64,000 bases of DNA, taken from NCBI RefSeq assembly GCF_044704955.1, contig NC_091979.1, forward strand, positions 319,052,001-319,116,000, read 5' to 3'. Shown one piece after another: positions 1-64,000 of this stretch; within the stretch, counting starts at the first letter, position 1, and each line of letters opens with the position of its first letter. The notes under the pieces are model-generated. The model had not been told where the DNA came from and searched no databases. It saw nothing but the letters and a program-made list of their open reading frames with translations. The DNA comes from Pristiophorus japonicus (Eukaryota). Made by a program: the position numbers and the translations under genes.

Positions 1-127
1 TGCTAGAATTCTGAAATAAAAACAGAACATGCTGGACCCACTCAGCAGGTCAGGCAGCTTCTGCAGAGAGAGAAACAGAGTTAATGTTTCAGCTCGATAA
101 CCTTTCATCAGAACATATTTTCTGCAG
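1..127. repeat. Fragment of a palindromic dispersed repeat (MITE-like)
   Basis: aataaaaacagaa.atgctgga...ctcagcaggtcaggcagc...gagagagaaacagagttaatgtttcag resembles both arms of the palindromic element at ~6795-6985. Confidence 0.55.
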
Positions 128-211
128 ATGATAAGGTATCGGTTGTTTTCAACTTCCCGTCTCAAGAATAATTCTTCAAAATCATCTGACTCTAAAAGGG
201 TGTGGATGATA

Positions 212-217
212 TATAAA
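212..217 (+). promoter_or_regulatory. Candidate TATA box of the IFIT gene
   Basis: TATAAA about 100 bp upstream of the exon-1 ATG, in non-repetitive sequence. Confidence 0.4.
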
Positions 218-316
218 TATCTTGGAAGAGCTGAACACACTTAGTTCTGTTTTTACAGCTGATCAGACAACAGAAGTAAAATTAAACAAGAAGCAGGCCG
301 ATTCATTCCGACCATC

Positions 317-321
317 ATGAG
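317..321 (+). CDS. IFIT: IFIT coding exon 1 (ATG AG, phase-2 splice donor)
   Basis: accatcATGAG|gtaaga: A at -3 and a strong donor. It joins in frame to acceptor tcttacag|T at 21829, giving MSDTERDALKVKLLQLQCHFTW. IFIT genes typically have a first exon carrying only the start codon plus 2 nt. Confidence 0.75.
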
Positions 322-364
322 GTAAGAGTGAATTTCATGTGTAAATAACGTATATAGTTAAGAT

Positions 365-617
365 GTCAGCTGTGGTACAGCGGTAACACGCTTGCCTTTG
401 AGTCAGTGGCTTATGTCCCACTCCAGAGACATGAGCGCGAAATCCAGGCTGACATTCCAGTGCAGTACAGAGGGAGTGCACACTATCGGAGGTGCCGTCT
501 TTTGGATGAGACATTAAATGGAGGCCCCGTCTGCCCCCTCAAGTAGATGTAAAGGATCCCCTGGCATTATTGCGAAGAAGAGCAGGGGAGTTTTTCCTTG
601 TGTCCTTGCCAATATTT
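365..617 (+). mobile_element. DeuSINE/SacSINE1-like SINE, 5' part (a matching 3' tail lies at ~2003-2165)
   Basis: tRNA-like head gtcagctgtgg...gagtcag, and Deu-domain-like core cagtgcagtacagagggagtgc...ggaggtgccgtcttttggatgagac. Confidence 0.65.
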
Positions 618-619
618 GT

Positions 620-1190
620 CTTGTGTGTCAAATCTTGGTTAGACCACACTTGAAGTACTGTGCAATGTTCTGGTATACCTATTATAAAAAGGATATAGAG
701 GCACTGCAGTGGGTGCAAAAATGATTCACAAGGATGATACCAGAACTGAGAGAGTATACCTATCAAGAAAGGCTGAAAAGGCTGTGACTCTTTTGCCTAG
801 AATAAAGACGGCTGAGGGCGTGAGCTGACCAAGGTCTTTAAGATCATTGAAGCGTTTGATAAGGTAGATGTAGAGAAGCTGTTTCTGCTTGTGGGGGAGA
901 CCAAAACTAGGAACGATAAGTATAATAGTTACTAATAAATCCAAATAGGAATTCAGGAGAAATGTCTTCATCCAAAGAGAGGTAGGAATGTGGAACTCTC
1001 GACCACAAGGAGTAGTTGAGCCGAATAGCACAGATACAGTTAAGGGATAGCTAGATATACATATGAGTCAGAACGTAATAGAAGGATTTACTGATAGGGT
1101 TGGATGAAGAAGGGTGAGACGAGGATCGTGTGGAGACCAATTGGGCTGAATGGCGTGCTTCTGTGCTGTAGACGCTACGTAATTCTCTGT
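620..1190 (+). mobile_element. Old 5'-truncated CR1 LINE 3' end
   Basis: Degenerate ORF2 C-terminus LVRPHLKYCAMFW...KKDIEALQWVQK, followed by CR1 3' UTR. Confidence 0.8.
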
Positions 1191-1264
1191 AAACCTTAAT
1201 CGACATCGCTAAAACACAATGGAATGAATTTAGCTGTACTAATAACAGCAAAGCTGTCAGTGCT

Positions 1265-2000
1265 TGCCATTATTGCAATGTAAATTTCACAGCAACTTCT
1301 GGCATCTGCACATGCGCAGTTTTTAGTGGAAATCCGGAATTTGCTGTCTGTGATACCCTGCTTCTCCACAGGGTGTGCTGTTGCAGTCTTCGCCGATGGA
1401 ACCTGCACAGAAATCATAGTTAAGGCATGAACTTAAACTAATTACCCACTATTAACACACTAAAGACCAATGAAAACTTGAGCCTTCTTCAAACAGGAGT
1501 AACTGAGTTTTTAACGGTATGATAATTCATAATTACTTTTGAACAACCTCTCTGGTCCTGAAAAAATAATTTTATAAGTGTGGAATCTCATTCCCTCAGA
1601 AGAAAATTCATGTTGCAGACTTTTAAAGATATAAAAATTCAAATAATGTTATTATTATAGTTTATGTGTTTTGCTCTTTTATGTCTCTCTTTTAATCTCA
1701 TGTGTATGTCCCAATCTTTATTTTGTTTCCTGTACAATGATTTAAATGTAATTTATATTTCCTGTTATTTACTTCCTGCTTTGCCACCTGTGCGGTTTCT
1801 TCAATCTGAGTGGTTGAACAGCTTCCCTGCTGCTTGGTCTGCTCACAGACATCACACATCCCCTGCAGGGAGCATCGAATTCAAACAGACGCTGGAAGAC
1901 TGGAAATCTGCGTTGACAAGCCCACCAAAAGTCTGTGGGCAACTGTACGTGAGGTCAACGGCAAAAGTCGTTCCTTCGTCATTCACAACAAAATCCGAGC
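1265..2000. mobile_element. Probable non-autonomous DNA transposon remnant
   Basis: Patchy similarity to the TIR-bounded element at 23826-25231 (e.g. 1500-1590 vs 24100-24180); non-coding. Confidence 0.35.
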
Positions 2001-2169
2001 AATTATCCGGCCATTATCAAATTGCTGTTTGTGGGAGCTTGCTGTGCACAAATTGGTGCCAGCATTTCCTGCATTGCAAGAGCGACTAAACTTCAAAAGT
2101 ACTTCAGTGACTTTGAAGCGTTTTGGAATGTCCTGAGTCTGTGAGGGGTGCTACACAAATGCAGCAACT

Positions 2170-2690
2170 GACACATGTCCTGAGTCCCCAAAGCTGTTCT
2201 GCCAGCTACAAGGCTTCAGTCAGGAGTGTGATAGAACACTCTCCACTTGCCTGGATGAGTACAGTTTCAGCAACACTCAATAAGCTCAGCACCATCCAGG
2301 ATAAAGCGACCCGCGTGACCGGCACCTCATCCACCACCTAAACCATCCACAAGTTGCACTGCAGCAAATCACCACAGCTTCTTTAATAGCATCTACCAAA
2401 CCTGCGACCTTTACCATCTAGAAGTACAAGGGCAGCAGGTGCATGGTAACACCATCACCTCCAACTTCCCCTGCAAGTCACATACCATCCCGACTTGGAA
2501 ATATGTCACTGTTCCTTCATCGTTGCTGCGTCAAAATCCTGAAACTCCTTCCCTAACAGCACTGTGCGATACCTTCACCTACGGACTGCAGTGGTTCAAG
2601 AAGGAGGCCCATCGTCACCTTCTCAAGAGCAATTAGGGAAGAGCAATAAATGCTCTCCTTGCCAGTCACACCCATACCCCGTGACTGAAT
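2170..2690 (+). mobile_element. CR1/L2-superfamily LINE 3' fragment (different family)
   Basis: YKASVRSVIEHSPLAWMS...LNKLSTIQDKATRVTG ORF2 C-terminal motif; the 3' end carries AATAAA. Confidence 0.7.
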
Positions 2691-3271
2691 AATTTTAAAA
2701 ATGTATTTCTTTCCAGAAACAATAGTATTTTTTATATTACACTAATTAAACCAGTTTTGTAAAGTCCCTTGCTCAACCTGGGTCTGGCATTTTTTGTCTT
2801 AGTTATTAGCAATGTAACAAGTCAGAATGTAACTGTTTTTATCTCATAATACTCCTGTGAAGTGCCTTGGATGTTTCACTACGTGAAAGAGGCTATATAA
2901 ATACAATAGTTGTTGTTGTTGTGGACAGTAACACTGACAGCCCCGGTTTGCCCGTGATTCAGTGCAGAGGAGGGAGAACGCCCGGGCACAAGGCCGCTCG
3001 CTCTGGAAGTAGCGTGAACACCTGCGGTGTGTCACCACCAGGTGGCGTGTGAAGTGGGCAGGGGGTGAGGTCAGACAGAACATGGAGAGACTGGGGGAGG
3101 GGCCAGTGAATGCAGCAAGGCGACAAGAGGCAAGAAAGCCTCGAAAGCTGTTTGGAGAGGAGACGAGTTCAAGAGGGAAACTCAAGAGAGCCACCTGGAG
3201 ACGACAAGAGCCCCGAGAGCAGCCTGGAGAAGGACAGCAGCTGAGAAGGCGAGAGACTCACAGCGAGACCA

Positions 3272-6200
3272 AAGAACATAAGAACATAAGAATTAGGAAC
3301 AGGAGAAGGCCATCAAGCCCCTCGAGCCTGCTCCACCATTCAAAAAGATCATGGCTGATCTGGCCGTGGACTCAGCTCCACTTACCCGCCCGCTCCCCGT
3401 AACCCTTAATTACCTTATTGGTTAAAAATCTATCTATCTGTGATTTAAATACATTCAATGAGCTAGCCTCAACTGCTTCCTTGGGCAGAGAATTACACAG
3501 ATTCACAACCCTTTGGGAGAAGAAATTCCTTCTCAACTCGGTTTTAAATTGGCTCCCCCGTATTTTGAGGCTGTGCCCCCTAGTTCTAGTCTCCGGACTA
3601 GTGGAAATAACCTCTCTGCCTCTATCTTGTCTATCCCTTTCATTATTTTAAATGTTTCTATAAGATCACCCCTCATCCATCTGAACTCCAACGAGTAAAG
3701 ACCCAGTCTACTCAATCTATCATCATAAGGTAACCCCCTCACCTCCGGAATCAGCCGAGTGAATCGTCTCTGTACCCCCTCGAAGGCTAGTATATCCTTC
3801 CTTAAGTAAGGTGACCAAAACTGCATGCAGTACTCCAGGTGCGGCCTCACCAATACCCTGTACATTTGCAGCAGGACCTCCCTGCTTTTGTACTCCATCC
3901 CTCTCGCAATGAAGGCCAACATTCCATTCGCCTTCCTGATTACCTGCTGCACCTGCAAACTAACTTTTTGGGATTCATGCACAAGGACCCCCAGGTCCCT
4001 CTGCACCGCAGCATGTTGTAATTCAAATAATATTCCCTTTTCCTGTTTTTTTTTCCCAAGGTGGATGACCTCACATTTTCCGGCATTGTATTCCATCTGC
4101 CAAACCTTAGCCTATTCGCTTAACCTATCCAAATCTCTTTGCAGCCTCTCTGTGTCTTCTACACAACCCGCTTTCCCACTAATCTTTGTGTCATCTGCAA
4201 ATTTTGTTATACTACAACCTGTCCCCTCTTCCAGGTCATCTATGTATATTGTAAACAGTTGTGGTCCCAGCACCGATCCCTGTGGCACACCACTAACCAC
4301 CAATTTCCAACCCGAAAAGGACCCATTTATCCCGATTCTCTGCTTTCTGTTAGCCAGCCAATTCTCGATCCATGCTAATACATTTCCTCTGACTCCGCGT
4401 ACCTTTATCTTCTGCAGTAATCTTTTGTGTGACACCTTATCGAATGCCTTTTGGAAATCTAAATACACCACATCCATCGGTACACCTCTATCCACCATGC
4501 TCGTTATATCCTCAAAGAATTCCATTAAGTTAGTTAAACATGATTTCCCCTTCATGAATCCATGTTGCGTCTGCTTGATTGCACTATTCCTATCTAGATG
4601 TCCCGCTATTTCTTCCTTAATGATAGCTTCAAGCATTTTCCCCACTACAGATGTTAAACTAACCGGCCTACAGTTACCTGCCTTTTGTCTGCCCCCTTTT
4701 TTAAACAGAGGCGTTACATTAGCTGCTTTCCAATCCGCTGGTACCTCCCAGAGTCCAGAGAATTTTGGTCGATTATAACTAATGCATCTGCTATTACTTC
4801 CACCATCTCTTTTAATACCCTGGGATGCATTTCATCAGGACCAGGGGACTTGTCTACCTTGAGTCCCATTAGCCTGTCCAGCACTACCTCCCTAGTGATA
4901 GTGATTGTCTCAAGTTCCTCCCTTCCCACATTCCCGTGACCAGCAATTTTTGGCATGGTTTTTGTGTCTTCCACTGTGAAGACCGAAGCAAAATAATTGT
5001 TTAAGGTCTCAGCCATTTCCACATTTCCCATTATTAAATCCCCCTTCTCATCTTCTAAGGGACCAACATTCACTTTTACGAGGAGATCGTTTATTATTCC
5101 TGTCTCATTATACAGGACCAGTTCTAAGATAGCTTGCTCCCTTGTAGGTTCTGTAACATACTGTTCTAAAAAACAATCCCGTATGCATTCTATGAATTCC
5201 TTCTCAAGGCAACCCCGTGCGATTTGATTTGACCAATCGATATGTAGGTTAAAATCCCCCATGATTACTGCCGTTTCTTTTTCACATGCCTCTATTATTC
5301 CCTTGATTATTGTCCGCCCCACCGTGAAGTTATTATCTGGGGGCCTATAAACTATGCCCACCAGTGACATTTTCCCCTTACTATCTCTAATCTCCACCCA
5401 CAATGATTCAACATTTTGTTCATTAGAGCCAATATCGTTTCTCACAACTGCCCTGATATCATCCTTTATTGACAGAGCTACCCCACCTCCTTTCCCTTCT
5501 TGTCTATCCTTCCGAATAGTCAGATACCCCTGTATGTTTAATTCCCAGTCTTGGCCACCCTGCAACCACATTTCTGTAATGGCCACCAAATCATACCCAT
5601 TTGGAATGATTTGTGGCGTCAACTCATTTACTTTATTTCGAATGCTGCGTGCATTTAGGTAGAGTGTTTTAATACTAGTTTTTAAACCATGATTTTTAGT
5701 TTTGATCCCTCCTGCAGCCCCTTTATATTCATACATATTGTCCCTTCCTATCACCTTGTGGTTTACACTTACCCCAATGCTACTCTTCTCTGTTGCCTCC
5801 TGCCTTTTGCATTCTTCCTTGGGGTCCTGTTCATCTGAGCTCTCACCTATTCTAACTAGCTCAGAGCCCTCTTCTGGGTTCCGAATACTCCTCGCGTTGA
5901 GGCACCGAGCTTTCAGGCTTGCCTTTTTATTACATTTTGACCCTTTGGAATTTTGCTACATTGGCCCTTTTTGTTTTTTGCCTTGGGTTTCTCTGCCCTC
6001 CACTTTTACTCATCTCCTTTCTGTCTTTTGCTTCTGTCTCCATTTTGTTTCCCTCTGTCTCCCTGCATTGGTTCCCATCCCTCTGCCATATTAGTTTAAC
6101 TCCTCCCCAACAGCACGAGCAAACACTCCCCCTAGGACATTGGTTCTGGTCCTGCCCAGGTGCAGACTGTCCGGTTTGTACTGGTCCCACCTCCCCCAGA

Positions 6201-6530
6201 ACCGGTTCCAAAGCCCCAGTAATTTGAATCCCTCCCTGCTGCACCACTGCTCAAGCCACATATTCATCTGCGCTATCCTGCGATTCCTACTCTGACTAGC
6301 ACGTGGCACTGGTCGCAATCCAGAAATTACTACTTTTGAGGTTCTACTTTTTAATTTAGCTCCTAACTCCATAAATTCGTCTCGTAGGACCTCATCCCTT
6401 GTTTTACCTATATCGTTGGCACCAATGTGCACCAGGACAACCGGCTGTTCACCCTCCCTTTTCAGAATGTCCTACACCCGCTCCGAGACATCCTTGACCC
6501 TTGCACCAGGGAAGCAACATACCATCCTGA
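3272..6530 (-). mobile_element. CR1 LINE: ORF1 esterase 3' half, ORF2 APE endonuclease + RT with internal deletion; (CTTATGTT)n tail
   Basis: HIGANDI and DSLH (SGNH esterase); LNARSIRNK, AITEMW, GDFN (APE); [26 protein letters not shown] (RT); tail at 3272-3290. Confidence 0.95.
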
Positions 6531-6694
6531 GCCCAATCGCCCTGCAATCCTCATTGGCAATAAAGCACGATATTGCCAGCCTATTCCCCCATTCCCTCTC
6601 ACTTTTACTCTCATTATTTCCCACATATTCTCCAACAGCAGCTCTGATGGGAAAGGGAAGGGAGTGAAATGCAGGGGAAAGGAGGGGTAACAGG

Positions 6695-7158
6695 TGTAAT
6701 GTAATGTCTTCATGGGTTCTTGGCTTAAGAATTCATAGCAACACTTTGCTGTTAAGAACTAGTTGGTTTATTAACAAACGACACATTACCACAAATACAA
6801 AAGCAAAATACTGCAGATGCTGGAATCTGAAATAGAAAGAGAGAATGCCAGAAATCTCAGCGGGTCAGGCAGCGTGTGTGACAGAGTTCTGACAAAGGGT
6901 CACAGAACCGAAACGTTAACTTTGTTTCTCTCCACAGATGCTGCCTGACTTCCTGAGATTTCCAGCATTTTCTGTTTTTATTACTAAACATTACCAGTTC
7001 ATCCACTAGGCTCAGAACTGCACAACTCATTGTGGATGACCCAGAGCCAACTGACTGGGGTTTTATTGAATCCTGTGAACATCACGTGACTGGCTCAGCC
7101 ACTCACAGTGCAACAGCTCTACAAACCTGTGAGCATACACACAGGTACATACATTACA
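6695..7158 (-). mobile_element. Solo LTR (Gypsy-type) containing a palindromic MITE at ~6795-6985
   Basis: TGTAATG...CATTACA termini; flanks acagg/acaag (5-bp TSD, 1 mismatch); ends in catacattaca like the Gypsy LTRs at 8816 and 14023. Confidence 0.6.
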
Positions 7159-7167
7159 ACAAGGAAT

Positions 7168-8445
7168 AAAGGGTAATGAAGGGGAGAGGTAATGGGAAGG
7201 GTTGAGGGAGCTAAGATGGGAAATCGATTTCAATATAGGAGAGAGCGAAGTGTGAGGTGAAATGTGGTTTGCAAAGTGCCCGGGGTGTTTGTCGAATCCC
7301 CTGAGTATTTCCCAAACCGACCTAACCCTAATTTCAATGTTTAGGGAATTGTGGTCCTGCTCCCCACATTCTCTAACATTTAAAGCTGTAACTTTTGGCA
7401 CAGCTCTGATCATGTTGTTTCCTGACATGCGCAGAGTTATCTCCTGAACAGGACAGTTACAGCCAGGCTGTGGAGACAAACGATGTAAACTGGGGTTTGC
7501 TGACTGCAACTTGCTTTAGTATAAAGATACTCGAACTGTCAACAGTCTCGCTGGAATGCTTTAACCTGCACTGACTGCCTGTAGCCCTGGAAGGTCATTG
7601 AAGGTTGGCATGCAGGTACAGCAGGCGGCTAAGAAAGCAAATGGCATGTTGGCCTTCATAGCGAGGGGATTTGAGTACAGGGGCAGGGAGGTGTTACTAC
7701 AGTTGTACAGGGCCTTGGTGAGGCCACACCTGGAGTATTGTGTACAGTTTTGGTCTCCTAAATTGAGGAAGGACATTCTTGCTATTGAGGGAGTTCAGCG
7801 AAGGTTCACCAGACTGATTCCCGGGATGGCAGCACTGACATATCAAGAAAGACTGGACCAACTGGGCTTGTATACACTGGAGTTCAGAAGAATGAGAGGG
7901 GACCTCATAGAAACGTTTAAAATTCTGACGGGTTTAGACAGGTTCGATGCAGGAAGAATGTTCCCAATGTTGGGGAAGTCCAGAACCAGGGGTCACAGTC
8001 TAAGGATAAGGGGAAAGCCATTTAGAACCGAGATGAGGAGAAACTTCTTCACCCAGAGAGTGGTGAACCTGTGGAATTCTCTACCACAGAAAGTTGTTGA
8101 GGCCAATTCACTAAATATATTCAAAAAGGAGTTAGATGTAGTCCTTACGACTAGGAGGATCAAGGGGTATGGCGAGAAAGCAGGAATGGGGTACTGAAGT
8201 TGCATGTTCAGCCATGAACTCATTGAATGATGGTGCAGGCTCGAAGGGCCGAATGGCCGACTCCTGCACCTATTTTCTATGTTTCTATGTTTCTAACTCT
8301 GAGACACCAAATGCTGGCTTGCGGCCAAAACTGAATTTGCACATTTACTCAACAGGCCGATATTTAATCAGCACGTTGCTCAAACTATACAACATGCAGA
8401 TAGCTGGCAATTCAGATGAACCTGTTTAGGTAAAGGAAGAAATAA
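7168..8445 (+). repeat. Paralogous copy of the IFIT 3' UTR/flank (23255-23824), interrupted by CR1 at 7593-8294
   Basis: Colinear similarity over ~570 bp, e.g. gaatcccctgagtattt, ctggaatgctttaacctgcactgactgcctgtagccctggaa, ccaaaactgaatttgcacatttactcaacag. Confidence 0.85.
7593..8294 (+). mobile_element. 5'-truncated CR1 LINE
   Basis: ORF 7598-8197 (LVRPHLEYCVQFWSP, FFTQRVVNLWNSLP); (CTATGTTT)n tail. Confidence 0.95.
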
Positions 8446-10903
8446 TGAATTGCATTTACATAGTACCTTACACAATCTTAGGACGTCCCAAAGCATTTCA
8501 CACCCAATTAAGTACTTTTGAAGTGTGGTCACCGCTGTAATGAAGGAAATGCGGCAGCAATTTGGTGCACAGCAAGGTCCCACAAATAGCAACATGATAG
8601 TGACCAGAGTGTAGTTTTTGAAATTATATAATGAACTCCGTACTGTGAGCCAGTGACTAGGTGTTACCTGGTCAGTCTTTAATGGCTTCCAGAAGTGAAG
8701 ATACAAAGGTGAAGTTCAGTTCATACACCAGGCCCAGCACCAGTGTACTTATGACCTTAGGACCTCTGACAGTAGTGGCCCCTGGTGGTGGGCAGACCTT
8801 ATGTACATACATTACATCATTCCCCCTGCCAGTTCTTGGCACAAGTCCATATTACAAGCTCAGATGGTCCGGAGCACTTCGCTCCCTAGTTGACCGTCTC
8901 AGTACAATCCCAGTGCTTTCCGAGTCTCTCACGACTTGGAGCTGGGTGTTGACCACAGTGGGTTCTTCTGATGGCTGGACATGAGTTGGTTGGTCGTCTA
9001 AGCTCGAGGTGTCTTCTTCCAACTGTTCCGGTTCGTCAGTGTGTCTTTGCTTGATTTGATCAATGTGTTTCCTGCACATCTGCCCATTCCTGAGCTTAAC
9101 AATAAACACTTGATTACCCTCCTTATCCGTAACATTGTCCAGGAGCCACTTGGGCCCTTGACCATGGTTAAGTACATACACTGGGTCATTTACAGATAGG
9201 TCACGTGACACTGCGGTGTGGTTGTGATACCACTCCTTGCGTTGACGTTGGGTTTCGACATGATCGATAAGGTCAGGATAGACTAGAGAGAGCCTGGTTT
9301 TGAGGCCTCTCTTCATCAATAGTTCTGCAGGTGGGCCCCCGGTGAGTGTGTGTGGCCTTGACCTGTAACTGAGCAGTATGCGTGATAGGCGTGTCTGCAA
9401 GGAACCATGAGTTACATGTTTCAGGCTCTGCTTGATGGTTTGAACTGCCCACTCCATTTGGCCATTGGACGCGGGTTTGAACGAGGCTGACCTCACGTGT
9501 TTTATGCCGTTGCGTTTCATGAACTCTTGAAACTCCAGGCTCGTGAAACACAGTCCGTTGTCGCTGACAACGATGTCTGGCAGACCATGTGTGGCAAACA
9601 TGACTCTCAGGTTCTCAATGGTGGCAGTGGAAGTGCTGGATGACATGATCACACATTCTATCCATTTGGAGTATTCATCCACCATCACAAAAAACATTTT
9701 ACTGAGGAAGGGGCCCGCAAAGTCAATGTGGATTCTAGACCACGGTTTGGATGGCCATGACCACAGACTGAGCGGAGTTTCCTTTGGGGCATTGCTTAAC
9801 TGCATGCAAGAGCTGCACTGATGCATGCATGACTCTGAGTCCAAGTCAGTGCCACGCCACCAAACATGGGACCTGCCGATGACCTTCATCACGACAATAC
9901 CGGGATGCATACTATGTAACTCCCGCACAAATCTCGCCCTGCCTTTCTTGGGCATTACAACACGATTACCCCACAGTAATAGTCAGATTGGATGGACAGC
10001 TCACCTTTGCGATGGCTGCACAGTTTGGTTTCATCACCCATTTCCTTGGGGATGGTCGACCAGTCCCTGTTGAGAACACAATGGTTTACAACTGATAGGG
10101 TCAGATCCTGGCTGGTCTCAGTCTTGTTGAGCAGTGACAGCCGACCCTTCACTCTCAAAGGCATCCATGACCATGAGTAGCTCTGCGGGCATTGGCGTTT
10201 CCATCTCCGGTGTGGGCAACAGTAACTGGCTCAATGCATCAGCGCAGTTGTCGGTGCCTGGTCTATGACGAATGACATAATCATCGACAGATAATGTCAG
10301 CGCCCACCTCTGGATGTGGGACGACGCGTTGGTATTGATACCTTTATGTTCTGAGAACAACGATATAAGCGGCTTGTGATTGGTTTCCAGCTCGAAGTGA
10401 AGCCCAAATAGGTACTGGTGCATTTTTTTTACCCCATAAACACATGGTAAAGCATCTTTCTCTATCATGCCGTAAGCTTTTTCCGCCTTGGACAGGCTTC
10501 GAGACGCGTATGCAACTGGTTGTAGCTTGCCTGACTCGTTGGCTTGCTGGAGTACGCAGCCGACCCCATAGGACAATGCATCACAGGTCGAAACTAGACG
10601 CATGCATGGGTCATACAGTACCAGTAGCTTGTGGGAACACAACAGATTTTCTAGCCTTCTCAAAGGCACTGTCTTGAAGTTCATCCCACACCCAGTCATC
10701 TTCTTTCCTGAGCAGCTTCTGCAAAGGCTCTAATACTGTGCTCAATTTGGGTAAGAAGTTACCGAAGTAGTTGAGAAGATGCAGGAACAAACACAGCTCC
10801 ATCACATTCTGTGGCCTGGGCGCATTTTGATGGCCTCTGTTTTCGCGTCTGTAGGCCTGATTCCGTCTGTGGCAATCTTTCGTCCAAGGAATTCGACCTC
10901 TGG

Positions 10904-11686
10904 TGGCAAAAACACGAAGACAGAATATTATCTGAATGGTGGCAGATTAGGAAAAGGGGAGGTGCAACGAGACCTGGGTGTCATGGTACATAAGTTATTG
11001 AAAGTTCGCATGCAGGTACAGCAGACGGTGAAGAAGGCAAATGGTACGTTGGCCTTCATAGCTCGGGGATTTAAGTACAGGAGCAGGGAGGTCTTACTGC
11101 AGTTGTACAGGGCCTTAGTGAGGCCTCCCCTGGAATATTGTGTTCAGTTTTGGTCTACTAATCTGAGGAAGGACTTTCTTGCTATTGAGGGAGTGCAGCG
11201 AAGGTTCACCAGACTGATTCTGGGGATGGCAGGACTGACATATGAGGACAGACTGGATCAACTGGGCCTGTATTCACTGGAGTTTAGAAGGATGAGAGGG
11301 GATCTCATAGAAACATATAAAATTCTGACGCGACTGGACAGGTTAGATGCAGGAGGAATGTTCCTGATGTTGGGGAAGTCCAGAACCAAGGGACATAGTC
11401 TAAGGATAAGGGGTAAGCCATTTAGGACTGAGATGAGGAGAAACTTCTTCACTCAGAGAGTTGTTAACCTGTGGAATTCCCAACTGCAGAGAGTTGTTGA
11501 TGCCAGTTATATTCAAGAGGGAATTAGATGTAGCCCTTACAGCTAAAGGGATCAAGGGGTATGGAGAGAAAACAGGAAAGGGGTACTGAGGTGAATGATC
11601 AGCCATGATCTTATTGAATGGTGATGCAGGCTCGAAGGGCCGAATGGCCTACTCCTGCACCTATTTTCTAAGTTTCTATGTTTCTA
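10904..11686 (+). mobile_element. CR1 3' fragment inserted into the Gypsy RT
   Basis: Splits the Gypsy motif KCVF|..EVEFLG; CR1 ORF2 C-terminus and CTATGTTT tail. Confidence 0.92.
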
Positions 11687-12964
11687 TGAAAACGCACTTT
11701 GAACATTTCAGCCTGTGTCTCACTTTGTCCAGACAATGCAAAACCTCTTCCAGATTGTGCAGGTGCTCAGCAGTGTCACAACCTGTGACTAGGATGTTGT
11801 CTTGGAATACCACGCTCCTGGGGATGGATTTCAATAGGCTCTCCATGTTTCTCTGAAATATGGCTGCCACTGAATGAATGCCAAAAGAGCAACTGTTGTA
11901 AATAAACAGTCCTTTGTGTATGTTGATGCACGTAAATTTCTTTAATGATTCAACCAGTTCCTGTGTTATGTAGGCCGACGTTCGATCCAATTTGGTGAAC
12001 GATTTTCCCCGGCTAGCGTTGCAAACAGGTCATCAGCTTTCGGTAGCAGGTACTGATCTTGTTTCAAAACTGGGTTGATCGTGACCTTGTTGGCTCCACA
12101 AATCCTGACCGTGCCGTCGCTCTTTAACACCAGCACAATGCGACTGGCCCATTCATTAAATTCGACCGGTGAAATGACCCCCTTGCATTGTAGTCCAATT
12201 CGAGCTCGACCTTTTCTCTCATCGTGTGCGGGACTGCCCTGGCTTTGTGATGGATGGGCCTTGTATCTGGGCCTAGGTGAATCTGCATCTTGGCTCCTTG
12301 AAGCTGCCAATTCCCGGTTCAAACAGTGAGGGAAATTTTCTCAGCACTTGAGCACACAAATCATCATCCACTGATGACAAAGCTTTGATATCGTACCATT
12401 TCCATTTTATTTTATCGAGCCAACTCCTGCCGGATAACAATGGGCCGTTGCCCGGGATAACCCATAACGGTAGATTGTGAACCGTTTCCTCGTACGACAC
12501 TCTTATTGCTGCACTACCGATCACTAGTGTGAGCTCTTTGGTGTAGGTACGCAACTTCGTATTTATCGGACTCAGCTTGGGTCTCTCTGCCTTGGTCTCC
12601 CACAGCTTTTCGAAAGTCCTCTGGCTCATTATCGATTGACTCGCACCCGTGTCTAATTCCATGGATACCGGCACGCCGTTTAATGTTACCTCCATCATTA
12701 TCGGTTGGCTCTTTGTTCGGAACGCACGTACGTTATACACTTCCTCCTCGGAGCTCTCAAATACCTTGAGCTGCATCGCCAGATCCACGCTGAATTGATC
12801 ATCATCCACGTGGTGCGTCACAGCTCGCTTGCTCCACTGCGGACACATCCGCTGAAGATGACCCGTCTTCACACACCCTCTGCATACATACTGCCTGAAA
12901 CGGCACTGATGGGGGCGATGAATGCCCCCGCAACGCCAACACGTTGAGCTCGGATTGGCGCCCG

Positions 12965-13180
12965 ATAGCGAACTTTGAGTGGCTCCCGTTCTCGCATACA
13001 CAGTCGAGCAGGCCCTCGATGGCGAATTTTGAGTGGCTTCCGTTCTCGCATACACAGTCGAGCAGGCCCTCGATGGTGAGCTTTGAGCGGCTCCCGGTCT
13101 CGCAGACACAGTCGAGTAGGCCCTCCATGGTGAGCTTTGAGCGGCTCCTGGTCTTGCAGACACAGTCGAGTAGGCCCTGC
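12965..13180 (-). repeat. 54-bp in-frame tandem repeat (4 copies) in Gypsy gag
   Basis: RAYSTVSARPGAAQSSPW-type 18-aa unit, repeated 4 times before the CWRCGG knuckle. Confidence 0.9.
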
Positions 13181-14108
13181 CATGTTCAGCTCTGCCGGCC
13201 GTCGATACAATTTTGTACACAGTACTTGCCGTGGAGTTCCTGTTTTGTCACGATATCTGCTTCGTGCTTTTCTGTGTGGACAGGCAAGCCTGAGCGATGG
13301 CGATGACCTTGCTGAGGTCCGGTGTCTCCGCAGCCAGCAGCTTATTTAAGATCATCTCGCGGTTGACCCTGATCATGAAAAAGTAACATAGCATGTCTTC
13401 CAACGCAGACCCAAATTTACAAGGCCTTGCAAGACATCTCAGGTTGGCAACAAATGCCGCTGTATCCTGGCCTTCTGGACGAATGTGCGTATAGAAGCGA
13501 TATCTGGATATGAGGATTCCTTCCGTGGGTTTAAGATGTTCCCGAACTAGAGCACACAGTTCTTTATAAACCTTTTCTGTGGGAAGAATGGATGAGAGCA
13601 GATTCTCGTAGGGCCACAGACGGTGAGAAGAACTGCCCTGCGCTTCTCTGCATCCCTGTCTTTGTTTAGATCGTTTGCCACGAAATACTGGTCAAGACGA
13701 TCCGTGAAATCGCCCCAATCCTCTCCCACTGTTGGAATCTCTCGAGAATTCCAACAGTATTCGATCGTGCTGTGCTCGCCATACTTTTGTTTGGGTTTGT
13801 ATTTGCCTCGTCGCCAGTTGTGGTGTATGAAATGACACAATGAACTCCATACTGTGAGCCAGTGACTAGGTGTAACCTGATCAGTCTTTAATGGCTTCCA
13901 GAAGTGAAGATACAAAGATGAAGTTCAGGTTATATACCAGACCCAGCACGAGTGTACCTTTGACCCTCGGACCAGATGACAGTGCCCCCTGGTGGTGGGC
14001 AGACCTTATGTGCATACATTACACAGATAATCTGTTTTCTTGCGATGTTAACTGAGGGATAAATATTGGTCAGGAGATCGGCGTGAGCTCCTCTGCTCTT
14101 CTTCGAAA

Positions 14109-15003
14109 TGAGTTCTAAAACCGAATGTATTTGGTTAGAATTGAGGAACAATGGAGGAGCGATTACCCTAAACTATAAACCACCAAATAGCAGGAAGGTG
14201 GTAAAGGAGCAAATTTTCAGGCAAATTGCAGAAAGGTGCAAGAACTATAGAGTAGTGATAATGGGGGACTTCCATTATCCTAATATAGAGTGCAAAAATA
14301 ACACTGTAATGGGCAAAGAGGAATTCCTGAAAAGAGTATGAGTGAAATGTTGCTTTGTTTCCAGCCCAATGAAGAAAAAAGAAGTCCTGGTTCTAATTCT
14401 GGAGAATAAAGTTGGACAAATGGAGCATGTTTCAGTGGAGGAGTATTTAGAGACCAGTGATCACAATATCATTAGGTACAATTATAAAAGGGGTGCAGAA
14501 ACAGGAAGACCTGGGTGTGTACGTACATCAGTGTTTGAAGGTGGTAGGACATGATGAGAAAGCTGTTAAAAAGGCATACAGGATGCTTGGCTTTCTAAAA
14601 AGAGGCAGAGATTACAAAGTCAAATCCTAAACCTTTCTAAAACACTGATAAATCTCCAGCTGGAGTATTGTGGCCAATTTTGGGCACCACACATTAGAAT
14701 GGATGTCAAGGTCTGAGAGAGAGTGTAGATGAGATTTACTGGAATGGTACTAGGGATGAAAGAGTTCAGTTACAAGGAGAGACTAGAGAAACTGGGGGTG
14801 TTCTCCTTAGAGCAAAGAAGGTTAAGAGGAGATTTGATAGAGGTGTTCAAAATCATGAACAGTTCTGATAGCGTAAATAGGGAGAAATATTTTCCAGTGG
14901 CAGAAGGTTCAGTAACCAGAGGACACAGATTTAAGGGAATTGGCAAAGGAATCAGAGGCGACATGAGAAGATTTTTTTTTAAACGATGAGTTGTGACCTG
15001 GAA
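14109..15003 (+). mobile_element. Old, internally deleted CR1 ORF2 remnant
   Basis: ECIWLEL, IMGDFHYP, SDHNII (APE) joined to LEQRRLRGDLIEVFKIM. Confidence 0.8.
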
Positions 15004-15153
15004 TGCACACCTCTGACAGTACAGCACTGAAGTATCAGCTTAGATTTGGTGCTCAAGTCTCAGGAGTGGGACTTAAACCGACAGCTATCTGACTCAGAAA
15101 CGACAGAGCTAGCACTGAGTCATGGCTGACACAGGCACTAGTTCAATGGAATG

Positions 15154-18100
15154 AGTTAGCACGAATGTTTCCCAGAAAGAATCACTCGACACTCTGGGTC
15201 GGTTCCAACATCAAAACAGCCTTTATTACGCTGGCGGGGAGAAAGCCTCTGGGTTACACCAGGCACTACTCTCCGCTGAACAAAGAAATTCATCGATACT
15301 TATACATTTAACAACACTTGGTTACAATTACTCAACCCATCTTGGCTGGACACAATCCAATCACAACGATTATAGATTCTCTTGGGCCAAAGGAATTGAC
15401 CCCGAAGCATCAAGGGGCTACATGTCTTTGCTAAGAATTTCTCATGGTCTCGTGATGTGATCAGGCCCACCCTTATCTCTACTGTCCTTGGGTTCTGCCT
15501 GAGCTTATCTTTCTTATCTTAATCCAATTACAGAGTTCCATTCTGTCCCATTGGGCAGTGACATCTGGTCTGGGCTTCGGAATGTGCTGATTTGGACTTA
15601 ATTGTGTGCGCCTGTGTGAGAAACACAGTTGTATCAGTTACCTAGGAATGTGGTCAAATCAGCCAGTTGAGTTCCCCTGATGCTTTGCAAAATCTCTGGC
15701 AGCCATTTTATATCTAACAGCCATTTTATACACACGTACATACATATGCCCTTCAGGTGCCTTTGCCTTTGGAAGCGCCCGACAACAATTGCCCCCTTTC
15801 GGTAAGGGAATAGTCCTAGTCCCCTTTAACCGACAACATTGGTTATAATTTATTACCCCATTTATATCTTTGCGTACCACCCGGTACTCCCTGCCTTAAC
15901 ATGCTGGCCAGTCACGTGGTTTCAGGAGTTCCGGTTGCTTATATCAAATTGATATTGTTCAAATTCTCCTGTCCCTCTGCTGGACAGATCTCCCTATGTA
16001 CTTGAACCCTGGTCTGATTCTCCTACGTCGTGCATAATGCCTGCAGGTCCGACAGACCATAACACCCCATGTCAGTGCTTTGACCAGCTGTATCCCTACC
16101 AGTATGTGTGATATTATTCAAATCCACGGGTGGATGTTTACGTTCATCCCCCAGTCCCAGACCCTCCTCCGCCAACTCTGGTTTTGTAACTCTTGGTCAG
16201 TATTCTTCTCCAGTGTCTTTGTCTGTAGTTGGTGGTAGAGTCTGACAGACTGGCCTACTCTGAGTCTTAGCTCCCTTAGTACCTCAGCTAAATTTGGGAT
16301 AGGGGCCTGCTCTGGCTCATCATAATCCTGCAGGTGATCGTGGATTTGATTGGTGGAGTTAATGATTTCGGTGCCCTGGCGTCTAACCTGGATAATGCGG
16401 GCTTGTCCTATTGTGACGGGTCGTAGGGGTGTGAAGCAAAAGTTTGGTTGCGGGATCTGGCATTGTAAGTCATTGTACTGGTATGAACATACCGTGGCAG
16501 AGACACAGTATCTCCCTTTGCCCCTGTAACCTGCTCTGGCAAAATGAGTGGGGGCAGGTACTATTTCTAATACACATCCATTGGTTCATTTAAATCCACA
16601 CTCGTCTCGTTCTCCTTGTCCCACCGGGTGAGGGCACACCGTAATGTCAACCGTCTGCTTGCATTCCGTCAGGAAGATCCCATAGAGTGTGTTGTCTCTG
16701 CAGATAGCAGAGGTTGCGGTCAGATAGTAATGGAGGGAGGTGTTTTCCCGTATGATCCCGATATTCTCCAGTTGATAAAGGGGAAACGGTCATGAGTCTT
16801 GTGTGACTATTCCCACTCCGGCAGCTTTACCCATTGGGCAGTTTGGGATCACTGGGAATACTCTGGTTAGTCCCTTCAGAGTGCAATTATCCAGTGTCCC
16901 CTTCAGTTTGGCCAACTGAGCCAGATGTGGGCTGTCAATCCAGTCTGGCACTTCCCCCCTTTGGATCTGATCAAGGTTGTGTTGTATCTGTTAGCTTGAT
17001 CTTCCTGATTCTGCTCTGCCCATTCTAATAGTCCTTTCATCACCCCTTTAAATTGTTCCACCTTTTCGTTTGGCCCTTGTATATCCAGTGAGTTTACGAT
17101 GGAGGTTCCGATGTTAAAACCGGTAGCAGCATCATTAACTATTTCTCTCTTAGTCCTATGAAGTGGCTCCTGTCCTCGGAATCTACTGGCACCCATGGCA
17201 TCAACAGCCTGCTGCATTACAACTTTACTCAGCACACCATACATATTTCTTGCCTGTTCTGTACAATATTCCGCCATTCGTATGCCTGAGATATTGATCA
17301 GAACAGGCACAATTTCATACTTAACATTATGCATTAAAATAAGTTCTGTCCTTGCTCCAGTCCTTGGCTGCTGGGATGCATATTCCGTCAGTTAAATTAA
17401 ACAAAGCCCCATTGTTCATGTAGTGGTGTCTTTCCTGCGTGTGCTGTATCTCTCGTAGTCCGTCTGTATTACCCAGTGCTTGCGTGGGCCTTAAGGTTCC
17501 CAGTATCATGAGTCTCCAGAGTTGAAGTAGCCACTGCAGTCCCATCTGGGTGAGCGTTATATCTGCAAATTTTAAACAGATAGCCTGGTCGTCACCAGGT
17601 GTTAGGTTATGGTCTACTCATCTTTTATCCATGCATGTAGAGGTCACTCGACTCCGCACTCGTTATCCCAGTCTGGTTTACTGTTAGGTTGGGTTTGTGG
17701 TCTACACTTACCCACCGTGGGGTACATTGGCCCTATCGCCATAGGTGCTGGTGCTATGGCTGTGCACTGCACTATCCGTCTGGACCCATTTAAAAAAAAA
17801 AATCTCTTCCAGCTTATTTTAGCTTTAACTCCTGAATTTGTTTTGTTTGAGTATCTATTTATTTTATCTGTATCAGGTGAGTATTATTACATAGGCTAGT
17901 TCTGTTTTATTTTTTATTCTGACTATCCCACCATTTCCTCTGTCTGTCAGGTGAGTCTTCTTTATTTTATTAGGAAATCCAAATTAATGAGGTCCAGTGT
18001 AAAACAGTTGTCAATGGAAAGGGTTAACTCCTTTACAGGTTTGTAAGAAGGCCTGATGTCATTACGTAATCATCCAAAAACATTTTTTTCAAGTCTTTGT

Positions 18101-21100
18101 GCCTTCAATACTTGCTGAGAAATTAGCAATCTGTTAAAACAGAAGAAATAATTAGTAAAGCCGTCATAATAAAAATCTTCTCATCGGGAAAGACGGCATT
18201 TTAGATTAAACTCCAATTTTTTCTAAACTCCTAATTCAAATACTTGCCAAAGATTTTTTTTAATTGATTTAAAACGAGACCACACATTTTTAATAGCCAT
18301 TTTGTTTACTGAAATCCAATTTTCACACAAGCTGTATACATTCCAACATTTTGGTTTTTTTTATGGTCCCGTTCACTGGGCAAATCTTGTGTTTTATTTC
18401 TCTCTCGGCACAAAATCTAAACTTCCGTGCCAGTTCCATTTTCCATAAGAATTTTAAAATTCAGTAAGATTTTCTAATTCCCAGCTTTTTCTTTCTGTGC
18501 TGAGTTCACATAGCTTAGCTCTTTTCTCCTTGTTATTTTCAAAACCCTCCTGCTTGTTTAGACTGTTCAGGACTTTTCTTGATAAACAACGTCCATTTTG
18601 GAAATCTTTTCAAACTGCAGTGAAACGTTCTCGTAATTTAAAATCATTATCAATGGAGAATGTCTTTTACCTCTTCAAATTCTTTTTTTTCCTTTTCCCA
18701 ATTAAATCAATATCTGTTTCACAGCCAATATCAACTAGTATTTAATAAGTTACATCTTTTTCCATTTAAATCTCCTTTCTTCAAATTAGGTTTTGTATTT
18801 TACACGGAGGGCTTGTGTCTCCGTAAATTTGTTAATTTAAAATCATAAGACAATCGAAAACACTTTTTTCCAAATTTGTTCAATTTGTTTGCTTTTAAGG
18901 TTGCGTCTTTATCTTTTTCGTCCTTTCCATTATCTCAAATGTTCAAGTTTCAAGGTCCTTTGCTCTAAACTGCTAAAGCCTGTTGTTTTAACATTTTAAT
19001 TTTCCCAAAGTCCCTTTTACACTTTCGCAGATAGCTCACCACTTGCCCAGGAGTTTGACCTGATCCCTGAGGTATTTCTAGATTGTTCCCAAACCCTTTA
19101 GTTTTATTTCTTTTTTTAAAAGAGATCAGATTTAACTTTTTATTTTAAATGTATCGCATTTTGTTGTGCCTTTTCTTAACCAGTGGTACTTGAAACCTTC
19201 ACAACAAAATTAACTCTTCACTGTTCCCATCCTAATTTCTGCTCCCCTTTTGTAGAATTTGTATTTATTGTTGAATTACAAAATGTCAAATATGGTAATA
19301 CTGTTTTTTTTAATATGTGCCGAACTTCTGTTTTAGAAGCTGATCAAAAACTTTAATCTTTTGCTCTGTAACTTCAATTTTGTGATACTGTATCTCATAA
19401 ATTACATCTTTTTTAAGCTTCAGCTTCTGACACAGTATGTGTACTTTTATTAAAAAGGCTTCCAAACCCAAGATTTTCCAATACAACCAAAATGTTTATC
19501 AAGGAGAATCACCTGAAATATCTCAAAATCCCAATTCAAATATTGTACTGCCAATCTTTTATTTAAAAATCTCTTTACTGAGCTAGAAGCTTTCGTGTCA
19601 AGGTTTTACACAAAGGAAAATGGGGGCGTACTTCCCCAGCCCACAGCCTGGAGAGACCCACACAGGCTTTAAAAAAAAGGAATTACAGCTTCCCTTTTCC
19701 GTTCTTTATCTCATTCCTAGACTAAATTTATTGTCTTTCAACCCAATGTAATCAATGATTGCATGTTTTCTTTTGACAAGTAAGTGAGCGTGTCAAATCT
19801 TTTTGTAAACCAATGGGACCATGTATTTTTTATCTTTTGCTCAACAACCCTATCCTTTGTGCATTTCCTAGCTCCATAACATATCATCTGAATAAATCCA
19901 CACCTGCGTTTCTAACTTAAAATGTAATTCAATTCTAGGTTCACACTTTCTTAAAACTTCCCACATACTGGACAACACTGCAAAGGGTGAAAAAAAACTT
20001 TCACTCTGTCTGAAAAAGTGGGTGGAGCTAAAACAAACAGACAGCTCGACCACTTTCCTAAACAGGCTTTCAGACACATGAAACATTCATTAATTCCCAC
20101 CTCAAATATTTCGCAGTCAAAAATAACACAAACACTCTCATTCAAAGACAGACATTCACAAAAGCCTCTCTTTATTCAACAAAGCTTATTGTTTGGCCAG
20201 TTCTATTTTTGGATCCATACATCATTTAAGATAGTCACTATCAGGTTTTTTTATGGCATTATGTAATTACGCAAGTTATAATTAATACATGATTGATTTA
20301 CTTTCTCTGTTAATTTTACGTGGGCTCAACGAATCAGAACCCAGGCCTTTTCAATTACTTTCTTTTGTTTCTCCGTCAGGTGGCGGGTAAGGGACCTTTC
20401 TGGCCCCCACTCGAGTTTTGTTGGTTTACTGACCATGTCTGGGTAGGACTAGAACTGTTAGGAATCTACTCTGAGGTCCGCTTTCAGCTAACGCGACTTG
20501 TAGTAGGCCGTCTCTTGGCTTACTGCCGGGTCACAAGTCAGTGATAATTTTTTACAGCAGGCTTATAATACAATCCTTAAATACTTTAAGCAATTCCTGA
20601 CAGCGCTCTACGTCTCCTTAACGAAATACCTTGCACCATTTTGCCTATTGGTCCGATCCTGTTCACAGACTTGATTTTCGTTGGTCGCTGTGCACCACCT
20701 GGTCCCCGGGGTATATTTCAAATTACACTACTGGGCCCAGGAGGCCCAGGAGATGTCGCTCGGTATCACGATCCCACGGTCTAAGTGTGTTCCCTATGCC
20801 TATTTAATCCTGGCCGTCACGTGGGAACAAGTCCTCTTAATTCGGGCTCAGGCTAGGCGTTTGAGGTATTAGACCGTCTCCTCGTGTCGATCAACCGATG
20901 TCCACCTTCAGCACCCTTTCTTATTTTTGTTTTAATCTATACTCACCCGGTTCTTCCAAGCGTGTCCAGCGACTTCCGAATCCTGTTTGTGACACCACTG
21001 TTAGCGCAAATATTTCCCAGGAAGAATCACTCGACACTCTGGGTCGGTTCCAACATCAAAACAGCCTTTATTACGCTGGCAGGGAGAAAGCCTCTGGGTT

Positions 21101-21382
21101 ACAGCAGGCACTGCTCTCTGCTGAACAAAGACATTCATCGATACTTATACGTTTTACAATACTAGGTTACAATTACTCAACCCATCTTGGCTGGACACAA
21201 TCCAATCACAACGATTATAGATTACATGACAGGTTTCTTTTAGGCCAATGGAATTGACCCCTAAGCATCAAGGGGCTACATGTTTTTGCTAAGAATTTCT
21301 CATGGTCTCGTGATGTGGTCAGGCACACACGTACATACATCTGCCCTGCAGGTGCCTTTGCCTTTGGAAGCGCCCGACAACA
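15154..21382 (-). mobile_element. Env-bearing, pol-less endogenous retrovirus (lokiretrovirus-like)
   Basis: 3' LTR 15154-15787 and 5' LTR 20999-21382; TSD GAATG at 15149-15153 and 21383-21387; PBS-like TGGTGTCACAAACAGGAT (20997-20980); PPT GAAAGGGGG before the 3' LTR; env at 15959-17545. Confidence 0.9.
15959..17545 (-). pseudogene. env: env: class I fusion glycoprotein with paramyxovirus-F-like layout, disrupted
   Basis: Signal peptide MGLQWLLQLWRLMILG; furin site RTKR followed by fusion peptide EIVNDAATGFNIGTSIVNSLDI; heptad region; Cys-rich segment (ECKQTVDITVC..ECGF..GCVLE..GKGRYCV..NFCF); Trp-rich stretch, TM segment and basic tail; 2 frameshifts and 3 TGA stops. Confidence 0.85.
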
Positions 21383-21389
21383 GAATGAG

Positions 21390-21670
21390 TATAGTTTCCC
21401 CAATGATTCATCTGGTTAAAGCAGTGAGTAGCTCAGCCATGTAAGCAGAAAGATCCCAGGATCCGATTCTGGATCCCTGCTGGATGCAAGTTCCCCAGTA
21501 TCAGCGGCTTGAGCCTTTGATGCTCTTGTGCCTATTTTCAGGGAGGCTGCGAGCCTGGTTGGTGGGGAGGGGCAATGGGGATTGTGGTGTTAAGGTGCAC
21601 CGTGACGGTATGGGACAGGCTCCATGGTCCAGCTGGTCTTTTCCTGTCTGTTGTTTTTGTTGTTTGTGTG
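21390..21670 (+). mobile_element. LF-SINE-like ancient SINE
   Basis: tRNA-like head (ctcagccat...gatcccaggatccgattctgg) and 3' end gggacaggctccatggtccagctggtcttttcctgtc, resembling the LF-SINE consensus as recalled. Confidence 0.5.
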
Positions 21671-21828
21671 GTTCAGCTTCTGGTTGTTATTTGAGCTGTC
21701 AGCTTTTTTAGCGCTGTTTAATAACTTTCCTGAGTTCCTCGGTTGGCCAGTGTGTAATCATTTCCCCATCACCATTCCTATCTGAATGTGTGACAAAACT
21801 AATAAATATTTAAACATATTTCTTACAG

Positions 21829-23257
21829 TGACACTGAAAGGGACGCCCTGAAAGTGAAATTACTTCAGCTACAATGTCACTTCACGTGGAATCTGCAGAT
21901 GGAAAATGTTGAGTGGGATGATTTGCAGGAACGACTAAACTATATAATAGAGTCTGATATTGTGAAATATCAAGCTATGACTTACAATCTACTTGCTTTT
22001 GTAAACTGTACGAGAGGCAACTGTGAGAAGTCGGTCAATAATTTATGGAAAGCTGAAGAAATTCTGAGGAAAAATCACAAATTTGAAATAGAAAAATGGA
22101 GCATCATCACCTATGGAAACTCTGCCTGGGTATATTATCATGTGGGAGAACTGGCAGAGGCCCAGTCCTACCTCGACGAGCTGGAGAGGATCTGTCAACA
22201 ATTTACTGATGGCTCTCAGTATACAGCACTGATACCTGAAGTATACGGGGAGAAGGGTTGGTCACTGTTGAAATGTGGCAGGAAATATTATGAAGAGGCA
22301 AATGAATGTATTGAGAAGGCTCTGGAGGGGGATCCTGATGACATTGAATGGAACGCAGCTTATGCAACTGTTGTGTTTCGACTTAAAGAAACCTTTGAAG
22401 ACCCACAGCGTCCTGAACACTGCAAGGTAGTGAAGCAGTTACGCCGCGCATTAGCACTGAACCCAAATGACTCGTTTGTCAAGATCATGTTGGCTCTGAG
22501 ACTACAGGATTTCAATCAACCAGACGAATGTTACAGATTACTTGAAGAAGTGCTGCTGGAGTCTCCTGATGATCCATATATAACTCAATATGCAGCCAAA
22601 GCTTTAAGAAAACAAGGATCTGTTGAATATTCCTTACAGCTATTGAAAAAGGCACTGAAGGTTAAATCCTCTTCTGCACTTCTTCACCATGAGATCGGCT
22701 TATGTTACAAAGCTCAGCTGAAACCTCACCGGAAATACTTTGCTCGTGCAGACAGCAGAAAATTGATTGAACTTTGCAAGTACCATTTCCAAAAAGCGTA
22801 TGAACAGAAACCCTCGCTTACTTTTGCAATACTTCATTTGGCGGAACTCCACGCAATATGTGGAGAATATTTCAAAGCCGATGATATCTACACCAACCTG
22901 CTTAGAAATAAAGATTACAGCCCTTTGAATAAACAATTAATACATTGGGACTATGGATTGTACCAGCTGTATAAGAAAGGATCCCAGCTGAATGCCATTC
23001 ATCATTTCAAGGAATGCTTAAAACTCAAAGTTAACACCAACAAGAATGAGGAATGCCGCGCAAAATTGAAACGTATTGCTGAAGATCGAATGAGTAAAGA
23101 TTCAAGAGACAGTGTAGCTTTTGGTATATTGGGACTAATACACCAGATTGATGGCAAGAAATCAGAAGCCATTGAATACTTTGAGAATGCCCTGGAGTGT
23201 GATCGTGACAATGAAGAATTTCAAAGTGCTCTATGTAAGCTGCGTCAGGTTACATAG
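21829..23257 (+). CDS. IFIT: Interferon-induced protein with tetratricopeptide repeats (IFIT5/IFIT1-like), exon 2; full protein 477 aa
   Basis: Uninterrupted ORF with IFIT hallmarks CHFTW, YNLLAF, TYGNSAWVYYH, EKGWSLLK, LHHEIGLCY, AIHHF and C-terminal SALCKLR; acceptor tttcttacag at 21828. Confidence 0.96.
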
Positions 23258-23825
23258 GGCAATGTAGGGGAGAGATTATAGAGAACATGGTTGGAATGTG
23301 GGAGGAAATGGATTGCAATGTAGGGGAGAGGGAAGTGTGGGGTCAAATCTGGTTTGCAGAGCGCTCAGGGTTTGTTGAATCCCCTGAGTATTTTCCAAAC
23401 CTATCTAACCTTAATTTCAATGTTTAGGGAGTTGAGATTCTGCTCTCCACATTCTCTAACATTTAAATGTATAACTTTTGGCAGACAGCTCTGACCGTGT
23501 TGTTTCCTGACATGTACAGAGCTCTCGCCAAAACAGGCCAGTTACAGCCAGGCCGTCGACAAGCAATTTATACTGGGTTCTGTTGACTGTAACTTGATTC
23601 AGTTTAAAGGCACTCAAAGTGTCAACAGTCTGGCTGGAATGCTTTAACCTGCACTGACTGCCTGTAGCCCTGGAACTCCGAGACACCAAATGCTAGCTTG
23701 GGGCCAAAACTGAATTTGCACATTTACTCAACAGTCAAATGTTTAATCAGCAAACTGTTCAAACTATACAACATGCAAATAGTTGGCGATTCAGATTAAC
23801 CTGATTCGGTAAAGAAACAAATAAC

Positions 23826-25231
23826 GGTCTGGAATTTGCCGTCATTTCACCTTTGACACTGACCGTAACTTCAGGATCGAGCGCGTGTGCAACCTAACCT
23901 TGCAATCCCACAGTTGTGGTCAGTCATTGACTGCCTCGATACTGGCTGTGCTATGGAACCCCCACTGCCTCCCAACCCTTCTCCACAGCCGGCAATCAGT
24001 GTAAGCTGTCAAATTATGGAAACTGATGAAAACTTTGGCCCTTCCATGGTAATACCACTGTTAAATACTCCATTAAAGGTTAGGTCCTTTTGGATTAGGT
24101 GTAATTGGGGTTTTAACAATATATTGACTGCTGAACAAAGGCTATGGCCCTGAAATACTCATTTTAAGTTTCTGGAGTGTCAAATGTATCTACTTTAATA
24201 AAAATTGACATTTTTAAGAAATATTAAAAACAACTGATTTTGTAAAAATATCCATCTTTATTTCAGGATTTCCTTTTCCCCATGTCAGGGCTCCAATCTT
24301 TGTTTTGTTCTCTCTAACATTTTCAAAACATTAGAATCAAAAGGCCTGAACTTGGTCAAAGCCAAGGCCCGGCCAAGTGCCGCCCAAAGCACTGCCGATG
24401 GCCGCCGAGAGACCGGGCGGTACTTTGCCGGGAAGAGCCCTCAAAAAGAGATGGCAGTCCCGCCCGGCAGCAAAATGACAGCTTGTACCATCACTCTGGG
24501 CGGCAGCAGGCGGGAGCTCTCAATCTCAGCAGCAGATGCTATCCTCGCCCAAGTGCCGCCGAGGATTGAGTTGGGTCCAGGGAGGGGGGAAACACTGATA
24601 AATAAAAATAATCACAAAAAAAAAATACGCCCGTAGCACCTTCAGGGGACCCCATTCAGTTAAAACACTGAAAGAAAGAAAATTAAAACATGTTCACGAA
24701 CCGTTTTTTTGCAGGTCTTCGTACTTACCATCAGGGTTAGACCTGCCTCCACGGAACGGTCCTTCGCCCTGTTGCTGCTGACTCCCACCCTCAGCAATAT
24801 GGCAGCTTAGCGAGCGGGAGGTTACTTACGCGACTTGGCCGCCAGTGGCTGCCAGCAGGCGGTTCCCAGCGGTATTCCCCTCCCGCCGGCATCAGACCAA
24901 GAGGGATCTGTCACCTGAGGGGAGAGCGGAGAATAAAATCGGCAACAGTCGGTGGCACTGGGCGGTAAGGCCACCAATTTTGGGGCCAAAGGAACTTACC
25001 CATCTCCTGGTTCACTGTCTGTGACAATTCTGTGTTTACATTGGCTGCTTAGACAGCTTGTTGAGCTCACAGCAGCTCTCCGCTGGGAATCCCCATTAAC
25101 TTCCGTTATTTCAATGACGCCTCGGAAAAGCTGAAATGGTCCCCACAGAGATCACAAGCTTTTTGTGCGAAGATTACTTTGGGACCAGCAGCAAACGCCT
25201 TTGCTTCGCCACTGACCGCAAACTACAAGCC
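23826..25231. mobile_element. Nested non-autonomous TIR elements (Harbinger-like); inner element ~24342-24988
   Basis: Imperfect TIRs: ggtctggaatttgccgtca / tgaccgcaaactacaagccc (outer) and ggcctgaacttggt / accaattttggggcc (inner). Confidence 0.5.
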
Positions 25232-25264
25232 ATTGAGTTGTATTGATACAGTACATTTCACAAT

Positions 25265-25415
25265 CTCCGCACATCCTGAGTGGGTGGACCAGGCCTCGGT
25301 TTAAAGTCTATTCCAAAAGTGCAGTGCAGAACTCCCTTAGTACTACACTGACGTGTCAGCCTAGATTTTGTGCTCAAGTCAGTGGAGTTGGATTTGAACC
25401 CATAACATTCTGACA
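25265..25415 (-). mobile_element. SacSINE1-like SINE fragment
   Basis: ctcccttagtactacactgacgtgtcagcctagattttgtgctcaagtc...gatttgaaccc matches the other SINE copies. Confidence 0.6.
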
Positions 25416-25519
25416 AAGTCTGTATTTTGACATTTTATTCAATGTGTTGTACCCCTCAGTGTGTATTGGTATTACTATTCTGTGTGTGCTATTAAAAGTG
25501 TGCCTTTTACTTTCTTTTA

Positions 25520-27360
25520 AACACAATAAAGCCATACCTGCTTCCTACCTTGAAACCGACTGTTTGTCCAAGTCTGTCCCAGTCCTTTCATAATTCCAGA
25601 GTCCAGAACCAAGGATGTGGGAGCGATTCGAAACCGCTCATATAAGGTCAGAAGGGGAAGCTGATCCCCTGAAAACCACCCCTCACACTGCTGACTTTGC
25701 TCGAGGGACAATTTCACCAGCCTCAGATGTTCCCCGGCCTCCAAACTGCACAGCAACCATCAGCTGCACAGAGGAAAACACTGAAACAAGGAATCTCCTC
25801 TGGGAACAGTCTCTCGGCACGGCACAAACAAACAGGTAACTCTATTCCACCTTGTTTTCACATCATAGACAAAATATTTAGGTTTCGATGGTGCAGGATG
25901 TTTTGTGTGCCCCATGTCTCGATGATTGTCCCTTGAGTCGACCGGTGCTTTAAAACTCCCCGGTTCGGGTTGTTTCCCTGTGGACGGCAGTAGCTTTTGC
26001 CAATAGTTCCTGCCTAGCCCGTCGATCAGCGGGTAATCCCACACAGAGAGACACCAAGGTCAGATAGATCTTCTCCTATGCCCGATGCGTAGTGCCCCCA
26101 GTGGGATTACTGTGTAACCCGGCCGTGAGCGGATGCCACCCGGTCGGTCTTCCGAATTATACCGGGAACCACAAGCCCCGCAACCCCCAAGTTCAGACCC
26201 AAGGAGTTACTATGGATAGATTACAATTGACTCAGACAAAACAAAACGGTTCAGGTTGGTCAAAGATCGATTCCTTTTAAACCACTCACAAAATGACAAC
26301 CCCTACTCTCGCTTACGGTTTGGAGTGACTGTGGACACTAGCTTAAAACCTTAGACTAAATACCCACCCTGTCGGTTATGCTGAACCAAACCCATTCCCA
26401 GAATCTAAGCCGAGATAATGGAAACCCTCCTAATTAAACCCCTCTCCGGTTTGGTCAGAACCCACACTTGGAAGTCTCCTCACACACACATGTGTTAGTC
26501 TGTGTCTTGGACACTTGCAGTTCCTCAGCAGCCAAACACGCTGGCGGTCTTGGGGATTTCCAGAGGTGTATGCTGGATATAATTACCATCCCTTGTCGTT
26601 GATTCACGTGGCCCTGGGTCCGTTCGGCTCTGAAGAAAAAACCGTGCCTCACAGAGGCATGCGATGAGACCTAGAGAGTTACGTTCAGGTGGTACAGCGT
26701 GGCACTCACTTCGGGTGTTCCTGGAGAGTTGACGGACTCGTAGCCACGCGGGGAACCCTGTTCCAGCTGGTAGAGAAAAGTAAGCCCTGAATCCCCAAAG
26801 TTCAGCATCTTTATACCCCGTATAATACACAAAACTGGCTGGGCGATTCCTGGTTACCATGGTCGCAGAGACGCTCATTGGTCTTCCTGGTGATGTCTCT
26901 GACCTGGATTGGTCAACTCGATGAACACAATGGTGGGCCATTTCTGTCAATGATTAGTTCTCGAAGTGCTAACTGTTTGTTGAGTTCTTGACTGCTCCTT
27001 CATCGAAAGAGTCCAGAGGTGTTACATTTGGCCTGTAAACCTCATTGTCCATCCAGACCTCCTGGCCCCATGGACAAAAGGTGTTTTTCCACAAATCACA
27101 CAAAGTTCGAAATGAAACGGCCTCTGCCTTTCATGACGTCAGCTTTGAGACTGGTTCCATGGCAACCCAAAAGACAGACAGCTCCTGCCATATTTCACAG
27201 AAACCAAAAATCAGTCCTTTTAAAGTCCAAATGTTCAAACTCCATTTTGAAACGCAGCTCATGTGCATCTCCATTTTAAAAGGGTGCAGATCCATTTTAA
27301 AAATCCAAAAATCTTGCCGGCCCATACACACACTGATGTTGGCACCGGCAAAATCCTACA
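25520..27360 (-). mobile_element. Truncated ERV: 5' LTR (26111-27360) plus leader
   Basis: Minus-strand termini TGTAGG...TTACACA; internal TATAAA near 26815; downstream TGGGGGC (partial tRNA-Pro-like PBS); no pol or env visible. Confidence 0.5.
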
Positions 27361-27429
27361 ATGGTCACAAAAAGGGGTCTAAATTATGAAATATGCTCCT
27401 GAAACACTGGTGAAAATTCAGGCCCTCAA

Positions 27430-27745
27430 GCCTGCTTCGCTATTCAGTGAGATCAGGGTTGATCTTCTATCTCAACTCCATTTTCCTGCACGATCCCCAT
27501 ATCCCTTAATCCCCTTAATATCCAACAATCGATCGATCTACGCTTGAATGCACTCAAAGACTGAACCTTCATAGCCCCCTGGGGTAGAGAATTCCAAAGA
27601 TTCACCACCCGCTGAGTGAAGAAATTTCTCCTCATCACAGTCCTAAATGGCCGACCCCTTATTCTGAGACTGTGACACCCGGTTCTAGACCCCTCAGCCA
27701 GAGGAAACATCCTCCCTGCATCTACCCTGTCAAGCTGTGTAAGAA
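27430..27745 (-). mobile_element. CR1 3' fragment
   Basis: RRNFFTQRVVNLWNSLPQ. Confidence 0.85.
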
Positions 27746-27751
27746 TTTTGT

Positions 27752-29150
27752 GGGGTCGAAATTCGGTACTGCCGATTTTGAGGGGTGTCACCGGCTGAGA
27801 GGATTTTTTACCGTCAGTTGCTCAGGACAGAGGCTGAGAGGAGACCACAACCACAGACATACAGAGTCCTATGGAGGGAAATTGCAGAACGAGTGTCTGT
27901 GACTGACATTGGGGCCAGGAAATGCCACTCAATGCCAGAAAAAGTGGAACGATATGACTCAGCTGGGTGAGGGTGTGTATCTTAAATCTTAAACGTCAAC
28001 ATGCTATGCTCTGAGCTCAATGTGCACTCTCTGCTCAATGTCGTGTTTCGGAACCCATGCCCTACGTGGGTGAGACCAGATGCAAGGTTCCCATTTGTAG
28101 CCTCACACACTGCAAGGGCCTGCATGTGCTAAAAACGTTCCTACTCGGTTCTCCAGTCCCACCCCTCATGATGTTAACTCTTCAGTCTTCTTATGCATCT
28201 GGAGGATGGTCGCCTCCCCATGAATGTTAGGTCCTGGCCCCCTAATTCAAGCATTGCCACAGCCAGTCCACGTAGTGAATGGAAGTTACCTCGAGCTGTG
28301 AAGACTCTCATGCAGTAAACTATGTCTTCATCTTAGATGGTCCTCATATCGAGGATGATTTGCTTCCACGCCAAAAAGGGATGAATTCACAGGTGTTTCA
28401 ATGAAGGATCTAATATTCCACATCCCGAACTACATACTGAAGGGTGGAAGATGCCTGTGAGTGGATTTTTTTAACATGTGGTGGCCGTTGCACACCAGCC
28501 ATCACACTGGCTTGTCAGAGCAAGGTCTCGGTCCAGTGACAAGTATTAACCAAGATGACTGGAGACCAGCTCTGCTGCACAGACCTAGTGCGCACCGATA
28601 TCACAGAGTGGGCTGGGCCCGCGCTGCCCCTGGGCCCTCGCCGCTTATGGGCCCCGAACTCACGCCTCTCCTGAATCCCAATCATGTTGCTCTGCAATTT
28701 ATTGCCGCTCCCTTGCCCCAGCCTCGTCGATCCTCTGCTGCTTGCCGCCTTCCTGCTGTACCTATCCACGCTCCAATCTCAGACCAGGATTATGGTGACC
28801 TCCAATCCAATCACCTTCCTCACTGCCGTCGCCCTCCTGCACCAGCTTGTGCTGCTCCCTGGAGTGGTATGCTCCTTTTAAAGCCCGACCTGCCGCAGAT
28901 GTTCCTCGCAGGTCGGGGTCGCGCTGAGTAAACTATGTAACACCTGGGAGAAACTTATAGAAGGGCTCTGACTCAGATGTTCTCTTTAATCTTACAGGCA
29001 AAGCTTGTCCACAACCAGAGAGCAGATGAGGACTGGAGGAGGGGACTGGGAACTCCAGGACGTGACTCCGTTGGAGGAATGCGTCGCAGTCCTGATGGCC
29101 GTTCAAGTTGGTGACTTGGTGGTGGGTGAGGCCGAACCCCCTTGGGTCAG
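27752..29150 (+). mobile_element. Harbinger Myb/SANT-like accessory gene remnant with intron
   Basis: TIR-like ggggtcgaaattc; LWREIAERVSV trihelix motif; acceptor ttacag followed by MRTGGG...VTPLEE motif. Confidence 0.65.
28326..28926 (-). mobile_element. RTE-tailed short retroposon (second copy ~49000-49395, plus strand)
   Basis: 12-bp TSD agtaaactatgt (28314-28325, 28927-28938); 3' end resembles the RTE tail at 46070-46107. Confidence 0.75.
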
Positions 29151-29745
29151 TGCCGGTAGGTTTACTTCCTTTGCAGCATCTGGCAGGCCACATAGGCCTG
29201 ATTCCACAATCCTTCAGCTCTTTCCATGAGACTTCCATTCTCGAATGCCTTCACCGCTCCTTGCCCATGCACTGCTCAACATCCATGCGTGAACTTCATC
29301 AGATGCGTGTCCTCCTTTGACAGGCTCCACCAGGCTGTGTCCTTGCATCTACAAATTGGCCCAATTTCTCCAGCATTCACACTTCCAATCTTACGTGGTG
29401 ACATCATCAGGCATGCACATACGTATCTCCGTTCAGTGCAACCTTTAAAACCTTTGTGTTGGAGAATCCGCCAAGAAAGTCCAGACAAGAAAATACATTT
29501 TTCAACTGGGAATTGCTTTAAATGTGTGTACTTGAGCTTTATCTAACGTTCATTGTATATATTTTCAGAATTGTTGATATTTTTGTGAGAGGTAACATGA
29601 CTCTTGGGATGGTGTGCTGCTTTGCTCCGGGTGACCCTCCTTGCTCATGCATTGCCATCCCCCAATCTCCTCTCTTCTACTGCTTAAATTCCTCTCCCTC
29701 GAACAATGGGTGCATTTTAGCCTAACTTCAAGTTTAATGTTACTT

Positions 29746-30040
29746 AAGAACATAAGAATTAGGAGCAGGAGTAGGCCATATGGCCCCTCGACCCTGCTCT
29801 GCCGTTCAATAAGGTCATGGCTGATCTTCGAACTCAACTCCATTTTCCTGCCCGATCCCCATATCCGTAGAGTCCCCGAGAGTCCAAAACTCTATCTATC
29901 TCAGCCTTGAATATACTCAATAACCCAGCGTCCACAGCCCTTTAGGGGAGAGAATTCCAAAGATTCATAACCCTCCAAGTGAAGGAATTCCTCCTCATCT
30001 CAGTCTTAAATGGCCGACTCCTTGTCCAGAGACTGCTGCC
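29746..30040 (-). mobile_element. CR1 3' end
   Basis: taagaacataagaattaggagcaggagtaggcc tail and CR1 3' UTR. Confidence 0.85.
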
Positions 30041-30620
30041 TCTTCAGTGTCTTCGAAGCTGTGTGCGCATCCTGTGAAAACCATAAGCAGCGTAAAGATG
30101 GCGGCGGTGCGGAAGTTGTGGAAAGAGTAGCGGTGAAAAGCAGAGCGAGGCCGGCCTGCGACTGACACAACAGCAGGGCCTCCGATCCACCAGGATCAGT
30201 CAGTGAGACGCGAGGATGTGTTGCTGTATGGCCGGCTGACAGCTGGGTGTGGGTGTGGGAAGGATGAACCAGGAGGTGAGGGGGCTCTGTGTGGGGTGGG
30301 TGCTCTCCAGGGGCAGGAGGTGGAGGTATGTGAGGGGCCATCTGGGGGAATCTGGGGTGTTTCACTGTGTATTGCCACCCCCTCTCCCTGGAGGCAGGTA
30401 TTGGTATTGATGATCCAAGGTGACCCGGAACCAGAGCAAGCAGCCCCTCCCACAGTGGCAAAGGTCAAAGGGCAAAGGGCGTGGGGCAATGACGGACACA
30501 CCGGCGCCGCTCGTGCTCGGTGCGTCGCAACAATCACATCAGCAAGTCGATGCAATAGTGACCCAATCCGCCTTCTCAACCTACAGCATCGGCAGCTCAG
30601 GGCTACAGTGACCCATGAGG

Positions 30621-33518
30621 TGGTGTATCTGAAAAGCATGCACTCCCATGTTCCGCCACCAGGGCGCTCATCCCCTGAAGTTCCAAGGGATCCCAGCATC
30701 CCTTGGGAGCACTGTATATAAGCCAGCCCCTAAGGCCTGTTCCTCACTCTGGAGTGTCTTATTAAAGACTGAGGTCACTGTTACTTTAACCTCCATGTGT
30801 GCAGTCTCATCTGTGTTAGGAACACAATAACTGGCGACGAGAATACGAATCCAACACAAAGATGCAGCAAACTGTGGGCATCCTGGAGAAGTTCTCGGAG
30901 GGTGAGGACTGGGAAGCCTATGTCGAACGGCTAGACCAGTACTTTGTAGCCAACGAGCTGAACGAGAAGGAAGTGCTGCAAAAAGGAGAGCGGTCCTCCT
31001 CACGGTCTGCGGGGCACTGACCTACAGCCTCATGAAGAATCTTCTGGCTCTGGTGAAACCCACAGATAAGTCGTATGAGGAGCTGTGTACACTGGTTCAG
31101 GAGCACCTTAACCCAACGGAGAGCGTGCTGATGGCGAGGTATCGGTTCCACACGTGCCAGCGATCTGAAGGTCAGGAAGTGGCGAGCTACGTCGCCGAGC
31201 TAAGGCGACTTGCAGGACAATGTGAGTTTGATGGCTACCTGGAACAAATGCTCAGAGAATTTTTTGTACTGGGCATTGGACACGAGACCATCCTACGAAA
31301 ACTTTTGACTGTAGAGAACTGACCCTCAGTAAGGCCATTGCGATAGCACAGGTGTTTATGTCCACCAGTGATAACACCAAACAAATCTCTCAGCACACAA
31401 GTGCAAGCAATGTTCCTAAATTAACTGGAACTGTGTTTGGTAGCAGAAATATACAGGGCAGAACCCAAGAGTCTGCAACTGCCAGCAGGCCTCAGGTGAC
31501 CCAGATGACTCAGAGTCCCCAACAACGGATGAATGCAAGGCAATTCACACCTTGTTGGCGTTGTGGAGGCTTCCATTTAGCCTATTCATGCCGCTTCAAA
31601 GGGTATGTTTGCAAGAGCTGTGGAACAATGGGGCACCTCCAACGAGCTTGCAGATGAGCTGCAAGCTCTGCAGAACATGCTAACCACTACGTGGCAGAGG
31701 AAGATCAGTCCATGGTGGATCAAAGCAAATTCGAGCCTCAGAGAGAGGAGGCAGATGCTGAAGTACATGGGGTGCACACATTTTTGACAAAATGTCCACC
31801 TATAATGCGAAACATAAAATTGAATGGCTTACCCATAGCCATACAACTGGACACTGGCGCTAACCAAACCATCATGAGTAAAAAGATGTGTGAGAGACTG
31901 TGGTGCAACAAGGCATTCAGGCCAGCCCTGAGCCCCATCCACATGAAACTGAGAACGTACACCAAAGAGCTTATCACTGTCCTGGGCAGCACCATGTTCA
32001 AGGTTACCTACAAGGGCACGGTGCATGAACTGCCACTCTGGATTGTCCCGGGCGATGGCCCCACACTGCTTGGAAGAAGCTGGCTGGGCAAAATTCGCTG
32101 GAACTGGGTTGACATCCGAGCGCTATCACATGTCGATGAGGCCTCATGTACCCAGGTTCTTAACAAATTTCCTTCCCTTTTTGAGCCAGGCATTGGAAAC
32201 TTTTCCGGGGTGAAGGTGTGGATCCACTTGGTCCCAGAGGCACGACCCATTCACCACAAAGCGCGAACGGTACCTCACATGATGAGGGAGAGAGTGGAAA
32301 TTGAGCTGGACAGGCTGCAACGCGAGGCCATCATCTCCCCAGTGGAATTCAGCGAGTGGGCCAGCCCGATTGTTCCAGTACTCAAAAGTGATGGCACGGT
32401 CAGGATTTGCGACGATTATAAAGTAACTATTAATCGTTTCTCGCTACAGGACCAATACCTGCTACGTAAGGGGCAGACGACCTATTTGAGACGATGGCAG
32501 GAGGCAAGACATTCACTAAGCTATACCTGACTTCGGCCTACATGACGCAGGAGCTGGAGGAGTCTTCGAAGGGCCTCACCTGCATCAACACGCACAAGGG
32601 ACTGTTCATCTCCAACAGATGCCCGTTTGGAATTCTGTCGGCTGCAGCGATCTTCCAGAGAAACATGGAGAGCCTTCTCAAGTTGGTACCACGCATGGTA
32701 GTTTTTCAGGACGACATATTGGTCACGGGTCAGGACACCGTCGAGCACCTACAAAACCTGGAGCAGGTCCTCCAGCAACTGGATCGCGTAGGGCTGCGGC
32801 TGAAGAGGTCGAAATGCGTCTTCATGGCAACAGAAGTGGAGTTTTTGGGGAGAAAGATTGCATCGGATGGCATTCGGCCCACAGACGCCAAGACAAAGGC
32901 TATCAGGAATACGCCCAGGCCACAGAACATCACAGAGCTGCGGTCGTTCCTGGGACTCCTCAACTATTTTTGGTAACTTCCTATCGGGGTTAAGCACCCT
33001 TTTAGAGCCCCCACGCATGTGTTATTGCGTAAAGGTGAGAACTGGGTATGGGGAAAAAACCAAGTAATTGCTTTTGAGAAAGCCAGAAACATTTTATGCT
33101 CCAAAAAGCTGCTTGTATTGTATAACCCGTGTAAAAGACTTTAGCTAGCATGTGACACATCATCGTACAGAGTCGGGTGTGTATGACAACAAGCTAACGT
33201 TGCGGGGAAGTTGCAACCTGTCGGCTATGCTTCCAGGAGCTTGTCTAAGGTCGAGAGAGCCATCAGCATGATTGAGAAAGAGGCATTAGTGCATGTATTC
33301 GTTGTAAAGAAAATGCATCAGTAGCTGTTTGGCCTCAAATTTTAGCTGGAAACCGAACACAAGCTCCTCATATCCCTGTTTGCTGAAAACAAGGGGATAA
33401 ATACTAATGCCTCAGCCCGCATACAAAGGTGGGCACTCACGCTATCAGCGTATAACTATACCATCCGCCACAGTCCAGGCAGCGAGAACTGTGCAGTTGC
33501 TCTCAGTCGGCTACCATC
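30621..33518 (+). mobile_element. 3'-truncated Gypsy element (5' LTR, gag, PR, RT, RNase H)
   Basis: LTR with TATA and ATTAAA ending ~30829; PBS TGGCGACGAG at 30832; CWRCGG/CKSCG knuckles, LDTGA, VFQDDILV; cut off by CR1 before integrase. Confidence 0.92.
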
Positions 33519-33520
33519 GG

Positions 33521-34875
33521 AACATAAGAACATAAGAATTAGGAACAGGAGTAGGTCATTTAGCCCCTCAAGCCTGCTCCGCCACTCAACAAGATCATGG
33601 CTGATCTAGCCGTGGACTCAACTCCACTTACCCGCCCGCTCCCCGTAACCCTTAATTCCCTTATTGGTTAAAATCTATCTATCTTTGACTTGAAAACATT
33701 CAATGAGCTAGCCTCAACTGCTTCCTTGGGCAGAGAATTCCACAGATTCACAACCCTCTGGGAGAAGAAATTCCTTCTCAACTTGGTTTTAAATTGGCTC
33801 CTCCATATTTTCAGGCTGTGCCCCCTAGTTCTAGTCTCCCCCACCAATGGAAACAACCTCTCTGCCTCTATCTTGTCTATCCCTTTCATGATTTTCAATG
33901 TTTCTATAAGATCACCCCTCATCCTTCTGAACTCCAACGACTAAAGACCCAGTCTACTTAATCTATCATCATAAGGTAACCCCCTCATCTCCGGAATCAG
34001 CCTAGTGAATCGTCTCTGTACCCCCTCCAAAGCTAGTATATCCTTCCTTAAGTAAGGTGACCAAAACTGCACACAGTACTCCAGGTGCGGCCTGACCAAT
34101 ACCCTGTACAGTTGCAGCAGGACCTCCCTGCTTTTGTACTCCATCCCTCTCGCAATGAAGGCCAACATTCCATTCGCCTTCCTGATTACCTGCTGCACCT
34201 GCAAACTAACTTTTTGGGATTCATGAGTTCGAGCCTCACCTGGAGCACATGTTTTACAAGAGCCACATCGCCACAGTATTCATGACCCAAAAATCAGCCC
34301 TCTCTGTTTTACTCAAAAGAGTTTCATGCACAAGAGTTTCATGCACAAGAACCCCCAGGTCCCTCTGCACCGCAGCATGTTGTAATTTCTCCCCATTCAA
34401 ATAATATTCCCTTTTACTGTTTTTTTTTCCCCCAAGGTGGATGACCTCACACTTTCCGACATTGTATCCCATCTGCCAAACCTTAGCCTATTCGCTTAAC
34501 CTATCTAAATCTCTTTGCAGCCTCTCTGTGTCCTCTACACAACCCGCTTTCCCACTAATCTTTGTGTCATCTGCAAATTTTGTTACACTACACTCTGTCC
34601 TCTCTTCCAGGTCATCTATGTATATTGTAAACAGTTGTGGTCCCAGCACCGATCCCTGTGGCACACCACTAAGCACCGATTTCCAACCCAAAAAGGACCC
34701 ATTTATCCCGACTTTCTGCTTTCTGTTAGCCAGCCAATTCTCGATCCATGCTGATACATTTGCTCTGACTCCGCGTACCTTTATCTTCTGCAGTAACCTT
34801 TTGTGTGGCACCTTATCAAATGCCTTTTGGAAATCTAAATACACCACATCCATCGGTACACCTCTATCCACCATG
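33521..34875 (-). mobile_element. 5'-truncated CR1 (CTTATGTT-tail subfamily)
   Basis: RT motifs nearly identical to 3272-4500; small foreign insert at ~34225-34320. Confidence 0.93.
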
Positions 34876-35059
34876 CACCTTCCCTGCTGTCTCTCTGCAC
34901 CTTCCCTGCTGTCTCTCACTATCCTTTAATATTTTTCCTGTGGTGTTTTGAATGCTGTGCTTCATCCCGATGTACCAAATAAACAAATTATTCATTTTAA
35001 GCAAGGAAATTTAATAAGCAAGCAGTTTTCATCCAAGTCCATAAAAGACATTAAAATAT

Positions 35060-35690
35060 CAGGGCAGATGACCAAAAGCTTCAGCAAAGAGGTAGGATTT
35101 ATGGAGCATCTTAAAAGAGGAGAGGACGAGAGGCGGAGAGGTTATGGAAGGGAATTCCAGAGCATAGGGCCCAGGCAGCTGAAGGCATGGGAGCCAATGG
35201 TGGAGCGATTAAAATCGGGGGCCAATGGTGGAGCGATTAAAATCGGGGACCAATGGTGGAGCGATTAAAATCGGGGACCAATGGAGGAGCGATTAAAATC
35301 GGGGACCAATGGTGGAGCGATTAAAATCGGGGACCAATGGTGGAGCGATTAAAATCGGGGATCAATAGTGGAGCAATTAAAATCGGGGATCAATGGTGGA
35401 GCGATTAAAATCGGGGATCAATGGTGGAGCGATTAAAATCGGGGACCAATGGAGGAGCGATTAAAATCGGGGGCCAATGGTGGAGCAATTAAAATCGGGG
35501 ATCAATGGTGGAGCGATTAAAATCGGGGATCAATAGTGGAGCGATTAAAATCGGGGACCAATGGAGGAGCGATTAAAATCGGGGACACGCAAGAGGCCAG
35601 AATGGGAAGAGAGGAGAGATGTCGAAGGCTTCTCGGGCTGGAGGAGGCTGCAGAGATAGGGAGGGGTGTGACCATGGAGGGGTTTTAAAA
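35060..35690 (-). mobile_element. L2 LINE 3' fragment
   Basis: KPLHGHTPPYLCSLLQP...LLSSHSGLLRVP, an L2 ORF2 C-terminal motif. Confidence 0.75.
35194..35585. repeat. 28-bp minisatellite, 14 copies, expanded within the L2
   Basis: ccaatggtggagcgattaaaatcgggga repeated head-to-tail. Confidence 0.97.
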
Positions 35691-36258
35691 TCCTCTCTAA
35701 TCTGGATCCTCTGGGGAACAACAGATACTCTCTAATGTGGCAGAAAACCCAGAATGACAATATTATTCGGCAAAAAACTGTAATAATGTTAATTGTGATA
35801 AATAAAATTACGTAGAAGCACCTGGATAAATCAGCAGATGGATAATGGTAATACATTGCTCAATTTCTTATTGGTTCTTTTAAAGCTGCTTTCTGCTGAT
35901 AAACTAACAATAGTCCTTTGATAACCTTTCTGATGGAATGGGGGAAACTGAGCTACACATCCAGAAAAAGCTGGTCAAAATTATTTCCAGGTTCAAGCAA
36001 CTTTGGGCGATAGAACTGATCATCAAAATCAGAAGAGGAACGGAACGGTGTTCTATACTCTGTCACTCAGCAATGACCCCTAGTGCTGATAATCCTCAGG
36101 AAATACTGAAGCTGACACAATGTGCACCAGCCCCAGCATACTCGTGTGTTATCTCTCGATCTAATCCAGGGCTGTCCGCGGAACACATTAATCCCACCCA
36201 CATTGCGCCTTTCTTCTGGTTGCTGAGTTTGAAGCAGTGTCCGGGAGGATTGCGACTC

Positions 36259-39200
36259 CGCTCTGTGCCCTCACCAAACCCCCTCCCCCGCTCTGTGCCC
36301 TCACCAAACCCCCTCCCCCGCTCTGTGCCCTCACCAAACCCCCTCCCCCGCTCTGTGCCCTCACCAAAACCCCTCCCTCGCTCTGTGCCCTCACCAAACC
36401 CCCTCCCTCGATCTGTGCCCTCACCAAACCCCCTCCCTCGCTCTGTACCCTCACCAAACCCCCTCCCCCGCTCTGTGCCCTCACCAAACCCCCTCCCCCG
36501 CTCTGTGCCCTCACCAAACCCCCTCCCTCGCTCTGTGCCCTCACCAAACCCCCTCCCTCGCTCTGTGCCCTCACCAAACTCCCTCCCTCGCTCTGTGCCC
36601 TCACCAAACCCCCTCCCTCGCTCTGTGCCCTCAGCAAACCCCCTCCCTCGCTCTGTGCCCTCACCAAACCCCCTCCCTCACTCTGTGCCCTCACCAAACT
36701 CCCTCCCTCGCTCTGTGCCCTCAGCAAACCCCCTCCCTCACTCTGTGCCCTCACCAAACTCCCTCCCTCGCTCTGTGCCCTCAGCAAACCCCCTCCCTCG
36801 CTCTGTGCCGTCATCAAACTCCCTCCCTCGCTCTGTGCCCTCACCAAACTCCCTCCCTCGCTCTGTGCCCTCATCAAACCCCCTCCCTCGCTCCGTGCTC
36901 TCACCAAACCCCCTCCCTCACTCCGTGCCCTCATCAAACTCCGTCCCTCACTCCGTGCCCTCATCAAAACCCCTCCCTCGCTCTGTGCCCTCACCAAACC
37001 CCCTCCCTCGATCTGTGCCCTCACCAAACCCCCTCCCTCGCTCCGTGCTCTCACCAAACCCCCTCCCTCACTCTGTGCCCTCACCAAACTCCCTCCCTCG
37101 ATCTGTGCCCTCACCAAACCCCCTCCCTCGATCTGTGCCCTCATCAAACCCCCTCCCTCGATCTGTGCCCTCACCAAACCCCCTCCCTCGATCTGTGCCC
37201 TCACCAAACCCCCTCCCTCGATCTGTGCCCTCACCAAACCCCCTCCCTCGATCTGTGCCCTCACCAAACCCCCTCCCTCGCTCTGTGCCCTCACCAAACC
37301 CCCTCCCTCGCTCTGTGCCCTCACCAAACCCCCTCCCTCGCTCCGTGCCCTCATCAAAACCCCTCCCTCGCTCTGTGCCCTCACCAAACCCCCTCCCTCG
37401 ATCTGTGCCCTCACCAAACCCCCTCCCTCGCTCCGTGCTCTCACCAAACCCCCTCCCTCACTCTGTGCCCTCACCAAACTCCCTCCCTCGATCTGTGCCC
37501 TCACCAAACCCCCTCCCTCGATCTGTGCCCTCACCAAACCCCCTCCCTCGATCTGTGCCCTCACCAAACCCCCTCCCTCGATCTGTGCCCTCACCAAACC
37601 CCCTCCCTCGATCTGTGCCCTCACCAAACCCCCTCCCTCGATCTGTACCCTCACCAAACCCCCTCCCCCGCTCTGTGCCCTCACCAAACCCCCTCCCCCG
37701 CTCTGTGCCCTCACCAAACCCCCTCCCTCGCTCTGTGCCCTCACCAAACCCCCTCCCTCGCTCTGTGCCCTCACCAAACTCCCTCCCTCGCTCTGTGCCC
37801 TCACCAAACCCCCTCCCTCGCTCTGTGCCCTCAGCAAACCCCCTCCCTCGCTCTGTGCCCTCACCAAACCCCCTCCCTCACTCTGTGCCCTCACCAAACT
37901 CCCTCCCTCGCTCTGTGCCCTCAGCAAACCCCCTCCCTCACTCTGTGCCCTCACCAAACTCCCTCCCTCGCTCTGTGCCCTCAGCAAACCCCCTCCCTCG
38001 CTCTGTGCCGTCATCAAACTCCCTCCCTCGCTCTGTGCCCTCACCAAACTCCCTCCCTCGCTCTGTGCCCTCATCAAACCCCCTCCCTCGCTCCGTGCTC
38101 TCACCAAACCCCCTCCCTCACTCCGTGCCCTCATCAAACTCCGTCCCTCACTCCGTGCCCTCATCAAAACCCCTCCCTCGCTCTGTGCCCTCACCAAACC
38201 CCCTCCCTCGATCTGTGCCCTCACCAAACCCCCTCCCTCGCTCCGTGCTCTCACCAAACCCCCTCCCTCACTCTGTGCCCTCACCAAACTCCCTCCCTCG
38301 ATCTGTGCCCTCACCAAACCCCCTCCCTCGATCTGTGCCCTCATCAAACCCCCTCCCTCGATCTGTGCCCTCACCAAACCCCCTCCCTCGATCTGTGCCC
38401 TCACCAAACCCCCTCCCTCGATCTGTGCCCTCACCAAACCCCCTCCCTCGATCTGTGCCCTCACCAAACCCCCTCCCTCGCTCTGTGCCCTCACCAAACC
38501 CCCTCCCTCGCTCTGTGCCCTCACCAAACCCCCTCCCTCGCTCCGTGCCCTCATCAAAACCCCTCCCTCGCTCTGTGCCCTCACCAAACCCCCTCCCTCG
38601 ATCTGTGCCCTCACCAAACCCCCTCCCTCGCTCCGTGCTCTCACCAAACCCCCTCCCTCACTCTGTGCCCTCACCAAACTCCCTCCCTCGATCTGTGCCC
38701 TCACCAAACCCCCTCCCTCGATCTGTGCCCTCACCAAACCCCCTCCCTCGATCTGTGCCCTCACCAAACCCCCTCCCTCGATCTGTGCCCTCACCAAACC
38801 CCCTCCCTCGATCTGTGCCCTCACCAAACCCCCTCCCTCGATCTGTGCCCTCACCAAACCCCCTCACTCGCTCTGTGCCCTCACCAAACCCCCTCCCTCG
38901 CTCTGTGCCCTCACCAAACCCCCTCCCTCGCTCTGTGCCCTCACCAAACCCCCTGCCTCGCTCTGTGCCCTCACCAAACTCCCTCCCTCGCTCTGTGCCC
39001 TCACCAAACCCCCTCCCTCGCTCTGTGCCCTCAGCAAACCCCCTCCCTCGCTCTGTGCCCTCACCAAACCCCCTCCCTCACTCTGTGCCCTCACCAAACT
39101 CCCTTCCTCGCTCTGTGCCCTCAGCAAACCCCCTCCCTCACTCTGTGCCCTCACCAAACTCCCTCCCTCGCTCTGTGCCCTCAGCAAACCCCCTCCCTCG

Positions 39201-41155
39201 CTCTGTGCCCTCACCAAACCCCCTCCCTCGATCTGTGCCCTCACCAAACCCCCTCCCTCGCTCTGTGCCCTCACCAAACCCCCTCCCCCGCTCTGTGCCC
39301 TCACCAAACCCCCTCCCCCGCTCTGTGCCCTCACCAAACCCCCTCCCTCGCTCTGTGCCCTCACCAAACCCCCTCCCTCGCTCTGTGCCCTCACCAAACT
39401 CCCTCCCTCGCTCTGTGCCCTCACCAAACCCCCTCCCTCGCTCTGTGCCCTCAGCAAACCCCCTCCCTCGCTCTGTGCCCTCACCAAACCCCCTCCCTCA
39501 CTCTGTGCCCTCACCAAACTCCCTCCCTCGCTCTGTGCCCTCAGCAAACCCCCTCCCTCACTCTGTGCCCTCACCAAACTCCCTCCCTCGCTCTGTGCCC
39601 TCAGCAAACCCCCTCCCTCGCTCTGTGCCGTCATCAAACTCCCTCCCTCGCTCTGTGCCCTCACCAAACTCCCTCCCTCGCTCTGTGCCCTCATCAAACC
39701 CCCTCCCTCGCTCCGTGCTCTCACCAAACCCCCTCCCTCACTCCGTGCCCTCATCAAACTCCGTCCCTCACTCCGTGCCCTCATCAAAACCCCTCCCTCG
39801 CTCTGTGCCCTCACCAAACCCCCTCCCTCGATCTGTGCCCTCACCAAACCCCCTCCCTCGCTCCGTGCTCTCACCAAACCCCCTCCCTCACTCTGTGCCC
39901 TCACCAAACTCCCTCCCTCGATCTGTGCCCTCACCAAACCCCCTCCCTCGATCTGTGCCCTCACCAAACCCCCTCCCTCGATCTGTGCCCTCACCAAACC
40001 CCCTCCCTCGATCTGTGCCCTCACCAAACCCCCTCCCTCGATCTGTGCCCTCACCAAACCCCCTCCCTCGATCTGTGCCCTCACCAAACCCCCTCCCTCG
40101 CTCTGTGCCCTCACCAAACCCCCTCCCTCGCTCTGTGCCCTCACCAAACCCCCTCCCTCGCTCTGTGCCCTCACCAAACCCCCTCCCTCGCTCTGTGCCC
40201 TCACCAAACTCCCTCCCTCGCTCTGTGCCCTCACCAAACCCCCTCCCTCGCTCTGTGCCCTCAGCAAACCCCCTCCCTCGCTCTGTGCCCTCACCAAACC
40301 CCCTCCCTCACTCTGTGCCCTCACCAAACTCCCTCCCTCGCTCTGTGCCCTCAGCAAACCCCCTCCCTCACTCTGTGCCCTCACCAAACTCCCTCCCTCG
40401 CTCTGTGCCCTCAGCAAACCCCCTCCCTCGCTCTGTGCCGTCATCAAACTCCCTCCCTCGCTCTGTGCCCTCACCAAACTCCCTCCCTCGCTCTGTGCCC
40501 TCATCAAACCCCCTCCCTCGCTCCGTGCTCTCACCAAACCCCCTCCCTCACTCCGTGCCCTCATCAAACTCCGTCCCTCACTCCGTGCCCTCATCAAAAC
40601 CCCTCCCTCGCTCTGTGCCCTCACCAAACCCCCATCTCGCTCGGTGCTCTAACCAAACCCCCTCCCTCGCTCCGTGCCCTCACCAAACCCCCTCCCTCGC
40701 TCTGTGCCCTCACCAAACCCCCTCCCTCACTCCGTGCCCTCACAAAACCCCCTCCCTCGCACCGTGCCCTCACCAAACCCCCTCCCTCGCTCGGTGCTCT
40801 CACCAAACCCCCTCCCTCACTCCGTGCCCTCACCAAACCCCCTCCCTCACTCTGTGCCCTCACCAAACCCCCTCCCTCGCTCTGTGCCCTCACAAAACCC
40901 CCTCCCTCGCACCGTGCCCTCACCAAACCCCCTCCCTCGCTCTGTGCCCTCACCAAACCCTCTCCCCCGCTCCGTGCCCTCACCAAACCCCCTCCCTCGT
41001 TCTGTGCCCTCACCAAACCCCCTCCCTCGCTCCATGCCCTGACCAAACCCCCCTCCCCCGCTCCATGCCCTAACCAACGCCCCCCCCGCCCCCTGCTCTG
41101 TACCCTCACCAAACCTCACCCCCCTACCCCAGCTGTGGGCCCTCACCAAACCTCC
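36259..41155. repeat. 30-bp minisatellite (~160 copies) with higher-order structure
   Basis: Unit cgctctgtgccctcaccaaaccccctccct; variant cassettes recur at 36801, 38001, 39621 and 40431. Confidence 0.98.
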
Positions 41156-41653
41156 CCTCCCCACTGCTGATGCCCCACTCAGCAGTAACCAGACTGTCTT
41201 GTGGAGGGGAGAGAGACACTTGGTCCTCAATATTAACCCCCTCCCCTATGACGGGAGGGAGAGGGTCAGAGGAGTGTGAAAGACTTAAATACAGAGAACG
41301 TGTCCCCAACACATGGTGCCTTATATTCGCCGGCGGACTTCGGGGTGAGTAAGTGCCTCACTGTGGAGAGCCAGGACATTTTATTAACATATTTAAATCG
41401 GGCTCCCACAGTGCAACACGCTGCTGATGAGCAGGTTTCCAAGGGGTCGGGAAACTCGGCAGTGGAAGGGAAGCGGGAACTGTCAGCTCCACAAGTTATG
41501 TGTCTTTCTCATCATTCCTTGTGGGCCAGGACCTAACAAGGAAACATCTTGCCTCCCCTTTCCCGAGTACCTAGCACCCTCCCCATCGCAGCCTCTCCCC
41601 TCTCCACATCGCAGCCTCTCCCCCCTCCACATCGCAGCCTCTCTCCCCCTCCC

Positions 41654-42390
41654 CATCACCTATGGAAACTATGCCTGGGTATATTATCACATGGGCCAAC
41701 TGACAGAGGCCCAGTCCTACCTCGACAAGCTGGAGATGATCTGTAAACAATTTACTGATGGCTCTCGGTATACAGCACTGATACCTGAAGTATACGGGGA
41801 GAAGGGTTGGTCACTGTTGAGTTCTGCCGCTCAATGCTATGAAGAGGCAAAGGAATGTTTTGAGAAGGCTCTGGAGGAAGATTCTGATGACACTGAATGG
41901 AACGTTGGCTATGCGACTGCTCTGTTTTGTCTGGAAGGGTTTTCTGGTACCCCAGAGAGTGGTGACCGCAGCCAATCAGTGAAGCGGTTACAACGTGTGC
42001 TGGAACTTGATCCAGATGACTCTGTAACCATGGTGATGTTGGCTCTAAAACTGCAAGAGTTCAATCAAAAGGAGGCAGCACTCAGGAGTTCAATCAAAAG
42101 GAGGAAGTTGAACAAGCATTGCAGAAGTCTCCTGATCTTCCATATGTAACTCGTTATGCAGCAACATTTCTGAGAAGAGAAGATGTGGAAAAAGCTGTGG
42201 AGCTGTTGAAGAATGCATTAGAAATTACCCCAAACTCTCCCTTCTTACACCACCAAATAGGTCTGTGTTACAGAAAGCGACTACTTCAACTGATCAAATA
42301 TCCAGGCAGCAGAGACCCTCGCAATCCTGCTTTTCAACAGAAAGCTGAGTTGGTCAATCAATGCAAGTACTATTTTCAAATGGCATTTAA
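41654..42390 (+). pseudogene. IFIT: IFIT pseudogene fragment (5'- and 3'-truncated, frameshifted)
   Basis: ITYGNYAWVYYHMG...EKGWSLL...MLALKLQ, a duplicated gagttcaatcaaaaggagg causing a frameshift, then PYVTRYAA...LHHQIGLCY; ends at a CR1 tail (catagaaa)n. Confidence 0.92.
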
Positions 42391-42419
42391 CATAGAAACA
42401 TAGAAACATATAAATTTAC

Positions 42420-45400
42420 AATGTACCACACTCCAACCGGCCGTTAGTGAAGATCTCCTGGTGAATGGCGGAGTGATTGAGAAAGTTCCACAGCGGGAAG
42501 GAAACAAGGATTGTGGACTGAGGAACAACAGCAGGTGAACCAGCACAGGATTGTGAGAGCACCAACCAGTGAGCCCCTTCCGTTTGAAAGCGCTTCAATA
42601 GATCGACTGGGGAGAAAGGAGGTGCGTGGAGAGGCGGGATTTCCGGGGATCAGAGAGGCCTACAAAAGGCCAGTGAGACTGGGAGCAGCGTCGAGGAGGT
42701 ACGTGGAGAGGCGGGATTTCCGGGGATCGGAGAGGCCGACACAAGGCCAGTGAGACCGGGAGCAGCATCGAGGAGGTACGTGGAGAGGCGAGAGTTCCGG
42801 GGATCGGAGAGGCCGACACAAGGCCAGTGAGACCGGGAGCAGCGTCGAGGAGGTATGTGGAGAGGCGGGAGTTCCGGGGATCGGAGAGGCCTACACAAGG
42901 CCAGTGAGACCAGGAGCAGCGTCGAGGAGGTATGTGGAGAGGCGGGAGTTCCAGGGATCGGAGAGGCCTACACAAGGCCAGTGAGACCAGGAGCAGCATC
43001 GAGGAGGTGCGTGGAGAGGCGGGAGTTCCGGGGATCGGAGAGGCCTACACAAGGCCAGTGAGACCAGGAGCAGCGTCGAGGAGGTATGTGGAGAGGCGGG
43101 AGTTCCAGGGATCGGAGAGGCCTACACAAGGCCAGTGAGACCAGGAGCAGCGTCGAGGAGGTGCGTGGAGAGGCGGGAGTTCCGGGGATCGGAGAGGCCT
43201 ACACAAGGCCAGTGAGACCAGGAGCAGCACCGAGGAGGTGCGTGGAGAGGCGGGAGTTCCGGGGATCGGAAAGGCCTACACAAGGACAGTGAGACCTGGA
43301 GCAGCGTCGAGGAGGTGCGTGGAGAGGCGGGAGTTCCGGGGATCGGAGAGGCCTACACAAGGACAGTGAGACCTGGAGCAGCTTCGAGGAGGTCCGTGGA
43401 GAGGCGTGGCTTGTCCAGTTACAAGGGGAAGGCAAAAAAGAAGCAGAAAGAAATAGAAAGGTGACGTCACACCCAAGGGGGTAAGTGATTGGCTGGTGAT
43501 TGGTAAGTAGTTTTTCTTTTTTCTCTTCTATATCAGGAAGTATCCTTTAGCATTGTTGTTGTCAATTTAAGTTAATCTAAGGGTTAAGTCATGGCAGGAG
43601 AGCTTGGACACGTGTTATGCTCCTCCTGTACTATGTGGGAAATCAGAGACGCCTCCGGTGTCCCTGACGACTATGTGTGCGGGAAGTGTATCCGCGTCCA
43701 GCTCCTGGCGGACTGCGTTGTGGAATTGGAGCTGGAGGTGGATTCACTCTGGAGCATCCACGATGCTGAGAATGACGTGAATAGCACGTTTAGTGAGTTG
43801 GTCTTACCGCAGGTAAAGGGTCCACAGCCAGATAGGGAATGGAAGACCAACAGGAAGAGCAGTGAAAGGAAGGTAGTGCAGGGATCCCCTGCGGTTATCC
43901 CCCTGCAAAACAGATACACTGCTTTAAGTGCTATTGGGGGGGATGACTCATCAGGGGGGAGCAGCAGCAGCCAAGTTCATGGCACCGTTGGTGGCTCTGT
44001 TGCACAGGAGGGCAGGAAAAAGAGTGGGAGAGCAATAGTGATAGGGGATTCAATTGTAAGGGGAATAGATAGGCGTTTCTGCGGCCACAACCGAGATTCC
44101 AGGATGGTATGTTGCCTCCCTGGTGCAAGGGTCAAGGATGTCTCGGAGCGGGTGCAGGACATTCTGAAAAGGGAGGGTGAACAGCCAGTTGTCGTGGTGC
44201 ATATAGGTACCAACGATATAGGTAAAAAAAATGGGATGAGGTCCTACGAGATGAATTTAAGGAGCTAGGAGCTAAATTAAAAAGTAGGACCTCAAAAGTA
44301 GTAAACTCGGGATTGCTACCAGTGCCACGAGCTAGTCAGAGTAGGAATTGCAGGATAGCTCAGATGAATACGTGGCTTGAGCAGTGGTGCAGCAGGGAGG
44401 GATTCACATTCCTGGGGCATTGGAACCGGTTCTGGGGGAGGTGGGACCAGTACAAACCGGACGGTCTGCACCTAGGAAGGACTGGAACCAATGTCCTAGG
44501 AGGAGTGTTTGCTAGTGCTGTTGGGGAGGAGTTAAACTAATATGGCAGGGGGATGGGAACCAATGCAGGGAGACAGAGGGAAACAAAATGGAGACAGAAG
44601 CAAAAGACAGAAAAGAGATGAGTAAAAGTGGAGGGCAGAGAAACCCAAGGCAAAAAACAAAAAGGGCCACTTTGCAGCAAAATTCTAAAGGGTCTAAGTA
44701 TGGTAAAAAGGCAAGCCTGAAGGCTCTGTGCCTCAATGCGAGGAGTATTCGGCATAAGGTGGACGAATTAACTGTGCAGAGAGCAGTTACCGGATATCAG
44801 AATGGCAGGCAGTGACTAGTGGGGTACCGCAAGGTTCTGTGCTGGGGCCCCAGCTGTTTACATTGTACATTAACGATTTAGACGAGGGGATTAAATGTAG
44901 TATTTCCAAATTTGCGGATGACACTAAATTGGGTGGCAGTATGAGCTGCGAGGAGGATGCTATGAGGCTGCAGAGTGACTTGGATAGGTTAGGTGAGTGA
45001 GCAAATGCATGGCAGATGAAGTATAATGTGGATAAATGTGAGGTTATCCACTTTGGTGGTAAAAACAGAGAGACAGACTATTATCTGAATGGTGACAGAT
45101 TAGAAAAGGAGAGGTGCAACGAGACCTGGGTGTCATGGTACATCAGTCATTGAAGGTTGGCATGCAGGTACAGCAGGCGGTTAAGAAAGCAAATGGCATG
45201 TTGGCCTTCATAGCGAGGGGATTTGAGTACAGGGGCAGGGAGGTGTTGCTACAGTTGTACAGGGCCTTGGTGAGGCCACACCTGGAGTATTGTGTACAGT
45301 TTTGGTCTCCTAACTTGAGGAAGGACATTCTTGCTATTGAGGGAGTGCAGCGAAGGTTCACCAGACTGATTCCCGGGATGGCGGGATTGACATATCAAGA

Positions 45401-45849
45401 AAGACTGGATCAACTGGGCTTGTATTCACTGGAGTTGAGAAGAATGAGAGGGGATCTCATAGAAACATTTAAAATTCTGATGGGTTTCGACAGGTTAGAT
45501 GCAAGAAGAATGTTCCCAATGTTGGGGAAGTCCAGAACCAGGTGTCACAGTCTAAGGATAAGGGGTAAGCCATTTAGGACCGAGATGAGGAGAAACTTCT
45601 TCACCCAGAGAGTGGTGAACCTGTGGAATTCTCATCCACAGAAAGTTGTTGAGGCCAATTCACTAAATATATTCGAAAAGGAGTTAGATGTAGCCCTTAC
45701 TATGAGGGGGATCAAGGGGTATGGCGAGAAAGCAGGAATGGGGTACTGAAGTTGCATGTTCAGCCTTGAACTCATTGAATGGCGGTGCAGGCTCGAAGGT
45801 CCGAATGCCCTACTCACGCACCTATTTTCTATCTTTCTATCTTTCTATG
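42420..45849 (+). mobile_element. CR1 LINE with 5' UTR, ORF1 (zinc finger + SGNH esterase) and internally deleted ORF2
   Basis: ORF1 from 43591: CSSC...CGKC, GDSIVR, GTNDI, DGLH; ORF2 jumps from LNARSIRHK to GVPQGSVLG; tttctatc tail. Confidence 0.93.
42620..43410 (+). repeat. 77-bp CpG-rich tandem monomers (~10 copies) in the CR1 5' UTR
   Basis: gagaggcg-anchored unit recurring every 77 bp from 42629 to 43399. Confidence 0.95.
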
Positions 45850-46107
45850 AATCCCTGGCCCAAGACCGCCCTCAGTGGAGGAAGAGCATCCAGGAGGCCT
45901 CGAGTCTCGTCATCGAGAGCATGCAGAAACCAAGCACAGACAGTGGAAGGAGAGAGCGGCAAACCAGATTCCCTACCCACCCGTTCCTTCAACGACTGTC
46001 TGTCCCACCTGTGACAGAAACTGTAATTCCCATATTGGACTGGACAGTCACCTGAGAACTCACTTTTGGAGTGGAAGAAAGTCTTCCTCAATTTCGAGGG
46101 ACTGCCT
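45850..46107 (+). mobile_element. RTE LINE 3' end; its (TGA)n tail resumes at ~47875
   Basis: ESLAQDRPQWRKSI and CPTCDRNCNSHIGLDSHLRTH, RTE C-terminal motifs. Confidence 0.8.
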
Positions 46108-47874
46108 ATAGAAACATAGAAACATAGAAAATAGGTGTAGGAATAGGCCATTCGGCCCTTCGAGCCTGCACCGCCATTCAATGAGTCTCTGTTTTTACCA
46201 CCAAAGTGGATAACCTCACATTTATCCACATTATACTTCATCTGCCATGCATTTGCCCACTCACCTAACCTATCCAAGTCACTCTGCAGCCTCATAGCAT
46301 CCTCCTCGCAGCTCACACTGCCACCCGACTTAGTGTCATCCACAAATTTGGAGATAGTACATTTAATCCTCTCATCTAAATCATTAATGTGCAATGTAAA
46401 CAGCTGGTTCCCCAGCACAGAACCTTGCGGTACCCCACTAGTCACTGCCTGCCATTCTGAAAAGTACCCATTTACTCCTACTCTTTGCTTCCTGTCTGTC
46501 AACCAGTTCTCAATCCACGTCAGCACACTACCCCCAATCCCATGTGCTTTAACTTTGCACACTAATCTCTTAAGTGGGACCTTGTCGAAGACCTTCTGAA
46601 AGTCCAAATATACCACATCAACTGGTTCTCCCTTGTCCACTCTACTGGAAACATCCTCAAAAAATTCCAGAAGATTTGTCAAGCATGATTTCCCTTTCAC
46701 AAATCCATGCTGACTTGGACTTATCATATCACCTCTTTCCAAATGCGCTGCTATGATGTCCTTAATAATTGATTCCATCATTTTACCCACTACTGAGGTC
46801 AGGCTGACCGGTCTATAATTCCCTGTTTTCTCTCTCCCTCCTTTTTTAAAAAGTGGGGTTACATTGGCTACCCTCCACTCCATTGGTAACTGATCCAGAG
46901 TCCATGGAATGTTGGAAATGACTGTCAATGCATCCGCTATTTCCAAGGCACCTCCTTAAGTACTCTGGGATGCAGTCCATCAGGTCCTGGGGATTTATCG
47001 GCCTTCAATCCCATTAATTTCCCCAACACAATTTCCTGACTAGTAAGGATTTCCCTCAGTTCCTCCTTCTTACTGGACCCTCTTATCCCTTTTATATCCG
47101 GAAATTTGTTTGTGTCCTCCTTAGTGAATACTGAACCAAAGTACTTGTTCAATTGGTCTGCCATTTCTTTGTTCCCCGTTATGACTTCCCCTGATTCTGA
47201 CTGCAGGGGACCTACATTTGTCTTTACTAACCTTTTTCTCTTTACATATCTATAGAAGCTTTTGCAGTCGGTCTTAATGTTCCCTGCAAGCTTCCTCTCA
47301 TACTCTATTTTCCCTGCCCTAATCAAACCCTTTGTCCTCCTCTGCTGAGTTCTAAATTTCTCCCAGTCCCCGGGTTCGCTACTATTTCTGGCCAATTTGT
47401 ATGCCACTTCCTTGGCTTTAATACTATCCCTGATTTCCTTTGATAGCCACGGTTAAGCCACCTTCCCTTTTTTATTTTTACGCCAGACAGGGATGTACAA
47501 TTGTTGTAGTTCATCCATGCAGTCTCTAAATGTCTGCCATTGCCCATCCACAGTCAACCCTTTAAGTATCATTCGCCAATCTACCGTAGCCAATTCACAC
47601 CTCATACTTTCAAAGTTACCCTTCTTTAAGTTCTGGACCATGGTCTCTGAATTAACTGTTTCATTCTCCATCCTAATGCAGAATTCCACCATATTATGGT
47701 CACTCTTCCCCAAGGGGCCTCGCACAACGAGATTGCTAATTAATCCTCTCTCATTACACAACACCCAGTCTAAGATGGCCTCCCCCCTAGTTGGTTCCTC
47801 GACATATTGGTATAGAAAACCATCCCTTATGCACTCCAGGAAATCCTCCTCCACCGTATTGCTTCCAGTTTGGT
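46108..47874 (-). mobile_element. CR1 ORF2 fragment inserted into the RTE tail
   Basis: SDHNMVEF, YRPVSLTS, LDFQKVFD, KFVDDTK; internal deletion before the 3' tail. Confidence 0.93.
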
Positions 47875-48015
47875 TGATGATGATGATGATTACACTATGT
47901 TACGAGATGTATTGACATTTTAAGATAAAAACAGTGACATTGACTCCGATATTAATCCAGAGACAGGATCAGAGTAGGGTGGGGGAGGGGCGATAGCAGA
48001 TGACAGAACCCAACA

Positions 48016-48950
48016 TTGTGGGACCCGTGGAAAAATCCATTTTCAATGGGGATTCCTCATTTTCAATTTTTTCCGGGTTTCGTGTCCCCAAAGTATGAGA
48101 GAAGGCATGACACAGACCTGCATGATGCAATTTTACCTCGAGCACTGAAAGGGCCAGTTCACAGAGGCAATGGAGGAGGAGGTTTGCAGTTAGCTACATT
48201 GGGTTGGAAGGGGTTCAGGCAGAATTATGGAAGGAAGGAGGACAAAGGCTGCTCCCAGGTTTAATGAGGCGTCCCTGGATATTATTGGAGTCCTCATCTG
48301 ATGGGGAGTGCTGAGCGGCTTGTTCCTCTGCACCTCTAGTCCTCGCTGCTGTGCTGTGTTGTGCAGAATGCAGCACACCACGATTTTCCTGGAGACCCTC
48401 ATTGGTGAGTACTGAAGGGTGTCTCCAGACCTGTCTAGGCTCCTGAAACGCAACTTGAGCATGTCAATGGCTTGCTCAATGACACATCTGGTTGACGTCT
48501 GGCTCCTGATGTAACTCTCCTCAGAGGTATCATTAGCCAGGTTTGAAGAGGATATCTTTGTCGCCTCGCCCTTAAGGCTGGTTCCAGGTCTGAACATGTT
48601 GGGGATTCTGGACTGCCACAGCATGATCGCAGCTCCCAGGGAATCTGGCGCAGACCTGCATGAACCTTTATTTTTTAATTACACACTAGCTGAGCATTGA
48701 TGGAATGGAATCCCTTGGGATTGACAAATACTCCTGGTTGATCTGTGGGGTGCTCGGACTGCCCCGTGTGTGCAGTCGATGCCAGCCTGCCCCTGTGGGA
48801 AGCCAGCCAGAGATGTAAATCCGAGTGCCCACTGATTCTGGCTATTGTCATCACAGGGGCAATTTATATACCTCCAGCACGGGCGAACAATCCATCAGTC
48901 ACCTGCCTTACGCATTGACTTGCAGCCGACTGCGAGACTCCGTGTGCGTT
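48016..48950 (-). mobile_element. Harbinger transposase remnant (with convergent Myb-ORF start on plus strand)
   Basis: GIDCTH, KGFHSINAQLVC, RCVIEQAIDMLKLRFRSLDRSG, CCILHN; plus strand AAPRFNEASL. Confidence 0.85.
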
Positions 48951-49897
48951 GGGTTACGGCCGCATTTCACATGTTTGACAGTTTAACCCTCCGTGACCCT
49001 CTCCCACCTGGTGTGAGGGGTTAATATCAAAGTCATTGTGATAGGGGCCCAGGAGAGGTGTGCGTTTGGGGCCCATAAGAGGCGAGGACACAGGAGCAGC
49101 ACGGGCCAGCCCACACTACGATATGTGCGTGCACTAGGTCCATGCAGCAGAGCTGGCCTGCTGTCTTGGTTAATCCTTACAACTGGACCAAGACCTAGTT
49201 CTGTCAAGCCTGTGCGATGGCTGGTGTGCAACGGCCACCACACATTAAAAAAATCCATGCACTGTCATCTTCCACCCTTCAACATGTTTTTCTGGACCAG
49301 TAATATTAGGTCCTTCATTGAAACACCTGTGAACTCATACCTTTTTGACATGGAAGCAAGTCATCCTCGATACTAGGGGCTGCCTAAGAGAGAGACATTG
49401 TTTTCAAACCCACTGAAATGAGGGGAGCTGGAGCTATCCGCTTATAGCAGAGGTATGTATACAACAAGGCAGCTGCCTCAGGGCAAACTCCTTCCTAAAC
49501 CTGCCTCCCTGTGTCTGCTGCAATGAAAATAGAACATTTCTTACAGCAGGGGACTGGTGATGGTGGAATTGCTCTCTCTCTCTCCCTCTCTCTCCACTCT
49601 GTCTCCCTGTATTCCCTCCCTCTCTGTGAGAGCTGGGACTGGTGCATGCACTAGGTTCCAGAGGGTGGCAGTGTGGGTTATTAGTTACTCGCATTGCTCC
49701 TGCACAAATAGGCTGTGCGTTATATAAAAGACACAATCTGTAAGTGGTTTTGCCCTTGGTGGTTTCAATCAGCTCCCTTACAACATTTCTAGACACCGGA
49801 ATTATAGTGGTGAACAAGAATACATTTATAGCCAGATCATTCCGTCTCAACCGTCACAATGCTTTTATTCGATTTAAGGCACACACTTGCTTCCAGT

Positions 49898-52800
49898 AAG
49901 AAACATAGAAACATAGAAAATAGGTGCAGGAGTCGGCCATTCGGCCCTTCGAGCCTGCACCACCATTCAATAAGATCATGGCTGATCATTCCTTCAGTTC
50001 CTGCTTTCTCTCCATACCCCTTGATCCCTTTAGCCACAAGGGCCATATCTAGCTCCCTCTTGAATATATCCAATGAACTGGCAACAACAACTCTCTGCGG
50101 TAGGGAATTCCACAGGTTCACAACTCTATGAGTGAAGAAGTTCCTCCTCATCTCAGTCCTAAATGGCTTACCCCTTATCCTTAAATTGTGTCCCCTGGTT
50201 CTGGACTTCCCCAACATCGGGCCTGCATCTAACCTGTCCAGTCCCGTCAGAATTTTATACGTTTCTATGAGATCCCCTCTCATCCTTCTAAACTCCAGTG
50301 AATACAGGCCCAGTCGATCCAGTCTCTCCTCATATGTCAGTCCTGCCATCCCGGGAATCAGTCTGGTGAACCTTCGCTGCACTCCCGCAATAGCAAGAAC
50401 GTCCTTCCTCAGATTAGGAGACCAAAACTGAACACAATATTCCAGGTGGGGCTTCACCAAGGCCCTGTACAACTGCAGTAAGACTTTCCTGCTCCTATAC
50501 TCCTACACCTGAAGTACTGCGTGCAGTTTTGGTCACCTTACTTAAGGAAGGATATATTGGCTTTGGAGGGGGTACAGAGATGATTCACTAGGCTGATTCT
50601 GGAGATGAGGGGGTTACCTTATAGAAAACATAGAAAACATAGAAAATAGGTGCAGGAGTAGGCCATTCGGCCCTTCGAGCCTGCACCACCATTCAACAAG
50701 ATCATGGCTGATCACCCACCCCTGCACCTCCATATTATCATGATAGATTGAGTAGACTGGGTCTTTACTCCTTGGAGTTCAGAAGGATGAGGGGTGATCT
50801 TATAGAAACATTTAAAGTAATGAAAGGGATAGACAAGATAGAGGCAGAGAGGTTGTTTCCACTGGTCGGGGAGACTAGAACTAGGGGGCACAGCCTCAAA
50901 ATACGGGGGAGCCAATTTAAAACTGAGTTGAGAAGGAATTTCTTCTCCCAGAGGGTTGTGAATCTGTGGAATTCTCTGCCCAAGGAAGCAGTTGAGGCTA
51001 GCTCATTGAATGTATTCAAATCACAGAGAGGTAGATTTTTAACCAATAAGGGAATTAAGGGTTACGGGGAGCGGGCGGGTAAGTGGAGCTGAGTCCACGG
51101 CCAGATCAGCCATGATCTTGTTGAATGGCGGAGCAGGCTCGAGGGGCTAGATGGCCTACTCCTGCTCCTAATTCTTATGTTCTTATGTTCTTATGTTCCT
51201 CACAGCTCACACCGCCACCCAGTTTAGTGTCATCTGCAAACTTGGAGATATTACATTCAATTCCATCATCTAAATCATTAATATATGTTGTAAAATAGCT
51301 GGGGTCCCAGCACTGAGCCCTGCGGCACTCCACTAGTCACTGCCTGCCATTCTGAAAAGGACCTGTTAATCCCGACTCTCTGCCTCCTGTCTGCCAACCA
51401 GTTCTCTATCCACATCAGTACATTACCCCCAATGCCATGTGCTTTGATTTTGCACACCGATCTCTTGTGTGGGACCTTGTCAAAAGTCTTTTGAAAGTCC
51501 AAATACACCACATCCACTGATTCTCCCCTGTCCACTCTACTGGTTACATCCTCAAAAAATTCCAGAAGATTTGTCAAGCATGATTTTCCTTTCATAAATC
51601 CATGCTGAATTGGACCAATCCAAATGCGCTGCTATTTCATCCTTAATGATTGATTCCAACATTTTCCCCACTACTGATGTCAGGCTAACCGGTCTATAAT
51701 TACCCGTTTTCTCTCTCCCTCCTTTTTTAAAAAGTGGTGTTACATTAGCAACCCTCCAGTCCATAGGAACTGATCCAGCGTCGATAGACTGTTGGAAAAT
51801 TATCACCAATGCATCCACTATTTCTAGGGCCATTTCATTAAGTACTCTGGGATGCAGACTATCAAGCCCTGGGGATTTATCGGCCTTCAATCCCGTCAAT
51901 TTCCCGAATACAATTTCCCGCCTAATTACAATATCCTTCAGTTCCTCCTTCTCACTAGACCTTTGGTCCCCTAGTACATCCGGAATGTTATTTGTGTCTT
52001 CCTTTACAAAGACAGAACCAAAGTACTTGTTCAATTGGTCTGCCATTTCTTTGTTCCCCATTATAAATTCACCTGAATCCGACTGCAAGGGACCTACGTT
52101 TGCCTTCACTAATCTTTTTCTCTTAACATATCTATAGAAGCTTTTGCAGTCAGTTTTTATGTTTCCGGCAAGCTTCCTCTCGTACTCTATTTTCCCCCTC
52201 TTAATTAAACCTTTTGTCCTCCTCTGCTGTATTCTAAATTTCTCCCAGTCCTCTGGCTTGCTACTTTTTCTGGCTAATTTGTATGCCTCTTCATTGGATT
52301 TAACACTATCCTTAATTTCCCTTGTTAACCACGGTTGAGCCACCTTCCCTGTTTTATTTTTACTCCAGACAGGGATATGCAATTGTTGAAGTTCATCCAT
52401 ATGATCTTTGTGTTTTGCCATTGCCTATCCACCGTCAACCCTTTAAATATCATTTGCCAGTCTAATCTAGCCAATTCGCGCCTCATGCCATCAAAGTTAC
52501 CTTTCCTTCTGTTCAGGGCCCGAGTTTCTAAATTAACTTCTCACTCTCCATCTTAATAAAGAATTCTACCATATTATGGTCACTCTTCCCCAAGGAACCT
52601 CGCACAACAAGATTGCTAATTAGTCCCTTCTCATTACACATCATCCAGTCTAGGATAGCCAGCTCTCTGGTTGGTTCCTCGACATATTGGTCTCGAAAAC
52701 CATCCCCAATACACTCCAGGAAATCCTCCTCCACTGCATTGCTACCAGTTAGGTTAGCCCAATCAATATGTAGATTGAAGTCGCCCATGGTAACTGCTGT

Positions 52801-53370
52801 ACCTTTATTGCACACATCCCTTATTTCTTGTTTGATGCTGTCCCCAACCTCACTGCTATTATTTGGTGGCCTGTACACAACTCCCACTTGCGTTTTCTGT
52901 CCTTTGGTATTCTGTAGCTCCACCCATACAGATTCCACATCATCCAAGCTAATGTCCTTCCTACAATTGCATTAATTTCCTCTTTAACCAGCAACGCCAT
53001 CCCACCTCCTTTTCCTTTCTGTCTATCCTTCCTAAATACTGAATACCCTTGGATGTTGAGTTCCCAGCCTTGATCACCCTGGAGCCGTGTCTCCATGATG
53101 CCAATCACATCGTATACGTTAACAGCTATCTGTGCAGTTAATTCGTCCACCTTATTCCGAATACTCCTCGCATTGTGGCACAGAGCCTTCAGGCTTGTCT
53201 TTTTAACATACTTTGACCCTTTAGAATTCTGTTGTAAAGTGGCCCTTTTTGTTTTTTGCCTTGGGTTTCTCTGCCCTCCACTTTTACTATTCTCCTTTCT
53301 ATCTTTTGCTTCTGTCTCCATTTTATTCCCCTCTGTCTCCCTGAATAGATTCCCATCCCCCTGCCATATT
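49898..53370. mobile_element. Nested CR1 cluster (minus 49898-50500 and 51200-53370; plus 50503-51195 with a short minus insert at ~50622-50715)
   Basis: APE and RT motifs, and both tail types in opposing orientations. Confidence 0.9.
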
Positions 53371-54339
53371 AATTTACACACTCTGGTGGCATGAAACAAA
53401 CAGAATAAAATACAGTACAACACACAACACTGGCCCATCTGAACAGGCCCCCATCACAAAGTACCCATGACTAAAACACTCCTGTTTGGCTCAATAGGGC
53501 ACCACTGAATCTGTCCAACAGATTGTACATACGCCTATGATCCATGCAGAAACCTCTCCATTAAATCCCTAAGGCTTGGTTGGGACACACAACACCCCTT
53601 CATACCATGCTGTGGTCTTAAGACATGTGTGGGCTGGGATAATGCTCACCAGTTACCCCTCTGGCTTACTCACTGCTTCTCCCGATGAGGGAGGCTCTCT
53701 TTGCTCATAGCTGGTGGTTTCTTCTCTCCGTCCCAGACCGAGTGCTCAGTCCTTGTGTGCGTTGAATGAAACAAGTAAGCTTGGAGGAGGAGAGCGATGG
53801 CTGCAACTGCCGTTTCTCTTATACCTGAAAATACTTCTGAATTCTTCGTGCCAAAATTCAGTCTTTTGCCTGAGGCAGTCCAACTGAAAGAGCAATGAAT
53901 CCTGTGTCTTTGTTACTGGGCCATTCTGGGGATAAAGGCTCCAATGAGTCTGGGTGGCCAAATGGCTTCCTTTGTCCTGAGGTTCCTGTGCTCTGGGGCT
54001 CGCCGTCATTTCGATGGCTTGAGCTCTGACCAATTTACTTGGTCTCTCACTGATGACAAAGGGTCCCATCAGCCATCTTCCTGCAATTTTAGCCATTGAC
54101 CCATCCCCACCCACCTGATGTGTATTCCTGTGGAACATGTATGGACCTATCCCAAGTCCGCTGTCTGCTCTTCTGCAGTAACAGAAAATATGGAAAAGCA
54201 AAAGTCCAAAATTAAAGTACAAAATGTTTTGAAGTCTGTCGATGTTTCCGCCGATTCTTACAATCAGCAATCTCCAAGTGTGTTGCTAATGGTTACTCGA
54301 AGGATATGCTGCTTTAATGCAACCAGAATTAGTCAAATT

Positions 54340-55737
54340 TAGAAAACCATTGGAGTGCTTAAGCAGCGCTTTAGATGCCTGGACCAGTCAGGAGGCGAGC
54401 TCCAAAACCACCCTGAGAAGGTGGCTCAATTCGTGGTGGTGTGCTCCATGCTGCACAACTTGGCTATCAGGAGGGGACAAGAATTGCCTGAAGTGTCTGA
54501 CAGTCCACCTCACCACAGAGAGGAAGAGGAGGACAAGGAGGCAGATGCTGAAATTATGCCAGACAATCAGGCTGGCGCTGAAGCCATGCCCCTGCCCCCC
54601 TGTAAACCGCATGAAAGGGCCCGTGGTGGCATGATAGCTGCAAGAGCCTTAGGTTAGGAGCTCATCAATGAGCGCTTTGCCTGGAAGAATGTTGGTGTTA
54701 TTTACAAGGCTGACACACTGCTGGGTGTGCAGATCATACATCAATGGTGGGCATCATGTTGGTGACAGTTAAAGTTTACATTGATTGAAATTAAGTGTAA
54801 TTATACCCTTTGATGTTAAGGAATCACCAGCATGTAACGGTGCAGCTACCTGAGCCTATGCGCAACTAGGTTTTGTTGAATAAAAATCATTTAAACCACA
54901 CAGTTGTCTGAAATCATCAGTATTTCTGTAAAAAACAATCCTTCCCCTTGCCGTCCTCGCCCCCCCACCCCGCTTTTCCTCCCCACCTCTATCCCTTCCA
55001 CTTCCCCTCTTGACTCCAAGCCGCCTGGCCGAGGAGCTCCTCAGGTGATGCTTCATTGTGGAGGGTTGAGGGGGATGACGGCTGAACTGCTGAGTGGACG
55101 GATACGGGAGAGGACGATCCCAAGGTGGAAATGTGCTCCGAGCCAGAAGCAAGATGTTGATCGTGGCTCTCATGTGTCGTGGCAATGGTGGCGTGGCACC
55201 TTGGGATGCAATGCTGTGCTCCGGGACCACTGGGAGCTCTCTGCCATCAGTGTTTCTGGCTACTAGCTCCAGGGCCTCCACCATCCCTTTCATGTTACAT
55301 CTTATTTGTTGGATAAAAACTCGGTGCCAACAAAGTTCTTGGTGCTTAGTCGGCTCCTTGCTGCTGGTGAATCTCCCTCGTGCCTCCCACAACAGCCAAA
55401 CAAGCCCACACCACAGCCACACACCAGTCCCTCTCAGCTCCCCCTCTCTCTGTCTCCTCTTCTGTGCATGTCATGGTGACCCTTGACCTCCTGAATCGCG
55501 GGAATCGAGCGCTAACATGCCATTGCTAAGGATGATGACACTTTACAGCAGAAGTTCAGAGAGATTTAACGCTACCGTGCATTTCATATCGCTCGCGGTA
55601 ACGCCTAATTTCAAAAATGCTGACTGGTGCTTTGAGAATGGGCGAGAAGCCGACGATCTGAAAACCCTTTCTTACCGCCCACACCGGAAATAACGCCCAT
55701 TTTTGGGCAATATGCACAAAAGTGGAAAATCTAACCC
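54340..55737 (+). mobile_element. Harbinger remnant (transposase 3' end to TIR)
   Basis: IGVLKQRFRCLDQSGGELQ...VVVCSMLHNLAI; terminal gtggaaaatctaaccc TIR. Confidence 0.85.
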
Positions 55738-55742
55738 ATAGT

Positions 55743-58700
55743 GTTTAATCAGACTTTAAGATGGAATATAACACATTAGTTATATTGCAAAAACATACAA
55801 TCATAACAGGTAGCTGATAGATATTCCGTCTTTAGTTCAAAACAATGATTTAAACACAGCATTCGTATCAGTTTTATACATTCATAACAGTTTTATACAT
55901 TTTTCGGTATCCCTGATTTCTAACATATTCCCCTCCTTGAGAGAAAGTTATTTTGATCTCTCATTTCCGTACCTCTACTAACCATGCCAACTCTAGATTT
56001 TGCTAAGGGTGATTCAAAAATTAAGATTTTCCCCTTTCTTACAATCCGTTCCTTTAAACGGGAGAAGCAACCTCTGATCCCTTTCTCAAATTCAATTCAC
56101 TGTTCCGGTGTTCCAATTGTGCCCTGCCTGGGCTATCCTCTGTTTCTTGTATCTCTCCTGATCTTACCCCACCTGGGGTTTCCTCTGTGTTGCTTCACAT
56201 ATTCCCTTTTGTTGTGTTCAATTAATCAAATATCAAATATACTATCATCACAAGTTAGATAATTACCAAGCGTGTGAAATAATTTGAACCTAAGAATGTA
56301 CTGATATATTAGGCCCAATATCCCACCATTCTGAATGTCATACCAATTGCACCACTTAATTGTGCAGCTTATACTGAAGTATCTCATTTACTGTCAGTTT
56401 CACTTCGGTATCGGTTTTGAAAGAGGTTCTGTTAGACCCATAAAACATGCTACAGGAGGCACCATCAAAACCCTCATACTGGATTCATACTGGCTTTTCC
56501 CACGCTCTGTTACCTACAAAACATAATTATTATAGTTACAATTCAGTCTGACAATCAGTAGCACATCAACTAAGTATATACATGTCCAGCAAACATTGAT
56601 GCAGGTAATGAAAACAGACATTGTACAGAAAGCTGAAGTTTAACATCTAATCAACAAGTCATGGACTTAAAAGATTCTCCAAATCTCTATTTTTGTCATT
56701 AATTAGATCGTTTCTCGATGGAGTATGTGTTAATTGTCTCACTTCCCTGAGCCACATTAACCATTTCACATCTTCTGTTGTCAAGTAACTGAGCATGTCT
56801 GAGACCTGTTCGAATGTCTGAAGTAAATGATGACCTCCAGCAGGAGGGTTCGATAACTGATCATTCTTAACTGGTTCTATAAGATAAAACATGCAATATT
56901 TATTCTTTCACGGTTTTCAACTGATTGATATGGTACTATTTAGCCCCCTTGGTCCTCCCCTTTTTCCCCAGGGAATTGCAACAGATAGACCGAAGGACTG
57001 ACCCCGTCAATAATCGGGAATGGGGCCATTCCACCTTGGTTCGAAGCAATGTTGTTGCTTCCCATAGTTTAGTAGCATTACGATATCTCCCACTTGCTGT
57101 TCAAAAGGTCGGAACTGCTTATCGAAGTGTTTCTATGCCTGGCTTCTTGACTTCCCTGTCTGTCTGGCTACATTTCAAGCCATTTTTGGTTGGCAGTTCC
57201 CTGTACTAAGGGTGTAACTGAAGGGGTTAACAGATGGGCTGGCATTCGCATTAGTCGCCCAGTCATAGCTTGGTAGGGTGAAATACCCGTTGTGCTATGC
57301 GGGGTGGATCTAATAACTATCTGGCACATTGACAGCATGCTAGACCATTTGGTGGGGTGATCTGCACCAAATTTGTTTAACATAACTTTCAGAATTCGAT
57401 TTCCTCTTTCCACCATTCCAGATGATTGTGGACGGTGGGAGATGTGAAGTTTATGCAACATACCCATTGTCCGTTGCAGCTCGGTAAAACTTTGTGCGGT
57501 ATCAGCCTGAATTGGCACTCCCTGCCTGCAGCTCACCTCACCCAATAATAGGCGAGCTGCTGTCAATACTGTGTTTGTTTTACATGGAAAAGACTCCATC
57601 CATTTTGTAAACGTATCAACTACAACCAGACAATACCACAACCCAGAAGGTCCTGTAGGCAAGGGCCTATAAAGTCAATTTGAAGGTGAGACCATGGCCC
57701 CTCGGGAGGAGGGGGACTACCCAACAGTGCTCGCTTCATGTGGCACTTGGGTTTTGCTGTAAACAGGGCAGGCAACATTCACTCTATGAGTGACGTCAGT
57801 TACACAATTATGATGCCATGCAAATTTGCGTAGTCTCTGAACAGTTGCATCGGCTGAATAGTGTCCTCCCACCGGGTGTCAGTGGAGGAGATCAAACATT
57901 TTGGGTGCCATGGATGGGGGAACACAGACAACTGGGAGATCAGATGATAGCCACCGCAAGCAGGGCCCATACATTAACAGGAGGGCAGATTTCCCAGACT
58001 GATCTGGAGCCAATTGTGTGTCCACAGCCCATGGAGTGGGCTGAGACAACGGACATCCATCCCGATGCCATGCAATAACAACCGCATAGGGAAGATAACT
58101 GGCCTAGAGACCGGGAGATCGATATCCCCACCTTGAATACTCGGGACAGACCTTAAGGGAGGGGTAGGAGCTTGCCAGAGGTCACCGTTAACGGTGGCAT
58201 CTGTAGCAGCATGATCTGCTTGTGAGTTGCTCCGGGTGTGTAAGTTCAAAGATGCTGAGTGAAACTTCTTCTTACCAACATAAACAGGGGCTGATCGTGT
58301 TCCGAGCATACAGCGATAAAGGTAACAAAGTGTTAATCGCATAGGCACTATCTGGCCAGGCATTAACAGGTATGTCATAAGTAATTTGGATTGCTGTCAC
58401 CAGGGCTGCAACTTCAGCACATTGAGCAGAGTGGGGAATGCATTTATACTTAATTTCTCGGTCAGGCATAACTAATTCAAATCCACTAGGGGTTTTCCAT
58501 TTCTGTGATAGGATGATCCATCAATGTAAACATCCGTGGCATCACCTATTGGAGTAAGAGAGATGGGATGACGGTCGAACTTCAGTGGTGAAAGTGGACA
58601 TTCATGGCTTCTGCCCTCATAAAATACGAGCTGAGGTAGAGTTGTCTGCTTTGGCGTTAATTCCAAATCTCTCTGAGTTAATAGAAGTGTCCAATGACTG

Positions 58701-61700
58701 AGTTGAGCAGAGGAGACCAGCGTGCCCCCCGGTTTAAGTAGAAGATTCAAGGGAGTGTGGGGGCTATGAATGATCGGTTTATTTAAACTGATAATAAACA
58801 AGAATTGTTTGACTGCCCAAAAAGTGGCCAGCAGATGTCACTCACACACAGTAAAATTCTTCTCCACGCCAGTCAAAATACGAGAGGCCTACACAATTGG
58901 CATAAGTTTACTCTGTACCTCTTGACACAAAATGGCACCAAGACTCTGATCGGTGGATCCCATCTCCAGGTGGAAAGGCTGAACTCGGTCAGGCTAATCA
59001 GGCATGTGACTTGCATATCGGCAATTTTAAGGAGGGACACCGCTGTTGTATGTTCGATGATCCAGTCACAGGCCACAGTGTCCTCTTCACCCTTTAATAG
59101 TTCATATAAGGGTTTGGCCAGCTCTGCAAATCTGGGAATGAACGAGCGCTGATATCCCAGCAGACCCAGAAAGGAGAGAAGTGCTGTTTTGGATACGGGC
59201 AATGGTACCTAAAGCATAGCAATCTTATCCTGGTCGGGACTGAGTCCCTTTGGCCCCACAATAACCCCTAAAAATATCACTTCAGGTAGCAACAATTGTG
59301 CCTTTTTGGGATTAATGTTCAACCCAGCTTTCGGAAGAAGGTCTAATAACTCTTCCATGAAGAAAGACTGGATCGACTAGGCTTATATTCACTGGAATTT
59401 AGAAGAATGAGAGGAGATCTCATAGAAGCATATAAAAGTCTGACGGGATTGGACAGGTTAGATACAGGAAGAATGTTCCCGATGTTGGGGAAGTCCAGAA
59501 CCAGGGGTCACAGTCTAAGGATAAGGGGTAAGCCATCTAATACCGAGATGAGGAGAAACTTTTTCACCCAGAGAATTGTGAACCTGTGGAATTCTCTACC
59601 ACAGAAAGTTGTTGAGTCCAGTTCGTTGAATATATTCAAAAGGGAGTTAGATGTGTCCCTTACGACTAAAGGGATCAGGGGGTATGGAGAGAAGGCAGGA
59701 GTGGGGTACTGAAGTTACATGATCAGCCATGATCTTATTAAACGGCGGTGCAGGCTCGAAGGGCCGAATGGCCTACTCCTGCACCTATTTTCGATGTTTC
59801 TATGTTTCAATATGAGTTTGTTTATCAGATGTTGCAAGCAAAAGGTCATCAACATACTGCAGCAGACAGTCAGGTCTCAAAAAAGGGTTTAAGTACCTGA
59901 GCCATCCGTTTGTGGAATATAGTCGGGGCGTTGTGAAAGCCTTGAGGCAAACATGCCCTTCATGTTCCTTTGATCTTCAAAGGTGAAAGCAAACTTGTTC
60001 TGATCCCTTCCCTTGACAGGGATACTCCAGAACCTGGTTGAAATATCAAAGGTGGAGACGTAGCAGCGACCCGGGGGAATTTGGGACAGGAGAATGTGGT
60101 CTCCCGATCAACAGGGGCACAAGCTGGAGTAACCGAATTAAGCTTGCGATAATCAATTGTTAAACGGCAACTATCGTCTAGTTTCCTAACTGGCCAAGTT
60201 GGAGAATTAGTAGTAAAAGTGCCAGTGTGAATAACGACCCAATAGTAGACCCAACATAAGGTTTCCTCTCAGCTGGAATAGCATACTGCTTAACAGGAGG
60301 GTGGGAGGGCCCAATAATCTTCTCCTTTTTTGACATTCTACCACAATCGTGTCTGGATTTAGCAAAAACATCTGAAAATTTACACTCAGCAAATCAACCC
60401 CGGGGTCTTCAGTCCAGGGAAGGGTGAAGTTCTCGGGTTTTTTAATCGTATATACCAAATGGGCATCCGAACAGGCCTCGGTGGTCCCTCACTAAAGTGC
60501 CACCATAAACAATAGTCGAGAACAGCGTGGTGTGTACGTAATGTGTCACTCCCGAGAATTCCTTTCTGGTCATAAGTAGTCAGATAAACGGCAGAGCGAA
60601 CATTAACGGAATCCCCATTGATAGATAGAACAATAGGAATTAACCCCTGATTAGCCACCCGCGTAGCAGCATTAAAACCAGAAAGATTCAGAGCAAGACC
60701 TGAATGGGGCAGGGTCGTGTAAAATAGTCATGGCAGAGCCGGAGTCCATGAGCATGACATGGTGGCGGCCTTCATGATCAATAGTTGGTCTGAAGGGTCT
60801 CGCATCCTCCTGATACCAAATGGGAGAGGAGGAGGAGTTGGTCACTGGTGAGGTTGGTGACCGTCACAGTGTTTGGGAAGGGGTGGATAGTTCTGGCCAT
60901 GTACCCCCACTACGGGAGACAGCTGCCACAGTTTGCCCCCCATTTTATTGTGTTGCATGGTCTCTACCATTGCCGACAAGCACTCCAGTTTCTGTAGCAT
61001 CTGTCTTGAATCCAATCTGCTATCGTCTTGACCTGGAGAATGGTAACGCGGCCCATAATTTGAGCGTCGACTACCTCGACATTCTCGAGAAATGTGACCG
61101 GTTTTTTTTACAGTGAAAGCAAGTCACATCGCGTCTGTCCCTCTCATTGGGAGAGCCCTGTGGTGGTTGGGGATCTGGGTTTAGGGGACCCTCCACCGCT
61201 GAAACCCGAGGTTGAGGTCGAAGGGACTTGCTCGGTCCAGGCTTGAATACAGACTCCCATCAAGTCCACCCACGGGGTCCGTTTATGAACTGCTATTCCC
61301 AGAGCATCTCTTATCCCAGGCAAAAAACCGTTCAGAAACTTCATTTGAATTTCTTAGCTTCATTTGCATCTTGATATCATTGGGCCTTTTCGTATTAGCC
61401 ATATAACCGAGAACGAAAGGAAATAGGGCGCTCATCTGGTGAGCGCATCCCATCAGCTGGTTAAAGTCAATTGAATCCATACCCAGTCGGACGGACACTG
61501 CCTCCAACACATACCACCAATCTCTGTCTGAATCATACACATCCTGGGGAGCACATCCCAAAGGTCCTCGGAGACACATCACAACAAAACCTGTTTTAAA
61601 TCTGCCGTCTCTAATTCAGGATGGCTACGGCGGAACCTGCCCCAGTTACGGGTCAGGGTGATCGGATTCATCCCCAAGATGACGGGTCCCATCGATTCTA

Positions 61701-62880
61701 CGAGTGCCTTTAATTCATCCGGTTTCAGACTTCTGCTAGTAGTGGTGACGCTTTCTCTCGGGGGTTGGTCATATGTCCCGGAGACCTCAGAATTAGTGTC
61801 AAACTCATCTTCATTATCTGCCTGGGCTGTTGTAATAGTGGTAGTGATCAGATTAACCTTCTTTGTCTCTGCCGGGGTGTTCCCTCCTGGATAAGGGGGA
61901 GGGGGCGTGAGGGTCGGGGGCTGTCCTGACAATAAGAATCTTTGTGGGATTATTTCTGTTTAGTCAGGCCTTCCGGGTTAACATTGGGGTCTCCCAGTTT
62001 AGAGCGAGTGATGGCTGCCACAACAGCTGATTGCTTTCCCAGTTTCCCCTGCAATTCTAGTATTTTTAATTCACACTGGGAGTGACCAATGCCCACCGGA
62101 GGGGGGCTTACAAGATACTCTCTGAGAACTCCTCTTGAGTTCCTCAGTTGTGAGGACAAGAGTTTAACCTTGGATTTTAAAGACTGGTTTTGCTCAAAGG
62201 CCTGCTGATGACGTTGTGAAGCCAGTCGGGCTTCCTCTCCTCATGTCGAAGGAAAGAACAGACATTCGCATATCGATCCTGCCAGTCCTGTCATTTTTTT
62301 TCAAGTGAAGTATTTTGTTCTAAGCGCTCGAGTTCTTTCGAGCGGACGGCACACAAGTGGGCCATATTGGGCTGTATATGACTAGCTTCTTTAAGCTTAA
62401 TCTTCTTCTCATTCACTTGGGATGCTATCCCATCCCAGTGCTTGGAGTAACTACACCCCTCCTCTTGGACCACTCTAATAACCTCTTTGGCCCTCTGGAC
62501 CCCGAATTTCTCGGAGAGACTGCTCATGATTTTATGTCTACAATGAGCATCCGTGATTTGTTTTTTGGTTTCCGTGACGAAGCACACCCCCATACGGGGT
62601 TTCCTACCCAGTCGTTCCACCTGATACCCTTTATGACATTTTAGAGCAAGTCTGTCTCCAACTCGTTTCTCCACAATAACCTTTTTACAGTCCTGCCCCC
62701 GAAGCCAATTGGTTGGAAATAGCCAAGTTTAAGGCTATCTCTGGTCCCTTTAATAATCAGGATCAACGGTAAAACCAATCTGGTGGATACATTATATTTA
62801 ATCAGAGTTTAAGACAGAATATAACATATTAGTTATAGAGCAAAAACATACAACCGTAACAGGTAGTTGATACCGATTCC
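55743..62880 (-). mobile_element. Defective retrovirus-like gag-pol element (lokiretrovirus/spuma-related), no env
   Basis: Coiled-coil gag with PPPY and a CFHC..GHISREC knuckle; protease LMDSGS; RT NSPTWPV, LTIDYRKLN, LPQGFHNAP, QYVDDLL; tether plus RNase H YIDGSS; integrase WSHLQIDFIGP, SSGMVER; PPT AAGGAGGGGA; shared LTR segment 55743-55828 vs 62797-62880; PBS-like TGGCTTCGGGGGCAGGA near 62707. Confidence 0.88.
59357..59808 (+). mobile_element. CR1 3' fragment inserted into the retroviral RT
   Basis: ORF 59407-59712; splits the RT between THIE and EELLDLL. Confidence 0.92.
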
Positions 62881-64000
62881 GATCGGACAAAAGGCTGATA
62901 CAAGTGAGCAGTACTCTGGCTTGCTTGCAGTCTCTTTCTCTCGTCTAGATCTTCCTTCGGTAAAGCATGGGATCTCTCTCGAAAAGTGTTCAATCAGCTA
63001 AATTTCTGTTTCGCCCTTCCCTCACACCATCTATACCATCATTCTTCAGGAAGCTACTTTTATTCTATTTTTAGGAGTGGGCCTGACCCTGGATATTGAC
63101 AAGACCGTTTGACCTTTCGAGGTGCCCCTAAAAACTTACTATCCAATAAGCTTTCTAGTTCTTTGTCTCAATTCTTGTTTCAACAACCCGCCTTAAAGAT
63201 GTCTTACAATTTTGGTCACATTTCACTATTTATATCTTATCGAAGTAGCTTTTCTGTGGAATTCCTTTGATACCTCTCTGTCTCTATTCTCCCAGGAACA
63301 ATCACTACACAGCCTTATCCCTCTACTCTTTGAACTATGAAGCTGATGTGGAGTATTACAAAGATGCTCAACACAAGTCTGTTTAGGAGAAAAGATTTGT
63401 TTATTAAGTACTCGATCGAGAGAAAGACAGCTTCTGCACGAGTTCAGTAACTCGGTGATCCAAACTAGCTGTTCTCCTCGAACAAGCGTCAGGTTACTAT
63501 TTTTATAGTAACAGTCAAAATACATACAAAATTATGAAGTTCCGTGTGGAAGCTTTCCATTTGTTGTTTCCCTGCCGCATCACAAAGTTTCGCCTAACTT
63601 TATGATTGCAAATATTAATTAGTTAATACAATTATATTGACAGCAAGCTTCGTTACCTCCCCTGTGCACCTTTTATCTGATAAGTTACGTGCTACATCAT
63701 TCTCAGGTCTGCGCCTCTTGGCTGATCTGCTCTCAACCAGTTGAGATTTTTCTCAATCCGCCTTTGTTTCCCGTAATCGTTTATCACCTCATGTGACCTA
63801 ACCTTGGTCCAACTGTCTGGGTTATACTGTGATAAGGTGATTTATCTTCCTGAGAGTTGGAGTTTTAACATTTTCCCTGTGTTTCGGAGCACGTATTTCT
63901 TTTGTTTCTGACAGCCTTTATTTTTGGTTGTTAACGTTACTTAATTAGGTCCCCTTTGATTAATTAGGTTCCCTCTACTTCATTTTTTTTCTACAGAAGC

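Follow-up and report, generated by a model that had tools for sequence, protein, structure and literature searches.

A pol-less endogenous retrovirus family retaining a predicted F-like envelope in Pristiophorus japonicus, and its probable mobilisation by a co-resident retrovirus

The window analysed here is a 64,000-nucleotide stretch of the Pristiophorus japonicus genome (GCF_044704955.1, contig NC_091979.1, positions 319,052,001 to 319,116,000 of the forward strand). On its plus strand lies a gene with the 3' end of exon 1, including the ATG, at 289..321 (GT donor at 322) and an IFIT-like coding exon 2 with TPR repeats at 21830..23257. We take this gene to be an IFIT on the family features of a two-exon ATG-AG/T layout and TPR content, and not on a named database match. 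In run X7, the kind of which is unrecorded, a contig splices window positions 289-321 straight onto the exon at 21830; the provirus described below therefore lies antisense within a 21.5-kb first intron. This bears out the original prediction of an insertion inside the intron of an antiviral IFIT gene. The antisense insertion does not stop IFIT splicing, and the spliced contig could derive from an IFIT paralogue. Family-like contigs from runs X7-X9 (one study, kind unrecorded) also cover the element; these contigs carry neither strand nor level and are therefore unusable as expression evidence. No match to the pattern used for an ISRE-like motif was found near IFIT exon 1. There are four copies of the IFIT locus (G000 C3, 316.5-319.1 Mb; L031-L033), all with this insertion at one target site and between matching flanks; one of them is inverted and 99.96% identical, and the insertion is older than these local IFIT duplications.

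Several other features were observed in the window. A second IFIT-like sequence, broken and with 43-62% identity, occupies 41655-42388, and a 5-kb array of 24-bp units, open in several frames, occupies about 36200-41170. Many fragments that we take, by motif, to be of CR1-type LINE and Gypsy-type elements are found at 3800-13250, 31650-32530 and 43600-53450, several of them within the IFIT intron.

The provirus is 6,229 bp long, lies on the minus strand and has exact boundaries at 15154-21382. It is flanked by a GAATG target-site duplication (15149..15153 on the left and 21383..21387 on the right, without strand). The 3' LTR (15154..15787, minus strand) is 634 bp long with an altered terminal base, and the 5' LTR (20999..21382, minus strand) is 384 bp long, has TG...CA ends and is without 263 bp found in the 3' LTR. 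A polypurine tract (15788..15801, minus strand), which recurs in other family copies, adjoins the 3' LTR. The primer-binding site (20980..20997, minus strand) is identical at 16 of 18 bases to the 3' end, with CCA added, of the genomic tRNA-Ser(CGA). Two LTRs, the target-site duplication, the primer-binding site and the polypurine tract had all been read around a 6.2-kb element, and all were confirmed. Two primer-site variants occur across the family copies, one matching tRNA-Ser(CGA) and the other presumably resembling another serine tRNA. A search of the provirus for tRNA genes and Rfam families found none inside the element. The LTR pair is identical in 349 of 371 aligned columns (94%; the 89% given by other alignments is an artefact around the 263-bp gap), with a K2P distance of 0.062. 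With a mammalian rate this distance gives an insertion age of about 14 My, and with the shark rate that PMC4422223 assumes it gives about 140 My; the age of the provirus is thus poorly fixed.

The internal region, also on the minus strand, begins with a leader (20449..20979) that has about 78-82% identity with the helper leader described below and that, we infer, likely holds the packaging signal. A gag 5' stub of roughly 50 codons (20293..20448) aligns, with an internal gap, to the first 81 aa of the helper gag frame. In place of the rest of gag-pol there is an AT-rich stuffer (17650..20290; 34% GC, 37% A), followed by a broken env of F-type layout (15959..17545) comprising about 530 codons in several frames with in-frame stops. 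The env of this copy is dead. It had been described as the only recognisable gene of the element; the env remnant is indeed present, but the gag stub at 20448-20293 removes the word 'only'. A furin-type motif, RTKR (17146..17157, minus strand), is followed by a putative fusion peptide and then by a heptad region, a Cys-rich beta region, a second heptad region, a Trp-rich stretch and a TM segment. This order agrees with the predicted layout of the glycoprotein, whereas the early position assigned to the furin site holds only in part: RTKR looks earlier in this copy because 356 bp (junction near 17330) and 157 bp (junction near 16992) of env, on the same strand, have been lost.

The provirus is one of many. 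An env DNA search of the genome, in which 40 of 3,025 candidates were scored, led to 37 fetched stretches, most of which measure 6.2-6.5 kb from LTR to LTR when nested insertions are ignored. The layout of the family is LTR, leader, gag stub, AT-rich stuffer, env and LTR. Since this search was biased towards the window copy, two further samples were drawn, one picked by the stuffer and the other by an env motif. All 20 stuffer-selected loci retain env remains (293-654 of 714 aa), and long family pol is absent from all 20. The second sample, 40 loci drawn from the first 100 of 195 env-motif matches, contained 27 pol-less loci with the stuffer, six helper-type loci, one with partial pol and six others; two of the 27 also show partial pol matches in their stretch. 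A primer-binding-site pattern that covers one of the two types only was found at 445 sites. The insertions have distinct flanks, except at duplicated loci, and mostly a 5-bp duplication (both ends located, for 30 locus rows and the window). Many independent pol-less insertions thus share one common internal structure, which is the mark of a non-autonomous endogenous retrovirus (ERV). The predicted family of repeated, pol-less, env-keeping copies is upheld by the 27 of 40 sampled env loci that share this layout, and the same count rules out that all other copies carry intact gag-pol and that the window copy is a one-off deletion. In the literature searched, from which subscription journals were largely absent, no title describes an env-only ERV family and no paper concerns a pol-less ERV family of P. 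japonicus. One stuffer-bearing locus, L096, has an env that matches at the protein but not the DNA level, and it probably acquired a more distant env.

A gag-pol helper with the same LTR and primer-binding site, for which a search had been suggested, was found in the same genome with related LTR, leader and env. At L066, RT and integrase lie upstream of the same env. A pol search of the genome (40 scored out of 5,486 candidates) and the resulting loci define a helper of about 9.2 kb consisting of LTR, gag with a CCHC zinc knuckle, PR, RT, tether, RNase H, IN, a small TM ORF, env and LTR. It has in common with the pol-less family the LTR (72-81% identical), the leader (78-83%), the first ~85 gag codons, the tRNA-Ser type of primer-binding site and env. 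In pol-less copies, homology to the helper returns for the last 190 bp or so of the pol region, a piece that the window copy is without. The matching LTR and primer-binding site identify the helper as an autonomous partner, from which we infer mobilisation in trans. All 30 pol-selected loci carry their own env, covering 500-682 of 714 aa; therefore, there is no env-less partner among them. The small ORF that separates integrase from env in L066 (3278-3577) and other helpers is about 100 codons long and encodes a hydrophobic segment. Further derivatives of the helper that carry deletions occur at L068, L111 and L129, of which L068 retains gag and integrase pieces and has the 157-bp env deletion.

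Relatives of the envelope (Env) were found in Mustelus, Heterodontus, Chiloscyllium, Pristiophorus, Scyliorhinus and three frogs. At full length, Env measures about 700 aa; in an intact shark relative of 714 aa, the furin site falls at residue 249. Its predicted model has a pLDDT of 62 and a pTM of 0.39, with residues 1-162 mostly unresolved. Against the PDB, every match listed for this model is a paramyxo- or pneumovirus F protein (best E 1.8e-9), with TM-scores of only 0.15-0.3. Among viral models, it matches the F proteins of lispi-, baculo- and paramyxoviruses and walleye epsilonretrovirus Env, and feline foamy Env weakly; Atlas features likewise point to Baculo_F and Fusion_gly clusters. 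At the sequence level, Env gave no match to the Pfam F0 family (PF00523), the best Pfam result being Baculo_F at E 0.001 for one fragment, and a PDB sequence search returned nothing significant, the best hit being a coronavirus spike heptad/TM region at E 0.017. Gamma-type motifs (CX6CC and, by the pattern used, the immunosuppressive domain in TM) are absent from P0001, P0091 and P0113, and no profile match to TLV_coat was found in Env; P0114 has a single CX6CC, which lies within the membrane anchor. These results speak against a gamma-type env. Because the model matches are F proteins and gamma-type motifs are absent, the predicted Env core is likely F-like (class Ib), with a Cys-rich domain of some 130 aa in front of it, part of which is lost in the window copy. 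The features of class Ib, namely an F core from the beta-domains of both subunits, a furin site, an N-terminal fusion peptide and two heptads, are present in the predicted model, so that the F2/F1-type layout proposed for the fusogen is supported by the modelled fold of the intact relative. The F-like model is also matched, at E 1e-9 to 1e-13, by the predicted Envs of the walleye viruses WEHV-1 and WDSV and by the glycoprotein of a fish filovirus. Full-length F-like relatives in frogs are represented by the P0114 cluster, P0113 and P0127, and a Mantella cluster (16 members, most of 677 aa) suggests a young family.

The original prediction called the provirus lokiretrovirus-like. Lokiretroviruses are defined by an RT that is sister to all retroviruses and an RNase H that groups with foamy viruses (PMC7947760). 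The helper RNase H scores E 5e-33 with a gammaretroviral RNase H versus 0.006 with the foamy one, it is 41% identical to MLV and 23% to SFV, and the RNase H tree agrees. The RT tree has 50 rows rooted on Gypsy and caulimovirus rows and holds no named loki, SnRV or ERV-L reference; a pair of sequences, P0262/P0055, is loki-like by tree position and architecture (foamy-leaning RNase H), not by name. Helper RT falls inside a 44-row retrovirus clade (98/93) that excludes this pair, and in the best tree it lies outside the gamma/epsilon clade. Forcing the helper to group with the loki-like pair is narrowly rejected by the AU test (p=0.045), whereas grouping with foamy viruses or class I is not rejected (p 0.18 and 0.19). 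That the system is nonetheless a true lokiretrovirus family, which would extend the group to cartilaginous fishes, would find its case in this borderline rejection, in the helper integrase (43% to P0262 vs 36% to MLV by BLASTP) and in the combination of an F-like Env bearing an RXKR site with a dual RNase H (tether plus RH), as in the lokiretroviruses of PMC7947760. However, a dual RNase H is not diagnostic because it is common to all retroviruses, and neither is an F-like Env, since foamy Env has that fold (PMC11468914) and walleye epsilonretrovirus Env models match. The integrase tree, which is poorly rooted and has no CGIN1 reference, separates the helper from P0262, the helper Gag has a CCHC knuckle where the Gag of the loki element Bik-1 has a glycine-rich patch (10.1101/2024.03.25.586437), and no smc-like ORF was noticed in the helper. 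With an MLV-type RNase H and an RT nested within retroviruses, loki membership is unsupported; we regard it as highly improbable, and the predicted lokiretrovirus-like identity was not substantiated. Judging from its sequence, the helper probably represents a non-loki, orthoretrovirus-like lineage, and it is possibly related to SnRV/Huo.

The stuffer is common to the pol-less copies, has no match in helpers and is about 2-2.6 kb long across the family. It gave no Pfam match in six frames and no Rfam match. It might descend from a gag-like or accessory gene of some other element that decayed very long ago, in which case the family would have begun as a recombinant and not by simple loss of gag-pol. 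In favour are the richness in A of its viral strand, a sense frame of the window stuffer with 46 stops vs about 74 expected, and two copies out of ten whose best frames contain fewer stops than any of 100 shuffles; yet the other eight are within the shuffle range, the longest open stretches (up to 94 aa) are similar to those of shuffles, and the sequence was already non-coding while the family spread. The ten copies thus lack a consistent coding signal relative to shuffles, and we consider such an origin rather doubtful. It bears on origin only and is compatible with the passenger role that we propose for env below.

In env, deletions of 356, 241, 157 and 106 bp recur with identical breakpoints in independent insertions. 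Exact-match counts in the genome, which include some duplicates, place the 356-bp junction at at least 93 sites and the 157-bp junction at at least 32 (reversed-pattern controls, 0), versus 195 sites for the undeleted junction. Neither 356 nor 157 is a multiple of three; with a frameshifted env copied to so many sites, elements with a dead env therefore spread well. The breakpoints of the common deletions show short microhomology, and splicing as their origin was rejected for want of GT-AG ends. Among the pol-less copies of the 40-locus sample, about half are without a common large env deletion and so may have inserted with an open env; the longest open env in the pol-less copies scanned is 542 codons, versus about 700 at full length. 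Selection tests, which leave out L063 (spacer) and the duplicated loci L031-33, L043, L062, L064, L091 and L099, gave pairwise env dN/dS of 0.14 among helpers and 0.27-0.38 among pol-less groups. Env singletons are near neutral (0.7-1.0) and variants held by three or more pol-less copies have pN/pS of 0.10-0.20; this constraint is also present in frameshifted copies. Within tight clades, dN/dS of the 3' part of env is 0.64 where no deletion is common to the clade, and frameshifted clades range over 0.51-0.69. The tree of the stuffer is almost star-like, whereas the 5' and 3' env trees disagree and interleave with helpers, and placing all pol-less env in one clade is rejected (AU p about 1e-108; 20 pol-less and 11 helper rows). 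Repeated template switching with co-packaged helper RNA is the simplest reading, and we tentatively attribute the low pN/pS of variants common to several copies to imported helper segments.

These results largely speak against the envelope-donor satellite of the original prediction, for which one would look for an intact, selected env in a pol-less lineage and an env-less partner; neither was found among the copies sampled. A donor role could account for env being kept in all 20 stuffer-selected copies, for the low pN/pS of widely held variants and for clade A1, which is undeleted and has an env dN (0.045) below its stuffer distance (0.067). Most copies also keep the pol 3' end, where a putative env splice acceptor would sit. 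Against this, every one of the 30 pol-bearing copies has its own env, frameshifted env was amplified, no open env in the scanned pol-less copies exceeds 542 codons, and the comparison of dN/dS among copies, which had been proposed as a check, revealed no extra constraint in undeleted over dead-env clades, the constraint being traced to helper recombination. A family maintained because it provided Env in trans, at least in clades without the common deletions, is therefore unlikely, although a subset of undeleted clades such as A1 might have had such a role. A broader version would have a bipartite-like shark system, in which a pol-less satellite (~4:1 over the helper) kept its F-type env, repeatedly regained a working env by recombination with the helper and, where its clades are undeleted, acted as a source of Env in trans, with a helper from an undescribed non-loki, non-foamy lineage of sharks and frogs that has an F-like Env. 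It strikes us as equally unlikely; if true, it would suggest that the ancestral envelope of retroviruses was a class Ib fusogen.

Overall, the window element is a dead copy of an abundant pol-less ERV family that was probably mobilised in trans by a gag-pol-env retrovirus of the same genome; env most likely travelled as a passenger. The cis signals that the founder would have kept are the LTR, the primer-binding site, the leader with the beginning of gag, the polypurine tract and, usually, ~190 bp from the 3' end of pol. Transcription would start from the 5' LTR, the RNA would be packaged through the leader and gag stub, tRNA-Ser would prime reverse transcription, and helper enzymes would carry out reverse transcription and integration. 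Co-packaging with helper RNA would allow template switching in the common env, which is proposed to produce both the mosaic env and the apparent purifying selection. Env may have persisted because it contains cis signals, because RNA length matters or because recombination refilled it. Weighing against a passenger env are the low pN/pS, the A1 dN below the stuffer distance, the roughly half of the sampled pol-less copies without a common deletion and the 195 undeleted vs 32 157-bp junctions.

Non-autonomous ERVs that are amplified in trans include VL30 and MaLR. They keep LTR, primer-binding site, leader and polypurine tract, depend on a helper and outnumber it, as the shark family does; unlike them, it keeps a near-complete env region, repeatedly exchanged with the helper, and shows no env loss. 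The mechanism of amplification by complementation in trans is described in PMC10435555. Zebrafish BHIKHARI (Bik-1/Bik-2) is likewise a non-autonomous, trans-amplified fish ERV that kept a single viral gene, but Bik has an intact gag without pol or env, whereas the shark family has a mostly broken env and a gag stub (10.1101/2024.03.25.586437). Lokiretroviruses share LTR-gag-pol-env, dual RNase H and an Env with an RXKR site and F-like similarity; the helper departs from them in its MLV-type RNase H, an RT that is not sister to all retroviruses and an Env without a PF00523 match, and the main text of PMC7947760 names no sharks among loki hosts. Foamy Env (class Ib) has the same paramyxo/pneumovirus F core, but its receptor-binding domain is inserted between the subunits, whereas the extra shark domain is N-terminal to the F2-like strand and helix (PMC11468914); helper RNase H and Gag are not foamy-type. 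The SnRV clade and clade Huo (class III) are, like the helper, aquatic retroviruses that are neither gamma, epsilon nor foamy and are present in cartilaginous fishes, and most cartilaginous-fish ERV RT is reported as clade III (PMC6001957, PMC12193657, PMC4422223 and PMC11089739). The helper position outside the gamma/epsilon clade, in trees without an SnRV reference, fits this group. An F-like Env in the SnRV clade was not reported in the literature searched, which largely left subscription journals uncovered.

What is new here is a probably trans-mobilised non-autonomous ERV that keeps env rather than gag, and a helper that has a predicted F-like Env and probably belongs to neither the loki nor the foamy viruses. 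An abundant ERV in which gag-pol was lost and env was kept is the reverse of the usual env loss. Since the F-like Env belongs to a retrovirus whose RNase H is MLV-type and whose Gag has a zinc knuckle, has relatives in several sharks and frogs and is matched by walleye Env models, class Ib envelopes may be spread over early retroviral lineages and not be a peculiarity of loki or foamy viruses, which bears on the four env-origin scenarios in PMC7947760. Further, the frameshifted clades are a built-in neutral control, demonstrating that low ERV dN/dS can arise from helper recombination and not from function. Env fragments of this lineage also appear to be fused into annotated shark gene models (P0095, P0106 and P0124; Niban-like, fbxo15 and cadherin-like), likely as annotation artefacts or through exonisation.
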